Shown piece after piece: positions 1 through 64,000 of a DNA stretch of 64,000 nucleotides. The DNA lies in assembly GCA_021816845.1 (NCBI GenBank), contig JAKAWT010000002.1, positions 141,724 through 205,723 of the forward strand, in the 5' to 3' direction. The notes under the pieces are model-generated. The model was not told where the DNA came from and searched no databases. It saw only the letters and a program-made list of their open reading frames with translations. The translations under genes and the position numbers were made by a program. Source of the DNA: a bacterium. GTDB taxonomy: Bacteria; Patescibacteriota; Dojkabacteria; JAKAPS01; JAJZLI01. Every line of letters begins with the position of its first letter. The first letter of the stretch is position 1.

Positions 1-1
1 A

Positions 2-187
2 AGTCGGGATATAGACAAAATATTTGACAGGTTTTATAGAGGAAAGAATACGAAAAACTTTGATGGTTCTGGTTTAGGACTCTCTTTAGCTAAATCAATT
101 ATTGAGAAAAATAAAGGTACAATATTAGTTGAAAGTACTGTTTCAAAAGGAACTAAGTTTGAAATCTCGTTTCCAGAGTTCAAATGA
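2..187 (+). CDS. Sensor histidine kinase, C-terminal HATPase_c fragment (5' end outside window)
   Basis: Frame 2 translation ...DGSGLGLSLAKSIIEKNKGTILVESTVSKGTKFEISFPEFK* shows the G2 box (GxGLGL) of histidine-kinase ATPase domains. Stop at 185-187. Confidence 0.6.
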   Translation, partial: SRDIDKIFDRFYRGKNTKNFDGSGLGLSLAKSIIEKNKGTILVESTVSKGTKFEISFPEFK

Positions 188-333
188 TGAAATTTCACTA
201 TAAATTAGCCTTATGAGTACTTTATTTGATCATAATATTGCCTTTGTAGTAACTTAAAATACCCTATATATATATTTATGTTTACATAATACATCTCTTT
301 ATGTATAATAATTTAGATCTGCCTTAATTTAAT

Positions 334-1713
334 TTGATTATCTTAATGTTTGATATTGATGATGTGGTTAGACCTCGGATATGGGGTCTTGATTTTAAAA
401 CTAAACTAAATATATTTGCTCAACTCTATAATTCATTACAAACATACCTTGATGATAGGTCTGTACTACTCTCTTACTATATACAAAAATCTAATAGGGT
501 CGTAACAAAAATCAACTTTATAAAGGTTAATTTGTTACAAAAGTTCTATTTTGAGAGAGGATCTTTATATAAACCTTTATTGATGTTTTCAATCTTATCT
601 ATATTCATCTTCTCATTTTTTATGTTTTTTATGATGCATATAAATGATATGAACAATAAGAGTATAGGTATTAAGAAAGCCTACGCTATAAAAGCTAATA
701 TTCAAAATAGTATTCTATCAGATGTGAGTTCAGAGACCTCAGGAAATAATTTAACTAAATCAAGCGTAAAATCTGATAATTATGCATTAATAAATCTGTA
801 TACAGTAAAAAATGGTGATACTTTGCAGTCTATAGCAAAACAATTTAATACATCAGCCAATGTTATACAATGGTCAAATAATCTAAAATCATCCTCTATT
901 TATCCTGGTCAGAAGCTTAACATAGTCCCTGTTCCAGGAAGTACATATACAGTGCAACCTGGTGATACACTCCAATCTATATCGACAAAGTTTAATGTTC
1001 CTGAGAGTAGTATTGAAAGCTGGAATACATTAAGTTCTTCCACAACTATATCAATAACTGCAGGTACAGTAATATTTATTCCTAGTCAAACATTGTCTCC
1101 TACGGTAACGACACCATCAAATGTTAATAATCTTAGTCAAAATAATACAGCGCCACAGTCTTCTACTACTACGTTGCCCCAAGCTTCAGCTACTGGTACG
1201 CAGCTAGCTCAAATATCAAGTAATGTATCTTCAAAGCAGCATATTGTAGCCACTCCAGAGGGTTATTATTATAACCAAGGTAATCCTGCTTGGGCTAATA
1301 TAGATGTAGGTTACAGTGGCTATACTATTGGAGAAGTTGGATGTTTAATAACGGCTGTAGCTATGGATGCCAAATATTATGGTTATAATGTTACTCCAGC
1401 TACAATAGCAGAAAATCCATCTAATTTTGAGGGGCCATTATATAACTGGAATGGTCTTGGAATCTTCAATGTTACACCTCTTGGAAGCTTATTTGGAGGT
1501 TATGTAAACTGGGGAGAGATAAATGCTCAACTTAGTCAAGGTCACCCTGTCGTTGTATCAGTCGGATATGGCTATCACTATGTGTTATTGACTCAGGTTC
1601 TATCTAATGGAGAATATTTAATGAATGATCCTGCTCTAGGACCAAATTTGATTTTTAACCAACACTATTCCATATCATCTGTGACTCAAGCCGTATTATT
1701 CACCCCTAACTAA
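334..1713 (+). CDS. Membrane-anchored cell-wall-binding protein with two LysM domains and a C-terminal papain-like (C39-like) cysteine peptidase domain
   Basis: Two LysM repeats (YTVKNGDTLQSIAKQFN..., YTVQPGDTLQSISTKFN...). Hydrophobic anchor LLMFSILSIFIFSFFMFFMM; a possible later start is ATG 584. C-terminal region has Cys (EVGCLITAVAM) and His (GYHYVLLTQV) arranged as in C39-like peptidases. Thr/Ser/Pro-rich linker. Confidence 0.6.
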   Translation: MIILMFDIDDVVRPRIWGLDFKTKLNIFAQLYNSLQTYLDDRSVLLSYYIQKSNRVVTKINFIKVNLLQKFYFERGSLYKPLLMFSILSIFIFSFFMFFMMHINDMNNKSIGIKKAYAIKANIQNSILSDVSSETSGNNLTKSSVKSDNYALINLYTVKNGDTLQSIAKQFNTSANVIQWSNNLKSSSIYPGQKLNIVPVPGSTYTVQPGDTLQSISTKFNVPESSIESWNTLSSSTTISITAGTVIFIPSQTLSPTVTTPSNVNNLSQNNTAPQSSTTTLPQASATGTQLAQISSNVSSKQHIVATPEGYYYNQGNPAWANIDVGYSGYTIGEVGCLITAVAMDAKYYGYNVTPATIAENPSNFEGPLYNWNGLGIFNVTPLGSLFGGYVNWGEINAQLSQGHPVVVSVGYGYHYVLLTQVLSNGEYLMNDPALGPNLIFNQHYSISSVTQAVLFTPN

Positions 1714-1770
1714 ATTGTAATGTTGTTCCTGAGGTATTGTATATAGTATAATCCTATATTATCTATATTA

Positions 1771-3114
1771 GTGTTTATTATGGAGGAAGAAAAGATAATA
1801 TATGAAGGACATACTGAACGATTAGATGTACCAAGAGATTTTAAGTTTGGTGCTGGGGTTTCTGGTATGCAAGTAGAAGGTGATGATTATAATAGCGACT
1901 GGTCTGATAATTCCCCATTTGGGAGAACTGCACAAAAAAGGGCTAGAGATGCTTCTCAAAGTACAGATCACGGTAATAATGCAGGAAGAGAATTACCTCA
2001 AGAGCTATGGGATAGGATAAAATCTAAAGCTAAAGATCCAGATAATTATGTAAGAGGAAAGTCTATTGGCTGGGAAGACGATGGTTATAAAGAAGATTTA
2101 GATATAGCTCAAGATCTAGGTTTATCTATGGTGCGTACATCTATAGAACGTTCAAGGTTAGAGCCTGTAGAGGGTGAGTTTGATCCAAAAGCTATCCTTC
2201 ATTATAGACAGTTTATAGAGGATTGTAGAGAAAGAGGGATTGAACCTGTGATAACTTTATTTCATTTTGCAAATCCCTTATGGTTATCAAAAAAAGGAGG
2301 ATTTGAATCTCAAGAAGTGGCTCAGAATTTTGCAAATTATGTAGAAAAGTTATTACAAGAATTAGATAGAGATATAAAACATATTATTATACTTAACGAA
2401 CCTGAAATGTATGTATTTATGGGATATCTATACGGGGGTTGGCCACCAGAAAAGAAAAATAGTCTTATTACTGCACTCAAAGTTAGAAGAAATTTAATCG
2501 AAGCACATAAGAGATCCTATCAAAAAATTAAATCATATGAAGATTCCATAGAAGTTTCAACATCTGTGAACCTTGTCGATGTGGAACCTAAATCTAGAAA
2601 TATACAGGATAGATTAGGTGCAAAGTTATTCAGTAGGTTAAATAATACTTTTCTGCCTAAAATCAAGGGAGATATTGATTTTATAGCCCTAAATCATTAT
2701 ATGCATAATGTTAAAAAGGGTTTAGATCCACGTAGTGGTAATTTCCAAAACGAGGATAGTGAACCAATATCAGATTTAGGCTGGTATATAAATCCAGAAA
2801 GTATTTACAACATTATTATGTCTCTAAAAAAATATGATTTACCTATAATGGTTAGTGAGAATGGTCTTGCAGATTCAGAGGATAGGTTAAGACCTTGGTT
2901 TTTAAAAGAAAGTATTTATCAAGTAATGAGAGCTATACATGAAGGAGCCGATGTTAGGTCATATCTCCATTGGTCACTAGTAGATAATATTGAACTACAT
3001 GAAGGTAAATGGCCTAGGTTTGGTCTTATTGGCGTTGATTATGATACAGGAGAGAGAACTATAAGATGGAGTGCTAGAGAATATAAAAGAATAATAGCAT
3101 TAAGAAAAGTTTAA
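1771..3114 (+). CDS. Glycoside hydrolase family 1 (beta-glucosidase-like)
   Basis: N-terminal FKFGAGVSGMQVEG (GH1 FxxGxAxxxxQxEG), acid/base TLNEP-like IILNEPEMY, nucleophile motif VSENG (I/VTENG). About 70 aa insertion after the N-terminal motif. Confidence 0.75.
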   Translation: MFIMEEEKIIYEGHTERLDVPRDFKFGAGVSGMQVEGDDYNSDWSDNSPFGRTAQKRARDASQSTDHGNNAGRELPQELWDRIKSKAKDPDNYVRGKSIGWEDDGYKEDLDIAQDLGLSMVRTSIERSRLEPVEGEFDPKAILHYRQFIEDCRERGIEPVITLFHFANPLWLSKKGGFESQEVAQNFANYVEKLLQELDRDIKHIIILNEPEMYVFMGYLYGGWPPEKKNSLITALKVRRNLIEAHKRSYQKIKSYEDSIEVSTSVNLVDVEPKSRNIQDRLGAKLFSRLNNTFLPKIKGDIDFIALNHYMHNVKKGLDPRSGNFQNEDSEPISDLGWYINPESIYNIIMSLKKYDLPIMVSENGLADSEDRLRPWFLKESIYQVMRAIHEGADVRSYLHWSLVDNIELHEGKWPRFGLIGVDYDTGERTIRWSAREYKRIIALRKV

Positions 3115-4776
3115 TTACATTTTATCTACTGTTTTTATACCCAAAAGTTCTAACCCTTCTTTTATCGTATCCATAGTCTTTTTAGTAAGCATAAGTCTTG
3201 AATTTTTAACTTCTTCCTTCTCTTTTAGTATATTATATTTTTGATATATACCATTGTACAATCTTGCTATATCAAGTAAATATTCTGCAAGTATGTTAGG
3301 TGATAATTTAGCATCCTCTATAATATTGTTAAAATGGTATAACTTTCTGAGCAAAAGAATTTCTTCTTGTTCATTGAATATCAAATTATCTTCCTTTGAT
3401 GTTATCCCTCTAGTGAGGCTTTTACACCTTACATAGGTATACTGGAGGTATACAGATGTATTACCATTAAAATCAAGTAAAGTTTTCCAATTAAATTCAG
3501 TATCTTTAGAGTAATGTTTTTTTAGAATATTAAATTTAATAGCTCCCACAGCTATATTCTCAATGACACTTTTGTCATTTATTCCTCTTTTTACCATTAT
3601 ACTCTGTGTCTCTTTTTCGACCTCTTTTATTACTTCCTCTACAGTTATAATATTCCCTTTTCTAGTAGATAATTTTTCTTTATTTTGTAATTTTACGAAC
3701 CCATTGAATATAAGATATATTTTCGCTTCTTTCGTATACCCAAGCATTGTTGTTGCTTTTACCATCTGTTCAATTGCATGTTTCTGCTCCACTCCTATCT
3801 CATAAATTATAATATCCTTCCCCATATTCTCACATCTATATTTTAATGCAGCAATATCTCTTGTTGAATACAAAGTTGTACCATCAGATTTTTGTATTAG
3901 TAAAGGAACTTTTTCTCCAGTATCTATAACTACACTTCCATCTTTATCTCTTTTTGCAATTTTTCTTTTAAGTGCATCTTTTATAATTTTTTTTGAAGAA
4001 GCTTCATAAAAACTTTCGCCATGCTGATTCACGAATTTTATATCAAGTATTTTATATATTCTCTCGAGTTCTTTAATACTCCAAGATTTATAATCATCCC
4101 AAAGTTTCACTAATTTAGGATCACCTTCCTGCAATCTTTTAAAATATACTTTTCCCTTATCTTTTAGTTCATTATCATCTTCCTCTTCCTTATGGAATCT
4201 AATATACAGTTTTAAAAGTTCTTCACTTTTATTTTTCTCTATTTTTTTACTATCTCCCCAACTTTCTACAGCATACAATAATTTTCCAAATTGTGTTCCC
4301 CAATCTCCTAAATGGTTCTCATTAACAGTATCATAATTTAGATATTTATATATTCTATATATTGAATCCCCCACTATTGTAGATACCAAATTCCCTATAT
4401 GTAGTGGTTTTGCAACATTTGGTGACGAATATTCAACAATAACCTTCTCGTTTTTTTTCTCTATGATTCCTTTTGTAAAAAGATTTTTTATCAATGTATC
4501 TTTAGGTATCCATATATTTATGAATCCATCTTTAACTGTGCACTCAAAACCTTCCAAATATGATTTTATATTTTCTGCAATTGTATTTGGATTTTCATTA
4601 AGTTTCTTTGCAAGTATAAGTGCTATATTTGTAGAATAATCACCATGGCTTTGCGCTGGTACAGTTATTTTTGGTATAAATGAAGGTACCAAAGTATCTA
4701 TGTTATATTGACTCTTTAGTATATAAATTAGTTTATTTTTAATCTCTTCTTTCATTAATATAGAATCCTTTAACAA
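3115..4776 (-). CDS. argS: Arginyl-tRNA synthetase
   Basis: Class I HIGH motif (PLHIGNLVSTIVGD). ArgRS N-terminal add-on domain and C-terminal DALR-like anticodon-binding region. 553 aa. Confidence 0.9.
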   Translation of the reverse strand: MLKDSILMKEEIKNKLIYILKSQYNIDTLVPSFIPKITVPAQSHGDYSTNIALILAKKLNENPNTIAENIKSYLEGFECTVKDGFINIWIPKDTLIKNLFTKGIIEKKNEKVIVEYSSPNVAKPLHIGNLVSTIVGDSIYRIYKYLNYDTVNENHLGDWGTQFGKLLYAVESWGDSKKIEKNKSEELLKLYIRFHKEEEDDNELKDKGKVYFKRLQEGDPKLVKLWDDYKSWSIKELERIYKILDIKFVNQHGESFYEASSKKIIKDALKRKIAKRDKDGSVVIDTGEKVPLLIQKSDGTTLYSTRDIAALKYRCENMGKDIIIYEIGVEQKHAIEQMVKATTMLGYTKEAKIYLIFNGFVKLQNKEKLSTRKGNIITVEEVIKEVEKETQSIMVKRGINDKSVIENIAVGAIKFNILKKHYSKDTEFNWKTLLDFNGNTSVYLQYTYVRCKSLTRGITSKEDNLIFNEQEEILLLRKLYHFNNIIEDAKLSPNILAEYLLDIARLYNGIYQKYNILKEKEEVKNSRLMLTKKTMDTIKEGLELLGIKTVDKM

Positions 4777-4923
4777 ATTTTAACACACACACAGTATTTT
4801 TTATATGTTTTTGACTACATTTTTCATTTAACTTATAATATTATTAATCCCCCATTGATGTAATTTAGATTATTTTGGAGTTCTACTATTACTGGAGAAC
4901 AAATAGAAATACAACATGATTTT

Positions 4924-6723
4924 GTGAAGGAAGATTTTGTACAGATGGAATTTCCTTTTGGTTATGAGATTCCTTATTTTGTTGAAGAATTTAGTGAAGA
5001 GGAAAAAAATATATTACGACCATTTTTTTCTAATTTAACTGAACCAATATATATAATGCATAATTTACCAGAAGAGATAATTGGGGCTTTATCATCAAGA
5101 TATTCTAGATCTACAAAATCTCTAAGAAGGCTTTTTCTTGATGAATATATAAGTCCAATATTGCATCCAGAGGATACTCCAGAGTGGGCTCACGAAAATA
5201 GTCTAGAGAAAAAATCACGTATTGATGTTAAGGATAATCTTTCTAAACTAATTGAATTTTTAAATTTAAGAGGTGATTTAGATAGCGTTTTAAATGTGAA
5301 AAAGGGTAGAGAATTTTTTGAAAAATGGCTAGCATTATATGGAGATGATTCTATTGCTGAGATGGGGAATCTTCATATATGTATAGAAGGTGTTTCTAAT
5401 GTAGCAACCAATGTTATTGAATCACAAAGAGTGGGAGTATCTCCGATTGAGAAATCTTCAAGATACGTGTCTTTTGGAGATCAAAGAAAAGATTCTAAAT
5501 ACCAATATGTTGTACCTGATATTATAGATGTAGGATTAAAGCAGGAGTATATAGAGGTTATGGATGAATTATTTGGACTATATTCTACATTATCACCACT
5601 ATACCTTGAATATATTAAAGATAAATATCCCAAAGGAAGTGATGAGACTGATAGTTCTTTTAATTCGTCACGCTCATCCAAAAGGTTTGATGATTTAAGA
5701 GATATACTTCCCTTTTCTACCCAAACATCATTGGCAATAAACTGCAATGGTAGAGCTTTAGAAGGCTTAATTAACAAGATGTTAGCATCAGAAAATCTTG
5801 AGGTTATTACAATAGCAGATAAAATGATACAAGAAGTTTCAAAAGTAGCTCCTTCATTTTTAAAAAGGGTTAAAACTACAAGAGGAGAAGAAGTACAATA
5901 TTATAGAAGAGATTTAAGATCTCTTAGTAGGGGGTCTCTTAGTAGCTTATTTCAATATAGCAGTGAATCTAGAAAAAAACCTGACAATTTTGTAACATTT
6001 ATTGATTCGACTAATAATGCTGAGAGAAAAGTCCTAGCATCTTATCTTTATGGTGATAATATTGTTGGTGCTTCTTATGGAGATATTATTAGAAAAGTTA
6101 ATAAATTATCTGATAATGAAGTATCCAAAATTTTTAAGACATTATTTGATAAAAGAGAACGATTTGATAGATTAAACAATGGTGATAAGATCAAACGCGA
6201 AGTTGTAAGGTTTCGAAAAGTACCTAGAGCCTTTGAAGTGGCATCCTATGCTTTTAGTGTGATAGCAAGGGGTGGAGATTTCAGAGATTTACATAGACAC
6301 AGACAATTAACATCACAAAGGAGTATTTTTACAACATCTCTTGGTTATGACTTTGATCAAGATGTTATAGAATCTCCTTTTTTTGAAGATATAAAAAGAG
6401 TCTTTTCTAAAGTTGATAGTCTATGTAAAAAATTGTATCAAGAATCTCCCGAATCTTCTCAATATGCTGTTCCATATGGTTATATGCAAGAATGGTATAT
6501 AAATGCTACAGCAAGAGAAATATTTTGGATGGTTGAGCTTCGAACTGGTCCTCAAGGGAGACCACATTATAGAAAGATAATGCAACAGATGGCAAAGATT
6601 GTTAAAGATAGAGATCCTTCCCTATTTTCAGGGTTACACTGTGATTTCTCAGATTACCATATTGCAAGAAGAGAATCCGAAATAAAGATTGAGAACAAAA
6701 TGAAAAAGATTAAAAGAAAATAA
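4924..6723 (+). CDS. thyX: Flavin-dependent thymidylate synthase (ThyX) family protein, unusually long (599 aa) with N-terminal extension
   Basis: C-terminal about 220 aa carry the ThyX signature FEVASYAFSVIARGGDFRDLHRHRQLTSQRS (RHRx6-7S). The N-terminal about 380 aa have only a degenerate ThyX-like stretch (ALSSRYSRS). GTG start at 4924; alternative ATG at 4945. Confidence 0.65.
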   Translation: MKEDFVQMEFPFGYEIPYFVEEFSEEEKNILRPFFSNLTEPIYIMHNLPEEIIGALSSRYSRSTKSLRRLFLDEYISPILHPEDTPEWAHENSLEKKSRIDVKDNLSKLIEFLNLRGDLDSVLNVKKGREFFEKWLALYGDDSIAEMGNLHICIEGVSNVATNVIESQRVGVSPIEKSSRYVSFGDQRKDSKYQYVVPDIIDVGLKQEYIEVMDELFGLYSTLSPLYLEYIKDKYPKGSDETDSSFNSSRSSKRFDDLRDILPFSTQTSLAINCNGRALEGLINKMLASENLEVITIADKMIQEVSKVAPSFLKRVKTTRGEEVQYYRRDLRSLSRGSLSSLFQYSSESRKKPDNFVTFIDSTNNAERKVLASYLYGDNIVGASYGDIIRKVNKLSDNEVSKIFKTLFDKRERFDRLNNGDKIKREVVRFRKVPRAFEVASYAFSVIARGGDFRDLHRHRQLTSQRSIFTTSLGYDFDQDVIESPFFEDIKRVFSKVDSLCKKLYQESPESSQYAVPYGYMQEWYINATAREIFWMVELRTGPQGRPHYRKIMQQMAKIVKDRDPSLFSGLHCDFSDYHIARRESEIKIENKMKKIKRK

Positions 6724-7401
6724 TTACTTTTGAGTTTTATTTTGCATCATTTGTCTTCCAATAAATGCAATAACTAAAAGTCCCAATATTACAAGTATTA
6801 TATCTTCAGTTGTAGAAGAGTTATTTTTTGTAGTAGTTTTAGCTGGGGCGATGTTTTTTTGTAAAGAATTTGTTGGAGTTGCTATCACCCACCCAACCAT
6901 TGATACTGGATTCTGATGTGTTAGGGTGGTTCCTATTATCGTTGCTAAAACTGGGTTTTGAACAACTTTTAGTGGAGTTGTTGGAGTCACATTATAATAA
7001 ACACTCTTTGAATCTATATTACTATTTTTTACTGATATTGTTAGAGGTTTTTTGAATGCACCTATTAGTTCTCCGTTGGATGAGCTAGTCACTTTGAATG
7101 CAAAATTTGTAACTAAAGTATTTCCTTTTGGTAATAATTTACTAAAAGTATTATCCATACCCATTAATAATTCAAATTTTGCATTCTCTCCAAATGCTCC
7201 AACTGGGATTGTTACTGTTATTCCATCAGATGTAAATGTATAACTTTTAGCATTATTAACATTTACAGTTTTTAAAACATTTGGGAAACCGAGTTTAGAA
7301 AAATTTGGAATTACTGTAGTCGCAGCAAATGCAGTTGATGTGAAAAAATATGAAACTGCAAACAAACTTGTAAAAAATACAGATAATTTAATTCTCTTCA
7401 T
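6724..7401 (-). CDS. Secreted/tail-anchored hypothetical protein (signal peptide plus C-terminal TM plus basic tail)
   Basis: N-terminal signal peptide MKRIKLSVFFTSLFAVSYFFTSTAFA. Ser/Thr-rich region, C-terminal TM ILVILGLLVIAFIG followed by RQMMQNKTQK. Confidence 0.5.
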   Translation of the reverse strand: MKRIKLSVFFTSLFAVSYFFTSTAFAATTVIPNFSKLGFPNVLKTVNVNNAKSYTFTSDGITVTIPVGAFGENAKFELLMGMDNTFSKLLPKGNTLVTNFAFKVTSSSNGELIGAFKKPLTISVKNSNIDSKSVYYNVTPTTPLKVVQNPVLATIIGTTLTHQNPVSMVGWVIATPTNSLQKNIAPAKTTTKNNSSTTEDIILVILGLLVIAFIGRQMMQNKTQK

Positions 7402-7494
7402 AATTCTTACTTTGTTAAATGATTCTGTACTATTTTAACATCAATGATCAGTTATATCAACAATATTTGAGTTTTGCAGTATACAATGGTATAA

Positions 7495-8355
7495 ATGCAC
7501 AATATGGAATTTCAACATAATGAAATGTTAGAGGAATATGGTAATTTCAAGGTATCTGTTATAGATGGTATTGATGGATCAGGAAAAGGTTCTGCAACAG
7601 AGGAAATGGCAGAGATAATTTCAGGTTTAGGATATAACGTATTAACTGTAGACTATCCCCAGTATGATGCCTTGTGGGGTCAAATAATACAGAAACTTCT
7701 TGATACTGATGATCCAACTATTGACATATACCAAAGAATGGCTATATATGCTCTAAATAGATTAGAAAGTGTACCTTCTCTAAAAGCACAAATGAAAGAT
7801 ATAGGCTCTTTTTATAATACTACATATGTACTTTTTGATAGATTCATAACATCCAATGCTATGACATGTGCATATTACTCAAAAAAAGACCCAAAAATAT
7901 TAGATGATATTGAATCATTATATAAGTTCATGTTTGATTTAGATTCTACTTTTCTATCCATCCTCCATATTCCTGATTTTCATGTTGTTGTTCCTACAAT
8001 TGATCATGGAAAGGCTATGCAGGCTGTGGAGAAAGATACTCAAAGGAGTGGGACTGATTTGTATGAACAAGTGGATATTTTAAAATTGGGTAATAGGATA
8101 TATCATGAATTTGCTGTACTTGATCCACGGAGATTTACTCTTTTAAATCAAGATTCTTCATATGGTAGAAGAATGTCGAGAGATAGGATAGCACGTGAGA
8201 TTATTAAGATCCAATTCGGTGAGATAGCAGAATATGGGGATAGGAAAGGGAGAGTTTATAGATTCCAATTTGACCAATCTAAAGTAGATACCTCTTTATT
8301 TAAACCTATATTAGATAGATTCCCTTCATTAAGATTACTGAATCCATATAAATAG
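7495..8355 (+). CDS. tmk: Thymidylate kinase-like P-loop nucleoside/nucleotide kinase
   Basis: P-loop IDGIDGSGKGS and a DRFITSN motif resembling the Tmk DRYxxS motif. Directly downstream of thyX. Longer (286 aa) than typical Tmk. Confidence 0.55.
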   Translation: MHNMEFQHNEMLEEYGNFKVSVIDGIDGSGKGSATEEMAEIISGLGYNVLTVDYPQYDALWGQIIQKLLDTDDPTIDIYQRMAIYALNRLESVPSLKAQMKDIGSFYNTTYVLFDRFITSNAMTCAYYSKKDPKILDDIESLYKFMFDLDSTFLSILHIPDFHVVVPTIDHGKAMQAVEKDTQRSGTDLYEQVDILKLGNRIYHEFAVLDPRRFTLLNQDSSYGRRMSRDRIAREIIKIQFGEIAEYGDRKGRVYRFQFDQSKVDTSLFKPILDRFPSLRLLNPYK

Positions 8356-8370
8356 ATTTATATTTAATAT

Positions 8371-9765
8371 TTGAATTTAAAAATTTTTTTATATAATATA
8401 TGTTTTATGGATGAATCAATTTTTAAAGCTTACGATATACGAGGTATTTACAAAGATCAGATAAATGAAGATATCGTTTCAAGAATAGGTTATTTCTTCG
8501 TAAAATATGGTAATTTAAAGAATATATGTGTTGGTAGAGACATAAGATCGTCTTCTCCATCACTATTTCAGAGTTTTATAAAAGGTGCTATTTCTGCAGG
8601 AGCTCAAGTTACAGATATAGGTATCATATCTACAGACATGATGTACTTTGCTGCAGGATATTACAAATTTGATGGGGGTGCTCAAATTACTGCGTCTCAC
8701 AACCCAAAAGAATATAATGGTGTCAAATTAGTACTAAAAAATGTAGATCCTATATCTGGAGATAACGGTATGTATGAATTACGTGATATGGTAAAAGATA
8801 GTTTTCTTCATGATATAGGTTATGTAGATACTATAGAAACAACAAAAATAGATATACTTAACGATTATGTTGATCATGTACTATCCTTTGTAGACAAAGA
8901 TAAACTAAATGGCTTGAAAGTAGTCGTAGATGCAGGTAATGGTGTGGCTGGATATGTAGTGGATGCTATATTTAAAAGATTGAATTGTGAGCTCATCAGT
9001 ATGTATTTTGAACCTGATGAAAATTTCCCCAATCACCCCGCTAATCCTATGGAAGAAGCTAATCTTAAGGATATAGAAGATAAAGTTATTGAGGTGCATG
9101 CAGATTTGGGGATAGCCTTTGATGGAGATGCTGATAGATGCGGTTTTGTTGATAACAATGGTGTTTCATCAACGGGTTATTTTATAACAGCCCTACTCTC
9201 GAAAAATATATTAATTAAAAATAAAGGAGCTAAAATAATACATGATCCAAGACAGATTTGGGCTATAGATGACACTGTAAAAGAGATGGGAGGTATACCA
9301 ATTATATCTAAAGCAGGGCATTCATTTATTGCAGCTAGAATGAAAAAAGAAGATGCTATATTTGCAGGTGAAATAAGCTCTCATTTCTATTTTAGAGATA
9401 ACTTTTATTCAGATAATGGAATGATTCCTATGCTTATGATGATGGAACTTCTGAAGGCTCAGCATACTTCTTTCTCTTCTCTACTCTCGTACTACAGATC
9501 AAAATATTTCACATCTCCAGAGATAAATTATGATGTCCAAGATACAGATAGTGTACTTAATAGTGTAGAAAAGAAATATTCAGATAATGGTGACTGTAAA
9601 ATCTCACATATTGACGGTTTGTCAGTAGATTTTAGTGATTGGAGATTTAATTTAAGAGGTTCTAATACTGAACCACTTGTTAGGCTTAATTTAGAGGCAA
9701 AATCTAAGGATCTTCTAGATTCACATCTTAAAGAAGTAGAAAATTTTATTAAAGAAGATATTTAA
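8371..9765 (+). CDS. Phosphoglucomutase/phosphomannomutase (alpha-D-phosphohexomutase)
   Basis: Active-site TASHNPKEYNGVK (phosphoserine loop), metal-binding DGDADR, four-domain length. Probable true start ATG 8407 (MDESIFKAYDIRG). Confidence 0.85.
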   Translation: MNLKIFLYNICFMDESIFKAYDIRGIYKDQINEDIVSRIGYFFVKYGNLKNICVGRDIRSSSPSLFQSFIKGAISAGAQVTDIGIISTDMMYFAAGYYKFDGGAQITASHNPKEYNGVKLVLKNVDPISGDNGMYELRDMVKDSFLHDIGYVDTIETTKIDILNDYVDHVLSFVDKDKLNGLKVVVDAGNGVAGYVVDAIFKRLNCELISMYFEPDENFPNHPANPMEEANLKDIEDKVIEVHADLGIAFDGDADRCGFVDNNGVSSTGYFITALLSKNILIKNKGAKIIHDPRQIWAIDDTVKEMGGIPIISKAGHSFIAARMKKEDAIFAGEISSHFYFRDNFYSDNGMIPMLMMMELLKAQHTSFSSLLSYYRSKYFTSPEINYDVQDTDSVLNSVEKKYSDNGDCKISHIDGLSVDFSDWRFNLRGSNTEPLVRLNLEAKSKDLLDSHLKEVENFIKEDI

Positions 9766-9871
9766 TAAATGTCCTTTTAGTGAGTCATTTGTTTCCCAGT
9801 GATTAACCTATAGTTTCAAGGTAAATACTATAGGTATTGATATGTATTGTCATTTAATATAAATTATTATT

Positions 9872-10594
9872 ATGTTAGAAATTAATAATCTCTCAAAATC
9901 ATTTAACGGTAGAAAGGTTCTTCATGATATCAACATTAAGGTCAAAGAAGGTGAAATATATGGGTTTTTAGGCCCTAATGGTGCAGGAAAAAGTACAACA
10001 GTAAAAATAATGGCAGGTATATATATACAAGATAGTGGTAATGTACTAGTAAATGGTCAAGATAATAGAAATATCAATGTCAAAAAGATTATTGGATATA
10101 TGCCTGATGAGCCATATGTATATGAAAGACTCAATGCAAAAGAATTCTTATCTTTTGTAGCAGATATATATGATATTCAAGATAAAGATAGAAAAATCAA
10201 AGAAGCGTTGAATCTTTTTGATACAGATGAAAATTTGGACTCTGATGATTCAAATTTAAATATAGAAAACCTTTCTAGAGGTTCTAGGCAAAAGCTTGTT
10301 ATTGCAGCTACATTGATGCATGATCCTAAGATTTTGATAATAGATGAGCCTTTAATAGGTCTAGATCCTAAATCAGTAATCCAGTTTCAGGCTATATTAG
10401 AGAATTTTTCAAAAAATAAGGGGATTATATTTCTATCAACTCATTCACTAGATATAGCATCTAAGATTTGTACTAAGATTGGTATAATCAATCATGGGAA
10501 AATTATTGATGAAGGTACCATAGATGAATTAAAAGATCAAACTAAGAAAAATAATTTAGAAGATGTCTTCTTAAAACTTACATATGAAGAGTAA
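9872..10594 (+). CDS. ABC transporter ATP-binding protein
   Basis: Walker A GPNGAGKST, ABC signature LSRGSRQKL, Walker B ILIIDEP. Confidence 0.85.
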   Translation: MLEINNLSKSFNGRKVLHDINIKVKEGEIYGFLGPNGAGKSTTVKIMAGIYIQDSGNVLVNGQDNRNINVKKIIGYMPDEPYVYERLNAKEFLSFVADIYDIQDKDRKIKEALNLFDTDENLDSDDSNLNIENLSRGSRQKLVIAATLMHDPKILIIDEPLIGLDPKSVIQFQAILENFSKNKGIIFLSTHSLDIASKICTKIGIINHGKIIDEGTIDELKDQTKKNNLEDVFLKLTYEE

Positions 10595-12143
10595 ATATTT
10601 CATTAAGTATGCATTACTTGCAAATTCAAAATATTTCAAAGAAAAAAATATCGCAAGGAAAATTGTTATCATATTATTTTTTCTTGCAGTCATAGCTTTA
10701 TTATTGATAGAATTTATACTTTATTTCTTTCTTCTTACCATACTCAAACAACATAATGTTAATATTGATGTTGTAAATGCAATAATATCAGATTCACTGT
10801 TTTTTATATTTATATTCTCACTTATATCATCATGTGCATTGCTTTTTAAAACATTCCTTATCAATCCTTTCGAAAGTTATATTCTAACATTTCCAGTGTC
10901 TAAAGAAGATATCATAATATCAAAAATTTCACATATATTCTTTACAAATATACTAATAATATCTCTTTTTTCATCTCCAATAATATTTACATACATATAC
11001 ATATATAACATACAATTTTTTAACATACCTTTCCTTATTTTGATCATTATACTGTTTATCCTATCTTCTATATTTGTTACTTTATTTGATGCTATATGGG
11101 TTATGATTACCAATCAAATATTACCTACACTAAAGGAAAATATAAAGACAAACTTTTCTTTAATAGTGATACTTTTTCTAGCATTTCTCCTAGCTTTAAA
11201 AAGTATTCCAAATTTAGAACTGTTATCTAAATCAAAAAATGTTGCTATGTTTACCAATATAATGATGCAATCAAAACCTCTAAGCATACTACCTTCCAGT
11301 CTTATATCTAACGTCTTAAGTTTTAGAGACTATACACAACTTGCCATTCTGATTTTTGAGGTAATAGTTCTGTATATTATTTTTGTTTTTCTTTCAAAAA
11401 AAGTTGTCTTTAAGTTATCAACACAGATAAAATCTGATAGGAATATTAAGTATTTTAAGAACTTTATTCTAAATAAAGAGCTGAATAATTTCTTTAAACA
11501 GGAGAAAAATCTAATCAATTCTCTATCAATATTTTTCCTTTTAGTAATATTTATAGCCTTAATAATAAGTATAGGAAATGCTAATATATCTTTGAAATAC
11601 TATAGTTTATTTTATGTGTTAATTCTCGGAAGTTTCGCCTATATATTAACCCTTTTGTCATTATATTTTATTTTTCCATCTTTATCTATGGAGAAAAAAG
11701 GAGGATGGATAATATTTCAGGCACCAATAAAAAGAAGTGTTATATTAAAATATAAATACATAGCATCAACTGTATTTATGTTTGTACAGACCATAGTATT
11801 ATATTTGATTTTTCAATTTTTTCTAAATTTTAAAGGAAACTATTTTTATTATTTTATAGTATTCACAATAATGACATTTATAACAATTAATATAATATTT
11901 TTATCACTAGGTACTATTTCCCCTAATTTTAAAAATAGAAGTCTCCAGGATTTGTCCACTACCCCATCAGCTTTATTTGCAACTTTCTTAAGTGTTTTTT
12001 ATATAGTATTTCTACTATATATATTATATAAATATGGATTTTTGTTATCTTTGATCCTAATGGTTATAATATCAGGATTCATCATTTTGGTATTAATGAA
12101 TAAAGCATTTTCGAAAATTAATACTATGGATATTGATTTCTGA
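10584..12143 (+). CDS. ABC-2-type permease / polytopic membrane protein
   Basis: 519 aa, very hydrophobic with more than 10 predicted TM segments. Overlaps the ABC ATPase stop by 11 nt (translational coupling). Confidence 0.55.
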   Translation: MKSKYFIKYALLANSKYFKEKNIARKIVIILFFLAVIALLLIEFILYFFLLTILKQHNVNIDVVNAIISDSLFFIFIFSLISSCALLFKTFLINPFESYILTFPVSKEDIIISKISHIFFTNILIISLFSSPIIFTYIYIYNIQFFNIPFLILIIILFILSSIFVTLFDAIWVMITNQILPTLKENIKTNFSLIVILFLAFLLALKSIPNLELLSKSKNVAMFTNIMMQSKPLSILPSSLISNVLSFRDYTQLAILIFEVIVLYIIFVFLSKKVVFKLSTQIKSDRNIKYFKNFILNKELNNFFKQEKNLINSLSIFFLLVIFIALIISIGNANISLKYYSLFYVLILGSFAYILTLLSLYFIFPSLSMEKKGGWIIFQAPIKRSVILKYKYIASTVFMFVQTIVLYLIFQFFLNFKGNYFYYFIVFTIMTFITINIIFLSLGTISPNFKNRSLQDLSTTPSALFATFLSVFYIVFLLYILYKYGFLLSLILMVIISGFIILVLMNKAFSKINTMDIDF

Positions 12144-12166
12144 TATTTTCACCTAATGTTTCTATT

Positions 12167-13396
12167 TTAGTATTTAATTTTATCTATAGGGAATATATTG
12201 AATTCTTCTTCGTTCCTTTTTTTTATCTCCACTCCACCACTCTCTAAACTTCTCTTAGTTACTAGAATCCTCAGAGGTATTCCTATCAGGTCTGCATCTT
12301 GTAATTTCTCACCAATACTTATATTTTCTCTATCATCAAATAAAATAGATTTACCTTCTTTTTCCAATTTTTCTGCTATCTTAGTTACTATATCAAGATT
12401 TTCATTACCCACATTTATAATATGAATATCATATGGTGCTATGGATTTTGGCCAAACTATACCATTTTTATCATTAAATTTTTCTACTATTATCCCCATT
12501 AATCTACTTATCCCTATACCATAACAACCCATATAGACTTCTTTATTTTTGTTATTTTCATCTTTGAATAGGTAATTAAATGGTTTGGAGTATTTTGTAT
12601 CAATCTGAAAAATATTCGCTGCTTCAGAAGCCTTTACTGGTTTAGTAGATTCTCTTAGATCCTTTGGTACTATTTCTTCATTATAGTAAATATTATTTTT
12701 AGAATCATAATAAATACTGTCTTCTCCTGTATTACATCTAACTTGAAACTCTGTGGAGTAATTTTTTGTGAAATCTCCTCCAGATGCTAAAACTTCTACA
12801 GTATCATTTTCAAGTTCTAATTTTTTGAAAATATTCCAATAATATTCTTTTACATTATCAAAATATTCTTCTAAATCTTTTTTACTCTTATGGAAACTAT
12901 ATAAATCTTTCATTATGAATTCTCTTCCACGTAATAGTCCTGATTTTGGTCTTTTTTCATTTCTAAATTTTGTTTGTATCTGATATATAGCAAATGGTAG
13001 GTCTTTATAACTGGAGTTATATTCTTTAGCTAGAGGTGTAACGATTTCTTCGTGAGAAGGGTTTAGAATGTATTCGCCCTCACTACCTTCTTTAGATAAT
13101 TTATTCCCTCCACTTGCTTTAAGTATAACGTCAAAACTATCTAACCTACCTGTTATTTCCCATATATTGGTAGGAGATATAGAAGGCATTAAAATTTCAT
13201 TTGAAATTTTATCCATTTCTTCTCTTATTATGTTCTCTATTTTTGATATTACTTTTAGTCCTAAAGGTAAATATGTGTAAACTCCAGCCATTTCTTGATT
13301 TATGAAGCCTGATTTTTGGAGAAGTGTAGCATTTATAGAATCAAATTCTTTTGCTTCTTTATTAGTTTTTCCAAATAATTTTGAATATCTTTGCAT
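12167..13396 (-). CDS. proS: Prolyl-tRNA synthetase, minimal bacterial-type form without editing insertion
   Basis: N-terminus MQRYSKLFGKTNKEAKEFDSINATLLQKSGFINQEMAGVYTYLPLGLKV matches the ProRS N-terminus. Class II motifs and a C-terminal class II anticodon-binding domain (DIHIINVGNE...). At 409 aa it implies no INS editing domain. Confidence 0.8.
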   Translation of the reverse strand: MQRYSKLFGKTNKEAKEFDSINATLLQKSGFINQEMAGVYTYLPLGLKVISKIENIIREEMDKISNEILMPSISPTNIWEITGRLDSFDVILKASGGNKLSKEGSEGEYILNPSHEEIVTPLAKEYNSSYKDLPFAIYQIQTKFRNEKRPKSGLLRGREFIMKDLYSFHKSKKDLEEYFDNVKEYYWNIFKKLELENDTVEVLASGGDFTKNYSTEFQVRCNTGEDSIYYDSKNNIYYNEEIVPKDLRESTKPVKASEAANIFQIDTKYSKPFNYLFKDENNKNKEVYMGCYGIGISRLMGIIVEKFNDKNGIVWPKSIAPYDIHIINVGNENLDIVTKIAEKLEKEGKSILFDDRENISIGEKLQDADLIGIPLRILVTKRSLESGGVEIKKRNEEEFNIFPIDKIKY

Positions 13397-13531
13397 TGTT
13401 TTTCAACCTAGATCTTCTATTATATCATTATGTACAATAAAGAGGAACGAGACTATCTAGTTATTAGAATCCAGACTAAATTATATTTATAGTTTGATAA
13501 AACCTTTTAAATAGGATAAAATCTCTTTATC

Positions 13532-14980
13532 ATGGCAACATTTGATGAGTTAAGACAACAAAGACTAGATAAACTTAAACTTCTTAAGGATAAGGGTATA
13601 GATCCCTACCCCATAAGATCTAGGAAAGATTATACTAATAAAGAAGCCTTAGATAATTTCACTAAATTTGAAAATAAAACAATATATCTTACCGGCAGGG
13701 TTGTAGGAATAAGATCTCATGGTAAAATATCATTTTTTGATATTGAAGATGACAGTTCGAAGATACAACTTTTTTTATCTTTAAAAAGTACAAAAAATTA
13801 TGATTTATTAGAGCTCTTCGATTTAGGTGATCATATAGAAGCAAAAGGGACTCTATTTAAAACGAGTGCTGGAGAGATAACTTTGAATGTTGAAGAGTAT
13901 AAAATGCTTTCTAAATCAATACGTCCTCTTCCAGGAGAACATTTTGGATTACAAGATGAAGAGGAAAAAGTACGAAAAAGATATGTGGATCTTATAACAA
14001 ATAAAGAGCTAAAGGAAAAATTAAGGTTAAAATCAAAGTTTTTTCAGGCATGCAGAGACTATTTATTGAAGGAAAACTTTCTGGAAGTTGATACACCAAT
14101 ACTTGAGCTTATCCCTGGTGGAGCTGAAGCTGAACCTTTTATGACTCACCATAACTCTCTAAACCAAGATCTATATTTAAGAATAGCATTAGAACTTTAT
14201 TTAAAAAGACTTATGGTTGCAGGATTTGATAAAGTTTTTGGAATAGGCAAAGTTTTTAGGAATGAAGGTATGAGTATGCAACATCTTCAGGAATTTACAA
14301 TGATGGAATGTTACTGGGCATATTCAGACTATGAAGATATGATGGAATTTGTTCAAGGTCTATATACATATATGATTAAAGAAACTTTTGGTACACTGAT
14401 CATTAAATATAAAGATGAAGAGATAGATTTTACTCCACCATGGCCTAAGGTGAAATACTCTGAATTAATGAAAGAAGTTGGATGTGATCTTTCAGAATAT
14501 GACACATTGGAGAAATTGAGGAAAAAAGGATTGGAAATAGGATTATCTGATGATAGTAAATTAGATAAGAATAGATGGATAGATAGAATATATAAAAAGA
14601 TAGCAAGACCAACTTTAAAAGGTCCTGTATTTTTAATAGATCATCCAATAGAAATATCTCCTCTTGCAAAATCAAAAAGAGATAACTCTGCATTTGTTGA
14701 TAGATTCCAAGTATTGATGTTTGGGGCTGAGGTTGGTAATGCATTTTCTGAACTTAATGACCCAATTGATCAATTAAATAGATTTAAAGAGCAACAAAAT
14801 ATGAGAGATAAAGGTGATAAAGAGGCTCAAATGATGGATCAAGATTTTATAGAAGCATTAGAATATGGTATGCCTCCAGCTTCTGGATTTGGAGTAGGTC
14901 TTGAAAGATTTTTTATGATTGTTGCTAATTTATCTAATATAAGAGAAACAGAATTCTTCCCTATTATTAAAAAAGTTTAA
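13532..14980 (+). CDS. lysS: Lysyl-tRNA synthetase, class II
   Basis: N-terminal OB-fold anticodon domain, class II catalytic core (FRNEGMSMQHLQEFTMMECYWAY; GMPPASGFGVGLERFFM motif 3). Confidence 0.9.
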   Translation: MATFDELRQQRLDKLKLLKDKGIDPYPIRSRKDYTNKEALDNFTKFENKTIYLTGRVVGIRSHGKISFFDIEDDSSKIQLFLSLKSTKNYDLLELFDLGDHIEAKGTLFKTSAGEITLNVEEYKMLSKSIRPLPGEHFGLQDEEEKVRKRYVDLITNKELKEKLRLKSKFFQACRDYLLKENFLEVDTPILELIPGGAEAEPFMTHHNSLNQDLYLRIALELYLKRLMVAGFDKVFGIGKVFRNEGMSMQHLQEFTMMECYWAYSDYEDMMEFVQGLYTYMIKETFGTLIIKYKDEEIDFTPPWPKVKYSELMKEVGCDLSEYDTLEKLRKKGLEIGLSDDSKLDKNRWIDRIYKKIARPTLKGPVFLIDHPIEISPLAKSKRDNSAFVDRFQVLMFGAEVGNAFSELNDPIDQLNRFKEQQNMRDKGDKEAQMMDQDFIEALEYGMPPASGFGVGLERFFMIVANLSNIRETEFFPIIKKV

Positions 14981-14981
14981 A

Positions 14982-15010
14982 AAACTCATCAATAATACTA
15001 TGAGTTGACA
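14982..15010 (+). terminator. Possible weak intrinsic terminator after lysS
   Basis: Inverted repeat AACTCAT-n10-ATGAGTT immediately after the lysS stop, followed by an A/T-rich stretch. The stem is AT-rich, so confidence is low. Confidence 0.25.
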
Positions 15011-15406
15011 AAAATTATTACTTCTTTTAAAATAAGTGTCTTAATTTATCTATTAAAAAAAATGTCTCCAGAAATTTTTACAAATCTGCATCAGCTAGGA
15101 AACCCAGATTCTCAGCACCCAGATGATTCAATTATAGTGGATAGTCATAAGAATACATATGCTTTAGGATTAGCTTTAGAGGCTTCTGAAATGGATAAAA
15201 ATGGAGATTTAAATCCAGATGGTTCACTTGTTAAATATACTGATATTATAGATATATTAATAGCTAGGATAAAAAGAAAAATGTGTTTAGATATTTCTAG
15301 AAAAGAAATGATTTGTCATGTTGCACAGCATAAAATTAGTACTGAAGATGATGAGAACAAAATATTTGCTGAAATAGAACGTAAATGGGTTGGTAGTCTT
15401 TATTAA
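15005..15406 (+). CDS. Hypothetical protein
   Basis: ORF only; no recognisable motifs. Confidence 0.25.
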   Translation: MTKIITSFKISVLIYLLKKMSPEIFTNLHQLGNPDSQHPDDSIIVDSHKNTYALGLALEASEMDKNGDLNPDGSLVKYTDIIDILIARIKRKMCLDISRKEMICHVAQHKISTEDDENKIFAEIERKWVGSLY

Positions 15407-15445
15407 TAGTTCTTTATGGACTTTCTAAATTAATAGGATTAATTA

Positions 15446-16027
15446 TTAAAGTTCTCCATTTATGTATCTAACAATCTCATTCCAAGAATAAACCCTTTTA
15501 GTATTTTTGATTTTTTTCATATCTTGATTCCATGGAGCATCAAATATTAAGGTTTCAATACCTAGAGATGATACCTCTATAACATTCTCTACTGCATCAT
15601 CTATAAAAATATTAATATTTAAATTATTACATACCTCTGCTTTTGATCTTATTTTATCATTATCATACCCTGTAAAATGTACATCTTTATAATATCCTTT
15701 AAAATGGATATCTAGATTTTTTAGAGTTCTATCTTTTAAAAATAATGATCTTGCTGTTATTAGGTATATATCATGATTTTTAGATAGTTTGGCCAATCCT
15801 GCCTTTGATCCCTGGATTGGTTTAAGATTTAGAAATTTTTCAGAATTATGCCACTTCTTTAATTTTAATTCATATTCTTCTATAGAATCCCACACGTTAT
15901 GAAGTGCATAGATTTCATTTATGGGCAAAGATTCTTTTTTAGAATCATATATGTACTTGAGTGATGATATCTCATCTAATATAACATTATCAATATCAAC
16001 ACCAATTTTTAATCTTTTTCTTATCAT
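15446..16027 (-). CDS. HAD-superfamily 5'(3')-deoxyribonucleotidase-like phosphatase
   Basis: N-terminal DxDxV nucleophile motif (KIGVDIDNVILD) as in the NT5C family; 193 aa. Confidence 0.55.
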   Translation of the reverse strand: MIRKRLKIGVDIDNVILDEISSLKYIYDSKKESLPINEIYALHNVWDSIEEYELKLKKWHNSEKFLNLKPIQGSKAGLAKLSKNHDIYLITARSLFLKDRTLKNLDIHFKGYYKDVHFTGYDNDKIRSKAEVCNNLNINIFIDDAVENVIEVSSLGIETLIFDAPWNQDMKKIKNTKRVYSWNEIVRYINGEL

Positions 16028-16059
16028 TAAGTTTTATTAAAAGGATTTATATAAAAGTA

Positions 16060-17409
16060 TTATAAGTTGCTTACCAATTGCTGATACAAAGCAACGTATT
16101 TTTCTGCAGATCTACCCCAAGAAAAATCTTCATTCATTGCTGTTTGTATCATTTCATCCCATTTTGGGGTATTGAACATGGATAATGCCTCTTTTAGAGT
16201 GTTTACTAAACTCAATGGGGAATATTCTTCAAATGTAAATCCAGATACCAAACCTTCTACTGAGTCCTTAAGTCCTCCAGTCGATCTTACAATAGGCAGT
16301 GTTCCATACTTCATTGCAATCATTTGTGTTAATCCAGATGGTTCATATCTTGAAGGTATTATTAATGCATCAGCACCTGCATATATTTTTTCAGCTAATG
16401 TTATATCAAAAGTGATATCAGCAAATAAAGAAGGATCCTTTGTTCCTAGAATCTGTAGTTGATCTTCAAAATCTTTGGCTCCTGTACCCAATATGATGAA
16501 ATTTGCATTTTTATTCTCTAGAGTCTCCATAGCTTTGATCAATATATCAATACCTTTCTGATAATCTAGTCTTGATATAAAAGCAAAAAGAGGAGCATCA
16601 GTGCTAAATTTTAAATGTAATTCATCAATAAGTCTTTTTTTGTTTTCCAGTTTTCCCATCTTATAATTGGATATATTATATTTGGAATAAATTTTATCAT
16701 CCTTATCTGGATCATAAATTGAATAATCTATTCCATTCAATATTCCATATAAATTACTTTTTCTAAGTTCCATAAAATCTTCTATCTCTCCTCCGTATTC
16801 TTTTGTTAATATCTCTTTAGCATAAGTAGAAGATACTGTGGATACAATATTTGCATTTAATACACCTTGTAATAGAAGATTAATTTGGTTATCTGATTTA
16901 TCAATCTCTATAGTTGAATGATATTTTTGAAGCTTTAATGCATCTAATATTTCAAGTGAATATCTTCCTTGGTAGGCTGGACCTAAATTATGTATAGTTA
17001 ACATAGTTTTTACATTATTTAATCCTATGTCTTTTAGAAGTATAGGTATTAATGATGTGTGATAATCATTTATATGGACAATATCTACTCTTCCAAATTT
17101 TTCATCTTTTATGTCTTGAACTACCTTTTGTGAAAACATTGCAAATCTTATAGGGTCATCTGGATATCCATAAACGTTATCTCTTGATGAAAAATATTCT
17201 GGTATATCTATATAATTAATTTTTACATCTGAACCAGGGATTGTTGCAGGCTGTGGTGTAGGTATTATTTTATATTTAGGTATTACTACTTGTATATTAA
17301 TAAAGTCTAATAAACATTTTGGTAAAGCCCCTGCAACATCTGCAAGACCACCTACCTTTATTATTGGTGCAAGCTCAGATGAAACAAATAAAACATTAAT
17401 TTTGTCCAT
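16060..17409 (-). CDS. glgA: Glycogen/starch synthase (GT5, GlgA-like), paralog a
   Basis: N-terminal KVGGLADVAGALPK (KxGGL motif). GT-B fold length, C-terminal E-x7-E region (SRYEPSGLTQM). Confidence 0.8.
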   Translation of the reverse strand: MDKINVLFVSSELAPIIKVGGLADVAGALPKCLLDFINIQVVIPKYKIIPTPQPATIPGSDVKINYIDIPEYFSSRDNVYGYPDDPIRFAMFSQKVVQDIKDEKFGRVDIVHINDYHTSLIPILLKDIGLNNVKTMLTIHNLGPAYQGRYSLEILDALKLQKYHSTIEIDKSDNQINLLLQGVLNANIVSTVSSTYAKEILTKEYGGEIEDFMELRKSNLYGILNGIDYSIYDPDKDDKIYSKYNISNYKMGKLENKKRLIDELHLKFSTDAPLFAFISRLDYQKGIDILIKAMETLENKNANFIILGTGAKDFEDQLQILGTKDPSLFADITFDITLAEKIYAGADALIIPSRYEPSGLTQMIAMKYGTLPIVRSTGGLKDSVEGLVSGFTFEEYSPLSLVNTLKEALSMFNTPKWDEMIQTAMNEDFSWGRSAEKYVALYQQLVSNL

Positions 17410-18826
17410 GTTTTTTATTATAGCCTATTATTCCTTTTTGTTTCAAATAAAGATTGTTTATTCTTTTTCTGAACTCTTCTGCTCTTTTAAAATTTAATTT
17501 TTCTGCTGATTCAAGCATTTGCTTTTCAAGATGTTTTATTATGCTATCATATTCTTTAGGATCAGCATCATATGATTTAGTTTCAATAATTTCACCAGCT
17601 TCTTCATCAAAATTATTTGCCATTCTATCTATAACTCCTTCTCTTTGCCATGCAAATGCAGTAAATATTATGTCTTTATATAAATTTATTGCCCTTTTTT
17701 TATCTTCATCCTCCAAATCAGGTAAGTTAAGGATACTCTCTCTAAGTTCATATGCTCCCTTTTCTATCATTTCTATACTCCACCATGGTCTTGCTGAAGC
17801 CCACCAATATTGATCGGAATGTATTGCTTTATCAAGGATACTTCGTGCTCTATACCATTGTTTTTCTTTTATACTAAGCTTTCTATTCTTATCATTCAAG
17901 TCGTTAAACCTATATTTTGAGGTACTAACTTTTTCTATTGCAAAATGTGTAAGCTGCCATTGCATTTGATTTACTTTATTATCGCGATTTAACCACCTTT
18001 GGTATGGTTGGTCTTTTAATAGTTCCGTTGGGATTAAAGCCCAAGTAGAGGGAACTATTGATACACTATCTCCAATTTTAAAAGAATCTAGTAGATCCTC
18101 ATATCTTGCAGTTTTGATCTTATCAGACTTAAATATATCCTCAAGTAGTAATTCAAGCCCTGGTCTGTGATGGCCAAATGTTTCTCCATCCATTGCTGTT
18201 GGCAGATAAATATTCTGATTAATCAAGTCTTTTATTTCTGCTAAGAATATATTTCCATTTTCAAGTTGTGCAGATAATATTTTAAAACTGATATCTCTAT
18301 CTCTAAAAAAACCTACCATGTTGGTTCCTTTAATTTTATATAATACGTCATGTTTTATATCACCTTTATCTTTTTCAAAGGCTAACTCATCAAATAACAT
18401 CCATTTATAACCCATCTTTGAAACAACATTAACAACTTTTTCTGATATTCCAAGTTCAGGAGAAAAAAAACCTTTTGGGTTATATAAAGGTCCATATACT
18501 GATTTGTTTATTTTATGGTTTAATTCTATCTGCCTTATTATTTCATCCTCTGGGATTAGTGGAAGGAATGCATGATATGCTGCTGAATCAGTTAATTCTA
18601 TTTGTCCTCTTTCAAGTAATAACTTTATATCCTCAATCAGGTTATAATACTTATATTTTATAAATAACTCTGTAAGTGATGCGTTTATATTTAATGTGAT
18701 TTTACCTTTTGTATTTTCTTTTAAGGTATTTAGAATAACACTATAACTTTCATCTGCTATAAGATCTAGCATTTCTTTTGTTTGAGTGGGTGGTTGATAT
18801 ATGTGTAGAAAATTTGCCCAAATCAT
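17396..18826 (-). CDS. Glycoside hydrolase family 57 protein (alpha-glucan branching/processing), paralog a
   Basis: GH57 region 1 NFLHIYQPPTQ (HxHQP-like), GQIEL, and a candidate nucleophile Glu (FSPELGI) and acid/base Asp (AMDGETFGHH). Overlaps the upstream GT5 by 14 nt. Confidence 0.75.
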   Translation of the reverse strand: MIWANFLHIYQPPTQTKEMLDLIADESYSVILNTLKENTKGKITLNINASLTELFIKYKYYNLIEDIKLLLERGQIELTDSAAYHAFLPLIPEDEIIRQIELNHKINKSVYGPLYNPKGFFSPELGISEKVVNVVSKMGYKWMLFDELAFEKDKGDIKHDVLYKIKGTNMVGFFRDRDISFKILSAQLENGNIFLAEIKDLINQNIYLPTAMDGETFGHHRPGLELLLEDIFKSDKIKTARYEDLLDSFKIGDSVSIVPSTWALIPTELLKDQPYQRWLNRDNKVNQMQWQLTHFAIEKVSTSKYRFNDLNDKNRKLSIKEKQWYRARSILDKAIHSDQYWWASARPWWSIEMIEKGAYELRESILNLPDLEDEDKKRAINLYKDIIFTAFAWQREGVIDRMANNFDEEAGEIIETKSYDADPKEYDSIIKHLEKQMLESAEKLNFKRAEEFRKRINNLYLKQKGIIGYNKKHGQN

Positions 18827-18829
18827 ATA

Positions 18830-20239
18830 TTAATTTTTATTTCCTAAATTTAATTTTTCTTGTTTGATTTCCTCTATCCTAGTTTTTAACTTATCTGCTA
18901 TGTCATACTCTCTATTTTTTGATGCATTGTACATTTCTTTTTCTAATCTTTTTATTGCTTTATCATATCCATTTGGATCTGCTTTTTTATTTGAAATTTC
19001 TTTATTGCGTTCATCAAGAAAAAATTGTGATGATAGTTTTTTTATTTTTCCTTCCCTTTCCCATGCTATGGCAGTTAGAATAATATCTTCATAATATGAT
19101 CTTCCTTTATCTTTGTCTGATTTTTCTGTGTCCGGGACTAAATCGATTACTACTGAAAGGTTATATGCACCTCTTTCAATCATTTCTATATCCCATACAG
19201 GTTTTGCTGATGCAAAAAAGAATTGGTCATGGTATAGGGATTGATCGAGCAAGTATCTCGCTTTTAGCCATGTTTTTTCCCTTTCTTGAAGATAAGTATA
19301 ATCTATATCTACAATATAAGGATCTTCAATTTGATATATAGAATTATACACAGATTTGAATGCTAAATTAAGTAATCTCTGTTGCAATTGATGAATTTTA
19401 TTATCTTTACTCATCCAACGTTCAAAAGAATTTTGTTCATTATATAAAGGTACAGTCCATGTACTTTGGTTAGGTTTTATATCAAATCTTTTTTTAATCT
19501 TAATTATTAAATCTTTAAACAAGATATAGTGTAGAGATTTTTGATTATATAGATATTCAAACATTTTTATATACCCTATTCTTTGATGTCCAAAAGTTTC
19601 TCCATCTTCTCCTGTATATAAGAACTCACCATTTTTTATTTTATTTTCAAATGAAGATATTAAATCTTCTTTCTTCTCCATTTGGGCAGTTAGGATATAA
19701 AAGCTAGATGCTCTATCTCTTATAAAAATATCTAGTCCATCGTTTTTATATATACATGAATGATCTATCTTTCCATTTATTGCAGTTTCATCAAGTAGTA
19801 TGTATTTATAGCCTGAAGATTCTAATCTAATATTTTTGATAACATCAAAAGATTTTTGGTCATATGCCATTGCTGTAGGTAGAAAACCTAATGGTTCATA
19901 GTTTTTAAAATACATTTTATTAATTTTTCTATTTAACAATATTTGCCTTTCAATTTCTTTTTTAGGTAACATTGGAAGGAACGCTTGGTAAGCTGGAGTG
20001 TCTATAAATTCTATTTGCCCTTGTAATGATAATTGAGATATTGTATCAAGTAAGCCAGTATACCCTAATTTATATAAAGTTTCTGTTAAACCTGCATTTA
20101 TTACAAGATTAATTTTTGCATTCTTATTATTTTTAATAACATTAAATAGAGGTATATAGCTTTCTTCAATAACCTTCTTTAGGATTTCATCTTTTTGTGT
20201 AGGTGGTTGATAAATGAATATCAGATTAGTCCAGTTCAT
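18830..20239 (-). CDS. Glycoside hydrolase family 57 protein, paralog b (possibly catalytically altered)
   Basis: Same architecture as paralog a (NLIFIYQPPTQ, GQIEF, EDGETFGHQ). The position aligned to the nucleophile Glu reads PTAMA. Confidence 0.7.
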   Translation of the reverse strand: MNWTNLIFIYQPPTQKDEILKKVIEESYIPLFNVIKNNKNAKINLVINAGLTETLYKLGYTGLLDTISQLSLQGQIEFIDTPAYQAFLPMLPKKEIERQILLNRKINKMYFKNYEPLGFLPTAMAYDQKSFDVIKNIRLESSGYKYILLDETAINGKIDHSCIYKNDGLDIFIRDRASSFYILTAQMEKKEDLISSFENKIKNGEFLYTGEDGETFGHQRIGYIKMFEYLYNQKSLHYILFKDLIIKIKKRFDIKPNQSTWTVPLYNEQNSFERWMSKDNKIHQLQQRLLNLAFKSVYNSIYQIEDPYIVDIDYTYLQEREKTWLKARYLLDQSLYHDQFFFASAKPVWDIEMIERGAYNLSVVIDLVPDTEKSDKDKGRSYYEDIILTAIAWEREGKIKKLSSQFFLDERNKEISNKKADPNGYDKAIKRLEKEMYNASKNREYDIADKLKTRIEEIKQEKLNLGNKN

Positions 20240-20241
20240 GA

Positions 20242-21768
20242 TTAGAATATTTGATAGTTCATCCCTAATTTGTCTATTGGTCCATTAGTTATATTCATTG
20301 CTCTTATATATATATCTATATATTTCCTTGCAGAATTCTCCCAAGAGAAATCTGTTTTCATTGCGGATTCTACTATTTTTCTCCATAACCCTATATTATT
20401 ATACTGATCTATCGCCCTTACTATCGTACCATATAAGGAATATGGATTATAATTATCAAATAAGAATCCATTACCAGAAATATTCTCCATATTAAAATCT
20501 GTAATAGAATCTGATAATCCACCTATGTTTCTTGCAATTGGAATACAACCATATCTCATTGATTCCATTTGTGTTATTCCTGATGGTTCAAATCTTGAAG
20601 GTATTAGTATCATATCGGCGCCAGAAAATACTTTTTTAGGCAAAATAAAATCAGCCATCAAATGAGTTCCAACCCTTTTTGGGTATTTCTTTTCTAATTT
20701 CTGAAAGTATGATATGTATCTCCCATCTCCACTTCCTATTATTACAAACTGTATATCTTTGTATTCTAGAAAAAGTGGATCCAGTATTTCTATTACAAGA
20801 TCTAATCCTTTCTGATCATCTAATCTTGTAACCATAGAAAGTATAGGGCCATTAGATTTTTCTAAGTCAAATTCTTTTTGTAGAGCAACTTTATTAATAT
20901 GTCTTTTTATTGAACTTCTCCAATCATAATTTTCTACAACATTTATGTCTGTTTCAGGATTCATATATGTATAATCTATACCATTCAATATCCCTACTAA
21001 TTTAGTTCTAACTTCCTTTAAAAGATGTTCTAGTCCTTCTGAGTATTCAGGAGTTAAAATTTCCTTGGAGTATTTTTCAGAAACTGTTGATACTATATCA
21101 GCATACATTATTGCCCTTCTCATAAAATTTTGTTTTTGTAATGCTGGATCAAACAAATCTGCTATCTCTCCTCTCCCATTATCAAAATCTAGATCATTGG
21201 TATTTTTATGATCAAATAATCCTTGATGTACTATATTGTGTATACTAAATACTGTAGATATCTTTGATAGTTTTGGGTCATCTTTATAATTTACTTTTAA
21301 CAAATTTGGGATGTGTCCTGTATGCCAATCTGCACAATTTATTACATCTGGAACCCATGTAGATATCTTTAGAAACTCCATTATTGATAATGATAAAAGA
21401 AGAAATCTGATATGATCATCAGAATATCCATATACATTTGATCTAGTTTCATAGAACTCCTTGTTCTCTATAAAATATACAATAGGTTCTTCTTCACTTT
21501 CTTGGTAAACTTTTATATTGCAAATTATATCTCTTTGTGATTGTGTTGGTATCTTCAATCCTTCATATAACATTTTAAGGGGATACCTTTCTTCGTCAAT
21601 ATTCCCATATTTAGGCATTATTATTCTTGCATCTACACCTTCTTTTTTTAATGCTTTTGTAAGAAAATATGATACCTGTCCAAGACCACCTACGCCAGCG
21701 TAAGGGTAAACTTCAGCAGAGGTATATAATAATTTTATATTGTTCCTAATTTTCATTAAAGAATTCAT
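20242..21768 (-). CDS. GT5 glycogen-synthase-like glycosyltransferase, paralog b
   Basis: N-terminal AGVGGLGQV (the KxGGL motif with Lys replaced). GT-B C-terminal half with SRFEPSGITQM. Confidence 0.7.
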   Translation of the reverse strand: MNSLMKIRNNIKLLYTSAEVYPYAGVGGLGQVSYFLTKALKKEGVDARIIMPKYGNIDEERYPLKMLYEGLKIPTQSQRDIICNIKVYQESEEEPIVYFIENKEFYETRSNVYGYSDDHIRFLLLSLSIMEFLKISTWVPDVINCADWHTGHIPNLLKVNYKDDPKLSKISTVFSIHNIVHQGLFDHKNTNDLDFDNGRGEIADLFDPALQKQNFMRRAIMYADIVSTVSEKYSKEILTPEYSEGLEHLLKEVRTKLVGILNGIDYTYMNPETDINVVENYDWRSSIKRHINKVALQKEFDLEKSNGPILSMVTRLDDQKGLDLVIEILDPLFLEYKDIQFVIIGSGDGRYISYFQKLEKKYPKRVGTHLMADFILPKKVFSGADMILIPSRFEPSGITQMESMRYGCIPIARNIGGLSDSITDFNMENISGNGFLFDNYNPYSLYGTIVRAIDQYNNIGLWRKIVESAMKTDFSWENSARKYIDIYIRAMNITNGPIDKLGMNYQIF

Positions 21769-22837
21769 TTTCTATTGCCTTTTTTGTATCTTCTGGAAAC
21801 CTATCTATCACAAATCTTCCCATCAATTCTGAATATGCAAGATCAGATTGACGAGGCATTATCATTATGTACATTCCAGCATTGGTTTTACTGTTTGTTC
21901 TTTTTCCTAAAAAATTAATATTTAAGCTTCTAATTCCAGCATTAACATCTTCTCCATCCTTATTTTTAAATTTCATTAAAGAAAGAGCTCTTAATACTTT
22001 ATACAGTATATTCGATAACTCTTCAATATAATCTTCATTTAATGAAAATAAATTTCCTATTTCTCTATTTTTTGCTTGTATTTGTATTTCATCTTTGAAT
22101 CTTGGTGAAAATGGCGTAAATACTATAAAATTATCTGTCTCATGTATGACTAGACTGCTAGATCTTAAAGCTTGATTATATAAATCTATATAGTCTACAC
22201 CCTTTTTGAAAAACTTATTTATGATATCCTCATATCTATCATATAAGGGAAAGAAACTATTTTTATATACAGCTCCAATCTGTGCATGTAAATGAGGTTG
22301 ACTTGCACCTGCAGGATATTTTTCTTTATCAGTACCAAAATTGATTCCTGCTGCAATCTGATTAACATTATCTTTTAGAGTAATTTCTTTAGATCTTTTT
22401 GATAATGCAGAAATGAGCCCAAATATGTGTTTTCTCTCTATATCTTTTATATCATCTATATGATCTTTCAAAACTATAAGATCATGAAATCCTGGATTGA
22501 ATGCAAAAGGATTTGGGGCTTGATAAACTCCCCATTCATCATACTCCACAATAGGGTGAGCAACATCATCAAGATTGTCAAATAAACAGTACCCTTCTTT
22601 GATATCTTCAGGTGTTTTAATATCTGGTTGTGGTCTTTTTGACCTAGAGTATGAAATTAAGGTTGAATGATTTAAAAAAGGATCTACCCTCTCAACTACT
22701 TGATCTGATACGACATTCCCTTTTAGTGTAACCTCTTCTTCAGTTTTCTTTACAAATTCTATAAAGTATGGAGGTGTTTCAGTTATAAGGCTCTGCTTAC
22801 TATCTTCGTTGCTATTAAAAGGTATTGATTTAATCAT
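21746..22837 (-). CDS. HIT-superfamily GalT-like hexose-1-phosphate nucleotidyltransferase / NDP-glucose phosphorylase
   Basis: HxHxQ active-site motif (PHLHAQIGA) typical of galactose-1-P uridylyltransferase branch-III HIT enzymes. Overlaps GT5b by 23 nt and is first gene of the minus-strand glycogen operon. Confidence 0.6.
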   Translation of the reverse strand: MIKSIPFNSNEDSKQSLITETPPYFIEFVKKTEEEVTLKGNVVSDQVVERVDPFLNHSTLISYSRSKRPQPDIKTPEDIKEGYCLFDNLDDVAHPIVEYDEWGVYQAPNPFAFNPGFHDLIVLKDHIDDIKDIERKHIFGLISALSKRSKEITLKDNVNQIAAGINFGTDKEKYPAGASQPHLHAQIGAVYKNSFFPLYDRYEDIINKFFKKGVDYIDLYNQALRSSSLVIHETDNFIVFTPFSPRFKDEIQIQAKNREIGNLFSLNEDYIEELSNILYKVLRALSLMKFKNKDGEDVNAGIRSLNINFLGKRTNSKTNAGMYIMIMPRQSDLAYSELMGRFVIDRFPEDTKKAIENEFFNEN

Positions 22838-22987
22838 GTGTTTATTAGGTTTTTGAATCTACTATTGCAAGATTAATATAACAGATTTAGAATCATTGTA
22901 CAATAATTATTTAATGTAATGTTAATTATTTTTAAATATAAAATAATTATATGTTCACCAATATATTATAGCGAGTAAAGTAATAGG

Positions 22988-23632
22988 ATGGTTATTAAAA
23001 AATATTTTTTAAGTATAGTTCTAATCACAGCATTATTTCTGTATTTGATGCCTCTATCCTTATATGCTGCTTCTAACAATAATATCCCTTTAAATACTGT
23101 TTCAGTAGGTACATTAGGTGGTGCAGTCCAAAGTGGTAACGTCACAGTATCTTTTCCATCTAATGAATTTCCGGTTAGTGAAAATGTAGCCTTATCACCT
23201 GTGGGTAATAGTTTTCTACCAGAGTCAGTTCCTTATGTAGTTGAGTCTTTTAGTATTTCAGTTGGATCTGATGGTCCACTTAATAGTAGGGATTTGACAT
23301 TACCAAGAGAGATACAGATACAAGTTACTCACGTACACGCAGCATATCTATATATATGGGATGCAATACGAAACAGATGGTTTCTCCTTACTAACGTACA
23401 ATATAAAAATAATACAGTCACAGGATATACACTTATGAGAGGGGGAACTTTTATAGCAACAAGCCAAGAATTATCTTCTTCATTTGCATCAAACAGTCCA
23501 ATATCCCAGTCTACTAATTCTACTAATGTTCCGATATATGATGGATTTGGATCAATAATAAAATATACTGCAATAGTTATTGTTATATTTGTAATTATTG
23601 GATTTTTCTATTATAGGAGGAGAAAAAATTAA
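22988..23632 (+). CDS. Secreted/tail-anchored hypothetical protein
   Basis: Signal peptide (LITALFLYLMPLSLYAAS), C-terminal TM (AIVIVIFVIIGFFYY) plus RRRKN tail. Confidence 0.5.
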   Translation: MVIKKYFLSIVLITALFLYLMPLSLYAASNNNIPLNTVSVGTLGGAVQSGNVTVSFPSNEFPVSENVALSPVGNSFLPESVPYVVESFSISVGSDGPLNSRDLTLPREIQIQVTHVHAAYLYIWDAIRNRWFLLTNVQYKNNTVTGYTLMRGGTFIATSQELSSSFASNSPISQSTNSTNVPIYDGFGSIIKYTAIVIVIFVIIGFFYYRRRKN

Positions 23633-23639
23633 AAAAATA

Positions 23640-24308
23640 CTATCTGGTGTCCTTAACCCCAATTTTTGGACAAATATCTTTTAATATACATTCATTACAT
23701 TTAGGATTTTGAGCTATACATGTAGCTCTGCCATGCGCTATTATCAAATCAGAGAAGTGTAGATAAGAAGATTTTTCAACAATTTTATTTAAAACAATTT
23801 CTATCTTTAAAGCTGATTTACTCTTTATCAATTTCTTTCCTATTAGTCCTAATCTTCCGGATAGTCTGATCATATGCGTGTCAACAACAACCCCAGTATT
23901 AAAAGAGAAAGCATTCATCAAGACAACATTTGCAGTTTTCCTTCCTATACCTGGTAATTTTACTAATATATCCATACTCTCAGGAACTTTTCCATCATAA
24001 TGGTCTACAATAACAGTTGCTAAGTTTTTTATATTTTTTGCTTTATTTTTATAAAAACCAGTAGAATATATATCTTTTTGAAGCTCATCTATATTGGCAT
24101 TTTTAAAATCTAGAGGTGTTTTGTATTTTTTAAATAAATCTTTTGTAACAATATTAACCCTTTTATCTGTACATTGGGCAGATAAAATTGTTGCTATTAA
24201 AAGTTCAAATGGATTTTTAAAATTTAAAGAAATTTTGGCATTAGGGTATAAAATATCTAATCTTGTTATTATTTCTTTAATATATTCTTTTTTATTTTTT
24301 ATCATCAT
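23640..24308 (-). CDS. nth: Endonuclease III (DNA glycosylase/AP lyase)
   Basis: HhH-GPD motif LVKLPGIGRKTANVV with catalytic Lys. C-terminal 4Fe-4S Cys cluster CIAQNPKCNECILKDICP. Confidence 0.85.
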   Translation of the reverse strand: MMIKNKKEYIKEIITRLDILYPNAKISLNFKNPFELLIATILSAQCTDKRVNIVTKDLFKKYKTPLDFKNANIDELQKDIYSTGFYKNKAKNIKNLATVIVDHYDGKVPESMDILVKLPGIGRKTANVVLMNAFSFNTGVVVDTHMIRLSGRLGLIGKKLIKSKSALKIEIVLNKIVEKSSYLHFSDLIIAHGRATCIAQNPKCNECILKDICPKIGVKDTR

Positions 24309-24335
24309 AATACTTTAGGATCTAAATTATGTAAT

Positions 24336-24554
24336 CTAGATCTTGGATATAATATATATGATTATTGTTAATATTATAGATAGCAATATAGAGAAAGTTA
24401 AGGGAAAATAAAAATTAAAATCTCCTTTTTTAAAAACAAAATTACCTGGAATATCATTCCAAATATTAGGAATGTGCGATTTTTCAGCAAGATAAAGTAC
24501 TATTCCTACTATAGTTATAAATAATCCTATGACTATGAATATTTTACCATACAT
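24336..24554 (-). CDS. Small two-TM membrane protein (DUF2905-like)
   Basis: 72 aa with two hydrophobic helices flanking a NFVFKKGDFNFYFP loop. Confidence 0.4.
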   Translation of the reverse strand: MYGKIFIVIGLFITIVGIVLYLAEKSHIPNIWNDIPGNFVFKKGDFNFYFPLTFSILLSIILTIIIYIISKI

Positions 24555-24569
24555 AACATTATTATAACA

Positions 24570-24938
24570 TTATGCAACTATAAAAATGGATATAAGTAGT
24601 ATTATAAATACAGTTAAAGTAGTTATAGATAATATATAATCTTTATTTTTTAAAAATAGAAAAATTGACAGTAACACTCTTGTAACTGGAGTAATGATCA
24701 AAATTATAATAGGAATAAATAACAAAGTTAAAAATGAAAAGTGTCCAAATATAAAATTCAGAAAAGTGAAAGTATTTTGATAAGATCCTGTGTAATAATT
24801 CACACTACCTCTAATAAATATTAAAATAAGATCAATCAGTGCTAAAGATATACTTATCAACACTCCAGTTCTAAGTGTATAACCTATTATTATTTCCATA
24901 TCTTTATTTCTAGGTTTATCAACTTTCGATTTATTCAT
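24570..24938 (-). CDS. Small membrane protein (DUF1634-like), partner of TauE/SafE
   Basis: 122 aa, multi-TM. Overlaps the upstream TauE gene stop by 4 nt. This family commonly accompanies DUF81/TauE. Confidence 0.4.
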   Translation of the reverse strand: MNKSKVDKPRNKDMEIIIGYTLRTGVLISISLALIDLILIFIRGSVNYYTGSYQNTFTFLNFIFGHFSFLTLLFIPIIILIITPVTRVLLSIFLFLKNKDYILSITTLTVFIILLISIFIVA

Positions 24939-25771
24939 AATATATTCATTGCTCTTAAAATCATTTCTATTGCTATAACTAATATAACTAATATAAATAT
25001 TTTCTTTAAATATACATTAGATGTGTTACCAATTAATTTAGTTCCATAATATGATCCCACAAATACACCAATCATTACAGGTATTGCAATATATGGATCT
25101 ATGTATCCATTTATAAGATATATGAATGCACTGGCAGCTGCAGTCACACCAATCATCATGTTAGATGTTGTAGTTGATACTTTCATCGGAAGTTTCATAA
25201 CATCATCTAAGGCCAAAACTTTAAACACTCCACTCCCTATTCCCAAAAGTCCAGATATTAATCCGGCTATATACATTATTACAAACCCTCCTGGTATATT
25301 TGTTACATTGTAGTGCAAAGTTTTATTTTGTTTTTTATCATAATATGATGATGATAATTTTAAATAGTTCGCAATATTATCATTTTTAACATTTTCATCA
25401 ACTTCTTGATCCCTATTTTTTAAGAGAGGAAGTATTGATATTAAAAGAACAAATGCAAATATATAAAGTAAAACAGTAGTATTTAATATACCCATGATTT
25501 CTGCTCCAGTTATTGCTCCTATAGTTGTTGCAATCTCTAAAAGCATGCCTACTCTTATGTTTATTATTTTATCTTTTAGATAAACTGATGCAGCAGAAGA
25601 AGATGTTGCTATTACAGATATGATGCTTGCTCCAATAGCAATTTTAATATTTATATGAAATATGAGGATAAGAATAGGTATTATTACAATTCCACCACCA
25701 ATTCCTACTAATGCTCCTATAATGCCTGCAAGGATGGAAAATACAATTATCCCAAAATAAAAAATTAACAT
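24935..25771 (-). CDS. TauE/SafE (TSUP, DUF81) family sulfite/anion exporter
   Basis: Duplicated 4-TM halves with glycine-rich motifs (LVGIGGGIVIIPIL ... LLGIGSGVFKV). Confidence 0.7.
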   Translation of the reverse strand: MLIFYFGIIVFSILAGIIGALVGIGGGIVIIPILILIFHINIKIAIGASIISVIATSSSAASVYLKDKIINIRVGMLLEIATTIGAITGAEIMGILNTTVLLYIFAFVLLISILPLLKNRDQEVDENVKNDNIANYLKLSSSYYDKKQNKTLHYNVTNIPGGFVIMYIAGLISGLLGIGSGVFKVLALDDVMKLPMKVSTTTSNMMIGVTAAASAFIYLINGYIDPYIAIPVMIGVFVGSYYGTKLIGNTSNVYLKKIFILVILVIAIEMILRAMNIL

Positions 25772-25802
25772 AACAATATATTAAACGTTATTATTGATGA
25801 TT

Positions 25803-28541
25803 TCAAATATGATTAATATTAAAAATATTATAATTCGTATTAATATCATACTTCATAAAAATGTTAAGTGTTTCAACTGATTGTTTTAGTCTCCCTGTCT
25901 TGAAATATAATAGAGATAAAATAGCGTTATTATTATCTAGATTATTTGTGAAATATACCATGTTATTACCGTAGAAATTAGTTTGAAATATTATTTTTTG
26001 ATTATATATTTGTTTTTGTATTTTATTATTATGAATCTCAAAATATGGTATCAATGCTGCATATAAAACCAATGATTCTTGATAATCACGTATTTGACCA
26101 TTTATTGAATACTGTGAAAATATTATGTGAGAATCATTCCATTGATTAATGAAAAATTTAGTTTTCTTAATATAATTATATGCTTCCTTACTATTATTTA
26201 AATAATAGTCTAGACCAGCGTTCCATAATACCTGATAAGCATCAAGAGCAAATCTAGTTGAAATATTTGACTCACCAAATCTTCCATTATTGTTAATAAT
26301 ACAGTAATTCACTGGTAAGTATATATTTTTATTATTTAGTGTAGAACAATTATTTATAACTCTATATGATGTATTTACTATGTTACTCCAGTCGTGTGAA
26401 GGATCAACAAAAGCAAAAATCCTGTATTGGTAAGGAGCTAAATATGAAGGATTGAGTATGTAGGAATTATTATTCTTAGCCCAATCACCAGCGATGACAT
26501 ATCTTTGATTATTTATTTTGACGGTTTCATTTTTCCATATGCTATTTAGGATAGCTTTTGCCTTAATAATATAATAGCTTTTTCTCCACTTATATGCTGC
26601 TAATATTAATGAATATGCAATATTTTGATCTGCATTTACAGAAGATTTTGTATTTATAACTCCATAACTTCCATTTGCATGTTTTCCCCATGAACTCACA
26701 AAAAGATTGTAATGTGGTGCTGAAGCATCTCCAGTCTTAGTCATATTTCCATATGTCCAATTTAAGATATTATTAAACATATTTTGTTTATTCATATATA
26801 AAGTATTTAGGAGTGCATATGATTGGAATTTGGAGGAAGTGATATTTGATTTTGTAGAAACATTGCCTATATAGTTTAAATATTTAATTTTGTAATATGA
26901 CCAAAATTCATTTAAAATTAAATTTTCTGTATCTAAGTTTGACTTGTAATATATGTTACTAGTTAATTTACCTGTTAACACGGGTATATTAGTCATATTT
27001 ATATTATTTTCTAAAGTAAATGTTTTAACTTTAGTTTTATTAAATTTTAGAATCTCATAATCTTTGTTATTTATAATTTTGTAATAATAATTGTAAAAAT
27101 TTTTATCAGATATCCCATATAATTGAGATTTTGGATAATGTTTATTAATTATAATATAATTAGTATAAATCCATGGTTCCTTTGTGAGATATTTGTTGTT
27201 ATTGATTTCATTTGTTGTTATTAAAAATTTATAATTTATTTTTATATTTTGTAATAATTCTGAATCATCATTAATATTTGCAAGGACGAATCCACTTTTA
27301 TAATCTTTTTGAAATTTATCTACTGTAGTTTTGAAATAACTTCCATAATTATGTTTATATATTTTATTATGGTTGTTTAAATAATAAGATTGATATTCTA
27401 TATTTAATAATGAGAATATAATCACTAATATAAACAATGTGTATTTAAAATATCTTTTTAGATATATATTATTTTTATAATCTATTGATGCAAAAAATAT
27501 TGCTGGAGGAATCGCAATAAATGGAAGTAGTAGCAAAGTTAATTCTCTGTTTGGATTTTGTAAAAATATAGATAATACTAAAAATAATAATGGTATTAAA
27601 ACTAGTATCAATATGATTATTGAGTTATGTTTGTTAGTTTTTTTTATCCTAAAGAAAAAGCATGCATAAGAAAATATTGAAAGTATAATAAAGAATAGTC
27701 CATATATTGAGACTATATTTTCTGCCAAATGAATTAGATTTATTAATATATTTTGTGAATTTATTACTAGATTATAGTTGATGTTTCCAATGAAATTTTT
27801 ATAAATATAATAGTTATAAATTAATATATACAATATTGGTATTATTGCAATAAACAAGAATAGTATAATTGTTGCTTCAATTTTTTTAATGTCTTCGTAT
27901 TTACATTTTTTTTCAAAGTAAATAAATAATGGGATTATAATTATATATATTATTGATATAATATTTAATAGAATTAATCCTGCAGTTAAAACACTTATTA
28001 GGAATAATTTCATCTTTCTATTAGTATTATTCCATGTTATTAGATAATAGAAGAGCATTATGGATAGCAATGAGTAAATTATAAAATGTGACCCTGAAGA
28101 AACAAAATATAATATATTGGGATTGAATGTAATTATTAAAGATGATAGTAACCCAGCAATTTTATTTTTAGTTATATATTTTATTAGAATATATAAATAT
28201 ACATTCAAAATTGAAAAAAATATTATATTTGGTATTGCTAAAGAAATTCCCGAATTTAATAAATATTGATTTATAGAAAATATTGAGAATATTATATTAT
28301 ATAGTAAGTGATAAGATCCTAATTGTAGTGACCCAGTATAAATTTTATCTAAGAAAATTTTAGTATTTTCTAATTGTATGTTTGAATAATTGCTTAAAAT
28401 TAGTAAATTACTCTTTACTAAAAAATATGTATAAAATGAGGATATTAGAAAAGAATATATAAATATAATCCTCTTTATAGGTGATTTGTTAATATTTAAT
28501 TTTTTTGAACTTAATTCTTTAATTTTATATGCTATATTCAT
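25803..28541 (-). CDS. Large polytopic membrane protein with C-terminal extracytoplasmic GH8-like (BcsZ-type endoglucanase) domain
   Basis: About 14 TM helices in the first 400 aa. C-terminal about 350 aa contain GH8-like motifs (SSWGKHANGSYGV; NADQNIAYSLILAAYKW; ILNPSYLAPYQYRIFA). Start overlaps the stop of the upstream GT2 by 4 nt. Confidence 0.5.
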   Translation of the reverse strand: MNIAYKIKELSSKKLNINKSPIKRIIFIYSFLISSFYTYFLVKSNLLILSNYSNIQLENTKIFLDKIYTGSLQLGSYHLLYNIIFSIFSINQYLLNSGISLAIPNIIFFSILNVYLYILIKYITKNKIAGLLSSLIITFNPNILYFVSSGSHFIIYSLLSIMLFYYLITWNNTNRKMKLFLISVLTAGLILLNIISIIYIIIIPLFIYFEKKCKYEDIKKIEATIILFLFIAIIPILYILIYNYYIYKNFIGNINYNLVINSQNILINLIHLAENIVSIYGLFFIILSIFSYACFFFRIKKTNKHNSIIILILVLIPLLFLVLSIFLQNPNRELTLLLLPFIAIPPAIFFASIDYKNNIYLKRYFKYTLFILVIIFSLLNIEYQSYYLNNHNKIYKHNYGSYFKTTVDKFQKDYKSGFVLANINDDSELLQNIKINYKFLITTNEINNNKYLTKEPWIYTNYIIINKHYPKSQLYGISDKNFYNYYYKIINNKDYEILKFNKTKVKTFTLENNINMTNIPVLTGKLTSNIYYKSNLDTENLILNEFWSYYKIKYLNYIGNVSTKSNITSSKFQSYALLNTLYMNKQNMFNNILNWTYGNMTKTGDASAPHYNLFVSSWGKHANGSYGVINTKSSVNADQNIAYSLILAAYKWRKSYYIIKAKAILNSIWKNETVKINNQRYVIAGDWAKNNNSYILNPSYLAPYQYRIFAFVDPSHDWSNIVNTSYRVINNCSTLNNKNIYLPVNYCIINNNGRFGESNISTRFALDAYQVLWNAGLDYYLNNSKEAYNYIKKTKFFINQWNDSHIIFSQYSINGQIRDYQESLVLYAALIPYFEIHNNKIQKQIYNQKIIFQTNFYGNNMVYFTNNLDNNNAILSLLYFKTGRLKQSVETLNIFMKYDINTNYNIFNINHI

Positions 28542-30064
28542 TTGTTCACAAGATTTACAATAGGAATTAATGTCTTATTTTCATTTATAATATGCTTTCC
28601 ATGAGTAGTTTTTTCCCAAGAGTAAGGATTGATCACAATTTGATACATGGCTCTAATAGTAGCTATAGAAAGTACTATCCAGTAAATTGGAGATAAAAGT
28701 ATATATTTAACAATTGAAAATCTATCTCTAGAATATGATCCTATCAAATTTAGATATGTAAAGATCAAGTTACCCAGTACAAATGATATAATAGAGATAA
28801 TAAGTATCGGTTCTGGGAAGGATTCCTTAATAAGTGGTGATGATGTGATAAACCATATTAGAAGTAGTACCCAATAAATAAAATTAAATGCATTTACAAT
28901 AACTGTTCCAGGGACTGTTATTAGAAATCCAATAAAATTTTTCCATCCTCCAAGTTCATTTTTAGTTCTTATAGGTTCTCTTAGGTTAACTATACTAGTT
29001 TGTATGAACCCTTTCATCCATCTTGTCCTTTGTTTGATCCAACTATTTATATCTGACGTTGCTTCCTCTTTACTCATAGAATCTAATATACTTGTTCTAT
29101 AACCATTTCTCCTTAATCTAATACCTATATCACAGTCTTCTGCTACATTATAAGGATCCCAACCTCCTATATCTTTTATTGCAGATATTCTAAAGTGTGT
29201 ACTATGGCCTGATAAAGGGATTGGAAAATCAAATTTTTGTAATCCAGGTAAGAATAAATCATAGTAAAATGAAAATTCGCTATTGAATAAACCAGTTATT
29301 ATATTTTGATCTGCATTATAATGATCTAATCTTGTTTGAAAACATGCAATGTCTGGTTTCTTTAAGAATGCTAAATATGCTTTTTTAAGTTGATTTTTAT
29401 CTGGGATTATTTCCGCATCATAAATTACTAAAAACTCTCCTTTTAATTCTTGTAATGCTACATTTAAAGCTTTGGGTTTAGTTTTGGGTTCTACATTTGG
29501 TAGTATAAGTTTTCTAAAATTAGATGGGAAGTTTGCCCTATCTATTGCAGCTATAGTCTCATCATCATATTCTTCTAATGTTATTATAAATTCTACTTTG
29601 TCTTTAGGATAATCAATATCCATCATAGCTTTTTTGATTTGGTTAACAACCTCACTTTCTTTATATAATGGTATAATTACTGAATAATATGGTAAATCAT
29701 TCTCATTGATTAAGCCTATATCTTTATTAGATATATGTATAAAATCTGTTGTCTTAGATTTTAATACTACAATCACTTTGAAAATCATGAAAATGAAATA
29801 AGTTATTGCTATAAATGACGAGATATATATGTATATAGAAATATTACTGAAGTATGATAACAATGTTAAAGAAATTAATATTATGGCAATAATTATAGCT
29901 AAATTTTCTATTGGTTCTTTGTAAATATGTCTTTTTGAAGAATAGATTAATGGTAAATATAAATAATCTTGAGTATTTTTATAATTTACTGTATAGAATT
30001 TTTCTAGTCTAGGAATAGACATTATTTTTTTTACTATATTCTTTAGATTATTATATATAACCAT
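28538..30064 (-). CDS. Processive family-2 glycosyltransferase (cellulose/chitin/hyaluronan-synthase-like beta-glycan synthase)
   Basis: N-terminal TMs, GT-A core with DAE (D,D,D) motifs and the processive-synthase signature QRTRW (QxxRW), then C-terminal TM bundle. No PilZ domain evident. Confidence 0.7.
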   Translation of the reverse strand: MVIYNNLKNIVKKIMSIPRLEKFYTVNYKNTQDYLYLPLIYSSKRHIYKEPIENLAIIIAIILISLTLLSYFSNISIYIYISSFIAITYFIFMIFKVIVVLKSKTTDFIHISNKDIGLINENDLPYYSVIIPLYKESEVVNQIKKAMMDIDYPKDKVEFIITLEEYDDETIAAIDRANFPSNFRKLILPNVEPKTKPKALNVALQELKGEFLVIYDAEIIPDKNQLKKAYLAFLKKPDIACFQTRLDHYNADQNIITGLFNSEFSFYYDLFLPGLQKFDFPIPLSGHSTHFRISAIKDIGGWDPYNVAEDCDIGIRLRRNGYRTSILDSMSKEEATSDINSWIKQRTRWMKGFIQTSIVNLREPIRTKNELGGWKNFIGFLITVPGTVIVNAFNFIYWVLLLIWFITSSPLIKESFPEPILIISIISFVLGNLIFTYLNLIGSYSRDRFSIVKYILLSPIYWIVLSIATIRAMYQIVINPYSWEKTTHGKHIINENKTLIPIVNLVNK

Positions 30065-30297
30065 TTTCTATAAGGTAGTAATACATAGATATATTATTAT
30101 TTATACAATATAAATTAATATTTAGTAATAAACAATAAGTCGTAATTATATATTATTATGAGATAAAATTCAACCTTGTATTATATATAATAAGTGGCCA
30201 TAAATATGAAATCTGTTTTTCAGAATATATATTTATTAGTTTCAATTGATTATTTTAAAAATTGAGATTTTAGAATATTGATTATATAGTGAATATA

Positions 30298-31227
30298 TCA
30301 AACCTTAGGGTTTAAACCTTCTATAAAATGCATAGCATCCATTGCTGCTATACAACCAAGACCAGCAGATGATATTGCTTGTTTGTATTTAGGATCAGAT
30401 ACATCGCCTGCAGCAAATACACCAGGGACATTTGTTTTTGTAAACTCATGGACTTTTATGTACCCATTATTATCTGTATCAATAAATTCTCTAAATATCT
30501 CTGTATTAGGTGTATGTCCTATTGCTATGAATACACCTTGTACTTTAATATCATTAATACTATTCGTTTTATTATTCAAAACTTTTACTCCTTCTACAAT
30601 ATTTTCGCCATAAATATCTTGAAGTTCAGAGTTAAATAATATCTCTATTTTAGGATCTTTCAAAACTCTATCTTGCATAATTTTAGATGCTCTAAATTCG
30701 TCTCTTCTGTGAACAAGATATATTTTTTTTACAAATTTTGTGAGAAATAAAGACTCTTCCATTGCACTATCCCCACCCCCAACTACAACTATATCTTTAT
30801 CCTTAAAAAATGGTCCATCACAAGTAGCACAACCAGATACTCCCTTTCCCATCAATCTTGTTTCTCCGTCAAGTCCTAGCCATTTTACAGATGCTCCTGT
30901 AGAAATAATTACTGTTCTAGTCTTAAATTGTTTATCTTCAGTAAAAATGGTAAAGGGTCTATTTGAAAAGTCAACTTTTACTACCGTACCATCTTCAAAT
31001 ATAACACCAGTATTTTCTGCCTGTTTTTGCATTTTTAGCATTAGCTCTGGTCCCAATATGCCATTTTCAAATCCTGGATAGTTTTCAACTAAAGATGTTA
31101 TTGTAAGCTGTCCTCCTGGAGTACTCCCTGATACTAGTATAGGTTTCAAATCAGATCTTGCTGCGTAAATCCCTGCAGTTAATCCTGCAGGTCCAGATCC
31201 TAAAATAACAACGTTTTTAATATCCAT
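30298..31227 (-). CDS. trxB: Thioredoxin-disulfide reductase
   Basis: FAD motif GSGPAGLTAGIY, redox-active CATC (GVSGCATCDGPFF), NADPH motif VVGGGDSAMEE. Confidence 0.9.
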   Translation of the reverse strand: MDIKNVVILGSGPAGLTAGIYAARSDLKPILVSGSTPGGQLTITSLVENYPGFENGILGPELMLKMQKQAENTGVIFEDGTVVKVDFSNRPFTIFTEDKQFKTRTVIISTGASVKWLGLDGETRLMGKGVSGCATCDGPFFKDKDIVVVGGGDSAMEESLFLTKFVKKIYLVHRRDEFRASKIMQDRVLKDPKIEILFNSELQDIYGENIVEGVKVLNNKTNSINDIKVQGVFIAIGHTPNTEIFREFIDTDNNGYIKVHEFTKTNVPGVFAAGDVSDPKYKQAISSAGLGCIAAMDAMHFIEGLNPKV

Positions 31228-31466
31228 AATTAAAAATCTTATAACACATTTATTCTACCATAGTAAGTACATAAAAACGAAATACACTGAAGGTTATATA
31301 CTAATTAATGGTACATTCATATTTTAATAGTATCTTAATGATAGTGAAGATATAAGAACAAGCAGCGCGTTGTAAATATTATTCACTAAAATTAATTTTA
31401 TCTATACAAAAGTATGTATATGAAAATAAAGGATATGAAATTACGGAGAATTATAGATATATTAGT

Positions 31467-31497
31467 AGTAAGGGGGAGCCGAGTTGGGGCTCCCTTC
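31467..31497 (+). other. Isolated GC-rich stem-loop (GGGAGCC-GAGTTGG-GGCTCCC) in divergent promoter region between trxB and the GT-C membrane protein gene
   Basis: 7-bp perfect GC stem in a region that is otherwise more than 75% AT. No adjacent ORF ends here, so it is not an obvious intrinsic terminator. Confidence 0.4.
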
Positions 31498-31554
31498 CAT
31501 TTTCTTGAGTAATCATATAACATTCAGTTGTATTATTCCTATAATTAGTTAGTT

Positions 31555-33060
31555 ATGAATAGATATCTTAAAATATTCCCTTTTTTGTTAACAATACTTT
31601 TAAGACTACCTGCATTTTATGAACCTCATTGGTATGAAGATACAGGTATGTATTCAGCTATAGGTGTGGCTTTAAACCATGGTGCGATATTATATAATAC
31701 TGTATTTGATAATAAAACACCTTTTATTTATTATCTATATGCTTTGTATGAACGTATTCCATTATCTTTGACACTTGTTTATCAATCTGTTTCTTTAGTT
31801 CTTGCTCTACTTACCCAATACTTTATTTTTAAAATAGCTCAACTAAAATTTGGTAATAAAGTGGCATTGATATCATCAATATTGTTTGCTCTACTTATAG
31901 GTAGTGTTTTTTTAGAAGGAACATTAGCTAACGCAGAAAACTATTATATGTTCTTTTCTGTACTATCTATATATATAATTCTGAAGAATGTTCCTGATAT
32001 AAGTTTTCTAAAATTATATATCGCAGGTTTAATTATAGGCCTTGGATTAATGTTCAAAGTGTCAGTTATATTTGATGCATTCTTTATTGTTGTATATTTC
32101 TTCTTCATATTTGATTTTAGAAAATACTTCAAATCGTCATTTTTTTACACCTTAGGTTTGTTCACCCCACTAAGTATTTTTCTAATTTATGAATTTTTTA
32201 CAAATAACCTAGTGAATACTATATATGCGATATTTCTATATAATTTTGGTTATGTTGAAAAAGCAAAACCATTCCTTGGATTATCAATAGTAGAATTTCA
32301 AACTATATTACTTTTTCTAATTCTATTTTTATTTTTTGTATTTTATAAAAAAAGGAAAATTAGAGAAATAAATCTTTTTATATATTTATGGGTTACTGTA
32401 GATCTATACAGTGTATATCTATCAGGAAGACCCTATTTCCATTATCTTCTCCAAATAGCTTTACCACTATGTATTCTACTCTCGTACTATATATACAGGA
32501 TATATCAAGAAAAATGGTATAAAAAAATACTTATTATATTTCTTGTTAGTATATCTATATATCTTGGAGAACTATATTTTTTTAGATCAGAGCTCTCATG
32601 GCAAATATTTCAACAACTACAGTTTAAATATGACTATTATCCTAATTCTTATGCATATATGTTAGGTCGAGAGAAGAGTTCACAGTATAACTCTATTTTT
32701 ATATATAATACCAATGTTATATTTGAGAAAACTGAACAAAATGCAAATATAGTATATCAAATTGCCGATACATTAAAATCACTAAATGTTCAAGGTAAGA
32801 GAATATTTATAATGGGTAATTTTCCTTGGGATTACTATATGACAAAATCTATCCCTGGTGAAAAATACGTAGTAGATTTCCAGATAATAGGAAAGAAAAG
32901 ACAAAATACTGTTATGTCAGAAATACAAAAGAACAAACCATATCTTATACTCTATTATAACGATAGTTATGGATTTTCTGGATTAACAAACTTTATTAAT
33001 AGGTACTACAGATTAGCAAAAATCTCTAAGGGAGCCTACTTTTATGTAATTAAAAGTTAG
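31555..33060 (+). CDS. Polytopic GT-C-type membrane glycosyltransferase (GT39/GT83/ArnT-like)
   Basis: 501 aa, more than 10 TMs. Acidic first-loop motif (HWYEDTG) reminiscent of the GT-C DxD/ExD loop. Confidence 0.4.
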   Translation: MNRYLKIFPFLLTILLRLPAFYEPHWYEDTGMYSAIGVALNHGAILYNTVFDNKTPFIYYLYALYERIPLSLTLVYQSVSLVLALLTQYFIFKIAQLKFGNKVALISSILFALLIGSVFLEGTLANAENYYMFFSVLSIYIILKNVPDISFLKLYIAGLIIGLGLMFKVSVIFDAFFIVVYFFFIFDFRKYFKSSFFYTLGLFTPLSIFLIYEFFTNNLVNTIYAIFLYNFGYVEKAKPFLGLSIVEFQTILLFLILFLFFVFYKKRKIREINLFIYLWVTVDLYSVYLSGRPYFHYLLQIALPLCILLSYYIYRIYQEKWYKKILIIFLVSISIYLGELYFFRSELSWQIFQQLQFKYDYYPNSYAYMLGREKSSQYNSIFIYNTNVIFEKTEQNANIVYQIADTLKSLNVQGKRIFIMGNFPWDYYMTKSIPGEKYVVDFQIIGKKRQNTVMSEIQKNKPYLILYYNDSYGFSGLTNFINRYYRLAKISKGAYFYVIKS

Positions 33061-33092
33061 ATCTATGAAGTTTAGATTAACAGAGTTACAAC

Positions 33093-34631
33093 TCAAGGTA
33101 TACTTGCTGTTGTAGAATTTAATGTTGGATAAGTTGGTGTAGGAAAATTTACAATTGGTAGATTATTATTTTGTATGTAGTCCATAATAAGCCTATGTGC
33201 CATAGGTCCAGTTTGGAATGCTCCTACTGCATATTGTGACATTAATGAATCATTTATATTTCCTGCCCATACCCCAACTGAAAGTTGTGGTATAAACATA
33301 TAATCTGTAATATCTCTAGGTCCATTTGATGTACCATCTTTAGATCCATATGGTCTTCCTTGAACAGAATAGTAATAGGTGTGTGATCCATATAGAGGTT
33401 CTTTTAATGCTGTATCACCAAGTACTGCGTCCATCTCTGCAACAGCGTTAGCATCTAATATCCTATTTTTTGGAGGATTAGTATTATTTAGGATTGTTTG
33501 ATTGTTATATACAATTTTAATAAAGGGTGTTGATTGAGCATAATAGCCTCCATTATCAAGAGCATTATATGCTCCAACCATTCTAACCAATGGTACCCCT
33601 GCAGCACCTAGTACTAAAGGTAATCCTACATATACTTTTGGATTTAGTTGTATTCCTTCCTTTATAAGTGTATTGAACCCGTTTTGATAACCTATCCTTG
33701 CAAGCATTTTAATTGCTGGGATATTAATAGATTGATTTATTGCTCTGTCTATAGAAACCCATCCAACAGTGTATCCTTCATAGTCTGTAGGACAATAATT
33801 ACCATAACATATAGGTGAATCATCAATCATTGTCTGAGGAGAGTACCCCATTTCAAATGCTTTAACATAAATTAATGGTTTCATAGCTGATCCCTGTTGC
33901 CTTGGTACATCTGCCATATTAAGGTAAGCTCCATAATTAGGACCTCCTATCATTGCAAGCACATATCCATTTGTTGGGTTATCTGCTACCAACGCTGCTG
34001 AATCAGCTCCTATTGGAACATCATATTTTTGAAAATCACTTGTTACTATTTGTTGAGCAAGTGTATTCAAGGTTGGGTCTACTGTGGTGTACACTTGTAA
34101 TCCACCTAGAAGAAGATATTTTTGATAATTTTGATATAGTTTATGAATTACATATTCTGTAAAATATGGTGTGTGAAGAATACTAAAATACGGAGTATTA
34201 GTATTTTGATTTGCTAGTGCTATATCATTTTTCGTTATTGCACCCCCATTATATAAAAACTGCATAAAGTCATTTTTTGCTTTCATAGCTAAAGATAACG
34301 TATCTGGATTTGATGAATATGGAGGAATATTTATAAGATGATAAAGTATAGAATCTCCTGCATATGCTGAAGGATTAGAAACATATTGATATGCTTTCAT
34401 TTCTGGCCCATATATTTTACCTATAATCTCATTGTTAGATGCATATATTGTAGTCGCAGCTTTTGGTGGAGATAAACTTTCTACTGGGTTAAATCCATTA
34501 AATGAGGTAAATTGTATAGCTGGGCCAGTAACCGTTTTAAACAGTGTATAAATTATACTAGCAAGTAAAAATATTAATGGTACTGCTATAAATTTAATTG
34601 TTGATTTTAGAATTTTACTTTTCAATTCCAT
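33093..34631 (-). CDS. Penicillin-binding-protein-like transpeptidase with degenerate N-terminal glycosyltransferase-like region
   Basis: N-terminal TM. Transpeptidase motifs SAMK (SxxK), SIN (SxN) and KDGT (KTG-like). Alignable to class A PBPs (TVDPTLNTLAQ; AALVADNPTNGYVLAMIGG), but GT51 motifs (EDxxFxxHxG, RKxxE) are not recognisable. Confidence 0.6.
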   Translation of the reverse strand: MELKSKILKSTIKFIAVPLIFLLASIIYTLFKTVTGPAIQFTSFNGFNPVESLSPPKAATTIYASNNEIIGKIYGPEMKAYQYVSNPSAYAGDSILYHLINIPPYSSNPDTLSLAMKAKNDFMQFLYNGGAITKNDIALANQNTNTPYFSILHTPYFTEYVIHKLYQNYQKYLLLGGLQVYTTVDPTLNTLAQQIVTSDFQKYDVPIGADSAALVADNPTNGYVLAMIGGPNYGAYLNMADVPRQQGSAMKPLIYVKAFEMGYSPQTMIDDSPICYGNYCPTDYEGYTVGWVSIDRAINQSINIPAIKMLARIGYQNGFNTLIKEGIQLNPKVYVGLPLVLGAAGVPLVRMVGAYNALDNGGYYAQSTPFIKIVYNNQTILNNTNPPKNRILDANAVAEMDAVLGDTALKEPLYGSHTYYYSVQGRPYGSKDGTSNGPRDITDYMFIPQLSVGVWAGNINDSLMSQYAVGAFQTGPMAHRLIMDYIQNNNLPIVNFPTPTYPTLNSTTASIP

Positions 34632-34635
34632 ATAT

Positions 34636-34908
34636 TTAATTATCTAAATCTTGATCTAGATCCGGATATAGGTCCACTTCTTCTAATTCTTTATTTATAA
34701 GAGTAATTTTATTTTTTGTACTATTCAAATACTTAATACATTCCTTATATAGTTTTGTTCCTTCTTCTATTTTTTTTATTTGATCTTCAATTGTTAATTC
34801 ATCATTTTCAAGTTCTTGTATTATACTTTCGAATCTTTCATATTTTTTAGAGAAGCTTATTTCAGAATTTTCTTTATTTTTTATATTATTGATATTTTTT
34901 TTAGCCAT
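34636..34908 (-). CDS. xseB: Exodeoxyribonuclease VII small subunit
   Basis: 90 aa coiled-coil protein (FSKKYERFESIIQELENDELTIEDQIKKIEEGTKLYKEC). Overlaps the xseA stop by 8 nt. Confidence 0.7.
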   Translation of the reverse strand: MAKKNINNIKNKENSEISFSKKYERFESIIQELENDELTIEDQIKKIEEGTKLYKECIKYLNSTKNKITLINKELEEVDLYPDLDQDLDN

Positions 34909-36187
34909 TACCTTTCTTATCCAAAATATTACTTTCTAGTTCTCCTTTAGCAAGTTTAACTTTTACTATGTCTCCAATCTCGATATCTACGATAGATTTT
35001 ATTATTTTATCATCCTTATATACAATAGAATATCCTTTATCTAAGATATATAATGGGTTTATAGAATTGAGTATTGTAATTTTATTATTAATCAAATCAA
35101 TCTTATTGTCAATCATATTTTTCACATTTATAAATTGTATTCTGATTTTATTTTTCATATCTATTCTAATATTATATAAGGAATTTACTTTATCCTTCAA
35201 AAAGTAAGAAGATTCTTTCAGATATTGTATTTTTTCATTAATAGAATATTCTATATTACTTTTTGAACGCAACATTAAATTTTCTATTAGAGTGTATTGA
35301 CCTACTATTTGAGAATTAGATTTTGCTATTTCTGTTTGTATACATTTTTTTAGATACAGAGCAATATCATCTTTTTGCGGGGCTAGAATATTTGCTGCAT
35401 CTGTAGGTGTTATAGCATGTACATCTGATACTAGATCAGAGATAGAAATATTTCCTTCATGTCCCACTGCCGATACTATGACTTTTTTAGATTTATATAT
35501 ACTATCTGCTAGAAGTTCAGAATTAAATGGCATCAGATCTTCTATTGATCCCCCACCTCTAGTTATAACTATTACTTCTATATTTTTCATTTTTTCAAAA
35601 TATTCTATTCCTTGAATTATTTCCTTCACCGCTGTATCCCCTTGGACTTTTACATCATAAAGGTAAATGTGAGTTACAGGGAACCTTTTTTTATATGTAT
35701 TTAGAAAATCTCTATATGCCATTGAATGTTTGTCCAAGGATGTTACCACCCCTATTTCTAGAGGGAATCTTGGTGGTTGTTTTTTTCTATCATCACTAAA
35801 ATATCCCTTATTTAAAAGTTTAACTTTCAATTGTTCTATTTTTTGATAGATGTCTCCATCACCTATTATTTTTATATCTTCCAGTACAAGTTGAAAGGTT
35901 GCTCTCTTTTCAAACAAAGATAATGTTCCTTTAACTATAATCTCAGATCCTTCTTTCATGGAGTCTCTATATTTTAATACCTTCTGTCCAAAGTCTACAC
36001 ACCTTATAGAAGATGTTTCATCTTTAAGTGTGATAAATACCCAGTTTTCTTTAGTTATAGTTAATTCTGCAATTTCTCCTTGAATAAAAATACTACTGAA
36101 ATTTTCTCTTAAGTGTTTGGATACAAATTTATTTATTTGACTAACTGTAAAAATGTCTTCTTCAAACATGATTGTTATTACTTTCAA
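34901..36187 (-). CDS. xseA: Exodeoxyribonuclease VII large subunit
   Basis: N-terminal OB fold (IFIQGEIAELTITKENWVFITLKDETSSIRC), central catalytic region (VITRGGGSIEDL), C-terminal coiled coil. Likely start MFEEDIF at 36166. Confidence 0.8.
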   Translation of the reverse strand: MKVITIMFEEDIFTVSQINKFVSKHLRENFSSIFIQGEIAELTITKENWVFITLKDETSSIRCVDFGQKVLKYRDSMKEGSEIIVKGTLSLFEKRATFQLVLEDIKIIGDGDIYQKIEQLKVKLLNKGYFSDDRKKQPPRFPLEIGVVTSLDKHSMAYRDFLNTYKKRFPVTHIYLYDVKVQGDTAVKEIIQGIEYFEKMKNIEVIVITRGGGSIEDLMPFNSELLADSIYKSKKVIVSAVGHEGNISISDLVSDVHAITPTDAANILAPQKDDIALYLKKCIQTEIAKSNSQIVGQYTLIENLMLRSKSNIEYSINEKIQYLKESSYFLKDKVNSLYNIRIDMKNKIRIQFINVKNMIDNKIDLINNKITILNSINPLYILDKGYSIVYKDDKIIKSIVDIEIGDIVKVKLAKGELESNILDKKGNG

Positions 36188-36512
36188 GATATTCTTTTAG
36201 TGCTAATGCATTATTATACTCTGATGATGATGAATAGATTAAAATAATATCTTTATCCTCACTAAGGTCTATGATTTTATCTATATTACCTTTATTATTA
36301 TGTAGTTCTGTAAAATATTTTTTTCTAAACTCATCCCATTTTAAAGGATCATGATTAAACCAAACTCTTAGTCCATCTGATGGAGCTATCTCTTTTAACC
36401 ATAAATCGACTTTTAAATCCTTTTTCTTGACACCCCTTGGCCAAAATCTCTCTACAAGTATCCTGTAGCCACTAGTATTTATTCTATCATAAGCTCTATT
36501 TAGCATGATCAT
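36162..36512 (-). CDS. DUF488 (YeaO-like) family protein
   Basis: LVERFWPRGVKKKDLKVDLWLKEIAPSDGLRVWFNHDPLKWDEF matches the DUF488 signature (WPRG...W...APS..LR.WF.HDP). Confidence 0.6.
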   Translation of the reverse strand: MIMLNRAYDRINTSGYRILVERFWPRGVKKKDLKVDLWLKEIAPSDGLRVWFNHDPLKWDEFRKKYFTELHNNKGNIDKIIDLSEDKDIILIYSSSSEYNNALALKEYLESNNNHV

Positions 36513-38182
36513 TAATTTAATATTTTTGTTTGATATAAATTTTGTATTATAAAACCACGTTTCTTGTAATATTCTCTTGTCCCAATTCCAGATATAACTG
36601 ATAAACGATCAAATCCATTATCTTTTGCAATCTTCTCAGCTTTAATTAACAACTTTGTACCAATACCTAAATGTTGGGCTGATTTCTCTAAATCTTGATT
36701 AGATATATCATGAATTCCTAATGCTTGCCCGTATACATGTACTTCTCTTATTATTGCACTATTATTTAATTCATCCAGATAATGACCTTTATCTTTAGGT
36801 ATAGATAATCTTAAAAATCCTAAGAGTTTAGATCCAGGTCTAGATTCGGATGACTTATCGATTGTATTATAGGATAAGAATTTTTCAAAAGTTTTTGTTG
36901 TTTCATATTCATATACATCATATGTAACATCTCCTATATTACTATCTTTTATTTCTCGACAACGTATGCACTCACATTTTAAACCTTTTTCTTTCATTCT
37001 CTGTTGGACAATTTGTCTTAAGTTTGTTTTTTTATTACCATCCATTATGTATGTTGATGGAATATCTCTAATAATTCTATTTATTCTGGAGTATTTTTTA
37101 ACTTGGGATTTTGCATGGATTAGAATGTCTATTAATTCTTCCTCAGAGTATGGTTGGTATTTTTTTGATTTCCAATAGTCATATAATTCTGCTGTCTCAA
37201 TTATTGAGCAAGGATATATCTTTATTTCATCTGGCATATATGATTTATCTTTATATATGGTTTCAATATCTAATTTATCTATATCAGAGATTGATCCATA
37301 TAAATTTGGCATCCAATGTATCTGTATTTTAAATCCAAAACTACGTAATATGTCTATAGCATTCTTTTGATCTTTGGATGTCTCTCCTCGTTTATTGATT
37401 TCTAATATTCTATCATTTGTACTTTGTATTCCAAGTTGTATTTTGGTAGCACCAAGTTCTCTTAAATGCTTTGCCTCAGGATTACTTATCCTATCTGGTC
37501 TTGTCTCTAATGTTATTCCTATACACCTATATTTAGAGTTTTGATTAATTTCTTGTGCACTCTTAAGCATCCTTATATTCCAATCTGCTGGTGGATCTAT
37601 CTCATCTTGGTGAGTGTCAAAATTAACAACATTCTTTGTATATTTTGCTGTTCTATATTTATATTTAAATTCATTCATTGCATCTAGACATCTTTTTATA
37701 AACCATTCCTGGTATATTCTTGGGTATACAGACCATGTTCCACCTAAAACTAAGAGTTCTATTTTTTCAGTTTTGTGCCCTATATTTTGTAAAGCTTGAA
37801 TTCTATTTTTAACTTGAAGATAAGGATCAAATTTATTCATTAGTGCTCTTTGAGCACCTGGTTCACGTGATAAATAACTTTTTGGCATCATCACGTCATC
37901 TGGACAAAAAATACATTTTCCTGGACATGGAAAAGGTTTAGTTAATACTGTTATAGGTACTACTCCAGATATTGTCCTTATAGGTTTCATTTGAATTTTT
38001 TGGATTAGAGAGTAATCCTCTTTAATATTTCTATCTTTACATAATTTTTTATATAGAGTTATGACTCTACTTTGTGATAAATTATGCTCTCTAAGTAGTG
38101 TCCTTATATTAACTTCTGGGTTATCAAGAAGTGTTTCTATTATATCCTGGTTTGAAAAATTTAAAGGTAAAGGCTGTGACAT
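36512..38182 (-). CDS. elp3: Elp3-like radical SAM / GNAT acetyltransferase (tRNA wobble uridine modification family)
   Basis: Radical SAM cluster motif CPGKCIFCP (Cx4Cx2C) in the N-terminal half. C-terminal GNAT domain (HQGLGTKLLIKAEKIAKDNGFDRLSVISGIGTREYYKKRGF). 556 aa as in archaeal/bacterial Elp3. Confidence 0.8.
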   Translation of the reverse strand: MSQPLPLNFSNQDIIETLLDNPEVNIRTLLREHNLSQSRVITLYKKLCKDRNIKEDYSLIQKIQMKPIRTISGVVPITVLTKPFPCPGKCIFCPDDVMMPKSYLSREPGAQRALMNKFDPYLQVKNRIQALQNIGHKTEKIELLVLGGTWSVYPRIYQEWFIKRCLDAMNEFKYKYRTAKYTKNVVNFDTHQDEIDPPADWNIRMLKSAQEINQNSKYRCIGITLETRPDRISNPEAKHLRELGATKIQLGIQSTNDRILEINKRGETSKDQKNAIDILRSFGFKIQIHWMPNLYGSISDIDKLDIETIYKDKSYMPDEIKIYPCSIIETAELYDYWKSKKYQPYSEEELIDILIHAKSQVKKYSRINRIIRDIPSTYIMDGNKKTNLRQIVQQRMKEKGLKCECIRCREIKDSNIGDVTYDVYEYETTKTFEKFLSYNTIDKSSESRPGSKLLGFLRLSIPKDKGHYLDELNNSAIIREVHVYGQALGIHDISNQDLEKSAQHLGIGTKLLIKAEKIAKDNGFDRLSVISGIGTREYYKKRGFIIQNLYQTKILN

Positions 38183-38236
38183 ATTAGTATCTAATAAATG
38201 TTTTTTTGCTGATGTATAATTATATCATATATAAAA

Positions 38237-38872
38237 ATGCATCTTATGAATGAACATACGCTACTTAAAATTAATAAGGATTTTTATAGGAACTATGCTG
38301 AATCATTTAATAAATCTCGCAAAAATATCTGGAGTGAATTTGATGTAATTCTAAAATATATAAATTCTGATGATTACATTTTAGATGTAGGTTGTGGAAA
38401 TGGAAGATTCTCTAAATTTTTTAATAAGGATAAATATATAGGAATTGATTTTTCTACACCACTACTTAAAAAAGCAAAAACATATAATCCTTTATATAGA
38501 TATATTAATGCTGATATAACAAAACAGGGTTGGGAGGAAAAAATAAATAGTAAATTTGATGTTGTGATACTTATTGCTGTTCTCCACCATATTCCATCAT
38601 ATAAATTGCGAATTGAAGTACTTGAGGGGGTAAAGACAATTTTGAATAAAAATGCTATAATAGTAATATCTTTGTGGCATTTTCAAAAAAACAGTTCTAA
38701 ATTTAGAAATATAGGTGATAATAATTACCTGGTATCATGGAATAAAGAGACATATAGATATGTATGCTATATTGAAGATTGTGAAATTGAAGAATATATT
38801 AAAATTTTAAAATTAAAAGTACTTCACAAATTTAATGCAAGAGATAATATTTATTATATATTGAGAACATAA
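38237..38872 (+). CDS. Class I SAM-dependent methyltransferase
   Basis: Motif I ILDVGCGNGRFS; Rossmann-fold length 211 aa. Confidence 0.7.
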   Translation: MHLMNEHTLLKINKDFYRNYAESFNKSRKNIWSEFDVILKYINSDDYILDVGCGNGRFSKFFNKDKYIGIDFSTPLLKKAKTYNPLYRYINADITKQGWEEKINSKFDVVILIAVLHHIPSYKLRIEVLEGVKTILNKNAIIVISLWHFQKNSSKFRNIGDNNYLVSWNKETYRYVCYIEDCEIEEYIKILKLKVLHKFNARDNIYYILRT

Positions 38873-38886
38873 AGGATCTAGATCCA

Positions 38887-39804
38887 ATGATAGTAAAAAT
38901 TTCAAAAAATAAAAAAGTAATAAGTTCATTCTTTCTATTTATATTAATAATTATTATAGTTATATTGTCATTCTCCAAATTATTAGCATATTTAAAATTT
39001 CCTGCAACATTGCATGATATTGCCCTTGCTATAGTTGTATTCTTGATTGGATATTTTATTATCAATTTTATAGATGAAAGGATTATTAAATCTATAGAAA
39101 AGTATTCAAGAAGGAAGCAAGTTAATATGTTAAGTTTTATTTTTCTTATAGTCTCTTATATTGTTTTAATAATTGTTGTTCTTGATATATTAAATATAAA
39201 TATAACAAATATACTTTTAGGGGGTGCTTTTTTGGGTGTAATATTGGCTGTTGCCTCTCAATCCATGCTATCGAATCTATTTGGAGGTATTATTATATTA
39301 TTATTTAGACAATTTGATCCAGGAGATAAAATTAAAATTACTACATGGCAGTTTAGCTTTTTACTCCCAGCTTACCCTAATAAATTCTTTTCTAAAGATT
39401 TAGTACTACCTGGCTATGTAGGCACAATAGATACTACTGGATTTTTCTATACTACTTTTATAGGTGATGATGGAATTCCTTTTAAAATTCCTAATAGTAT
39501 ATTAATACAAGCATCTATTTTAAAATTAGATGATATAAAATATTTAAACGTACAGATTAAATATGAAATAAAAAAAGAACTGTCTTTTACAAAAGCTAGA
39601 AATATAATAAAAGATGTAATAGAAAAAACTAAGAAAGATCACGGTTTTGAAGTAAATAACTTTGACATCTATATAGATGAAACCTCACTTATAACATATG
39701 TTGTTGTAATAAAGATCAATGTACAAAATATTGAATCAGATTTCAGTATAAAGACTACTGTACTAGAAATGCTTATTGATAAAATAGATTCCAACTATTC
39801 CTAG
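38887..39804 (+). CDS. mscS: Small-conductance mechanosensitive channel (MscS family)
   Basis: Three N-terminal TMs, pore helix LGGAFLGVILAVASQSMLSNLFGGIIILLFRQFDPGDKI typical of MscS TM3, then beta-domain. Confidence 0.75.
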   Translation: MIVKISKNKKVISSFFLFILIIIIVILSFSKLLAYLKFPATLHDIALAIVVFLIGYFIINFIDERIIKSIEKYSRRKQVNMLSFIFLIVSYIVLIIVVLDILNINITNILLGGAFLGVILAVASQSMLSNLFGGIIILLFRQFDPGDKIKITTWQFSFLLPAYPNKFFSKDLVLPGYVGTIDTTGFFYTTFIGDDGIPFKIPNSILIQASILKLDDIKYLNVQIKYEIKKELSFTKARNIIKDVIEKTKKDHGFEVNNFDIYIDETSLITYVVVIKINVQNIESDFSIKTTVLEMLIDKIDSNYS

Positions 39805-39860
39805 ATATTACATAATTAAAGTCATTTGGTAAATTATATAGGTTATGATATAATTGCTTT

Positions 39861-40274
39861 ATGGAGATGGAAGAATTTGTTACAACTGAGGGAATAGTGG
39901 TTTTATCTACAGAACTAGGCAGATATGAGTGTCTATATGATGAATTTGGTAAGATTAGAAAAAAAACATATATTGTACCAGATGGAGAAAAGAGGGAGTA
40001 TCATTTTGATATTTTTGGTAAACTTATAAAAGAAGTATCTGTTTCTTCTAGTGGACAACAAAGTATATCTGAGTATATACATGATGATAAAGGCAAATTG
40101 ATAGCTAAAGTTAACCATCTAAATGGTAGAGAGTATAAATATATATATGATGAAAATGGGCGTCCTATAGGAGCTATGTATACTGATAAAAATAAACATA
40201 GGACACTAACAGAATACATATATAATGATGAAGGAATATGTATAAATAGGGTTAGGACACCTATAATAAAATAA
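39861..40274 (+). CDS. Small cytoplasmic YD-repeat protein, paralog 1
   Basis: Repeated YxYDxxG(R/K) units (SEYIHDDKGKLIAKV; YKYIYDENGRPIGAMY; TEYIYNDEGICINRV). No signal peptide; 137 aa. Confidence 0.5.
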   Translation: MEMEEFVTTEGIVVLSTELGRYECLYDEFGKIRKKTYIVPDGEKREYHFDIFGKLIKEVSVSSSGQQSISEYIHDDKGKLIAKVNHLNGREYKYIYDENGRPIGAMYTDKNKHRTLTEYIYNDEGICINRVRTPIIK

Positions 40275-40289
40275 ATGTTATAAAGTTAA

Positions 40290-40742
40290 ATGAATGTAGA
40301 GTCAATACAATATAATCAAGATAGTGATGTAGATACTTTTGTAGTTGAAGATGTTCTTGTTAGAAAAGAATTCGGAGTAGATGGAGTCGTATCAAAGGAG
40401 GTGGTAACATTCCCTGATGGAAAAATACACTCTAGGGAATATTATAGAACAGAAAAAGGAATTATTTCTAAGATAGTGGATTATTATTCTAGTATAGGAA
40501 CGACAGAATCTCTACATGATGACGAGGGACGAATTAGATCAAAAATTTTCAATCCAATTTACGGAGACAGTATTGAACATAGGTATGACAGATATGGTAG
40601 GGTTACTATGGAAATTAGAGTTTCACCTAATGGAGCTTTAAGCACTATTAAATATACTCGTGATAAAGAAGGTAACATAGTGAGGTTAACAAGTATAACT
40701 AAAAGAGAAATTGTAAAAGATATATTTACAAATGCAGACTAA
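40290..40742 (+). CDS. Small cytoplasmic YD-repeat protein, paralog 2
   Basis: Same repeat type (SLHDDEGRIRSKIF; HRYDRYGRVTMEI; YTRDKEGNIVRLT). 150 aa, 15 nt downstream of paralog 1. Confidence 0.5.
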   Translation: MNVESIQYNQDSDVDTFVVEDVLVRKEFGVDGVVSKEVVTFPDGKIHSREYYRTEKGIISKIVDYYSSIGTTESLHDDEGRIRSKIFNPIYGDSIEHRYDRYGRVTMEIRVSPNGALSTIKYTRDKEGNIVRLTSITKREIVKDIFTNAD

Positions 40743-40766
40743 TATTCCTAAAGAAATTGAAAACTG

Positions 40767-41783
40767 TTATTCTTTTTTTAAAGAATTAATTCCCTTATTT
40801 AGTGTTTTTATTATATCTGCTTTGGTTTGGTGAGTTAGAAAACTACATGCGTTTTTATGTCCTCCCCCATTAAAATCCCCAAATTCTCTTAATCTAAATA
40901 AATCTAATTCATTAGAATAAGGATTCCCTCTGATTGATAGTATAGTAAAATCTTGTTGTTCACTAGCAATAATAAATATTGAATAATCTTTAAATGTTGT
41001 TTGAAAATTGTTTCTATACATATCCCTAATTTGTTTTAAATCTTCATTATTTATTTTTAATTTTTTCATCATAGTTTTACTTATATAAAGTAATATATAT
41101 CTAGGTCTTTTATGGAATACTGTCCTTTTTATAAACTCAATTAGATATGGTACCTGCTTTTCAGTAGTATTATCAAAATATTGGTCCATTAATTTTTGAT
41201 AGTCAACGCCAATCTCTAAAAGATCAGATGTATACCTTAGTGTTTTTGGGGTTATTTGCCATCTAAAAAATCCTGTATCTGAGGCTATTGCATAATATAA
41301 AAGTTCAGCTTCTTCAACTGTAGGAATATAACCTTCACTTTTCAAAAATTCATATAAAAGTTCTCCCGTTGAGGATGCACCTTCATCATAAATACTATAC
41401 TTTGCATATTGTTGGTTTGATGCGTGATGGTCTATAGCTATAATAGGTGTACCTGGTGGAAAATGGAAATCAGGATATTTTTCGCTACTGTACACTTGAG
41501 ATAGATTACCAGTATCTACAGTCATTATAAGGTCATATTGTGATAAATCTAATTTTGCTATGTTTGCAGGTTTTATCTCGTCAATGAAACTTAGAAAATT
41601 GAACCTAGCATCTATTCTTTTATTTGAATATAAATCAGCTATCTTGTATAGACTTTCTAGATACCTTCTTAAAACTATACCAGAACCAATGCTATCACCA
41701 TCAGGTTGAGACATTAATATTAATATCTTATCTGATTTTACTATTAAGTCTTTTATTTTTTTTATATTATCTTTATTATCCAT
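40767..41783 (-). CDS. DHH-family phosphoesterase (NrnA-like oligoribonuclease / pAp phosphatase)
   Basis: DHH motifs (DGDSIGSG; IAIDHHASN) and a C-terminal DHHA1-like GGGH (FNGGGHKNA). Confidence 0.75.
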   Translation of the reverse strand: MDNKDNIKKIKDLIVKSDKILILMSQPDGDSIGSGIVLRRYLESLYKIADLYSNKRIDARFNFLSFIDEIKPANIAKLDLSQYDLIMTVDTGNLSQVYSSEKYPDFHFPPGTPIIAIDHHASNQQYAKYSIYDEGASSTGELLYEFLKSEGYIPTVEEAELLYYAIASDTGFFRWQITPKTLRYTSDLLEIGVDYQKLMDQYFDNTTEKQVPYLIEFIKRTVFHKRPRYILLYISKTMMKKLKINNEDLKQIRDMYRNNFQTTFKDYSIFIIASEQQDFTILSIRGNPYSNELDLFRLREFGDFNGGGHKNACSFLTHQTKADIIKTLNKGINSLKKE

Positions 41784-41797
41784 TTAATTTAGATCCA

Positions 41798-42652
41798 TTA
41801 TTTTGTACTCTCTACCCTAACCCAAATATCTTTGAATTTCAATTTTCTAATTCTAATATCTATAGTAATAATTAACCATAGGTATATTCTCATTAAAAAA
41901 AGACACATTAGATAGTAGTATTCCTTTATATTTTTTGGGTATTTAAAAAATAACTTAATACCCCCTATAGCCTCCTTCTTAAAACTCCTAGTTTTAACTT
42001 CTATATATTTTTGTGTGTAACCTCCTGTCGATCTACGCTTTTGTTTTAACCAATCACTAATTGTAGTTGGATATTTTACATAAACTTTAGCTTTGTCAGT
42101 ATACCTTATTTTATATCCTTTAGTATATATTTTATATGAAATATATCCATCTTCAGAGAATATATCTTTTGGTATTTTTCCTATTAATGATTTTCTTACA
42201 GCCATTAAATATCCTGTTCCTTCAAAATATTCTCCATTTCTATTTTTTTCTTCACGCATTGAATTTGCAGCAAAAACAAGAAAATGTGACCAGAACCCAA
42301 GCATAGAATTTCTATTATTTACTGATATAACTTTTCCTGTTACAAGACCGGTTTTACTATCAAAAAGTTTTGTGATCTCTTTTAGTGCATTATTTGATAC
42401 ATATACATCTCCATCAGTCAAAAAAATGATTTCTTCTTTTATCTTTGAGAATGCTAAATTTAAAGCTTGAGGTTTACCTTTTCCTTTATCTTGTATAATT
42501 TTTATTGTTTTAACTTCGAGACTTTTATTTTTTAATTCTAAATCTTTGTTTGGGGTTACTATGTATATAGGTACTTTGTAGGAAGAAAATGATTTAATAG
42601 CCTTATTTATATCTTCTTTTCCGGAAGTTGTTATTAATACAGAAAAATTCAT
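41798..42652 (-). CDS. Family 2 glycosyltransferase (non-processive)
   Basis: GT-A fold: LITTSGKED..., DxD motif FLTDGDVYV. Confidence 0.65.
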   Translation of the reverse strand: MNFSVLITTSGKEDINKAIKSFSSYKVPIYIVTPNKDLELKNKSLEVKTIKIIQDKGKGKPQALNLAFSKIKEEIIFLTDGDVYVSNNALKEITKLFDSKTGLVTGKVISVNNRNSMLGFWSHFLVFAANSMREEKNRNGEYFEGTGYLMAVRKSLIGKIPKDIFSEDGYISYKIYTKGYKIRYTDKAKVYVKYPTTISDWLKQKRRSTGGYTQKYIEVKTRSFKKEAIGGIKLFFKYPKNIKEYYYLMCLFLMRIYLWLIITIDIRIRKLKFKDIWVRVESTK

Positions 42653-42736
42653 ATAAGGATTATATAATATTTATGGTTTTAATGCTATTTTAGAACATTA
42701 AAAGGTTTAAAATAATTTTATTGTTTTATGCTATAT

Positions 42737-43078
42737 TTAAGGTGTTGCAGAAATAGTAGTTCCATTTTTTAGCTTAAGGAGATATTCTACTGTATTATTG
42801 CTATTAGTGCTTTTTCTAATTGTTGCATCTAGTTTTTTTGCTAATTTACATATTTTTTCAGGGCTTTTGCAAGTATTTATTTTTTTTGTTGTATTTATAG
42901 AATTTGTAGGTTTTTTAAATGCTATAACAAAAAATATCAAAGATAGAGTAATGAATAACATAATTCCCAATATGATTATTGTATTAACTTGCCACTTTTG
43001 TATACCTCCTATATTTTCTATATTTGTGGTTTTTATATTTTCACCTTTACTTGTATTGTTCATATTAACGATTCTCAA
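42737..43078 (-). CDS. Small membrane-anchored hypothetical protein
   Basis: 113 aa, single TM (IIILGIMLFITLSLIFFVIAF). Start overlaps the xth stop (ATGA). Confidence 0.35.
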   Translation of the reverse strand: MRIVNMNNTSKGENIKTTNIENIGGIQKWQVNTIIILGIMLFITLSLIFFVIAFKKPTNSINTTKKINTCKSPEKICKLAKKLDATIRKSTNSNNTVEYLLKLKNGTTISATP

Positions 43079-43884
43079 AACTCTATATTACAGCCAACAG
43101 GGCAATGGTCAGAACCATATATCTCATTATATATTGTACTATTTATTAAATTCTTCTTTAAATTTTTACTTATCATTATATAGTCAATTCTCCATCCTAC
43201 ATTCCTTTCTCTTGCGCGTGATATAGGATCCCACCATGTATAATTATCAGGTTCTTTATTAAAATGTCTGAATGAGTCTATAAATCCCAAATCTATAAAA
43301 GCGTCCATAACTTTTCTTTCTTCTGGTAAGAATCCAGAGATATTACTATTTGCTTCTGGTCTTTTTAAATCTATAGCTTTATGTGCAATATTAAAATCTC
43401 CCATGACGATTATTTTTTCTCCCTTATCTAACAGAGTCTTTAGATACACCATCAATTCTTCAAAAAATTTCATTTTATAATTTAATCTTATAGAATCTTT
43501 TTTTCCATTTGGAAAGTATATATTAAAAAGTCTGAATTCATCATATATAGTTTCAATTACTCTTCCCTCAATATCAAATTTATCTATACCAATACCTAGT
43601 TTAAAATCTTTGGGTTTTTTGCTAGAGAATGTTGCTACCCCACTATATCCTTTTCTGTCTGCAGAGTTATATATTGTATGATATCTATTAAAACATTTCG
43701 GTAATTCTTTAAGTTGATTTTTTTCTACCTTTATCTCTTGTAATCCTAAGATATCAGGTTTTTCTTTTTCTATAAATTCATCAATTCCCTTCTTTAGAAT
43801 GGCTCTAAAACCGTTTACGTTCCATGAAATTATTTTATACCTACTCATAATTCCTATTATATTAGAAAACTTTTTTTTTATCAC
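43075..43884 (-). CDS. xth: Exodeoxyribonuclease III (AP endonuclease, EEP family)
   Basis: N-terminal KIISWNVNGFRA (WNxNG). EEP motifs (ILGLQEIK; MGDFNIAH; SDHCPV). Confidence 0.85.
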   Translation of the reverse strand: MIKKKFSNIIGIMSRYKIISWNVNGFRAILKKGIDEFIEKEKPDILGLQEIKVEKNQLKELPKCFNRYHTIYNSADRKGYSGVATFSSKKPKDFKLGIGIDKFDIEGRVIETIYDEFRLFNIYFPNGKKDSIRLNYKMKFFEELMVYLKTLLDKGEKIIVMGDFNIAHKAIDLKRPEANSNISGFLPEERKVMDAFIDLGFIDSFRHFNKEPDNYTWWDPISRARERNVGWRIDYIMISKNLKKNLINSTIYNEIYGSDHCPVGCNIEF

Positions 43885-43918
43885 TATACTAGACTTTTTT
43901 TAGAAAAACCATTATGAT

Positions 43919-44359
43919 ATGTTCATGAATCCAAATATACCAAATATGTATCCCCCAATTAATCAGAATAATCAAGGTCAACAAAACCAAGCTTATCAAC
44001 CTCAACAACCTCAGGAGGTTGATGACCCTATATTGTCTGTAAATATGGCTGTTAGGACTATGACTATATTAAGACCTATATCTCCAATACAGTATAATAT
44101 TCAGGCTAGATCTATTGAGAAAGTCACTTTACATTTGCACGGCATTACGAAAAGTATTGAAGTTATAGGAGTGAAAACTATTGATCAAGTTAATATAGAA
44201 CAGGGAATATTTTTTGGTAGGGTTAGAATAATACATATGGACAAGAGTGAAATTAGAATAGATCAAATATCAAAATCAAACGCTATGAAAGTGAAAACTT
44301 TCTTCGAACAGGTTGTAGCATTCCAAAGAAGTCATGTTGTGAACGTAACTGGGGACTAG
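43919..44359 (+). CDS. Hypothetical protein with Q/N-rich prion-like N-terminus
   Basis: Residues 1-33 MFMNPNIPNMYPPINQNNQGQQNQAYQPQQPQ; C-terminal about 110 aa predicted beta-rich domain. Confidence 0.35.
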   Translation: MFMNPNIPNMYPPINQNNQGQQNQAYQPQQPQEVDDPILSVNMAVRTMTILRPISPIQYNIQARSIEKVTLHLHGITKSIEVIGVKTIDQVNIEQGIFFGRVRIIHMDKSEIRIDQISKSNAMKVKTFFEQVVAFQRSHVVNVTGD

Positions 44360-44369
44360 TTTTTCTAGA

Positions 44370-45362
44370 TTAATCAATATTCACATACATCAATTTTTTA
44401 TACTTATCCCTATGTTCTCTAATATCTTTTTTGAGTTTGAGATCATAATCAAGAGAATATTCTACTTTCTGATTATTTATAAATTTAGCATTCACGAATC
44501 TTACTTTATTAATTATTTTATATTTATAATTTTTTAAAGATATTTGTTTTCGTGATACCTGTTTTGGTTTTAAATCTTTATTTAGTTTGCTAATTAATAA
44601 ATTGATTTTAGTATCTTTAGTTTTTTTTATTTTATTAAAAACATATTGATCATATTCTAATAAATCACTCTCTTTTATTATGGATAGTTTTAAAGCTCTC
44701 TTTATAACATCAGAAAGGATATAATATGAAGTTCTGTTAACAATATTGTTGTATATATTTATATCTAGATTGAGAAAATCTCTGCTATATTCTATTGCTA
44801 TATCCTTATCATCAAACATTATTTCATTGTTATACTTTATTAAATGTTTGAAATATTTTTTTGCTTTACTTTTCTTATTTTGGTATACATATAAACTTCT
44901 TAGAGAATAGTCTATTCTGTCTGCACAAATATCAGGTAATGGTTTTTCAAGAAGAGTAAAATTTTTTTCATTCTCTATATAGTCTACATTAAGATTATAC
45001 TTTTTTAAAATGTTAAGAATATTAGATTTATATATGTAATCTTTTTTTATAAGCTCGTGATAGCTTTCTTTGTTTTCATCTTTTTTATATACAACATCTC
45101 CAACATGTGAGAATGCAGTATGCGAGATATCATGTAGGAGTGCTGCTATTTGTTCATTCAGAGAACCACCAAGATATCTTATTAAAAGCATACATCCAAT
45201 TGAGTGATCATATCTTGAAAAATCTTTATGAATTTTTAAAATATCAATAGTTCCGCCTTGTGTTACTTTTTTTAATCTTATGATACTTGGATCTTTTAAA
45301 AGTTCTACAATAACTTTGTCTTCAATTTTAAATTGACCATATATAGAATCTCTTACTATCAT
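44370..45362 (-). CDS. HD-domain phosphohydrolase, SAMHD1/dGTPase-like (COG1078-type)
   Basis: Motifs RYDHSIGCMLL, LLHDISHTAFSH (HD), DRIDYSLRS, matching dNTP triphosphohydrolase-type HD proteins; 330 aa. Confidence 0.65.
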   Translation of the reverse strand: MIVRDSIYGQFKIEDKVIVELLKDPSIIRLKKVTQGGTIDILKIHKDFSRYDHSIGCMLLIRYLGGSLNEQIAALLHDISHTAFSHVGDVVYKKDENKESYHELIKKDYIYKSNILNILKKYNLNVDYIENEKNFTLLEKPLPDICADRIDYSLRSLYVYQNKKSKAKKYFKHLIKYNNEIMFDDKDIAIEYSRDFLNLDINIYNNIVNRTSYYILSDVIKRALKLSIIKESDLLEYDQYVFNKIKKTKDTKINLLISKLNKDLKPKQVSRKQISLKNYKYKIINKVRFVNAKFINNQKVEYSLDYDLKLKKDIREHRDKYKKLMYVNID

Positions 45363-45401
45363 GATGTAGTATAGATAAAATAGATTTTTATTACAATAAA
45401 A

Positions 45402-45995
45402 TCAGGATCTGTATTTTTCTATTGCCATTTTCAAAACAATTTGTTCTTGTTTTGGTAATTTTACTTTTGGGTCTATAGTTGGATTTAATATTCTTTCTAA
45501 TAATTGTATTTCTGGAGTTTGTCTATGATATCCTCTTATATCTACCTCTTCATCCCCTTTATCTATATATATCTCTGGTATTCCTATTCTCCTGTTTTCC
45601 AATATACCATTCTTCAAATCTTCTCCAATAGAGTGGAATTTTAATTTATCTAATTCTGTTAAATCAAAAATTATTCTGTATAAATGGGTATTATTTTCAT
45701 CAGCATTATCTGTAAAGACCATTTCCATTTTTGTGTATTTTAATTTGTTAGGATCTATTATGTGTTTTACTTTATAAACGTATCCACTTAATGAGACTGC
45801 AAAACCTTTTTTTGATATAGTTCTTGTAACTTCAAAATTAAATATTCCTGGTATTTCTGGATCTTCTATTGTTTTAACTTGTGGCGGAATTTTTCTTAAA
45901 TCAAGATACATATCAAATAAAGATCTATATATCTCTTCTGTTGGATAAGTATTTCTTTCTATAGGTCTATTTGTAAAATCTTCTTGCTCATTCAT
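45402..45995 (-). CDS. Hypothetical protein (upstream partner of HD phosphohydrolase)
   Basis: 197 aa ORF, no recognised motifs; 39-nt spacer to the HD gene on the same strand. Confidence 0.35.
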   Translation of the reverse strand: MNEQEDFTNRPIERNTYPTEEIYRSLFDMYLDLRKIPPQVKTIEDPEIPGIFNFEVTRTISKKGFAVSLSGYVYKVKHIIDPNKLKYTKMEMVFTDNADENNTHLYRIIFDLTELDKLKFHSIGEDLKNGILENRRIGIPEIYIDKGDEEVDIRGYHRQTPEIQLLERILNPTIDPKVKLPKQEQIVLKMAIEKYRS

Positions 45996-46090
45996 AATAT
46001 ATATTTAAAAGGATTATACTAAACCTATAATATATTGTCAAAAAAACAATATTTTTATTCTTTATCTAAATAATATATTATATATACATA

Positions 46091-46744
46091 ATGGTTTATA
46101 ATGAAACTGATTTAACAATATATTTGATTAGACATGCAGAGGCTACTAACAATATACATCCTGAATTTATATCTGGTAGGACTTATACTGCAGAATTAAC
46201 TAAGAGAGGTATAGAACAGAGTATTTTTTTGGGAGAGAGATTGCTAAAAGATAATATTTTTTTCAATACTGTTTATTCATCACCAATAAAAAGAGCTTTA
46301 GATACAGCAAATATTGTATCAACAATATTGTCTATAAAAACCAATGCTATCATAAAGGTAGACTCACTAGAGGAGCTTGATTTTGGAGATTGGGAAGGTA
46401 GACCAGCTAGTACTATATACACAAAAGAGATACTTAAATCTATTAAGGATCATGGAGATTTTTTTACACCACCAAATGGGGAATCAAAAGCTATGGTAGA
46501 GAGAAGAGTATCAGAATGGTTTGATACCACAATTTTAAAGAATAAGAAATATTTGAATTCAAAAACAAAGATTGCTATATTCACACATAGTTTTGTTATA
46601 AATGTTCTCCTACATCATATATTAAAGTTTGATGATAGAGCTATATCTAGGATAGAAACTTCCCCATCCAGTGTATCTATTCTCCATTACAAAGACGACA
46701 GCTTTTCTGTAGTATCAGTTAATGATATTTGTCATCTTGCTTGA
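46091..46744 (+). CDS. Histidine phosphatase superfamily (phosphoglycerate-mutase-like) protein
   Basis: Catalytic RHAE motif (IYLIRHAEATNN), second His region (IFTHSFVIN). Confidence 0.7.
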   Translation: MVYNETDLTIYLIRHAEATNNIHPEFISGRTYTAELTKRGIEQSIFLGERLLKDNIFFNTVYSSPIKRALDTANIVSTILSIKTNAIIKVDSLEELDFGDWEGRPASTIYTKEILKSIKDHGDFFTPPNGESKAMVERRVSEWFDTTILKNKKYLNSKTKIAIFTHSFVINVLLHHILKFDDRAISRIETSPSSVSILHYKDDSFSVVSVNDICHLA

Positions 46745-46749
46745 TGAGT

Positions 46750-47334
46750 CTAATTTTTAAGTCTACTTTCTCTTGGCTCTTTTAGTGTTTTTGCCCACCA
46801 CTCAATATCTTCTATAGTTGCATCAAGATGTGCTGCTTCTTTTGTTTCTTCTTTTAAAAGCCCTTTATCATCAATTTGAGTGAATATTAAAGGAATATGT
46901 ACAGATGAACGTATAGGAATCATTTGAAGTTCAATTAAGACTAATCTTAATTGTTCTACAGCTCTAATACCACCAGATATACCTCCATATGACACAAATG
47001 TTGCAGGTTTTAATCTCCATTCATTATAAAACGTGTCAATCATATTCTTTAGTACTCCAGTATAGCCATGGTTATATTCGGGCATTACAAAAATAAAACC
47101 ATCAGCTTCATTTATTTTTTTTGATAATTTTTCTAAATCTCCAGTGTATCCAGGATTATCCATATATGTAGGATTCATAGCTAAATTAAAAAATGGAATA
47201 TTATATTCCTTGAGATCTATCCCCTCTACATTAATGTTAGGATTTTTTGAAGCCTCATTAACTACCCAGCTAAAAACTTTTTCTCCTAATCTATTATCTC
47301 TTGTACTGCCTAAAATTATTTTTATATTTGTCAT
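46750..47334 (-). CDS. NAD(P)H-dependent FMN reductase / flavodoxin-like fold protein
   Basis: IKIILGSTRDNRLGEKV... and FVMPEYNHGYTGVLKNMID match the NADPH-dependent FMN reductase family. Confidence 0.7.
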   Translation of the reverse strand: MTNIKIILGSTRDNRLGEKVFSWVVNEASKNPNINVEGIDLKEYNIPFFNLAMNPTYMDNPGYTGDLEKLSKKINEADGFIFVMPEYNHGYTGVLKNMIDTFYNEWRLKPATFVSYGGISGGIRAVEQLRLVLIELQMIPIRSSVHIPLIFTQIDDKGLLKEETKEAAHLDATIEDIEWWAKTLKEPRESRLKN

Positions 47335-47441
47335 AATTCTCCTCCTTAACCTAAGTTCTTAGACTTTGGTCCTCTAAAATAAATATATCTTAGTATACAT
47401 TTTATACTTCATTTTGTAAAGTACTTACAAAAAGTATAGTA

Positions 47442-47777
47442 TTGAAATTCTTTATTTTGTGGTATAATATATCTTTAATGAACATCAATTGTGGAGTAGA
47501 AAAGACAATGAAAATAATAGGCAAGAAATGGTCTATCCTTATACTTCGTGATCTTTTTGATGGGAAGAGAAGATTCTCTCAACTTCTTTTATCTTTAGAT
47601 GATATTTCTCCAAGAACTTTATCTTTAAGGTTAAAAGAGTTCGAAAAAAATAAAATTATTACTAAAAAGGTTTATAAGGAAATACCATTACATGTAGAAT
47701 ACTCTCTTACTAAGAAAGGTGAATCACTACACGAAATTATAAAAGACCTAAGATGTTGGGGTGAAGAGTTTGGCTAA
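47442..47777 (+). CDS. HxlR-family winged-helix transcriptional regulator
   Basis: CGVEKTMKIIGKKWSILILRDLFDGKRRFSQL matches the HxlR signature (CPxExxLxxIGGKWxxxIL). Divergent from the FMN reductase gene, the classic HxlR target arrangement. Start may be ATG 47478. Confidence 0.75.
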   Translation: MKFFILWYNISLMNINCGVEKTMKIIGKKWSILILRDLFDGKRRFSQLLLSLDDISPRTLSLRLKEFEKNKIITKKVYKEIPLHVEYSLTKKGESLHEIIKDLRCWGEEFG

Positions 47778-47791
47778 ACTGGTTTAGGAAA

Positions 47792-48529
47792 CTAGTTTCT
47801 TAAAAATTCTAAAGTTCTCTCCAATGAGTCATCTGCTGCCTCCTTGTTATACATGTTTTTATTCGTATCATTAAAGAAAGCATGCCCACAGTTTTTATAT
47901 ATTACATATTGAAACTCTTTGTTATACTCATCCATTTTAGCTTGTATAGAACTCACTGAATCTACAAGATCTTTATCGTGTTCTCCATAGAATGCAAGAA
48001 TAGGAGTATTTAAATCTTTTATACTATCTAGATTAGTAGGAAATCTGCCATAGTAAGGTATGGCTCTTTTTAAACCTTTCTCTCTTAGTGCTAATGAGTA
48101 AGCATAAGTGCCCCCAAAACAAAATCCTATTATAGAGACATTTCCATCTGTATTGTCATTATTTTTTAAATATTCAAAACAATCTTCAAGCTTATTTGTC
48201 GTAATCTCTCCAAATTCTTTTGAGTTTATAGGAGCCAAGATTTCTCTCATCTTTTTTTGTGCCTCATCTTTCTTTTCTGGATCTCTCATTTCATCTAATA
48301 TACTTTGATCTATTTTCCCTTCTATACCAGTTCCACTAAGTAGGTCAGGAGCAAGAACCACAAAACCTTCATTTTTATATCTTTCTGCAACATCTTTAAT
48401 ATGATCATTTAATCCCCATATTTCATGAACAATAATTAAGACTTCATGTTTGAGCTCATCATCTGGATAAGTAAAATAACAAGGGATTGGTCCTTCTTTG
48501 GTATCTATATTAATCATTTTATTATTCAT
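47792..48529 (-). CDS. Dienelactone hydrolase family alpha/beta hydrolase
   Basis: Nucleophile elbow GFCFGG, DLH-like length and HEIWGLNDHIKDVAERY region. Confidence 0.65.
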   Translation of the reverse strand: MNNKMINIDTKEGPIPCYFTYPDDELKHEVLIIVHEIWGLNDHIKDVAERYKNEGFVVLAPDLLSGTGIEGKIDQSILDEMRDPEKKDEAQKKMREILAPINSKEFGEITTNKLEDCFEYLKNNDNTDGNVSIIGFCFGGTYAYSLALREKGLKRAIPYYGRFPTNLDSIKDLNTPILAFYGEHDKDLVDSVSSIQAKMDEYNKEFQYVIYKNCGHAFFNDTNKNMYNKEAADDSLERTLEFLRN

Positions 48530-48570
48530 ACCTATAGATAGTATGTATACTATATTAATAACAGATTAAT

Positions 48571-49284
48571 TTAGTCTCTTATTTGGATTTTTATAAAGGC
48601 TTCAGCATACTTATATTTTCTTGATTCTCTACCTACCATCTCACTCATCATCATTATATGTGACTTCAGGTTCTCAAAATTATCATACTGACTTTTATGC
48701 TGTTTCAACGCTTCAATTTTTAATTCTAAAGTATCATTTATATCAATAAACGTATTAAGTCCATCTCTATCAAAACTAACTAGATACAACTCTTTTACTT
48801 TGTGAGGTTCTAGACCTTCTTTTAGAAGCTCTGGATATGACATTAGGTTTCTTGAATATGGGAATACAGAAAACATTGTAGCTTTTCCTGCTTCAATATG
48901 ATCGGGATGGTTGATATATCCAAATTCAGCATTATATAAAATTTTAGGATCCATTGTTATTACAATATCAGGTTTTATAGTCCTTATGATCCTTACTATT
49001 TTCTCCCTCACTTCATCGTTATCCTTCAACTCACCATCTTTAAAATGACCAAAAAATACCTCTTTAACTCCCAATACCTTTGCTGCATTCTGCTCTTCAC
49101 TTGCTCTTATTTTTGCAAGATCACGGCTTTTAGTACCTTCAATATTTGATCCCCTACTTCCATCTGTTAGAATAAGGTAATATGCGATAGCACCTTCCTT
49201 AATCCATTTTGATATTGTTCCAGAGCATCCAAACTCTAGATCGTCTTCATGTGCAGATACAGCCAAAATAATTTTATCTTTCAT
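48571..49284 (-). CDS. PIG-L/LmbE family N-acetylglucosaminyl deacetylase
   Basis: Zinc-binding motifs AVSAHEDDLEFGCSGT and HPDH. Confidence 0.75.
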   Translation of the reverse strand: MKDKIILAVSAHEDDLEFGCSGTISKWIKEGAIAYYLILTDGSRGSNIEGTKSRDLAKIRASEEQNAAKVLGVKEVFFGHFKDGELKDNDEVREKIVRIIRTIKPDIVITMDPKILYNAEFGYINHPDHIEAGKATMFSVFPYSRNLMSYPELLKEGLEPHKVKELYLVSFDRDGLNTFIDINDTLELKIEALKQHKSQYDNFENLKSHIMMMSEMVGRESRKYKYAEAFIKIQIRD

Positions 49285-49323
49285 TATATTCTTAAAAAAA
49301 TAATTGGATTGTTTACCTTAGTC

Positions 49324-49530
49324 TTATCCTATCCTCTCTTCGAGTGCTTCATCTATAATATCCTTCATGTCCCTTGGGTCTCCTCTTTCTCTTGCTTGTT
49401 GCACTATGTTTAACAGTGGTTCCGGAATATTAAAGCTAGGGTTTTCTCCTCTATACTTTTTATGACGGAATATCGGCCTATTAACACGAATGCCTATAGG
49501 TGGTAATGGTTCAAATCTTTCACTCTCCAT
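49324..49530 (-). CDS. Small hypothetical protein (68 aa)
   Basis: ORF only; basic N-terminal half, acidic helical C-terminus (DMKDIIDEALEERIG). Confidence 0.3.
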   Translation of the reverse strand: MESERFEPLPPIGIRVNRPIFRHKKYRGENPSFNIPEPLLNIVQQARERGDPRDMKDIIDEALEERIG

Positions 49531-49597
49531 AATTCGTATTATAATACAATTCTCTATAAATATTCAATTACTGGTTCTTCTTAATCCCACATACATA

Positions 49598-49921
49598 TCA
49601 TTCCAGTATCATACTTCTATTTAATAGTGCATAATAACCTTCATATAGAACTCCAAATAGAGTCTCTGATAACTTATCATTCATATGGTGTGCTCTATCC
49701 TGAGAATTCTTAGATAACACAGATAGTTCTACCAATATATCATCTAAACTTGTGTCTGATTTGAATAATTCTGTCTGAAGAGATACTAGTAATACTCCAA
49801 CTTGATGTCCCAAAGCTTTATTTTCAGTGTCACTATATATTTGTGATACTTCATGAAATTTAGATCGGATACTATCTATCGGTGATTTCTCTTGTACTTG
49901 TAATGCTGTTTCTTGCTCCAT
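49598..49921 (-). CDS. Small hypothetical helical protein (107 aa)
   Basis: ORF only; upstream of the 68-aa ORF on the same strand. Confidence 0.3.
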   Translation of the reverse strand: MEQETALQVQEKSPIDSIRSKFHEVSQIYSDTENKALGHQVGVLLVSLQTELFKSDTSLDDILVELSVLSKNSQDRAHHMNDKLSETLFGVLYEGYYALLNRSMILE

Positions 49922-49960
49922 ACTGTATTATATAATAAAATAAATTAGTATAATGATATC

Positions 49961-50710
49961 ATGTATAAAATTGTATTAGTAGGGTCTGGAGAATTCACAT
50001 CTTCAATGTATGAAGTTGATAAATTTTTGATTTCTCAATTTCAAAAAAAAATAAAAGTTATGATAATTCCAACTGCAGCAGGACAGGAAAAAGATTATAG
50101 AAAATGGATATTAGATGGTAAAAAACATTTTGATCAGTTCAACATTGAATCTGTGGGAGTTGATATAATAAAAAAAGAAGATGCTTTCAGGGAGGATTAT
50201 ATAAAGTTACTAGATGATGTAGATTTTGTATATTTTTCAGGTGGGGATCCTATTTATCTTTTAAATACTTTGAAAGGAACTCCGTTCTTGAATACTGTAA
50301 TAGATTATTATAATAACGATAAAGTGATAATAGCTGGCTCATCAGCTGGAGCTATGATTATGGGAAGTTTTGTTCCATCAAATTTATTTAAAAACCTAAT
50401 CACCTTAAAAGGATTAAATATAGAATGGAATGAATCTTTAGGTCTAGTAAACTTTATTATTATTCCCCATTTTGACAGATTCTCGAAGATTATAAATTTT
50501 AATGGGTTTGTAAGTAAATATTTTAAAAATAAATTTATAGGAGAGTTAGAAAATACTAATATAATTGGTATTGATGAAAATACTGCACTAATAAGTAAGA
50601 ATAGTGTAGAATTTAAAGTGATGGGCAAATCCAAAATTCATCTGTTCTCTAAAAATCTAAAGGAAGAATATAAATCTGGAGATATATTCAATATTAATAA
50701 CTTGCTATAA
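49961..50710 (+). CDS. Peptidase S51 family (dipeptidase E / cyanophycinase-like)
   Basis: FSGGDPIYLLNTL and nucleophile region IAGSSAGAMIMG match Peptidase_S51. Confidence 0.7.
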   Translation: MYKIVLVGSGEFTSSMYEVDKFLISQFQKKIKVMIIPTAAGQEKDYRKWILDGKKHFDQFNIESVGVDIIKKEDAFREDYIKLLDDVDFVYFSGGDPIYLLNTLKGTPFLNTVIDYYNNDKVIIAGSSAGAMIMGSFVPSNLFKNLITLKGLNIEWNESLGLVNFIIIPHFDRFSKIINFNGFVSKYFKNKFIGELENTNIIGIDENTALISKNSVEFKVMGKSKIHLFSKNLKEEYKSGDIFNINNLL

Positions 50711-50740
50711 AATTGTATCTGATGCTATCATCAGTATACA

Positions 50741-51382
50741 ATGTTTGATGTTATATTTAATAGAATATTATCATTCAAAAATATATCTACTAAAAACTCA
50801 ACGCCGAGCTTTATAAGAGATTTTATATATAGTCAGCTATCCTTGTTATTATTTTTGTTTGTATGTTTTCTAATTACACCTATAGTCGTATTTACCAATG
50901 AGGGTGTTAGCGCTTTTGGAGTTAATATACAAACTATAGTTCCATATGCAATTGGATACTTTTTATGTAGTTATTTCCTTGGTAGGTCAGTCAAGTATAT
51001 GATACATGATGGTGAACCATATAAATTAATATTTTATGCTATAAATTCTATAGCAATATTATTTATTGCTTTAGTATTCACTCCATATGCTATAAATACA
51101 CCTTTTAACTGGATACATACTATTATATCAACATTATTATTCCTAATAGAACTTGGTCTTGCGATTTATTTAATATCATTTAGTAAGAAAAAATTTATAA
51201 ATATATTACTAATTATTGGTCAAATACTATCTGGGATTATTGCCATGTTTTCGGTAAACCCTTCTTCAGTAACACCTGGAGGATTGGATCTTCTATTGCA
51301 AGGTGAAGTACTCTTCCAACTATTTTTTGTATCTATAATACTAAATACTTTATCTAAATATAAATTTAATTATATTAATTAG
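50741..51382 (+). CDS. Polytopic membrane hypothetical protein
   Basis: 213 aa, about 6 TM helices. Confidence 0.4.
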   Translation: MFDVIFNRILSFKNISTKNSTPSFIRDFIYSQLSLLLFLFVCFLITPIVVFTNEGVSAFGVNIQTIVPYAIGYFLCSYFLGRSVKYMIHDGEPYKLIFYAINSIAILFIALVFTPYAINTPFNWIHTIISTLLFLIELGLAIYLISFSKKKFINILLIIGQILSGIIAMFSVNPSSVTPGGLDLLLQGEVLFQLFFVSIILNTLSKYKFNYIN

Positions 51383-51638
51383 AATTAGTTGATTTCTTCC
51401 CTGAAAAAGACCTTCCTATGGCTATAAGGATTACTGCACCAATGAAAGCTACTAGTATACTGTATAAATTAAATCCTGTAACTCCTGAAGCTCCAAAAAA
51501 ATTCATAACAAAGCCTCCTACAAAAGCTCCTACTATACCTAAGATTATATCCATAATGACTCCACCCGATCCCTTAGAAACCATTGATGCTAACCATCCT
51601 GCAATTAATCCCAAAATAATCCATGTTACTATACTCAT
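51375..51638 (-). CDS. GlsB/YeaQ/YmgE family transglycosylase-associated small membrane protein
   Basis: MSIVTWIILGLIAGWLASMV... glycine-zipper TM pattern typical of this family; 87 aa. Confidence 0.65.
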   Translation of the reverse strand: MSIVTWIILGLIAGWLASMVSKGSGGVIMDIILGIVGAFVGGFVMNFFGASGVTGFNLYSILVAFIGAVILIAIGRSFSGKKSTNSN

Positions 51639-51725
51639 AAATGTGTTATTAAAATATGCTACAGTCTAACTGTTTAACATTAATTTTAGATTAAATATAG
51701 ATTAATTATAATAACTAGAAAAATA

Positions 51726-52646
51726 TTGAAAAATTATGTAGAATCGTATCTTATGAATAGAGTAATTCTTTATTATAAATATATAAAAATAGATAATCCT
51801 AAAGCTTTTTTGAAAAGTCAGAAAAAACTTTGTTTAAGATTAAATCTCAAAGGTCGTATCATTATATCCTGGGAAGGTTTAAATGGAACATTATCAGGAT
51901 TAAAAAATAACATAGAGATTTATAAAAATATCTTACTAGAAGATACAAGGTTTGAAGATATTGTATTTAAAGAGAGCGATATTAAAGGTGATATATTTCC
52001 AAAACTATCAATAAAAATAAGAGATGAGATAGTGACATTGAAAGAAAAAATTGATATTGTATCTGAAAACAGTCTCAAAGGGAAATATATATCTCCTGAA
52101 GATTTCCATGATATAGTTTTAAATAAAGATGGAGATACCATAATTTTAGATGCTAGAAATAACTATGAATCTTTAATAGGAAGATTTAAAGGTGCCTTAA
52201 CCCCTGATATTGACAATTTTAGAGATTTACCAGGATATATAGAAAATCTCAAAGAATATAGAGATAAAAAAATTGTAATGTATTGTACAGGAGGTGTTAG
52301 ATGTGAAAAAGCATCTGCTCTACTTATAAAGAGAGGATTTAGAAATGTTTATCAGTTAAAAGAAGGTATACTAAATTATGCTAAATATTATCCAGAAGAT
52401 TTTGAAGGAAAATGTTATGTCTTTGATAAAAGAATATCAGTACCTCTAGATAAAAATAATGTAAAAATAATTTCAAAATGTAAACACTGTAACATCATAT
52501 CTGATATTTATATAAATTGTGCTAACAAACAATGTAATATGCAATTTATATCATGTAAAAATTGTATTGAGAAATTTCATCACACATGTTCATTAGATTG
52601 TAAAAGTTTTATCACTATCCATAGTTTTAAAAATTTAAATAAATAA
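51726..52646 (+). CDS. trhO: Rhodanese-domain protein of the UPF0176/TrhO family (tRNA U34 hydroxylase-like)
   Basis: Active-site loop YCTGGVRCEKASA within a rhodanese domain. N-terminal YceA-like domain, C-terminal Cys-rich tail. Confidence 0.7.
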   Translation: MKNYVESYLMNRVILYYKYIKIDNPKAFLKSQKKLCLRLNLKGRIIISWEGLNGTLSGLKNNIEIYKNILLEDTRFEDIVFKESDIKGDIFPKLSIKIRDEIVTLKEKIDIVSENSLKGKYISPEDFHDIVLNKDGDTIILDARNNYESLIGRFKGALTPDIDNFRDLPGYIENLKEYRDKKIVMYCTGGVRCEKASALLIKRGFRNVYQLKEGILNYAKYYPEDFEGKCYVFDKRISVPLDKNNVKIISKCKHCNIISDIYINCANKQCNMQFISCKNCIEKFHHTCSLDCKSFITIHSFKNLNK

Positions 52647-52707
52647 CATATAAATTTTGGCTTTTTTAAAATAATATTTTATATGTTATTGTAAAAATAA
52701 ATATGTT

Positions 52708-55700
52708 ATGATAGTATCACCTGCAATGTATAAGTATAAAATATTTATAACGTTACTTGTAATATTATTCCTTGCCCCATTATTACACACTAATGCTTTT
52801 GCACAAAGCTATACACCTTCTGAGGTTAGATCCATGAGTGTAGATTCCAAAATAGTTCCAACAGGAAATGGTACTGGTTACTATATAGTATCGAACCAAG
52901 GGATAGTTCAATCTCTAGGATCTGCTAAATATTATGGAGGATTAAATAATATAGCTGTAGTACCAAATCATAATGTTGTAGATATGGTTGTAACACCAAA
53001 TGATGGAGGTTATTATATTTTAACTCAAGACGGAGGTGTTTATAACTTTGGAAATGCTCAGTTCTATGGATCTCTATATAACGTACAGACTGTACCAGTA
53101 AGAGTTGCTGTAAGCATGAAACTTACAACAACAGGAAATGGATATTATATAATGACACAAGAAGGTGGTGTATACACCTTTGGTGATGCAGTGTTCCAAG
53201 GGTCTGCATATACTTACCAGAATTCTCCTACAGTTAATGCTGTATCTTTCCAAGTAACAAATGGAGGTTACTATATCCTAGAGCAAAATGGTGGTGTATA
53301 TACTTTTGGTAGTGCACCTTTCTATGGATCAATGTTTAATGTAGTGGGGAATATTAACAGAACATCAATTGGTATGCAGTTAACTTCTCAAGGTTATATG
53401 ATACAAACTTCTGATGGTGGGGAGTATACATTTGGTAATGCACAGTTTTATGGAACTATCTTTAATATTGTAAATCCTCAATCAACAGTAGTTTCAGATA
53501 CAGCAGTACTTCCAGGAGATGGAGGTTATTACGTTCTTGTATCCAGTGGAGCAGTATATACATTTGGTGATGCAATATATCTTGGTAATTACACAACTTT
53601 GGGAATTTCTAATATAGGGGTTATTACAAATACAGGACCTTTAACGGTTACTGGAGATACTGCTTTGAATGGCAATCTATCTGTTATGGGTGTTATTACA
53701 GCACCATTACTTGATATAAACAATATCAATATATTAAGCAATATATATTTTACAGGTTCAAATCCACAGATAGATACAGGATCAAATTCTCTTACTTTTA
53801 ATGGTAATGGTTCTACAGGTAGTGTATGTTTCTTTAAATGTGCAAATAACGTATCTTCAGGAGGTTCCCTATCACTTCTTGGTGGAGAGTTACTTGGTGG
53901 AAATCTTAATGTAGGTGGGAGTAGTACTAATATACTAAATGGTAATACTGAGTTTAAAGATAACCTAACAGTATCTGGTAATACAAATACTTCTGGTATA
54001 ACGAATACTGGTCTTCTTACAAACAATGGTAATACTATGCTGAATGGAACTTTGAATATAACAGGAAATACAACTTTAAGTAGTAATTTACAGGTTAGCG
54101 GTAATACAAATACTCACGGTATAACGAATACAGGTTCATTGTTTAATGGTGGAAATTTATTTGTTGCTGGTAATGTATTTGTTAGAAATAATCTAGAGGT
54201 ACTCCATAATGTACATATAAATCATAATCTAAAAGTTAAAGGTCATACCAAGACTCATGGTATATATAATAAAGGAACGTTGAGGAATAATGGCATTATA
54301 GAAGCTTTTGGTACTAGAAGAACTAGATATACTTCTTTGGTTTCATTTGGTAAAACAAAGTTATTTGGTGAATTGAATGTTATCGGTCAAACTACAACTC
54401 GAGGTATAAAGAATAATGGGAATATTTCTAATAGTGGTGATTTATCAGTTCATGGAAACGTTGCATTCTTTTCTGATATGGAAGTAGCTGGTAGTACAAC
54501 TATTGGAGGCATATTAAATGTTACAGGCCAATCAACATTTGTTGGTAATGTTACTTTAGCTCAAGACCTCAATGTTGGAGGAATAACAACTACTAATGGG
54601 TTGATAAATAATGACAATTCGGGAATCACAGGTAATTTAAATGTTGGAGGTACTGGAACATTTGGAGGTAATTTAACTCTGACAGGCACCAATCCTCAAG
54701 TCAACTCTACAGGGTCAAATAATCTGACATTAAATGGTAATAGTAATACAGGAGATACATGTTTCTACTCATGCGGTAATAATATAATACCTAACGGATC
54801 TATATCATTCTTGGGTGGAGCCTTACTTGGAGGAAATCTTAATGTAGGTGGCAGCAGTACAAACATATTTAATGGAAATACAGAATTTAAAAATAATATT
54901 ACTGTATCTGGAAGTACAATAACTAATGGTGTAACTAATAATGGTTTGCTTACAAATAACGGGAATATTACATCTACAGGTACAGGAGTATTTTCTTCAT
55001 TTGTATCAGCATCTTTATATCAAATAGCTGGTGTTACAGTATTATCTAATGCAGGTACACAGAATATATTCTTAGGTCAGGCTGCAGGATTAAGTAATAC
55101 TACTGGATCTAATAACTCATTTATAGGTATGCAGGCAGGACAATATAACACGACAGGATCTAATAACACATTCGTGGGTCAAGATGCAGGATCAGGTTCA
55201 GGAATTCAACTTAATAATTCTACAGCAATAGGATACCAGGCATTAGTATCAGAGAGTAATGCAGTGGTACTTGGAGGTATAGGTTCAAATGCAGTAAATG
55301 TAGGTATAGGTACATCTACACCAAATGCAACATTAGAAATTACTGGGGTATCTGGTCAATCCCAAAATTATTTTGATATAACATCAAATGGAGCACCATC
55401 TGGTAATGTATTTTCTATAGATATGAATGGAAATGTAACTATATCTGGTCATATAATAGTACAAGGTGTAACACCAACATTAGTTGAATATCATGGTAAT
55501 ACAGCATCCTTGTCTGATGCCACAGATACATCAGGAGTCCTTCAGTTACAACTGAATGGTATAGCTGTTAGTGGATCAGAAGTTGAGGTTGTATTTGCAA
55601 AACCTTATCAAATTCCTCCTAATGTTGTAATATCACCTGATAATCCTCAAGCTGCGTTAGCATTTTCTAACCAAGATGCTTATGTCATATCATCTAAGAC

Positions 55701-55785
55701 AGGTTTTACTATAGTATTTGGTAGTTTCATTGGACCTCTACCTGCTCTATATGATTATCTTTGGACTTATCAAGTAATACAATAA
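52708..55785 (+). CDS. Large secreted surface protein: signal peptide, six-blade beta-propeller repeat region, duplicated Cys-containing beta-helical modules, and C-terminal phage-tail-fibre-like domain
   Basis: Signal peptide (LLVILFLAPLLHTNAFA). Six repeats of about 45 aa of the form GGYYILTQDGGVYTFGxAxFYGS. Two about 95-aa modules share TGSNxLTxNGN...C(F/Y)xxC...LLGGNLNVGGSSTNIxNGNTEFKxN. C-terminal GxxNT(T)GSNN(S/T)F(I/V)G repeats plus SNAVVLGG...VGIGTSTPNATLEITG resemble tail-fibre / endosialidase-chaperone-type domains. Confidence 0.6.
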   Translation: MIVSPAMYKYKIFITLLVILFLAPLLHTNAFAQSYTPSEVRSMSVDSKIVPTGNGTGYYIVSNQGIVQSLGSAKYYGGLNNIAVVPNHNVVDMVVTPNDGGYYILTQDGGVYNFGNAQFYGSLYNVQTVPVRVAVSMKLTTTGNGYYIMTQEGGVYTFGDAVFQGSAYTYQNSPTVNAVSFQVTNGGYYILEQNGGVYTFGSAPFYGSMFNVVGNINRTSIGMQLTSQGYMIQTSDGGEYTFGNAQFYGTIFNIVNPQSTVVSDTAVLPGDGGYYVLVSSGAVYTFGDAIYLGNYTTLGISNIGVITNTGPLTVTGDTALNGNLSVMGVITAPLLDINNINILSNIYFTGSNPQIDTGSNSLTFNGNGSTGSVCFFKCANNVSSGGSLSLLGGELLGGNLNVGGSSTNILNGNTEFKDNLTVSGNTNTSGITNTGLLTNNGNTMLNGTLNITGNTTLSSNLQVSGNTNTHGITNTGSLFNGGNLFVAGNVFVRNNLEVLHNVHINHNLKVKGHTKTHGIYNKGTLRNNGIIEAFGTRRTRYTSLVSFGKTKLFGELNVIGQTTTRGIKNNGNISNSGDLSVHGNVAFFSDMEVAGSTTIGGILNVTGQSTFVGNVTLAQDLNVGGITTTNGLINNDNSGITGNLNVGGTGTFGGNLTLTGTNPQVNSTGSNNLTLNGNSNTGDTCFYSCGNNIIPNGSISFLGGALLGGNLNVGGSSTNIFNGNTEFKNNITVSGSTITNGVTNNGLLTNNGNITSTGTGVFSSFVSASLYQIAGVTVLSNAGTQNIFLGQAAGLSNTTGSNNSFIGMQAGQYNTTGSNNTFVGQDAGSGSGIQLNNSTAIGYQALVSESNAVVLGGIGSNAVNVGIGTSTPNATLEITGVSGQSQNYFDITSNGAPSGNVFSIDMNGNVTISGHIIVQGVTPTLVEYHGNTASLSDATDTSGVLQLQLNGIAVSGSEVEVVFAKPYQIPPNVVISPDNPQAALAFSNQDAYVISSKTGFTIVFGSFIGPLPALYDYLWTYQVIQ

Positions 55786-55786
55786 T

Positions 55787-56440
55787 TTAGTTATTCTTAT
55801 AATTCTTTAATATTGAAAAAGCTTTATCAACGTCAGTACCACTAAATACTATTGTTAGTTCTTGATATGTTGATATTATATCTGTGAAACTTATATTATT
55901 CCAAGTTAGAAGTTTTAGTATAGAGTAATATACTCCTGGTGTATCCACAGTCTCCTTTGACAATAATATAGTTATAGATGATAGATTGTTTATTCTTGAG
56001 ATTAACCTCTCACCATAAAAGATAGTTTCTACATTTTTTGCTATCTCATTCCCTACCACTAGCATTGTTTCTCGTACACCCTGAGTTAGATTACACAACA
56101 CATCTTTCCTTTTTTCTGAAACAAGGAATATTTTTTTATATTTCTCTACAATAGTATCAGAATTTAGATATGTAAATTCAACTAAATCAGAACGCACAGT
56201 AAGTCCGTTAAAATTTACTATGTTCTCAATATTTACTTTCTTTTGTTTTAAGTTTTTACTAATTCTTTTTAAGGCCATTACTATAGAACCTCTTGTTATA
56301 TCCTTCATAAGGTCATCCTCAATTTGAGGTTTTATTTCTCTTGCAAGAGCAGAATAACTAATTATGCCTCTTGATAAACCATCTTCTAAAAGAGGTTGTT
56401 TTTTTACTAAATTTTGCACTACTTCAGATGTACTTAACAT
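55787..56440 (-). CDS. ACT-domain-like putative regulatory protein, divergent from lysW
   Basis: 217 aa. C-terminal halves resemble tandem ACT-type ligand-binding modules (SITILLSKETVDTPGVYYSILKLL...). Assignment is by pattern only. Confidence 0.3.
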   Translation of the reverse strand: MLSTSEVVQNLVKKQPLLEDGLSRGIISYSALAREIKPQIEDDLMKDITRGSIVMALKRISKNLKQKKVNIENIVNFNGLTVRSDLVEFTYLNSDTIVEKYKKIFLVSEKRKDVLCNLTQGVRETMLVVGNEIAKNVETIFYGERLISRINNLSSITILLSKETVDTPGVYYSILKLLTWNNISFTDIISTYQELTIVFSGTDVDKAFSILKNYKNN

Positions 56441-56523
56441 GTTACAAATGTAACATTATATATTAATTTTGTCAAATTATTTTAAAAATTTGACCTTATT
56501 TTGTATATACGTATAATAGGCTT

Positions 56524-56703
56524 ATGAATATTAAAGTGATTTGTCCAGTATGTGATGCAGATATACTACTTAATAATGATACCAAGGTGTCTGAAGTTAT
56601 TAAATGTACTGAATGCGGAACAGAGCTTGTAGTTGATAAAATTGATGGAACGGATACACTACTATCTATAGCTCCTGAGGTTGAAGAAGATTGGGGGGAA
56701 TAG
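56524..56703 (+). CDS. lysW: Amino-group carrier protein LysW (AmCP)
   Basis: Hand-translated 59 aa MNIKVICPVCDADILLNNDTKVSEVIKCTECGTELVVDKIDGTDTLLSIAPEVEEDWGE. Zn-ribbon CxxC...CxxC and the diagnostic C-terminal EDWGE tail. Below the cutoff of the supplied ORF track. Confidence 0.8.
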   Translation: MNIKVICPVCDADILLNNDTKVSEVIKCTECGTELVVDKIDGTDTLLSIAPEVEEDWGE

Positions 56704-56705
56704 GT

Positions 56706-57557
56706 ATGTTTACTCTTGGTATACTACATTCCACCATTAGATCTGAAGAGAAACTATTAGATAAAGAAGCACAAAGTAGAGGTATTAAGGTAGAACTTAT
56801 TGATGTTAGAAACAAAATTCTAAGCCCCAATTTTAATAATTTTAAGATTGATGTTGCTCTTGAAAGGTGTGTATCAACAGTTCAGGGATCATACGCAATA
56901 AGTTTTCTAGAATCCTTGAATATTAAAGTCATAAACTCTTCCTTGGTAGCGAATATTTGTCAGGATAAGTTTCTGACATCATTAGTTTTAAATAAGGCTA
57001 ATGTTAATACTCCGCCATTTGCATTAGTATTCAGCGTAGATGAAGCTAAGGAAGCTGTAAGAGGGCTTGGTGGATTTCCCATTGTTATAAAACCAAATCT
57101 AGGCTCTTGGGGTCGATTACTTGCAAAAATAAATGATGATGATGCACTAGAATCTGTTATTGAACATAAGAATGTACTTGGTTCTCCACAACAAAAACCC
57201 ATATATATTCAAAAATATATAGATAAACCAGGTAGAGATATACGAGTTTTTGTTATAGATGGTAAGGCTATATGTGCAATTTATAGACAATCCAACCATT
57301 GGATTACCAATACAGCAAGAGGTGGTAAGGCTTTAAATTGTCCATTAACAAAGGATCTTATTGATATATCCAAAAATACTTCTATAGCTTGTGGAGGAGG
57401 TATTTTAGCCATAGATGTATTCGAGACTGATAATGGTCTTAGTATCAACGAGGTTAACCATACTATGGAATTTAAAAATTCAGAAATACCTACAGGGGTT
57501 AGTATTTCTGGTGCAATTATAGATTATTGTATAAAGGTATACAAAAATTATGATTAA
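56706..57557 (+). CDS. lysX: RimK/LysX-type ATP-grasp ligase (LysW--amino acid ligase)
   Basis: ATP-grasp fold (PIVIKPNLGSWGRLL; IYIQKYIDKPGRDIRVFVIDGK; EVNHTMEF). Starts 3 nt after the lysW stop; probable start ATG 56706. Confidence 0.75.
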   Translation: MFTLGILHSTIRSEEKLLDKEAQSRGIKVELIDVRNKILSPNFNNFKIDVALERCVSTVQGSYAISFLESLNIKVINSSLVANICQDKFLTSLVLNKANVNTPPFALVFSVDEAKEAVRGLGGFPIVIKPNLGSWGRLLAKINDDDALESVIEHKNVLGSPQQKPIYIQKYIDKPGRDIRVFVIDGKAICAIYRQSNHWITNTARGGKALNCPLTKDLIDISKNTSIACGGGILAIDVFETDNGLSINEVNHTMEFKNSEIPTGVSISGAIIDYCIKVYKNYD

Positions 57558-58677
57558 AGTTTCAATTATTGGTGGATCTGGATATGCAGGAGGAGAATTA
57601 CTAAGGATTCTTCTAAACCACCCAAAAGTTACAATAGGACAAGTCACTTCTAGACAATTTGCTGGAGAATTAGTCTCATCTGTTCACCCAAATTTAAGAA
57701 AAATGACCAATTTAACATTTACCCATCCAGATGGTTCCCATCCAGATGGTTCCCATCCAGATGGTTCCCGTCCAGATGGACATCCAGATGTATATCCAGA
57801 TAATTTATCACATTGTGACCTTCTTTTTGTAGCTTTACCCAATGGTATATCAATGGGTAAAATGAGAAATTATATGGATGTTGCAGATAGAATCATTGAT
57901 CTTGGATCAGATTTTAGAATTCATGATAAAGATATCTTTTCAAAATGGTACAAGAAAAATCACGAAGATCCAGAATTACTTAATAAATTTGTATATGGTA
58001 TCACAGAACTACACAGAAAAGAGATAAGAGAAGCTAAATATGTGTCATGTGGAGGTTGTGAGGCAACTGCCTCTATACTTGCTCTATACCCACTTTATAA
58101 GAACAATATTATTAAGGACGAAGTAGTAATAAATGCTATCATGAGTAGTTCCCAATCCGGAATGTCAGTATCCTTATCATCCCATCATCCAGAACGTTCT
58201 GGAGTAGTAAGGTCATATATGCCAACTGGACACAGACATACAGCAGAGATAGAACAAGAGTTAGTAGGGATAAAACCATTAATATCAGCTACATCCATTG
58301 ATATAGTCAGAGGACTACATGTTACAATAAACACCACACCAAAAATTCCAATCACAGAAAAAGATATCTGGAAAATCTACAGACAAGAATATGGAGATGA
58401 ACCATTTATAAGGATAGTAAAAGAGCGTAGTGGAATCTATAGATACCCAGAACCAAAGATCTTGCAAGGCACTAACTATTGTGATATCGGGTTTGAACTT
58501 GACACAAGCCTGCTTGACACAAGTCCACCTGGTACAAGTACAAATAGACTAGTTATAATGGCTGCTATAGATAATTTGGTTAAAGGTACAGCAGGACAGG
58601 CAGTACAAGATATGAATGTGATGTTTGGGTTTGAAGAACGAGAAGGACTAGAATTTACAGGCTTACACCCTATATAA
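57550..58677 (+). CDS. argC: N-acetyl-gamma-glutamyl-phosphate / LysW-aminoadipyl-phosphate reductase (ArgC/LysY) with internal HPDGS tandem-repeat insertion
   Basis: MIKVSIIGGSGYAGGELLRIL NAD-binding N-terminus, catalytic Cys region VSCGGCEATAS, C-terminal dimerisation domain. Overlaps lysX by 8 nt. Confidence 0.85.
   Translation: MIKVSIIGGSGYAGGELLRILLNHPKVTIGQVTSRQFAGELVSSVHPNLRKMTNLTFTHPDGSHPDGSHPDGSRPDGHPDVYPDNLSHCDLLFVALPNGISMGKMRNYMDVADRIIDLGSDFRIHDKDIFSKWYKKNHEDPELLNKFVYGITELHRKEIREAKYVSCGGCEATASILALYPLYKNNIIKDEVVINAIMSSSQSGMSVSLSSHHPERSGVVRSYMPTGHRHTAEIEQELVGIKPLISATSIDIVRGLHVTINTTPKIPITEKDIWKIYRQEYGDEPFIRIVKERSGIYRYPEPKILQGTNYCDIGFELDTSLLDTSPPGTSTNRLVIMAAIDNLVKGTAGQAVQDMNVMFGFEEREGLEFTGLHPI
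57723..57806 (+). repeat. In-frame tandem repeat (15-nt unit CCATCCAGATGGTTC x3 plus degenerate copies) encoding HPDGS-HPDGS-HPDGS-RPDG-HPDVYPD inside argC/lysY
   Basis: Directly visible perfect 15-nt tandem copies at about 57723-57767, followed by two diverged copies. Confidence 0.85.
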
Positions 58678-58682
58678 AGATT

Positions 58683-60311
58683 ATGAATGTATCAGAACTT
58701 ATAGTTAAAATATTAGAAAATGAAGGAGTTGATACTATTTTTGGTATTCCTGGAGAAGAAAATGTGACTTTTATGGAAGCTTTATATAAAAGTCATATCA
58801 GGTATATACAAACTGCAGATGAGAGAGGTGCAGCTTTTATGGCTGCCTCATATGGAAGATTACGTGAAAAACCAGGTGTTGTGTTTACAACATTAGGACC
58901 TGGAGCATTGAATATCCCAAATGGGGTATCATTCGCCAATATGGCAGGTATACCACTAATAGCATTAACCTGGCAAAGAGGCATTATACAAAGTAATAAA
59001 GATAACGGTTTCATGTATGTAGATATAAAAAAGGTTTTAAAACCAATAGTGAAATACCAAAGTACTATATCATCTTCTAAAGATGTTATAAATACAATAC
59101 AAAAAAGTTTTTTAATATCAAAAACTCCTAGTCAAGGATCATGCCATATTGAAATACCAGAAGATATTGGAAAACAACAGGTTAAAGAAGATATAATACT
59201 GAAAAAGCCAGTTGTCATAAAATCAAAAAAAATCAATCTTCCAGACATAAATAAAGCTGGGGATATAATTTCAAGTTCCAAAACTCCTCTTATACTTATA
59301 GGTTTTAATGCTAGTAATAATCAAGTAGCTAGGTTAATTAGAGACTTTTCTCAAAAAGCAGATATACATGTTATTACTACTCCTATGGCTCAAGGTATGC
59401 TACCATCTGACCATCCCCTATCCTTGTATTCACTTATTCATACTTCAGATACCCTACTTCAAAAATACTTAAATAGTGTTGATACTATTATATCAATTGG
59501 CTATAACCCAATTGAATTTTCTCCTAGATTTTTTAACAGCAATAAATCTAAGAATATAATACATATAAATTCAGTAAATGCTAAAATTCATCCAAACTAT
59601 ACCCCACAAATAGAAATAATTGGGAAAATTGATGAGGCTTTGGAATTATTGATAGAAAGAGTTGATAAAAAAGAAGGATCTTCAATAGTATTAAATGAAC
59701 TTAAAGAAAAACTAATAAAAAAAAGAAACCATGATTATGCATATCCTATAAAACCAGAATATTTGGTAAATATGCTAAAAAGGGTATCTAGAAACGCTAT
59801 CATAGTACATGACAATGGGATGCATAAACTATGGGTAACCAAGTTTTTTCGCCCTGATAACCCTAATCAAATTATTCTTGATAATGCACTAGCCAGTATG
59901 GGATCTGGAGTTCCCAATGGTATATCTACAAAGTTAATGTATCCAGAGAAAGATGTGATTGTTAATACTGGGGAGGGTGGACTATTAATGTGTCTTGGTG
60001 AGATTTCTACTGCTATATCATTAGATATTGCAATTGTAATATTGGTTTGGCGTGATGGAGGCTATGGAATGATCAATTGGCATCAAAAATCAAATAATCT
60101 ACACTCTTTTGGTGTAACTGTGAAAAGTCCTGATTTTGTGAAATTTATAGAAAGTTTTGGGGGCGTTGGGTATAGAATCAATAATGCTAAAGAATTAGAA
60201 GGTGTCCTTATTAAAGCTTTAAATAATAATAAGTTAACCATTATAGATTGTCCAGTTGATTATTCTGAGAATATTAAAGTATTTAATAAAAATAATTATG
60301 AAGAGGATTAG
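58683..60311 (+). CDS. Thiamine-diphosphate-dependent enzyme of the acetolactate synthase large-subunit family
   Basis: N-terminal Pyr domain (LIVKILENEGVDTIFGIPGEENVTFMEAL...TADERGAAFMAASYGRLREKPGVVFTTLGPGALN) and central FAD/TH3-like domain. C-terminal PP domain has a divergent metal motif GEGG-x24-RD in place of GDG-x24-NN. Confidence 0.8.
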   Translation: MNVSELIVKILENEGVDTIFGIPGEENVTFMEALYKSHIRYIQTADERGAAFMAASYGRLREKPGVVFTTLGPGALNIPNGVSFANMAGIPLIALTWQRGIIQSNKDNGFMYVDIKKVLKPIVKYQSTISSSKDVINTIQKSFLISKTPSQGSCHIEIPEDIGKQQVKEDIILKKPVVIKSKKINLPDINKAGDIISSSKTPLILIGFNASNNQVARLIRDFSQKADIHVITTPMAQGMLPSDHPLSLYSLIHTSDTLLQKYLNSVDTIISIGYNPIEFSPRFFNSNKSKNIIHINSVNAKIHPNYTPQIEIIGKIDEALELLIERVDKKEGSSIVLNELKEKLIKKRNHDYAYPIKPEYLVNMLKRVSRNAIIVHDNGMHKLWVTKFFRPDNPNQIILDNALASMGSGVPNGISTKLMYPEKDVIVNTGEGGLLMCLGEISTAISLDIAIVILVWRDGGYGMINWHQKSNNLHSFGVTVKSPDFVKFIESFGGVGYRINNAKELEGVLIKALNNNKLTIIDCPVDYSENIKVFNKNNYEED

Positions 60312-60312
60312 C

Positions 60313-61638
60313 ATGAATTATTTGATAGATAGTTTTCTAAATTATGGGTTATGTAGTAATAAAGCCTGTCAATTATATATGTCTCCATTCTATTCAGAGC
60401 AAAGATGCCCTATCTGTAATGAACCATCTATTATCCCATCACAGCTTGCACCAATAATAAATAAAAATTCAACAGGTAACATTTATAAACGGTATTTTAA
60501 AGACTATGTCGTGGAGACAATAGATAAAAATGATTTTCTAGAATTATCTAATGGTATAGGTAATACAGATATGATACTGAATAAAAATTTACAAAAATGG
60601 ACAGGAGTAAATAACTTATACTTAAAAGAAGAATATTCTAATCAATCTGGATCCTTCAAAGATAGAGGTACCTTTATGGCAATAGCGTTACTAGAGAAGA
60701 AAAATAATTATAACCCCTTTATACTTGGTACCGTATCTACGGGTAATATGGCAATATCAACTGCGTATATGGTTAATTATATAAACATAGAAACTGGATC
60801 TAAGCTTAAAAGTTTTGTTGTTATAGATAAAGATACTAGGGATGAAAAAATTATGGAGATAGAAAAAGCAGCTGGTAAAACTGGTACTACAATTTTTATA
60901 GTTGATGGTAAATATTACAAATTACATAAAGAAGTATATAAAGCATGTCTTAGATTAAGGGAAGGTAAAGTTAGTGCCTATGCTCAATTAACAGATGATA
61001 TATTTCGCATATCTGGTTATGCCACTTTATTTGGAGAAATTGTTGAACAGGTTAATACACCTGACATAATTATTCTACCTGTTGCATCAGGTGCTTTGTT
61101 TAGGGTTGCTGTTTTTGCACTCGAGTCTTTATATAAAAATAAATATATTAAAAAAATTCCTCACGTGGTATTAGTTCAGGAACAAGGTGCAGACCCTATT
61201 GTTCAGTCCTTCCAGAACAATTTATCCAATATATCCAATATAGAGAATCTTGTCATTAAAAAAAATAATTTTCAAAATAGGCTGATAGCTAGTGGAATTG
61301 ATGTTAGTTTTTCTCACAGTGGATTACCAACTTTAGATATATTAAAGGAGAATTATCACAAATGTATTAGTGTGACATCAAATGAAATAAAATGTGCTTA
61401 TGATGAATTGAACAAAGAAGGTATTTTTGCTGAAGAAGCTTCTGCTGCAGCACTCGCTGCTGTATTAAGATTAAGAAAAGATTCATATATAAAAGGAAAT
61501 ATGGAAGTTGTGTGTGTGCTCACTGGAGGGAACATTAATAAGAGACAAATTAAGGATTCTGGAAATAATTCAAAAAGAGTTTTTTGTAATATAAAGGATC
61601 TTCAAGAAGTAATTATAAGTACATTTAATAATGGATAA
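60313..61638 (+). CDS. Threonine-synthase-like PLP (fold type II) enzyme with N-terminal zinc-ribbon
   Basis: PLP-lysine motif SFKDRG and a glycine-rich loop region. N-terminal CSNKAC...CPIC Zn-ribbon. SD-like AAGAGGA 6-12 nt upstream; start 2 nt after the ThDP-enzyme stop. The supplied ORF track starts at 60256 in the same frame. Confidence 0.75.
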   Translation: MNYLIDSFLNYGLCSNKACQLYMSPFYSEQRCPICNEPSIIPSQLAPIINKNSTGNIYKRYFKDYVVETIDKNDFLELSNGIGNTDMILNKNLQKWTGVNNLYLKEEYSNQSGSFKDRGTFMAIALLEKKNNYNPFILGTVSTGNMAISTAYMVNYINIETGSKLKSFVVIDKDTRDEKIMEIEKAAGKTGTTIFIVDGKYYKLHKEVYKACLRLREGKVSAYAQLTDDIFRISGYATLFGEIVEQVNTPDIIILPVASGALFRVAVFALESLYKNKYIKKIPHVVLVQEQGADPIVQSFQNNLSNISNIENLVIKKNNFQNRLIASGIDVSFSHSGLPTLDILKENYHKCISVTSNEIKCAYDELNKEGIFAEEASAAALAAVLRLRKDSYIKGNMEVVCVLTGGNINKRQIKDSGNNSKRVFCNIKDLQEVIISTFNNG

Positions 61639-62884
61639 TATACATTCACTAGTAGAGAATATAAGAAAGGATGAAGAAGAATCTGTTAATACGTTACATC
61701 TTACAAGTAATGAGAATAGAACATCTAAACTTGCACAGTCTTTTTTATCTTCTCCTTTATCTTTTAGATATATTTTTGGATCAACCCCTAGTGATGTTGT
61801 TGAGACTGTCACAGGCCTTATGTTGAAGGGTATGCCAGGTGTTGTGAGCTTTGATAATATTGCTCAACAGGTAGCACAAGAGATGTTTCATGCTTCTTTA
61901 TCTAATTTTAGACCAACTTCTGGTCTGCACACAACTTTTTGTACAATAACTGGTGCTACTGATGTCGGTGATGTGATTTATTCTATAGATCCAGAGGATG
62001 GAGGTCATTTTGCAACAAGACACTTGGTACAGCGTTGTGGTAGAAAGTCTGAATTTATACCATGGGATAACAATAATTTATCTTTGAATCTAGATCTCTT
62101 TAAAAAGAAGATTAAAAAGATACCTCCAGATGTAATATTATTTGAACATGGAACACCACTATTTAACCTTCCTATAATGGAAGTTAGAGAGATTGTTGGA
62201 GATAAAGTGTTGATAGTTTATGATGCGTCACACACATTAGGCCTTATCGCTGGAGGTTTTTTTCAAGATCCACTTAGAGAGGGTTGTGATATATTACAAG
62301 GGAATACACACAAAACATTTCCAGGTCCTCAGAAAGGGATGATACATTTTAAAAATCTAGAATTTGGCCAGAAAGTTATTAAATCTATTGGTGATGGACT
62401 TGTATCGAGTCAACACTTACATCATGCAATTGCTGAGTATATTACAGTTTTAGAGGTTAAAGAATTTGGACATGAATATGCTAAACAAATGATTTTAAAT
62501 GGGAAAAAACTTGCTGAAAGTCTAGCTCAGGAAGGATTTGATCTTTTCAACAGGGATGGTGTATATACTACATCTCATGAATTACTTATTAAAGGTAGTT
62601 CAACGGGAGGACATTTTCAAGGATGCAGGAGGCTACTTCAATCAGGAATTAGTGCTAATGCTAGAGTAGCATTCAAAACTGAGGTCGTAAGGTTAGGAAC
62701 ACAAGAAGTTACAAGGAGAGGTATGATGGAAGGTGATATGGAATATATAGCGAAACTATTTAGGAGAATTATATTAGATAAAGAACCGATTGATAATGTT
62801 AAGAAAGATGTTATTTCTTTTAACAATAGTTTTCTAAATATACATTATTCATTCGATAAGGAATTTAATTATTGGCAATATTAA
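61631..62884 (+). CDS. Serine hydroxymethyltransferase-like PLP (fold type I) enzyme, divergent
   Basis: SHMT-alignable blocks (LTSNENRTS; GGHFATRH; DASHTLGLIAGG...THKTFPGPQKGMI with the PLP-Lys in THKT). Lacks a clear canonical folate-binding N-terminal block. Overlaps the upstream gene by 8 nt (ATGGATAA). Confidence 0.7.
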   Translation: MDNIHSLVENIRKDEEESVNTLHLTSNENRTSKLAQSFLSSPLSFRYIFGSTPSDVVETVTGLMLKGMPGVVSFDNIAQQVAQEMFHASLSNFRPTSGLHTTFCTITGATDVGDVIYSIDPEDGGHFATRHLVQRCGRKSEFIPWDNNNLSLNLDLFKKKIKKIPPDVILFEHGTPLFNLPIMEVREIVGDKVLIVYDASHTLGLIAGGFFQDPLREGCDILQGNTHKTFPGPQKGMIHFKNLEFGQKVIKSIGDGLVSSQHLHHAIAEYITVLEVKEFGHEYAKQMILNGKKLAESLAQEGFDLFNRDGVYTTSHELLIKGSSTGGHFQGCRRLLQSGISANARVAFKTEVVRLGTQEVTRRGMMEGDMEYIAKLFRRIILDKEPIDNVKKDVISFNNSFLNIHYSFDKEFNYWQY

Positions 62885-63702
62885 CTATGTTACTTATAAA
62901 AATTGGAGGAGGAGAAAAAATTAATATTGATTATATATCTCAAGATATAAGGACTCTTATTAAGGAAGGAAGAAAAGTAATAATAGTACATGGAGCAAGT
63001 GCTACAAGAGATAAAATAGCAAAGAGACTTAATATTCAAACACGAACGATTACTTCACCTTCCGGTATAAGTAGTGTTTACACAGATGGGGATGCAATTG
63101 ATGTATTTTTGATGGCATATGCGGGGTTAATTAATAAAAAGATAGTTGCAAATCTTCAAAAACATAATGTTAATGCTATTGGATTATCTGGTGTTGATGG
63201 TAGATTATGGGAGGCAAAAAGGAAAAATTCTGGATATTTTATTGAAAATGAGAAGACAATGTTTTATAAGGATAATCTAACAGGTAGAGTAGATAAAATT
63301 AATGTATCTTTATTAAATTTGCTGCTTGATAATAAATATGTTCCTGTAATTTGTCCTCCAGCAATCAGCTTTGAAAATGATATTGTGAACACTGATAATG
63401 ATTTTGCAACTGCAACAATGGTTAGGGAGTTAAAGATAAATGAGATGGTTGTTTTATTTGAAGCTCCGGGAATATTGAGGGATTTAAATGACAAATCAAG
63501 TGTTATAAAAAAAATCAAAAAATCTGAAATAGATGAATATATGGTCTATGCTCAAGGAAGGATGAAGAAAAAGTTATTAGGGACAAAGAAAGCTTTCGAG
63601 TCTGATCTTTTTGAAAAAATGTATTGTGGAGATGGTAGGGTGAAACATCCTATCATTAATGTTTTAAATGGTAAAGGGACAACCATAGATTATGGATATT
63701 AA
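62872..63702 (+). CDS. lysZ: Amino-acid kinase family protein (LysZ/ArgB-type, LysW-aminoadipate/glutamate kinase)
   Basis: LIKIGGGE and VIIVHGAS motifs of the acetylglutamate-kinase family; 276 aa. Overlaps the upstream gene by 13 nt. Confidence 0.75.
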   Translation: MAILTMLLIKIGGGEKINIDYISQDIRTLIKEGRKVIIVHGASATRDKIAKRLNIQTRTITSPSGISSVYTDGDAIDVFLMAYAGLINKKIVANLQKHNVNAIGLSGVDGRLWEAKRKNSGYFIENEKTMFYKDNLTGRVDKINVSLLNLLLDNKYVPVICPPAISFENDIVNTDNDFATATMVRELKINEMVVLFEAPGILRDLNDKSSVIKKIKKSEIDEYMVYAQGRMKKKLLGTKKAFESDLFEKMYCGDGRVKHPIINVLNGKGTTIDYGY

Positions 63703-63709
63703 TGTAAAG

Positions 63710-64000
63710 GAACAACAGTATGTCATAAATACATACACAAATAGAAAAATAACTTTAGTTAGAGGAGATTTGGTGTATCTTTTTGATAGTAATAATGAGA
63801 AATATTTAGATTTTATGACCAATTATGGTGTTAACATTTTTGGATACAACCAAAAAACAATAACTGTAGGATTATCTGATCAATTAAGACAATTAACAAC
63901 ACTGCATGGTAGCTTTACAAATGATATTAGAGCTAGAGCATCAGAGGAGATAATAAAACGTTGTGGAGGACTATATAGTGGAGTATTTTGGTCCAATTCT
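63710..64000 (+). CDS. lysJ: Class III aminotransferase (LysJ/ArgD-type), 3' end outside window
   Basis: N-terminus VRGDLVYLFDSNNEKYLDFMTNYGVNIFGY matches the ArgD/LysJ start (RGxGxxLxDxxGxxYLDFxxGxxVxxxGH). Confidence 0.65.

What the first reader, a model, noticed from the sequence alone, without database searches (positions are those of the whole stretch)
52708..55785. 1025-aa secreted fibre protein combining a six-blade propeller, duplicated Cys-pair modules and a phage-tail-fibre-like C-terminus
The architecture reads directly from repeats. Six about 45-aa blades follow GGYYILTQDGGVYTFGxAxFYGS (nt about 52843-53608). Two about 95-aa paralogous modules, each with a conserved Cys-x3-Cys (CFFKC / CFYSC) and the LLGGNLNVGGSSTNI block, lie at about 53750-54040 and about 54680-54975. 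A C-terminal block of GSNNxF(I/V)G repeats and an SNAVVLGG...GIGTSTPNATLEITG motif (about 55018-55330) is characteristic of phage tail fibres and the intramolecular-chaperone domain of endosialidase-type fibres. In a streamlined, possibly episymbiotic organism, a host-cell-attachment fibre built from phage-like parts would be a key surface structure. It is also the window's largest gene.
Basis: seen in the sequence. Interest (0 to 1): 0.6.

Follow-up and report, generated by a model that had tools for sequence, protein, structure and literature searches.

The report
Lectin-tipped surface fibre of a Patescibacterium

Summary
ORF 52708-55785 (+) encodes 1025 aa with one N-terminal signal peptide, six ~43-aa blades, two paralogous C-x3-C modules (E 5e-53) and a GxxN[ST]FxG repeat block ending in VGIGTSTPNATLEITG.

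The repeat block plus VGIGT motif is the beta-helix and "capping loop" unit of the mosaic adhesive trimer (MAT) fibres of Bdellovibrio. A profile of it hits Bd2133, Bd3182 and Bd2439 structures (E 2e-6 to 4e-3). 27 of 61 relatives follow this unit with Peptidase_S74.

The propeller is a distant RCC1-like domain that otherwise sits on secreted Patescibacteria and Actinomycetes enzymes. The gene is chromosomal, has native codon usage and has no phage neighbours.

Best reading: a non-S74, MAT-like adhesin fibre, which is a new variant of a known kind. Trimerisation, polarity and ligand are inferred.

The parts
52708..52806 (+). Signal peptide, aa 1-33: n-region MYKYK, h-region IFITLLVILFLAPLL, c-region HTNAFA|QS
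   Evidence: This is the only hydrophobic 15-mer window with KD>1.8 in the protein. The orthologue L003p has the same layout...HTHVFA|QD. No lipobox Cys, no C-terminal TM segment or LPxTG. Cleavage is inferred, not predicted by a dedicated tool.
52843..53616 (+). Six-repeat RCC1-like beta-propeller, aa 46-303 (blades of ~43 aa)
   Evidence: Blade alignment and shuffle control. A profile of 14 homologues hits the RCC1-like domains of HERC1 4o2w (E 1.7e-6), HERC2 and RPGR. RCC1_2 is sub-threshold in the query (16.8 bits) but above threshold in the relative P0095 (30.6 bits). 172 retrieved proteins share the domain, mostly Patescibacteria GH18, S8 and SpoIID enzymes plus Actinomycetes proteins. 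The blade count is inferred from the repeat count; no structure was predicted.
53617..53976 (+). Linker plus Cys module 1, aa 304-423 (C374-x3-C378; LLGGELLGGNLNVGGSSTNI)
   Evidence: Paralogous to module 2. 77% identical to the orthologue's single copy. No other homologue turned up in the 5.8-billion-protein search or the metagenome scan. Fold unknown.
53977..54642 (+). Stalk, aa 424-645: four to five ~41-48-aa repeats G-x-T-x-T-x-G-I-x-N-x-G...L-x-V
   Evidence: Repeat alignment, mean identity 40%. 39% identical over 173 columns to the passenger domain of the trimeric autotransporter P0087, which has ESPR, YadA_head, YadA_stalk and YadA_anchor. Sub-threshold Bactofilin beta-solenoid hit, E 7.5e-5. 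PHROG 7964 and 5070 (unknown function), E 3e-7 and 1e-6.
54643..54975 (+). Cys module 2, aa 646-756 (C685-x3-C689; LLGGALLGGNLNVGGSSTNI)
   Evidence: 74% DNA identity to module 1. The AlphaFold2 model has pLDDT <55 here. Absent from the orthologue.
54976..55347 (+). MAT-like beta-helix unit, aa 757-880: entry segment TGTGVFSSFVSASLYQIAGVTVLSN, YadA-head-like turns, and the capping-loop motif VGIGTSTPNATL (aa 865-876, nt 55300-55335)
   Evidence: A profile of this unit hits solved Bdellovibrio MAT fibres: Bd2133 8OND (E 2.1e-6), Bd3182 8OJN/8ONB/8ONC (2.5e-4) and Bd2439 8OL4/8ONF (3.7e-3). Thousands of relatives in the exhaustive search. YadA_head E 0.0025, sub-threshold. AF2 pLDDT is 75-87 with short strands every ~17 residues. 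Foldseek on that model found nothing.
55348..55452 (+). Connector strands, aa 881-915 (VSGQSQNYFDITSNGAPSGNVFSIDMNGNVTISGH)
   Evidence: Conserved in both copies of the unit in the orthologue. It occupies the position where S74 relatives start their SD.RLK.NI chaperone.
55453..55782 (+). C-terminal tip, aa 916-1025: H-type-lectin-like beta-sandwich

Best explanation
The gene encodes a Sec-exported, cell-surface fibre adhesin of the mosaic-adhesive-trimer (MAT) type, of the non-S74 class, in a Patescibacteria-like bacterium.

Shown:
- One N-terminal signal sequence.
- A six-repeat RCC1-like propeller.
- A repeat-built, beta-rich shaft: two lineage-specific C-x3-C modules, autotransporter-like stalk repeats, and one MAT-type beta-helix unit with its capping-loop motif.
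- A C-terminal beta-sandwich that looks like an H-type lectin.

Inferred mechanism:
1. After export, three chains assemble into a fibre, as MAT, phage and autotransporter shafts built from these units do.
2. The conserved N-terminal end (propeller plus Cys module 1, 77-85% identical to the orthologue) holds the fibre on the producer's envelope, either by binding a wall polymer or through an uncleaved signal anchor.
3. The fast-diverging C-terminal lectin tip (about 34-44% identical) projects outward and binds a glycan on the host or partner cell. H-type lectins bind GalNAc/Gal-type sugars at protomer interfaces of a trimer (from my own knowledge of the family), which would suit a three-fold fibre tip.
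4. Because there is no S74 chaperone, the tip itself would have to nucleate or cap trimerisation, as described for the non-S74 Bdellovibrio MATs.
For: - ORF and repeats.
- Single N-terminal hydrophobic segment with an AxA site and no other anchor.
- MAT link: the profile of aa 772-891 hits Bd2133, Bd3182 and Bd2439 crystal-structure sequences at their beta-helix and capping-loop segments, with identities confirmed in PMC10769870. That paper defines S74 and NS74 MATs with lectin-like tips and shows surface display and glycan binding for Bd2439.
- Tip diversity among relatives: 27/61 S74, 4/61 T9SS sorting domain, and ~30 with no Pfam match in the tail that accounts for a tip.
- No S74 in the query.
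- H-type lectin tip. The same tip closes a 1418-aa chromosomal fibre protein, P0086.
- Mosaic evolution: the orthologue in a Patescibacteria MAG keeps the propeller (85%) and Cys module 1 (77%), but has no stalk or second Cys module, two MAT units instead of one, and a diverged tip.
- Native gene: GC3 0.15 against 0.13-0.22 for neighbours. Housekeeping neighbours and no phage genes in 64 kb.
- Stalk similarity to a real trimeric autotransporter passenger.
- Precedent that glycan-binding adhesins and an RCC1-repeat propeller matter for Patescibacteria host binding: PMC10633639 and PMC11623550.
Against: - Trimerisation is untested. Only monomer models could be made, and both were of low overall confidence (pLDDT 54 and 58).
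- Foldseek found no match for the shaft model.
- The conserved ~130-aa N-terminal domain that all 21 Bdellovibrio MATs share is replaced here by a propeller, so strict MAT membership fails on that feature.
- Polarity is uncertain. The same propeller is usually C-terminal on secreted hydrolases (132 of 172), and an RCC1-type propeller is a candidate host adhesin in TM7x, so the propeller could be the host-binding end.
- The organism's lifestyle is inferred only from the Patescibacteria labels on relatives. The window also carries a LysW-type biosynthesis cluster that is atypical for that group.
- No expression, localisation or ligand data exist.
Confidence: 0.6

Rival explanations
1. It is a monomeric beta-solenoid surface or wall-associated structural protein (S-layer-like or matrix protein). 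Its propeller and lectin-like ends bind the producer's own envelope polymers, and it has no role in recognising another cell.
For: The stalk gives sub-threshold Bactofilin and FapA beta-solenoid hits. The monomer AF2 model of the repeat block is locally confident on its own. The propeller is a common appendage of secreted wall-active enzymes. The window encodes a GT2+GH8 exopolysaccharide pair that could supply a self ligand.
Against: The shaft unit is homologous to units that are trimeric in every solved case (Bd2133, Bd3182, Bd2439). The N-conserved, C-variable mosaic pattern against the orthologue is what is expected of a recognition device. Solved H-type lectins are oligomeric glycan receptors (own knowledge).
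Confidence: 0.17
2. It is a tailspike-like polysaccharide depolymerase. The beta-helix shaft would be catalytic against a host capsule or wall polymer, and the propeller and lectin-like domain would act as carbohydrate-binding modules.
For: The tip model also resembles the C-terminal domains of capsule- or LPS-degrading phage tailspikes (LKA1 gp49, phi297 gp61, AP22 gp54). The propeller family is fused to GH18, S8 and SpoIID enzymes. Two of the five phage hits are annotated endo-N-acetylneuraminidase.
Against: No catalytic family was detected by Pfam, NCBIfam or PHROGs. The matched phage segments are the repeat turns, not a catalytic domain. Shaft units of this type are non-enzymatic in the solved MATs (PMC10769870).
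Confidence: 0.1
3. It is a phage or prophage tail fibre with an endosialidase-type intramolecular chaperone (Peptidase_S74) that cleaves itself off after trimerisation.
For: The module is shared with many S74-bearing proteins: 27/61 relatives, plus P0165 and P0115. There are weak hits to phage tail-fibre genes.
Against: No PF13884 hit and no SDxxxK motif in the query or the orthologue. The C-terminus is a different domain. The protein has a Sec signal peptide, which virion proteins lack. There are no phage genes in the 64 kb, and codon usage is native. Only 5 weak matches among 50,697 phage records.
Confidence: 0.03
4. It is a type Vc trimeric autotransporter adhesin.
For: Sub-threshold YadA_head-like turns (E 0.0025), and stalk repeats 39% identical to a real autotransporter's passenger.
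Against: No YadA_anchor beta-barrel and no YadA_stalk coiled coil. The C-terminus is a lectin-like domain. Patescibacteria are generally regarded as monoderm (own knowledge), so there would be no outer membrane to insert into.
Confidence: 0.02

Closest known systems
Mosaic adhesive trimer (MAT) fibres of Bdellovibrio bacteriovorus, non-S74 (NS74) class, e.g. Bd2133 and Bd2439 (Caulton et al., Nat Microbiol 2024, PMC10769870)
   Same: A ~1000-aa exported protein with a signal peptide. Its shaft contains the same beta-helix unit ending in the V-G-x-G/N-small-x-x-P-x-x-x-L capping loop; the profile hits 8OND, 8OJN and 8OL4. A non-S74 beta-sandwich or lectin-type tip replaces the chaperone. It has the mosaic pattern of a conserved proximal end and a swapped distal end. 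It occurs in a bacterium that presumably lives on other cells.
   Different: The N-terminal ~130-aa beta-rich domain common to all 21 Bdellovibrio MATs is replaced by a ~260-aa RCC1-like propeller. The shaft also contains two C-x3-C modules and autotransporter-like stalk repeats that are not described for MATs. The H-type-lectin-like tip is not among the reported tip folds: novel beta-sandwiches, TNF-like, C-type lectin, and FGE, collagen-like or invasin in the paper's Table S3. The host lineage is Patescibacteria, which is not listed there. Only one MAT-type unit is present.
Phage tail fibres and tailspikes with an endosialidase-type intramolecular chaperone (Peptidase_S74, PF13884; K1F endosialidase, T5 L-shaped fibre)
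   Same: The repeat turns and the VGIGT capping loop immediately precede S74 in many relatives. The tip model resembles the C-terminal domains of some tailspikes.
   Different: No S74 domain or catalytic Ser-Lys motif. The protein has a Sec signal peptide. The gene is chromosomal and non-phage. Direct similarity to catalogued phage genes is very weak.
H-type lectins (Helix pomatia agglutinin, SLL-2, discoidin C-domain; Pfam PF09458)
   Different: The query's own score is below Pfam's threshold. The model is of low confidence. Sugar-binding residues and oligomeric state were not verified. Here the domain is the terminal module of a 1025-aa fibre and not a free lectin.
Trimeric autotransporter adhesins (YadA, BadA and similar)
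   Same: YadA-head-like G-x-x-N-[ST]-x-x-G turns, and stalk repeats similar to the passenger domain of P0087.
   Different: No C-terminal membrane anchor, no coiled-coil stalk, and the opposite implied polarity.
RCC1-repeat propeller of the TM7x minor pilin PilX2 (PMC11623550)
   Same: An RCC1-type propeller on an exported Patescibacteria surface protein that is implicated in host binding.
   Different: PilX2 is a pilin with a C-terminal seven-blade propeller. Here there are six short blades at the N-terminus of a fibre. The two sequences were not compared.

Membership tests
MAT superfamily (Caulton et al. 2024) | N-terminal signal peptide | tested here: met
   Single hydrophobic segment at aa 8-30 followed by AFA|QS, conserved in the orthologue. 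No dedicated predictor was available.
MAT superfamily (Caulton et al. 2024) | Conserved ~130-aa beta-rich domain immediately after the signal peptide (present in all 21 HD100 MATs) | tested here: not met
   The region after the signal peptide is a ~260-aa six-repeat RCC1-like propeller.
MAT superfamily (Caulton et al. 2024) | Beta-helix shaft units with the capping-loop motif | tested here: met
   Profile A10 hits Bd2133 (E 2.1e-6), Bd3182 (2.5e-4) and Bd2439 (3.7e-3), aligned on their VGxG/NxxxPxxxL loops. The query has one loop at aa 865-876 and the orthologue has two. The paper's printed motif lacks the hydrophobic residue after V-G that both the query and the aligned Bdellovibrio sequences have.
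MAT superfamily (Caulton et al. 2024) | Intertwined homotrimer | not testable with these tools
   Only monomer AlphaFold2 prediction was available.
MAT superfamily (Caulton et al. 2024) | C-terminal tip that is either S74 or an alternative adhesive fold | tested here: met
   Non-S74, H-type-lectin-like tip.
MAT superfamily (Caulton et al. 2024) | Surface display and a role in contact with another cell | not testable with these tools
   Needs experiments.
Peptidase_S74 intramolecular chaperone | Match to PF13884 | tested here: not met
   No hit at E<=1 for the whole protein or E<=10 for the C-terminal pieces. Relatives score 33-52 bits.
Peptidase_S74 intramolecular chaperone | Catalytic S-D-x-x-x-K (Ser-Lys dyad) after the capping loop | tested here: not met
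   Regex searches found no such motif in the query or the orthologue. The aligned position carries QSQNYFDITSNG.
H-type lectin (PF09458) | Score at or above Pfam's gathering threshold (24 bits) | tested here: inconclusive
   Query 16.5 bits, P0086 15.8 bits, orthologue 25.9 bits. The three are mutually homologous at 30-44% identity.
H-type lectin (PF09458) | H-type lectin beta-sandwich fold | tested here: inconclusive
H-type lectin (PF09458) | Conserved GalNAc/Gal-binding residues at trimer interfaces | not tested
   No residue-level structural alignment was available.
Trimeric autotransporter adhesin (type Vc) | C-terminal YadA_anchor beta-barrel | tested here: not met
   No PF03895 hit, and the C-terminus is the lectin-like domain.
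Trimeric autotransporter adhesin (type Vc) | YadA_head repeats | tested here: inconclusive
   PF05658 E 0.0025, 18.6 bits against a cut-off of 25.
RCC1-like beta-propeller | Sequence relationship to RCC1 repeats | tested here: met
   The profile hits the HERC1, HERC2 and RPGR RCC1-like domains at E 1.7e-6 to 2.4e-4. RCC1_2 scores 30.6 bits in the relative P0095 and 16.8 bits, sub-threshold, in the query.
RCC1-like beta-propeller | Seven blades of 51-68 aa | tested here: not met
   Six repeats of ~43 aa in the query and in all aligned homologues.

The most novel reading that the evidence does not exclude
Patescibacteria (CPR) episymbionts use MAT-like, phage-related trimeric fibres with swappable lectin tips as host-recognition devices, in parallel with the predator Bdellovibrio. 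The short six-blade RCC1-like propeller would be a lineage-wide 'address tag'. It would place both these fibres and a set of secreted wall-degrading enzymes (GH18, S8 protease, SpoIID) at the epibiont-host interface. The C-x3-C modules would be a new shaft element, for example a metal- or disulphide-stabilised node on the three-fold axis.
Probability: 0.25. Interest if true: 0.7.

Novelty: new variant of a known kind. Interest (0 to 1): 0.45.

Why it matters
How ultrasmall episymbiotic bacteria find and hold on to their hosts is largely unknown beyond type IV pili and a few glycan-binding adhesins (PMC10633639, PMC11623550).

This gene is a concrete, testable candidate. It is a fibre whose shaft is homologous to the prey-recognition fibres of Bdellovibrio. 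It has a probable sugar-binding tip, and the tip and shaft are reshuffled between close relatives while the base stays conserved.

It extends the MAT concept in three ways: to a new lineage, to a new tip type (H-type lectin-like) and to a new basal domain (RCC1-like propeller). It also links that propeller to a large set of secreted Patescibacteria enzymes.

It corrects a tempting misannotation as well. The VGIGT...L motif marks the shaft unit, not the S74 chaperone, and more than half of the relatives sampled here lack S74.

Tried and rejected
- Whole-protein scans against Pfam, NCBIfam and PDB sequences gave nothing significant.
- The word-indexed search with the last 166 aa found nothing, and so did the search with the Cys-module alignment.
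- Metagenome and viral contig scans for the tip and for the Cys module found nothing. Both elements look close to lineage-specific, although the pattern-based method is insensitive.
- Profile searches of the tip against PDB sequences gave only spurious esterase and MtrB hits.
As a result the tip model had a 2-row alignment and low confidence.
- MAFFT misplaced short fragment rows twice, so those alignments were discarded and rebuilt.
- Foldseek on the Cys-module-2 + shaft model returned no credible match, so the Cys-module fold remains unknown.
- The exact-sequence cluster look-up did not return the window's proteins, so no source annotation or taxonomy was obtained that way.
- The promoter/terminator scan was no better than shuffles.
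- Considered and rejected: prophage fibre, S74 autoproteolysis, and type Vc autotransporter (see rival explanations). The antisense ORF 53589-54026 was also rejected as a gene.
Full report

Yes. The + strand carries an ATG-initiated ORF at 52708-55785 encoding 1025 aa. It is the longest ORF in the window; the next is 912 aa. The protein is rich in G, N, T and S (47% together) and has only four cysteines, at 374, 378, 685 and 689.

- **Blades.** Six ~43-aa repeats (aa 46-303) share the core GYYILTxxGGVYTFGxAxFYGS. Mean pairwise identity is 39%. A blade HMM scores no more than 4.6 bits on 200 shuffles of the region.
- **Cys modules.** The two modules are paralogues: E 5e-53, 61% identity in the core, and 74% identity at the DNA level.
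- **C-terminal block.** It has three G-x-x-N-[ST/I]-F-x-G turns, a fourth and fifth degenerate turn, and then VGIGTSTPNATLEITG.
- **Signal sequence.** The only hydrophobic segment is aa 8-30, followed by AFA|QS, so this is a Sec signal or signal anchor. There is no C-terminal anchor, lipobox or sortase motif.

**2. Where does it come from?**

- The exact protein lies on a 287-kb contig of the MAG GCA_027425355.1.
- Its neighbours are housekeeping and metabolic genes. Upstream are a rhodanese, a Peptidase_S51 protein and others. Downstream is a LysW/LysX/ArgC cluster.
- Elsewhere in the window are ArgRS, ThyX, a PBP, glycogen synthase and a GT2+GH8 pair.
- There are no phage genes, no tRNA and no Rfam hits.
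- GC3 of the gene (0.15) is within the genome's range of 0.13-0.22.
- The one close relative in 185,579 reference genomes is in a MAG titled "Patescibacteria group bacterium". Most propeller homologues that carry a name are also labelled Patescibacteria.
- I therefore treat the organism as a probable Patescibacterium. This is an inference, and the amino-acid biosynthesis cluster is atypical for that group.

**3. What are the parts?**

*(a) Propeller.*
- A 14-sequence profile hits the RCC1-like domains of HERC1 (E 1.7e-6), HERC2 and RPGR.
- RCC1_2 is above threshold in one relative and below it in the query.
- The domain is very common. The exhaustive search gave 24,090 hits at E<=0.001, shared between this domain and the shaft unit.
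- Among 235 retrieved proteins, 172 have the propeller. In 132 of them it sits at the extreme C-terminus, behind enzyme domains such as GH18, S8 protease and SpoIID.
- None of the 235 combines the propeller with the fibre unit.

*(b) Cys modules.*
- No homologue was found outside the orthologue.
- AlphaFold2 gave pLDDT <55.
- The fold and the role of the C-x3-C pair are unknown.

*(c) Stalk.*
- It is 39% identical to the passenger domain of a bona fide trimeric autotransporter, P0087.
- It gives a sub-threshold beta-solenoid (Bactofilin) signal.
- It hits two PHROGs of unknown function.

*(d) Shaft unit, aa 757-880.*
- A profile of this unit hits the sequences of three solved Bdellovibrio fibres: 8OND (Bd2133, E 2.1e-6), 8OJN/8ONB/8ONC (Bd3182, 2.5e-4) and 8OL4/8ONF (Bd2439, 3.7e-3).
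- The alignment falls on their VG(I/L/V)(G/N)xxxPxxxL segments.
- Caulton et al. (PMC10769870) call these the capping loops of the trimeric beta-helix units of the "mosaic adhesive trimer" (MAT) fibres.
- In that paper, 13 of the 21 Bdellovibrio MATs end in an S74 chaperone. The other 8 ("NS74") end in other adhesive folds: new beta-sandwiches, TNF-like domains and a C-type lectin. The fibres are displayed on the predator's surface, and Bd2439 binds GlcNAc and Proteus LPS.
- The local AlphaFold2 model of the turns is fairly confident (pLDDT 75-87, one short strand per ~17 residues). Foldseek found no match for the whole model.

*(e) Tip, aa 916-1025.*
- H_lectin (PF09458) is the best Pfam hit for the query (16.5 bits), for the orthologue (25.9 bits, above the 24-bit threshold) and for a third copy at the very C-terminus of P0086 (15.8 bits). 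P0086 is a 1418-aa fibre protein encoded beside ParAB, RF-1 and ribosomal protein genes.
- A low-confidence AlphaFold2 model (pLDDT 54 overall, ~65 in the core) is all-beta.
- Foldseek ranks Helix pomatia agglutinin first (E 0.017, prob 0.98), with H. aspersa agglutinin and SLL-2 also in the top five. Interleaved with them and following them are C-terminal domains of phage tailspikes and pyocin fibres.
- Each line of evidence is weak, but they agree.

**4.

- The query has no PF13884 hit and no S-D-x-x-x-K motif.
- In S74-bearing relatives, the chaperone (SDKRLKQNV, SSRRWKTNI and similar) starts 10-15 residues after the capping loop. The query instead continues with QSQNYFDITSNG...NGNVTISGH and then the lectin-like domain.
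- In other relatives, the unit "turns + VGIGT loop" recurs internally up to six times. The motif therefore belongs to the shaft and not to the chaperone.
- Of 61 relatives with the unit, 27 end in S74 and 4 end in T9SS sorting domains. About 30 have no Pfam match in the tail that accounts for a tip. None reaches H_lectin at E<=0.001.
- Direct similarity to catalogued phages is minimal: 5 of 50,697 records, E>=6e-5, in the turns only.

**5. Mosaic evolution**

The 1015-aa orthologue compares with the query as follows:

| Element | Orthologue versus query |
|---|---|
| Propeller | kept, 85% identical |
| Cys module 1 | kept, 77% identical |
| Autotransporter-like stalk | absent |
| Cys module 2 | absent |
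| MAT units | two longer units instead of one |
| Tip | 34-44% identical |

A conserved base with a reshuffled shaft and tip is the pattern that defines MATs and phage fibres.

**6. Mechanism**

*Shown:* export signal, domain order, homologies, and absence of S74.

*Inferred:*
- Trimer formation.
- Retention through the conserved N-terminal end, either by the propeller binding an envelope polymer or by an uncleaved signal anchor.
- Outward projection of a lectin tip that binds a glycan on a partner cell.

The polarity could be the reverse, or both ends could be adhesive. An RCC1-repeat propeller on the TM7x pilin PilX2 is needed for normal host binding (PMC11623550), and the propeller is otherwise attached to enzymes that probably act on foreign cell walls. 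Rivals are a monomeric self-wall protein, a depolymerase, a prophage fibre and a type Vc autotransporter; they are weighed in the Rival explanations section.

**7. Comparison and novelty**

- The protein works like a non-S74 MAT fibre. It meets the MAT features of signal peptide, capping-loop beta-helix unit and alternative adhesive tip.
- It fails the conserved N-terminal domain feature. Its trimeric state and surface display are untested.
- The MAT paper's survey of other lineages lists no Patescibacteria, no H-type lectin tip and no propeller base. No paper in the library links MATs to Patescibacteria.
- I therefore rate it a new variant of a known kind. It is of moderate interest as a concrete candidate for host recognition by an episymbiont, and as a correction to the likely misannotation "S74 tail fibre".

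Noticed in passing
window 57550-58677 (+): The ArgC/LysY-like semialdehyde dehydrogenase carries an odd tandem insert, HPDGSHPDGSHPDGSRPDGHPDVYPDN, in its N-terminal domain (translation).
   Followed up: no
window ~56600-64000 (+); L001 13817-22112: There is a LysW (zinc ribbon) - LysX/RimK - ArgC - TPP enzyme - PALP - SHMT - amino-acid kinase - aminotransferase cluster. This is a LysW-carrier type amino-acid biosynthesis pathway, which is unexpected if the genome is a metabolically reduced Patescibacterium.
   Followed up: no
window 25803-30064 (-): A GT2 glycosyltransferase (507 aa) lies directly upstream of a 911-aa protein with a GH8 domain. The pair looks like a cellulose or exopolysaccharide synthase plus hydrolase, and it could supply a surface glycan.
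   Followed up: no
window 36512-38182 (-): A protein with Radical_SAM + Radical_SAM_C + GNAT acetyltransferase domains, which is an Elp3-like architecture.
   Followed up: no
window 4924-6723 (+): An unusually long (599 aa) ThyX with two Thy1-matching stretches.
   Followed up: no
L004 1-6951: A giant ORF of at least 4233 aa (it runs off the locus) lies just upstream of P0086, the 1418-aa protein that shares the lectin-like tip. It may form a surface-protein cluster next to parAB.
   Followed up: no
window 53589-54026 (-): A 145-aa antisense ORF lies inside the fibre gene. It is a mechanical by-product of the repeat-rich sequence, and nothing supports it as a gene.
   Followed up: partly
proteins P0100, P0110, P0131, P0136, P0141, P0144, P0158 (C-termini): Many fibre-unit relatives end in a short, conserved two-Cys tail of roughly 45 aa ('...G.PGQG.ILKSPDGATC..L.IDN.GAL.....ACP'). 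It has no Pfam match and looks like another uncharacterised tip class of these fibres.
   Followed up: partly
propeller homologues P0029, P0039-P0049 and others: An Actinomycetes version of the same six-blade propeller ([22 protein letters not shown]) is fused to alpha/beta hydrolases, mycosin-type S8 proteases and SpoIID. The domain therefore links Patescibacteria with the phylum of their best-known hosts.
   Followed up: no

Follow-up and report, generated by a model that had tools for sequence, protein, structure and literature searches.

Which amino acid is made by a LysW-dependent operon that has three genes of other enzyme families lodged between lysY and lysZ? The question is raised by the end of the window, as we call the whole stretch of 64,000 nucleotides that was analysed. 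The first-pass annotation had described a LysW amino-group-carrier-protein (AmCP) operon with embedded enzymes resembling IlvB, ThrC and SHMT, and had proposed that these remodel the carrier-bound intermediate into a non-canonical amino acid. The explanation reached here combines a lysine operon, product release by an Ntn hydrolase and supply of a precursor by the three inserted genes, and to this combination we give a probability of about 0.5.

Layout and recurrence of the operon

The operon is confirmed by the gene calls, which place eight genes on the forward strand in the order of Table 1. They are packed as tightly as had been claimed, with spacers of 2, 5, 1 and 2 nt and overlaps of 8, 8 and 11 nt. 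The ThrC-like gene is called from 60313, its earlier start at 60256 being that of the longest open reading frame. Beyond the window the operon continues with the remainder of lysJ and a ninth gene, encoding the Ntn hydrolase. A convincing terminator was not found inside the operon. The sigma-70-like promoter match immediately before lysW (TTGACC-16-TATAAT, 11 of 12 positions, joint-best in 10.6 kb) is suggestive, promoter-like counts not exceeding those in shuffled sequence (70 versus 61 +/- 8). The divergent gene upstream encodes a protein that matches Pfam ACT_7 (E = 4.6e-4) and, faintly, DUF7523, and for which no informative PDB match was obtained. Ten of the operons are covered on their 5' side, and in nine of them, among which is the type with a homocitrate-synthase-like gene described below, its orthologue lies upstream of lysW in divergent orientation. 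By its position it is a candidate amino-acid-sensing regulator of the operon.

Table 1. Genes of the operon and adjoining features (window positions unless L001 is given)
Feature	Position	Strand	Description
ACT-domain-like gene	55787-56440	-	217 aa, divergent from lysW, weak ACT_7 match
sigma-70-like promoter match	56490-56517 (L001 7838-7865)	+	immediately 5' of lysW
lysW	56524-56703	+	amino-group carrier protein, 59 aa, Zn-ribbon, acidic, C-terminal EEDWGE
lysX	56706-57557	+	ATP-grasp ligase, TIGR02144
lysY/argC	57550-58677	+	ArgC family, [LysW]-aminoadipate-6-phosphate reductase, TIGR01850
slot gene 1	58683-60311	+	ThDP-dependent ALS-family enzyme, three TPP domains
slot gene 2	60313-61638	+	Zn-ribbon PALP/ThrC-like fold-type-II PLP enzyme, PALP 156 bits
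slot gene 3	61631-62884	+	SHMT-fold, threonine-transaldolase-type PLP enzyme, TIGR04506 best
lysZ	62887-63702	+	[LysW]-aminoadipate kinase, NF010659
lysJ	63692-64000, runs off window end	+	class-III aminotransferase, 385 aa when complete
Ntn hydrolase	L001 16172-16792, outside window		ninth and last gene, 206 aa, 4 nt after lysJ

Neighbourhood comparison found the same gene order again in six further contigs at protein identities of 36-68%, and the operon recurs in at least seven Microgenomates (CPR) lineages. The three inserted genes are thus a conserved, co-inherited module and not a chance arrangement. Three types of operon can be told apart by the content of the slot between lysY and lysZ. 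The transaldolase type (n = 7: the window operon L001, L005, L165, L166, L169, L170 and L171) carries the module, with the ThDP gene at a fixed position in six of the seven and missing from L005. The HCS type (n = 3: L173, L174 and L175) has a homocitrate-synthase-like gene there, with TIGR02146 as its top match at 180-193 bits, under the curated cut-off. In the single bare operon (L172) the slot holds nothing. Module and HCS-like gene occur together in none of the 11 operons compared, which are phylogenetically related to one another. A literature search indicates that the arrangement in the window appears undescribed, as had been supposed.

The carrier core and the release step

Family profiles bore out the LysW/AmCP assignment. 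LysW scored 40.6 bits with Pfam Zn_ribbon_LysW PF21344 (cut-off 27), its top NCBIfam matches, NF041070 and TIGR01206, both lying under their cut-offs, and its EEDWGE tail is kept in 9 of 10 operons. LysX reached 297 bits (cut-off 276), LysY 347 (234) and LysZ 284 (223) with the models named in Table 1, and LysJ 308 with Aminotran_3, ArgD- and LysJ-type models coming top but under their cut-offs. LysY contains an in-frame insertion, an HPDGS tandem repeat at 57722-57779 (15-nt unit, 3.9 copies, 97% match), and measures 365, 370 or 375 aa across assemblies of one population.

The top PDB match of LysX is the T. thermophilus enzyme (260 bits); the bifunctional T. kodakarensis enzyme scored 196 and ArgX 138. 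A five-residue specificity signature has been described for LysX that is strictly specific for alpha-aminoadipate (AAA) (PMC12998189). The window LysX has the same residues as the AAA-specific TtLysX (F182/I192/T203/N258/S259) and is predicted to be AAA-specific. This signature is present in 8 of 10 operons regardless of slot content, and the ArgX-type signature was absent from all operons checked. As T. thermophilus LysX loads some glutamate too (under 10%), the signature denotes a preference for AAA, not exclusivity.

A lysyl-tRNA synthetase (LysRS) gene lies directly downstream of five operons (L005, L166, L172, L174 and L175), which span all three types and two of which, L005 and L166, carry the transaldolase module; four of the five synthetases score above curated LysRS cut-offs. 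LysX, LysY, LysZ and LysJ do not diverge according to slot content, mean identities within the transaldolase type and between types being 63.0/64.9, 68.4/68.3, 53.7/56.2 and 57.0/56.9%, respectively. Basic docking patches are characteristic of AmCP-handling enzymes (PMC11726168). By global pI, a crude proxy for such patches, LysZ, LysJ and the Ntn hydrolase are basic (medians across operons 9.3, 9.1 and 8.9), whereas the ThDP, transaldolase (TTA)-like and ThrC-like enzymes are acidic to neutral (5.7, 6.4 and 6.8); LysW itself has a pI of 4.1 in the window and about 4.3 across operons.

The LysX signature, the HCS-like or empty slots of the sister operons, the LysRS adjacency, the lack of divergence of LysX/Y/Z/J and the charge of the slot enzymes therefore make it highly probable that the region is a LysW/AAA lysine-biosynthesis operon of a Microgenomates-type CPR bacterium. 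In the core pathway LysX would ligate free AAA onto the C-terminal glutamate of LysW, LysZ would phosphorylate the bound AAA, LysY would reduce it to the carrier-bound semialdehyde and LysJ would transaminate this to LysW-gamma-lysine.

The release step seems to differ from the usual one. Immediately downstream, where the first-pass annotation had advised looking for a LysK-type hydrolase, lies an EgtC-like Ntn hydrolase, not an M20 protein, and a LysK metallohydrolase was found neither in the operon nor nearby; an M20 protein in L166 was rejected as LysK, being PepT-like. The Ntn hydrolase is the last gene in all 10 operons with a covered 3' end. It begins with M-C, and across 41 sequences C2, H80-x-R82 and N109-G110 do not vary. 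The EgtC HMM matches weakly; Foldseek with the AF2 model (pLDDT 94.5) returned EgtC for all top matches (TM 0.73-0.75, probability 1.0), followed by the glutaminase domains of GlmS and PurF. EgtC is a gamma-glutamyl-amide hydrolase, which this stand-alone class-II-amidotransferase-type protein resembles in the model. It is likely that this Cys-nucleophile hydrolase, unrelated to LysK, releases lysine from LysW, its N-terminal Cys attacking the gamma-glutamyl-lysine isopeptide bond to give free lysine.

The three enzymes of the slot

As judged from their sequences, the slot enzymes are not housekeeping IlvB, ThrC and GlyA, in line with the earlier view that they are not canonical. The ThDP enzyme passes NF006187/PRK08322 (546 bits, cut-off 509) but fails as IlvB (TIGR00118, 302 versus 538) and as AlsS (364 versus 510). 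Its nearest PDB entries are FAD-independent AlsS-type enzymes, and its net charge is about -9 in most orthologues. ALS-family 2-oxoglutarate decarboxylases are known in cyanobacteria (PMC10418658, PMC5160925). The H-K, GxG and D..Y.M positions of the ThDP enzyme match, with a constant offset of 4, those reported for one of them, MaKGD, which was compared by its reported positions and whose motif pattern is widespread in the whole subfamily. Our proposal for the ThDP enzyme is decarboxylation of 2-oxoglutarate to succinic semialdehyde; alternatively, it may be an acetaldehyde-consuming carboligase.

The ThrC-like enzyme falls under the cut-off in all six curated ThrC models (e.g. TIGR00260, 90 versus 167), whereas the nearest outgroup of its clade passes TIGR00260 with 183-202. 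The clade comprises 16 representatives, after which scores fall from 244 to 159 bits, and is monophyletic (100/100 bootstraps) on a long stem. Fixed changes affect substrate motifs that are conserved in ThrC (INS to LT, NPxPP to VSxSR and TW to SG). To the AF2 model (pLDDT 90.8), threonine synthases and serine racemase/TdcB dehydratases are about equally close. We propose that it may act as a beta-hydroxy-amino-acid dehydratase giving 2-oxoadipate.

The 'SHMT-like' enzyme does have the SHMT fold but is of the threonine-transaldolase type: it scored 296 bits with TIGR04506 (cut-off 650) versus 200 with the SHMT model NF000586 (cut-off 335). It keeps the catalytic H, D, K, Y and R, and the SHMT folate-site residues E57, Y65 and N347 are lost, with changes as in ObiH (E57 to F, Y65 to L, K346-N347 to A-R) and a loop-1 insertion. 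The LysW-linked transaldolase clade is monophyletic (98/100 bootstraps), and relatives at 54% identity or less sit in unrelated contexts. Only one residue is fixed specifically in the clade; it is non-basic, so that none of the clade-specific fixed residues marks an acidic aldehyde acceptor. Threonine transaldolases transfer a glycyl unit onto aldehydes (PMC10495429), and we propose that this enzyme uses threonine or glycine as the donor of a glycyl C2 unit for succinic semialdehyde.

Housekeeping genes for branched-chain, threonine and glycine/one-carbon metabolism that merely sit in a lysine operon would fit the generic model names (ALS large subunit, threonine synthase-like, SHMT Pfam), and reduced genomes often fuse unrelated genes into operons. 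Besides the failed cut-offs, the lost folate-chemistry residues and the replaced ThrC motifs, this is contradicted by the three genes travelling together only with LysW operons, by both PLP enzymes forming narrow, well-supported clades and by finding no small-subunit, ilvC, ilvD, hom or thrB gene near the operon. It is extremely unlikely.

Precursor supply or work on the carrier

The non-housekeeping enzyme types, and the position of their translationally coupled genes between lysY and lysZ, would also suit the remodelling first proposed, in which the slot enzymes lengthen or hydroxylate the LysW-bound semialdehyde as in Streptomyces DADH-type pathways. A transaldolase requires an aldehyde, which LysY produces, and additional enzymes that form C-C bonds have precedents in AmCP pathways (PMC11726168). 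Starting from loaded AAA, this would lead to products such as homolysine or a C8 diamino-hydroxy diacid. This leaves the mutual exclusion of module and HCS-like gene unexplained, and disagrees with the LysX signature, with LysX/Y/Z/J being alike with and without the module, with the LysRS adjacency, which points to lysine, and with slot enzymes that are not basic. The ThDP gene is dispensable in L005, and the window of this CPR host, whose genome is minimal, lacks secondary-metabolism genes such as those for export or a ligase. We regard such tailoring as unlikely.

A route from glutamate on the carrier would employ every operon enzyme without an unlinked aminotransferase. LysX would load glutamate, and LysZ and LysY would give LysW-glutamate semialdehyde; the transaldolase-type enzyme would form LysW-3-hydroxy-diaminopimelate, which the ThrC-like enzyme would dehydrate to LysW-2-amino-6-oxopimelate. 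Transamination would then yield diaminopimelate, or decarboxylation by the ThDP enzyme LysW-aminoadipate semialdehyde and hence lysine, a choice of products that accounts for the optional ThDP gene. In E. coli, ArgD-type enzymes transaminate N-acyl-2-amino-6-oxopimelate, and according to the literature Thermus LysZ and LysY accept glutamate conjugates. The route is very unlikely, given that no operon has an ArgX-type LysX signature (transaldolase and HCS types being identical), that LysX/Z/Y/J do not diverge with slot content and that the slot enzymes are non-basic.

On balance we lean towards the three slot genes working on free metabolites, as a source of the AAA precursor that bypasses the homocitrate route. 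From the reactions typical of each family and the need to arrive at AAA, we derive a chemistry that is put forward tentatively, all its steps included: it would convert 2-oxoglutarate into 2-oxoadipate via succinic semialdehyde and so replace the homocitrate route. The ThDP enzyme would decarboxylate 2-oxoglutarate to succinic semialdehyde, the transaldolase-type enzyme would add the glycyl unit to form 3-hydroxy-2-aminoadipate, and the ThrC-like enzyme would dehydrate and deaminate this to 2-oxoadipate. An aminotransferase, either an unlinked enzyme or LysJ itself, would turn 2-oxoadipate into AAA; a dedicated alpha-aminotransferase is absent from the operon and the window. HCS alone does not yield 2-oxoadipate, so occupation of the same slot is no proof of the same role.

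With 2-oxoadipate supply kept, the ThDP enzyme could instead be an acetolactate/acetoin-type carboligase that consumes the acetaldehyde freed from a threonine donor. Transaldolases release acetaldehyde and removal of this by-product drives them, so the reaction would be pulled forward. Succinic semialdehyde would then come from elsewhere, e.g. from GABA, from which ArgD-family transaminases can form it and an ArgD/LysJ-type enzyme might; this could also be the aldehyde source in L005. The carboligase would agree with the optional ThDP gene, with the curated 'acetolactate synthase large subunit' name of PRK08322 and with the catabolic AlsS enzymes as nearest structures. Yet we know of no PRK08322-type protein that is biochemically established as an acetolactate synthase, a GABA-forming decarboxylase was found in none of the loci, and the ThDP gene is retained in six of seven operons with motif positions that agree with a 2-oxoglutarate decarboxylase. 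A carboligase is rather unlikely.

Two parts of the preferred explanation look new. One is the Ntn hydrolase as the probable substitute for the usual LysK product-release step; the other is the slot module, which hints at an undescribed way of making the AAA precursor. The outcome would be analogous to that of homocitrate synthase, homoaconitase and homoisocitrate dehydrogenase, reached here by decarboxylation, aldol addition and dehydration as a '+1' elongation of a 2-oxo acid.

The lysW operon at its locus and in related genomes

[quoted passage not shown] This is borne out, as ORF junctions and family searches agree for each gene. The eight co-directional ORFs (lysW, lysX, lysY/argC, the genes for a ThDP enzyme, a PALP/ThrC-like enzyme and an SHMT-fold enzyme, lysZ and lysJ) are joined by junctions of +2, -8, +5, +1, -8, +2 and -11 nt. 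LysW is a Zn-ribbon protein (PF21344, 40.6 bits against a cut-off of 27) with the tail EEDWGE and a pI of 4.1; the NCBIfam LysW models are its best matches, yet it scores below their cut-off (54 against 75). LysX (TIGR02144, 297 bits against 276), LysY/ArgC (TIGR01850, 347 against 234) and LysZ (NF010659, 284 against 223) pass theirs. LysJ is a class-III aminotransferase (Aminotran_3, 308 bits) whose best NCBIfam matches, ArgD (354 against 410) and the LysJ model (292 against 700), are each under the cut-off. A 287-kb MAG contig of GCA_027425355.1 (L001) encodes the same set of proteins, and its sequence past the window end shows a complete lysJ (385 aa), a ninth gene of 206 codons 4 nt further on and then a strand switch. 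Of the promoter-like matches in the region the best sits just 5' of lysW, and no convincing terminator was found inside the nine genes.

The window is AT-rich (G+C about 30%) and its closest genome in a genome scan is a Candidatus Microgenomates MAG. The remainder of the window carries housekeeping genes typical of reduced bacterial genomes, among which no further amino-acid biosynthesis genes were found. An Rfam search of the window at the gathering threshold returned no riboswitch, T-box or other RNA family. The gene upstream of lysW encodes a 217-aa protein with a weak ACT-domain match and no other informative PDB, HMM or structural match; it is divergent from lysW in 9 of 10 operons, irrespective of type, and is a candidate regulator sensing lysine or other amino acids. 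LysY contains HPDGS units in its NAD-binding domain, encoded by a 15-nt tandem repeat that is in frame and present in 3.9 copies with 97% match. The copy number of this repeat varies among assemblies of one population, giving proteins of 365, 370 or 375 aa, and it is missing from LysY orthologues elsewhere (340-347 aa).

Positions of the features discussed, in the window and in related loci
Feature	Sequence	Positions	Strand	Remark
LysW operon	window	56524-64000	+	runs past the window end
lysY gene	window	57550-58677	+
HPDGS repeat in lysY	window	57722-57779	+
ThDP enzyme gene	window	58683-60311	+
ACT-like gene	window	55787-56440	-
Repeat protein	window	52708-55785	+	1025 aa; signal-like N-terminus; many YY(I/V)...GGVYTFG repeats; no Pfam match on record; probably a surface protein
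Glycogen-metabolism block	window	16060-21768	-	two genes of glycogen/starch-synthase type and a tandem pair of GH57 paralogues; both paralogues have a terminal UvrB/UvrC-type motif, an uncommon domain combination
ThyX-matching ORF	window	4924-6723	+	599 aa, far larger than normal ThyX (FAD-dependent thymidylate synthase); match at residues 142-313 only, below cut-off
LysRS, class II	window	13532-14977		41 kb from the operon
LysRS directly 3' of operon	L005	8977-11856
LysRS directly 3' of operon	L166	7378-9621
LysRS directly 3' of operon	L172	9699-12008
LysRS directly 3' of operon	L174	10663-12549		DUF2000 as extra C-terminal domain
LysRS directly 3' of operon	L175	10690-13029
lysW with variant tail	L169	4603-4785		EEDWGQ, not EEDWGE
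Locus with a relative of the SHMT-fold enzyme	L167	9218-11885		Bdellovibrionales MAG

A neighbourhood comparison, which the first-pass annotation had proposed, revealed that the skeleton lysW-lysX-lysY-slot-lysZ-lysJ-206-aa gene recurs in ten further operons, most of them with a divergent ACT-like gene of about 216 codons upstream. The sample was drawn from exact-protein look-ups and one genome scan, the latter giving one relevant locus (L005). Three versions can be distinguished by the content of the slot, the place between lysY and lysZ. In the transaldolase type (window/L001, L165, L166, L169, L170 and L171) the slot holds the ThDP, ThrC-like and SHMT-fold enzymes, and in L005 the latter two alone. 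In the homocitrate synthase (HCS) type (L173 and L174) the slot gene has the homocitrate synthase model TIGR02146 as its best match (180-193 bits, below cut-off); in L175, also of the HCS type, the same gene is located ahead of lysW. In the bare type (L172) the slot is empty. The transaldolase and HCS-like modules occur together in none of the 11 operons. The chance of zero overlap for 7 and 3 among 11 is 4/165 = 0.024 (hypergeometric, calculated by hand), a value that ignores the relatedness of the operons. When metagenomes were searched with the transaldolase alignment, none of the matches listed exceeded 45% identity and LysW genes were present in 0 of 80 loci.

Five operons are directly followed by a gene for lysyl-tRNA synthetase (LysRS). 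The enzymes belong to class I or class II, and 4 of the 5 pass curated cut-offs. These synthetases bear extra C-terminal domains, B3_4 being found on class I as well as class II enzymes, and the two classes alternate among lineages at one genomic position. The variant LysW tail of one transaldolase-type operon, which ends in a Gln that is not ligatable via a gamma-carboxylate, may reflect an error in sequencing or be a genuine variant.

Carrier chemistry and the release step

Five LysX residues decide between alpha-aminoadipate (AAA) and glutamate specificity, the AAA-type signature in Thermus thermophilus LysX being F182, I192, T203, N258 and S259 (PMC12998189, a 2025 study). All five are identical in the LysX of the window, whose PDB matches are the AAA-specific LysX of T. 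thermophilus (260 bits), the bifunctional enzyme (196) and ArgX (138). The full signature is also present in 7 of 9 other operons, regardless of what occupies the slot; the remaining two deviate at 1-2 positions, and an ArgX-like LysX was not found among the operons compared. Identities within the transaldolase type and between types are 63.0 and 64.9% for LysX, 68.4 and 68.3% for LysY, 53.7 and 56.2% for LysZ and 57.0 and 56.9% for LysJ. Taken with the HCS-like genes and the adjacency of LysRS, the signature and these identities are explained most economically, in each of the three versions, by conversion of AAA to lysine. We estimate the probability that this is a LysW/AAA lysine operon at about 0.8. 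Its core belongs to the known LysW/AAA lysine system. The precursor branch is not encoded locally, as neither homocitrate synthase nor homoaconitase nor homoisocitrate dehydrogenase was found in the window or its flanks.

A route on the carrier that would lead from LysW-glutamate semialdehyde to diaminopimelate or lysine was considered and rejected because the LysX signature is that of the AAA type and no ArgX type was seen. The first-pass annotation had the slot enzymes act on a LysW-bound semialdehyde to yield a non-canonical amino acid. This holds in part: a genuine and undescribed pathway variant appears to be present; as to the product, the evidence favours lysine over a carrier-bound non-canonical amino acid. 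The evidence points to lysine synthesis with exchanged front-end and release enzymes.

The first-pass annotation had proposed looking for a LysK-type hydrolase downstream of the window, where the ninth gene is found instead. LysK was tested for and is absent: an M20 gene of this type occurs in 0 of 11 operons, and an N-terminal nucleophile (Ntn) hydrolase is in the terminal position. An M20 peptidase near L166 was rejected as LysK because it resembles PepT (270 bits) rather than LysK (64 bits). The ninth protein is a stand-alone protein of 206 aa that begins with M-C and has no Pfam match above threshold. It matches EgtC weakly (E = 1.4e-5; 24.5 bits against an equivalog cut-off of 219), and as it misses this cut-off it is no EgtC orthologue; a PDB protein with a class-II amidotransferase domain is also weakly matched. 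At least 557 cluster representatives, most of them without a name, belong to its family, and relatives are annotated in Roizmanbacteria, Levybacteria and Shapirobacteria; one NCBI name reads 'class II glutamine amidotransferase' and several members carry GATase_4. Across 41 sequences C2, H80-x-R82 and N109-G110 are invariant. On the model of GlmS and PurF, we take C2 to be the nucleophile, R82 the arginine binding the glutamyl carboxylate and N109-G110 the oxyanion hole. In an AlphaFold model (pLDDT 94.5) the best structural matches are all EgtC (TM 0.73-0.75), followed by the glutaminase domains of GlmS and PurF. The protein thus combines the N-terminal Cys, the Arg, the Asn-Gly pair and the alpha-beta-beta-alpha fold of a class-II amidotransferase-type Ntn hydrolase and does so without a synthase domain.

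EgtC hydrolyses a gamma-glutamyl amide. The bond between LysW and lysine is likewise a gamma-glutamyl amide on the C-terminal Glu, the alpha-carboxylate of which is free. The ninth protein is basic (median pI 8.9), as are LysZ and LysJ, and LysW has a pI of about 4.3; enzymes that handle AmCPs typically bear basic docking patches (PMC11726168). Because of its residues, its EgtC-like model, the type of bond, its basic pI and the absence of LysK, the ninth protein is proposed as the lysine-releasing hydrolase, and it is likely that it substitutes for LysK in freeing lysine from LysW.

The slot enzymes and their proposed chemistry

The slot enzymes stand outside the housekeeping IlvB, ThrC and GlyA families, as had been suspected from their tight translational coupling: curated cut-offs are failed and both PLP enzymes form distinct, bootstrap-supported clades. 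Their median pI values lie in the acidic to neutral range (5.7 for the ThDP, 6.8 for the ThrC-like and 6.4 for the SHMT-fold enzyme).

The ThDP enzyme has three domains, and no small-subunit gene is present in the operon. It fails IlvB (TIGR00118, 302 against 538) and AlsS (NF006378, 364 against 510; TIGR02418, 330 against 551) and passes NF006187 (546 bits against 509), the PRK08322 'acetolactate synthase large subunit', a family for which we know of no established biochemical function. The family is very large, with a moderate score step after the two nearest representatives. The catalytic Glu (E47) is present. The cofactor motif at residue 431 is GEGG in the window enzyme but GDGG in five orthologues, the equivalent residue being Asp in 132 of 133 relatives; a D-to-E variant of a cyanobacterial 2-oxoglutarate decarboxylase is reported to stay active (PMC10418658). 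The MaKGD residues reported to contact 2-oxoglutarate and ThDP are H385, K386, D435, D462, Y465, L467 and K471. At a constant offset of 4 the window enzyme has H381, K382, E431, D458, Y461 and M463, but H467 for K471, this comparison being one of reported positions only. The MaKGD-like pattern including the H-K dyad is frequent among the 150 nearest representatives and common in the subfamily.

The ThrC-like protein fails six of six curated ThrC models (e.g. TIGR00260, 90 against 167, a model that Zn-ribbon proteins from Thermococcus and Clostridia, the nearest outgroup, do pass). Its clade comprises 16 representatives, after which scores fall steeply, and is monophyletic in 100 of 100 bootstraps with a long stem. 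The conserved substrate-site motifs of ThrC, NSxxPxR and I-x-N-P, were used as criterion. At sites conserved in bacterial and Zn-ribbon ThrCs the clade has the fixed replacements N226L, S227T, N331V, P334S, P335R and W113G; the PLP lysine motif SFKDRG is retained. Loss of phosphate-site motifs relative to bacterial ThrCs was discarded as an argument, since the state of STGNM, DDPFR and the Zn-ribbon is shared with Zn-ribbon proteins that pass the ThrC model; claims on motifs are limited to clade-specific changes against the Zn-ribbon outgroup. In the structural model (pLDDT 90.8) serine racemase and threonine deaminase are about as near as threonine synthase, and the protein weakly matches BhcB (48.5 bits, NCBIfam).

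The SHMT-fold protein fails the SHMT model (NF000586, 200 bits against 335); its best model is TIGR04506 (296 bits against a cut-off of 650). S35, E57, Y65, F257-P258 and K346-N347 (E. coli numbering) are retained by every true SHMT aligned, namely the enzymes from E. coli, M. jannaschii and methanogens. The LysW-linked proteins carry F or L for E57, L or F for Y65 and A-R for K346-N347 together with a loop-1 insertion, the window protein having F, L and A-R; the same pattern is found in ObiH and Streptomyces transaldolase-like proteins. Transaldolases are recognized by the catalytic H131, D204 and K234, the PLP-stabilising Y55 and R366 and a remodelled loop 1 (ObiH numbering; PMC10495429). 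All five residues are kept in the window protein, with the loop insertion after Y55. The LysW-linked clade is monophyletic (98 of 100 bootstraps) and relatives at 54% identity or less lie in unrelated gene contexts. A clade-specific basic residue for an acidic aldehyde was not found in this clade, N179 being its one fixed difference. The closest relative outside LysW operons (L167, 54% identity) is flanked by a short-chain dehydrogenase and a RidA/YjgF-family gene, a context that hints at a different small pathway also handling reactive enamine or imine products. Another relative, the 552-aa P0008 on a 2.3-kb contig (61% identity), has SHMT and PALP Pfam domains, a combination suggesting that a ThrC-like gene and a transaldolase-type gene are fused or read through.

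On balance, it is somewhat more likely than not that the slot module provides an alternative supply of the AAA precursor. How it would do so can be sketched tentatively by assigning to each enzyme its family-typical reaction. The ThDP enzyme would decarboxylate 2-oxoglutarate to succinic semialdehyde, the transaldolase-type enzyme would join a glycyl unit from Thr or Gly to it to give 3-hydroxy-2-aminoadipate, and the ThrC-like enzyme would dehydrate and deaminate this to 2-oxoadipate; transamination to AAA would require an alpha-aminotransferase from elsewhere. ALS-family 2-oxoglutarate decarboxylases are known in cyanobacteria (PMC10418658, PMC5160925). In L005, which has no ThDP gene, succinic semialdehyde could derive from GABA via an ArgD/LysJ-type transaminase. 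The net outcome of the proposed steps equals that of homocitrate synthase, homoaconitase and homoisocitrate dehydrogenase, which is consistent with the two modules excluding each other from the slot. Alternatively, the ThDP enzyme could scavenge acetaldehyde. That this three-enzyme elongation of 2-oxoglutarate and the replacement of LysK by the Ntn hydrolase together make the Microgenomates lysine pathway unlike all described ones at both ends is a rather doubtful, though conceivable, proposition. In the literature outside subscription-only papers we found no description of a LysW operon with an Ntn hydrolase, of one with a transaldolase or ThrC-like module, or of an aldol-dehydratase route to 2-oxoadipate.

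Significance and comparison with known systems

The usual description of CPR bacteria (Patescibacteria) is that they cannot synthesise amino acids. The conservation of a lysine operon, in many cases joined to the LysRS gene, shows that one large CPR lineage retains lysine synthesis, and it identifies exchanged parts of the classical pathway. If the Ntn hydrolase releases lysine from LysW, the missing LysK step is filled in these genomes by a new class-II amidotransferase-fold activity, the cleavage of a protein-bound gamma-glutamyl isopeptide. If the module makes 2-oxoadipate from 2-oxoglutarate, it would be a previously unknown elongation of a 2-oxo acid and a new entry into lysine biosynthesis, of relevance for pathway evolution, gap-filling tools and the engineering of adipate- or aminoadipate-derived products.

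With the LysW/AAA pathway of T. thermophilus the operon shares the EDWGE-tailed carrier, the identical LysX signature, orthologues of LysZ and LysY, a putative LysJ orthologue and, by inference, lysine as product. It differs in its CPR host, in the frequent joining of LysRS to the operon end, in having an EgtC-like Ntn hydrolase as last gene where T. thermophilus has LysK, and in the ThDP, ThrC-like and transaldolase-type module that takes the place of the homocitrate synthase feeding the Thermus pathway.

In the DADH-type pathways of Streptomyces a transketolase acts on the carrier-bound semialdehyde. No transketolase, ligase or exporter gene was found in the operon or its flanks. The Streptomyces AmCP pathways (DADH for vazabitide A, ficellomycin and azinomycin) share with the window a LysW-type carrier, LysX/Z/Y/J homologues and extra C-C-forming enzymes in the same cluster (PMC11726168). 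They load glutamate, whereas the LysX of the window is of the AAA type; moreover, the slot enzymes here resemble enzymes of free metabolites and the product is apparently proteinogenic lysine.

The L-threonine transaldolases (ObiH, LipK and fluorothreonine transaldolase; PMC10495429) and the SHMT-fold protein have in common the SHMT fold and the conserved catalytic H/D/K and Y/R residues; in both, the residues of the SHMT folate site have been lost and loop 1 is remodelled. The window protein is about 30% identical to ObiH and sits in a primary-metabolism operon. Fluorothreonine transaldolase has an additional C-terminal domain that this protein lacks, its match covering 409 of the 609 positions in the model. 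The ThDP enzyme has the three-domain architecture and, at constant offset, the H-K, GxG and D..Y.(L/M) elements of cyanobacterial OgdA/KGD (PMC10418658, PMC5160925). It differs in having His for MaKGD Lys471 and GEGG for GDGG, and the likeness rests on reported positions.

The beta-hydroxyaspartate cycle couples the aldolase BhcC, which forms a beta-hydroxy amino acid from an aldehyde and glycine, to the PLP dehydratase BhcB, which yields an imino or oxo acid. The proposed module would follow this logic with C6 rather than C4 compounds, another enzyme family for the aldol step and no imine reductase.

EgtC (PDB 4zfj, 4zfk and 4zfl) and the Ntn hydrolase are both stand-alone proteins of class-II amidotransferase fold with an N-terminal Cys, and the amide that EgtC cleaves is of the bond type of LysW-gamma-Glu-Lys. 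The two are about 15% identical; the Ntn hydrolase is found in lysine operons and not in ergothioneine clusters, and it is proposed to act on a protein at the C-terminal glutamate, whereas EgtC acts on a small gamma-glutamyl compound.
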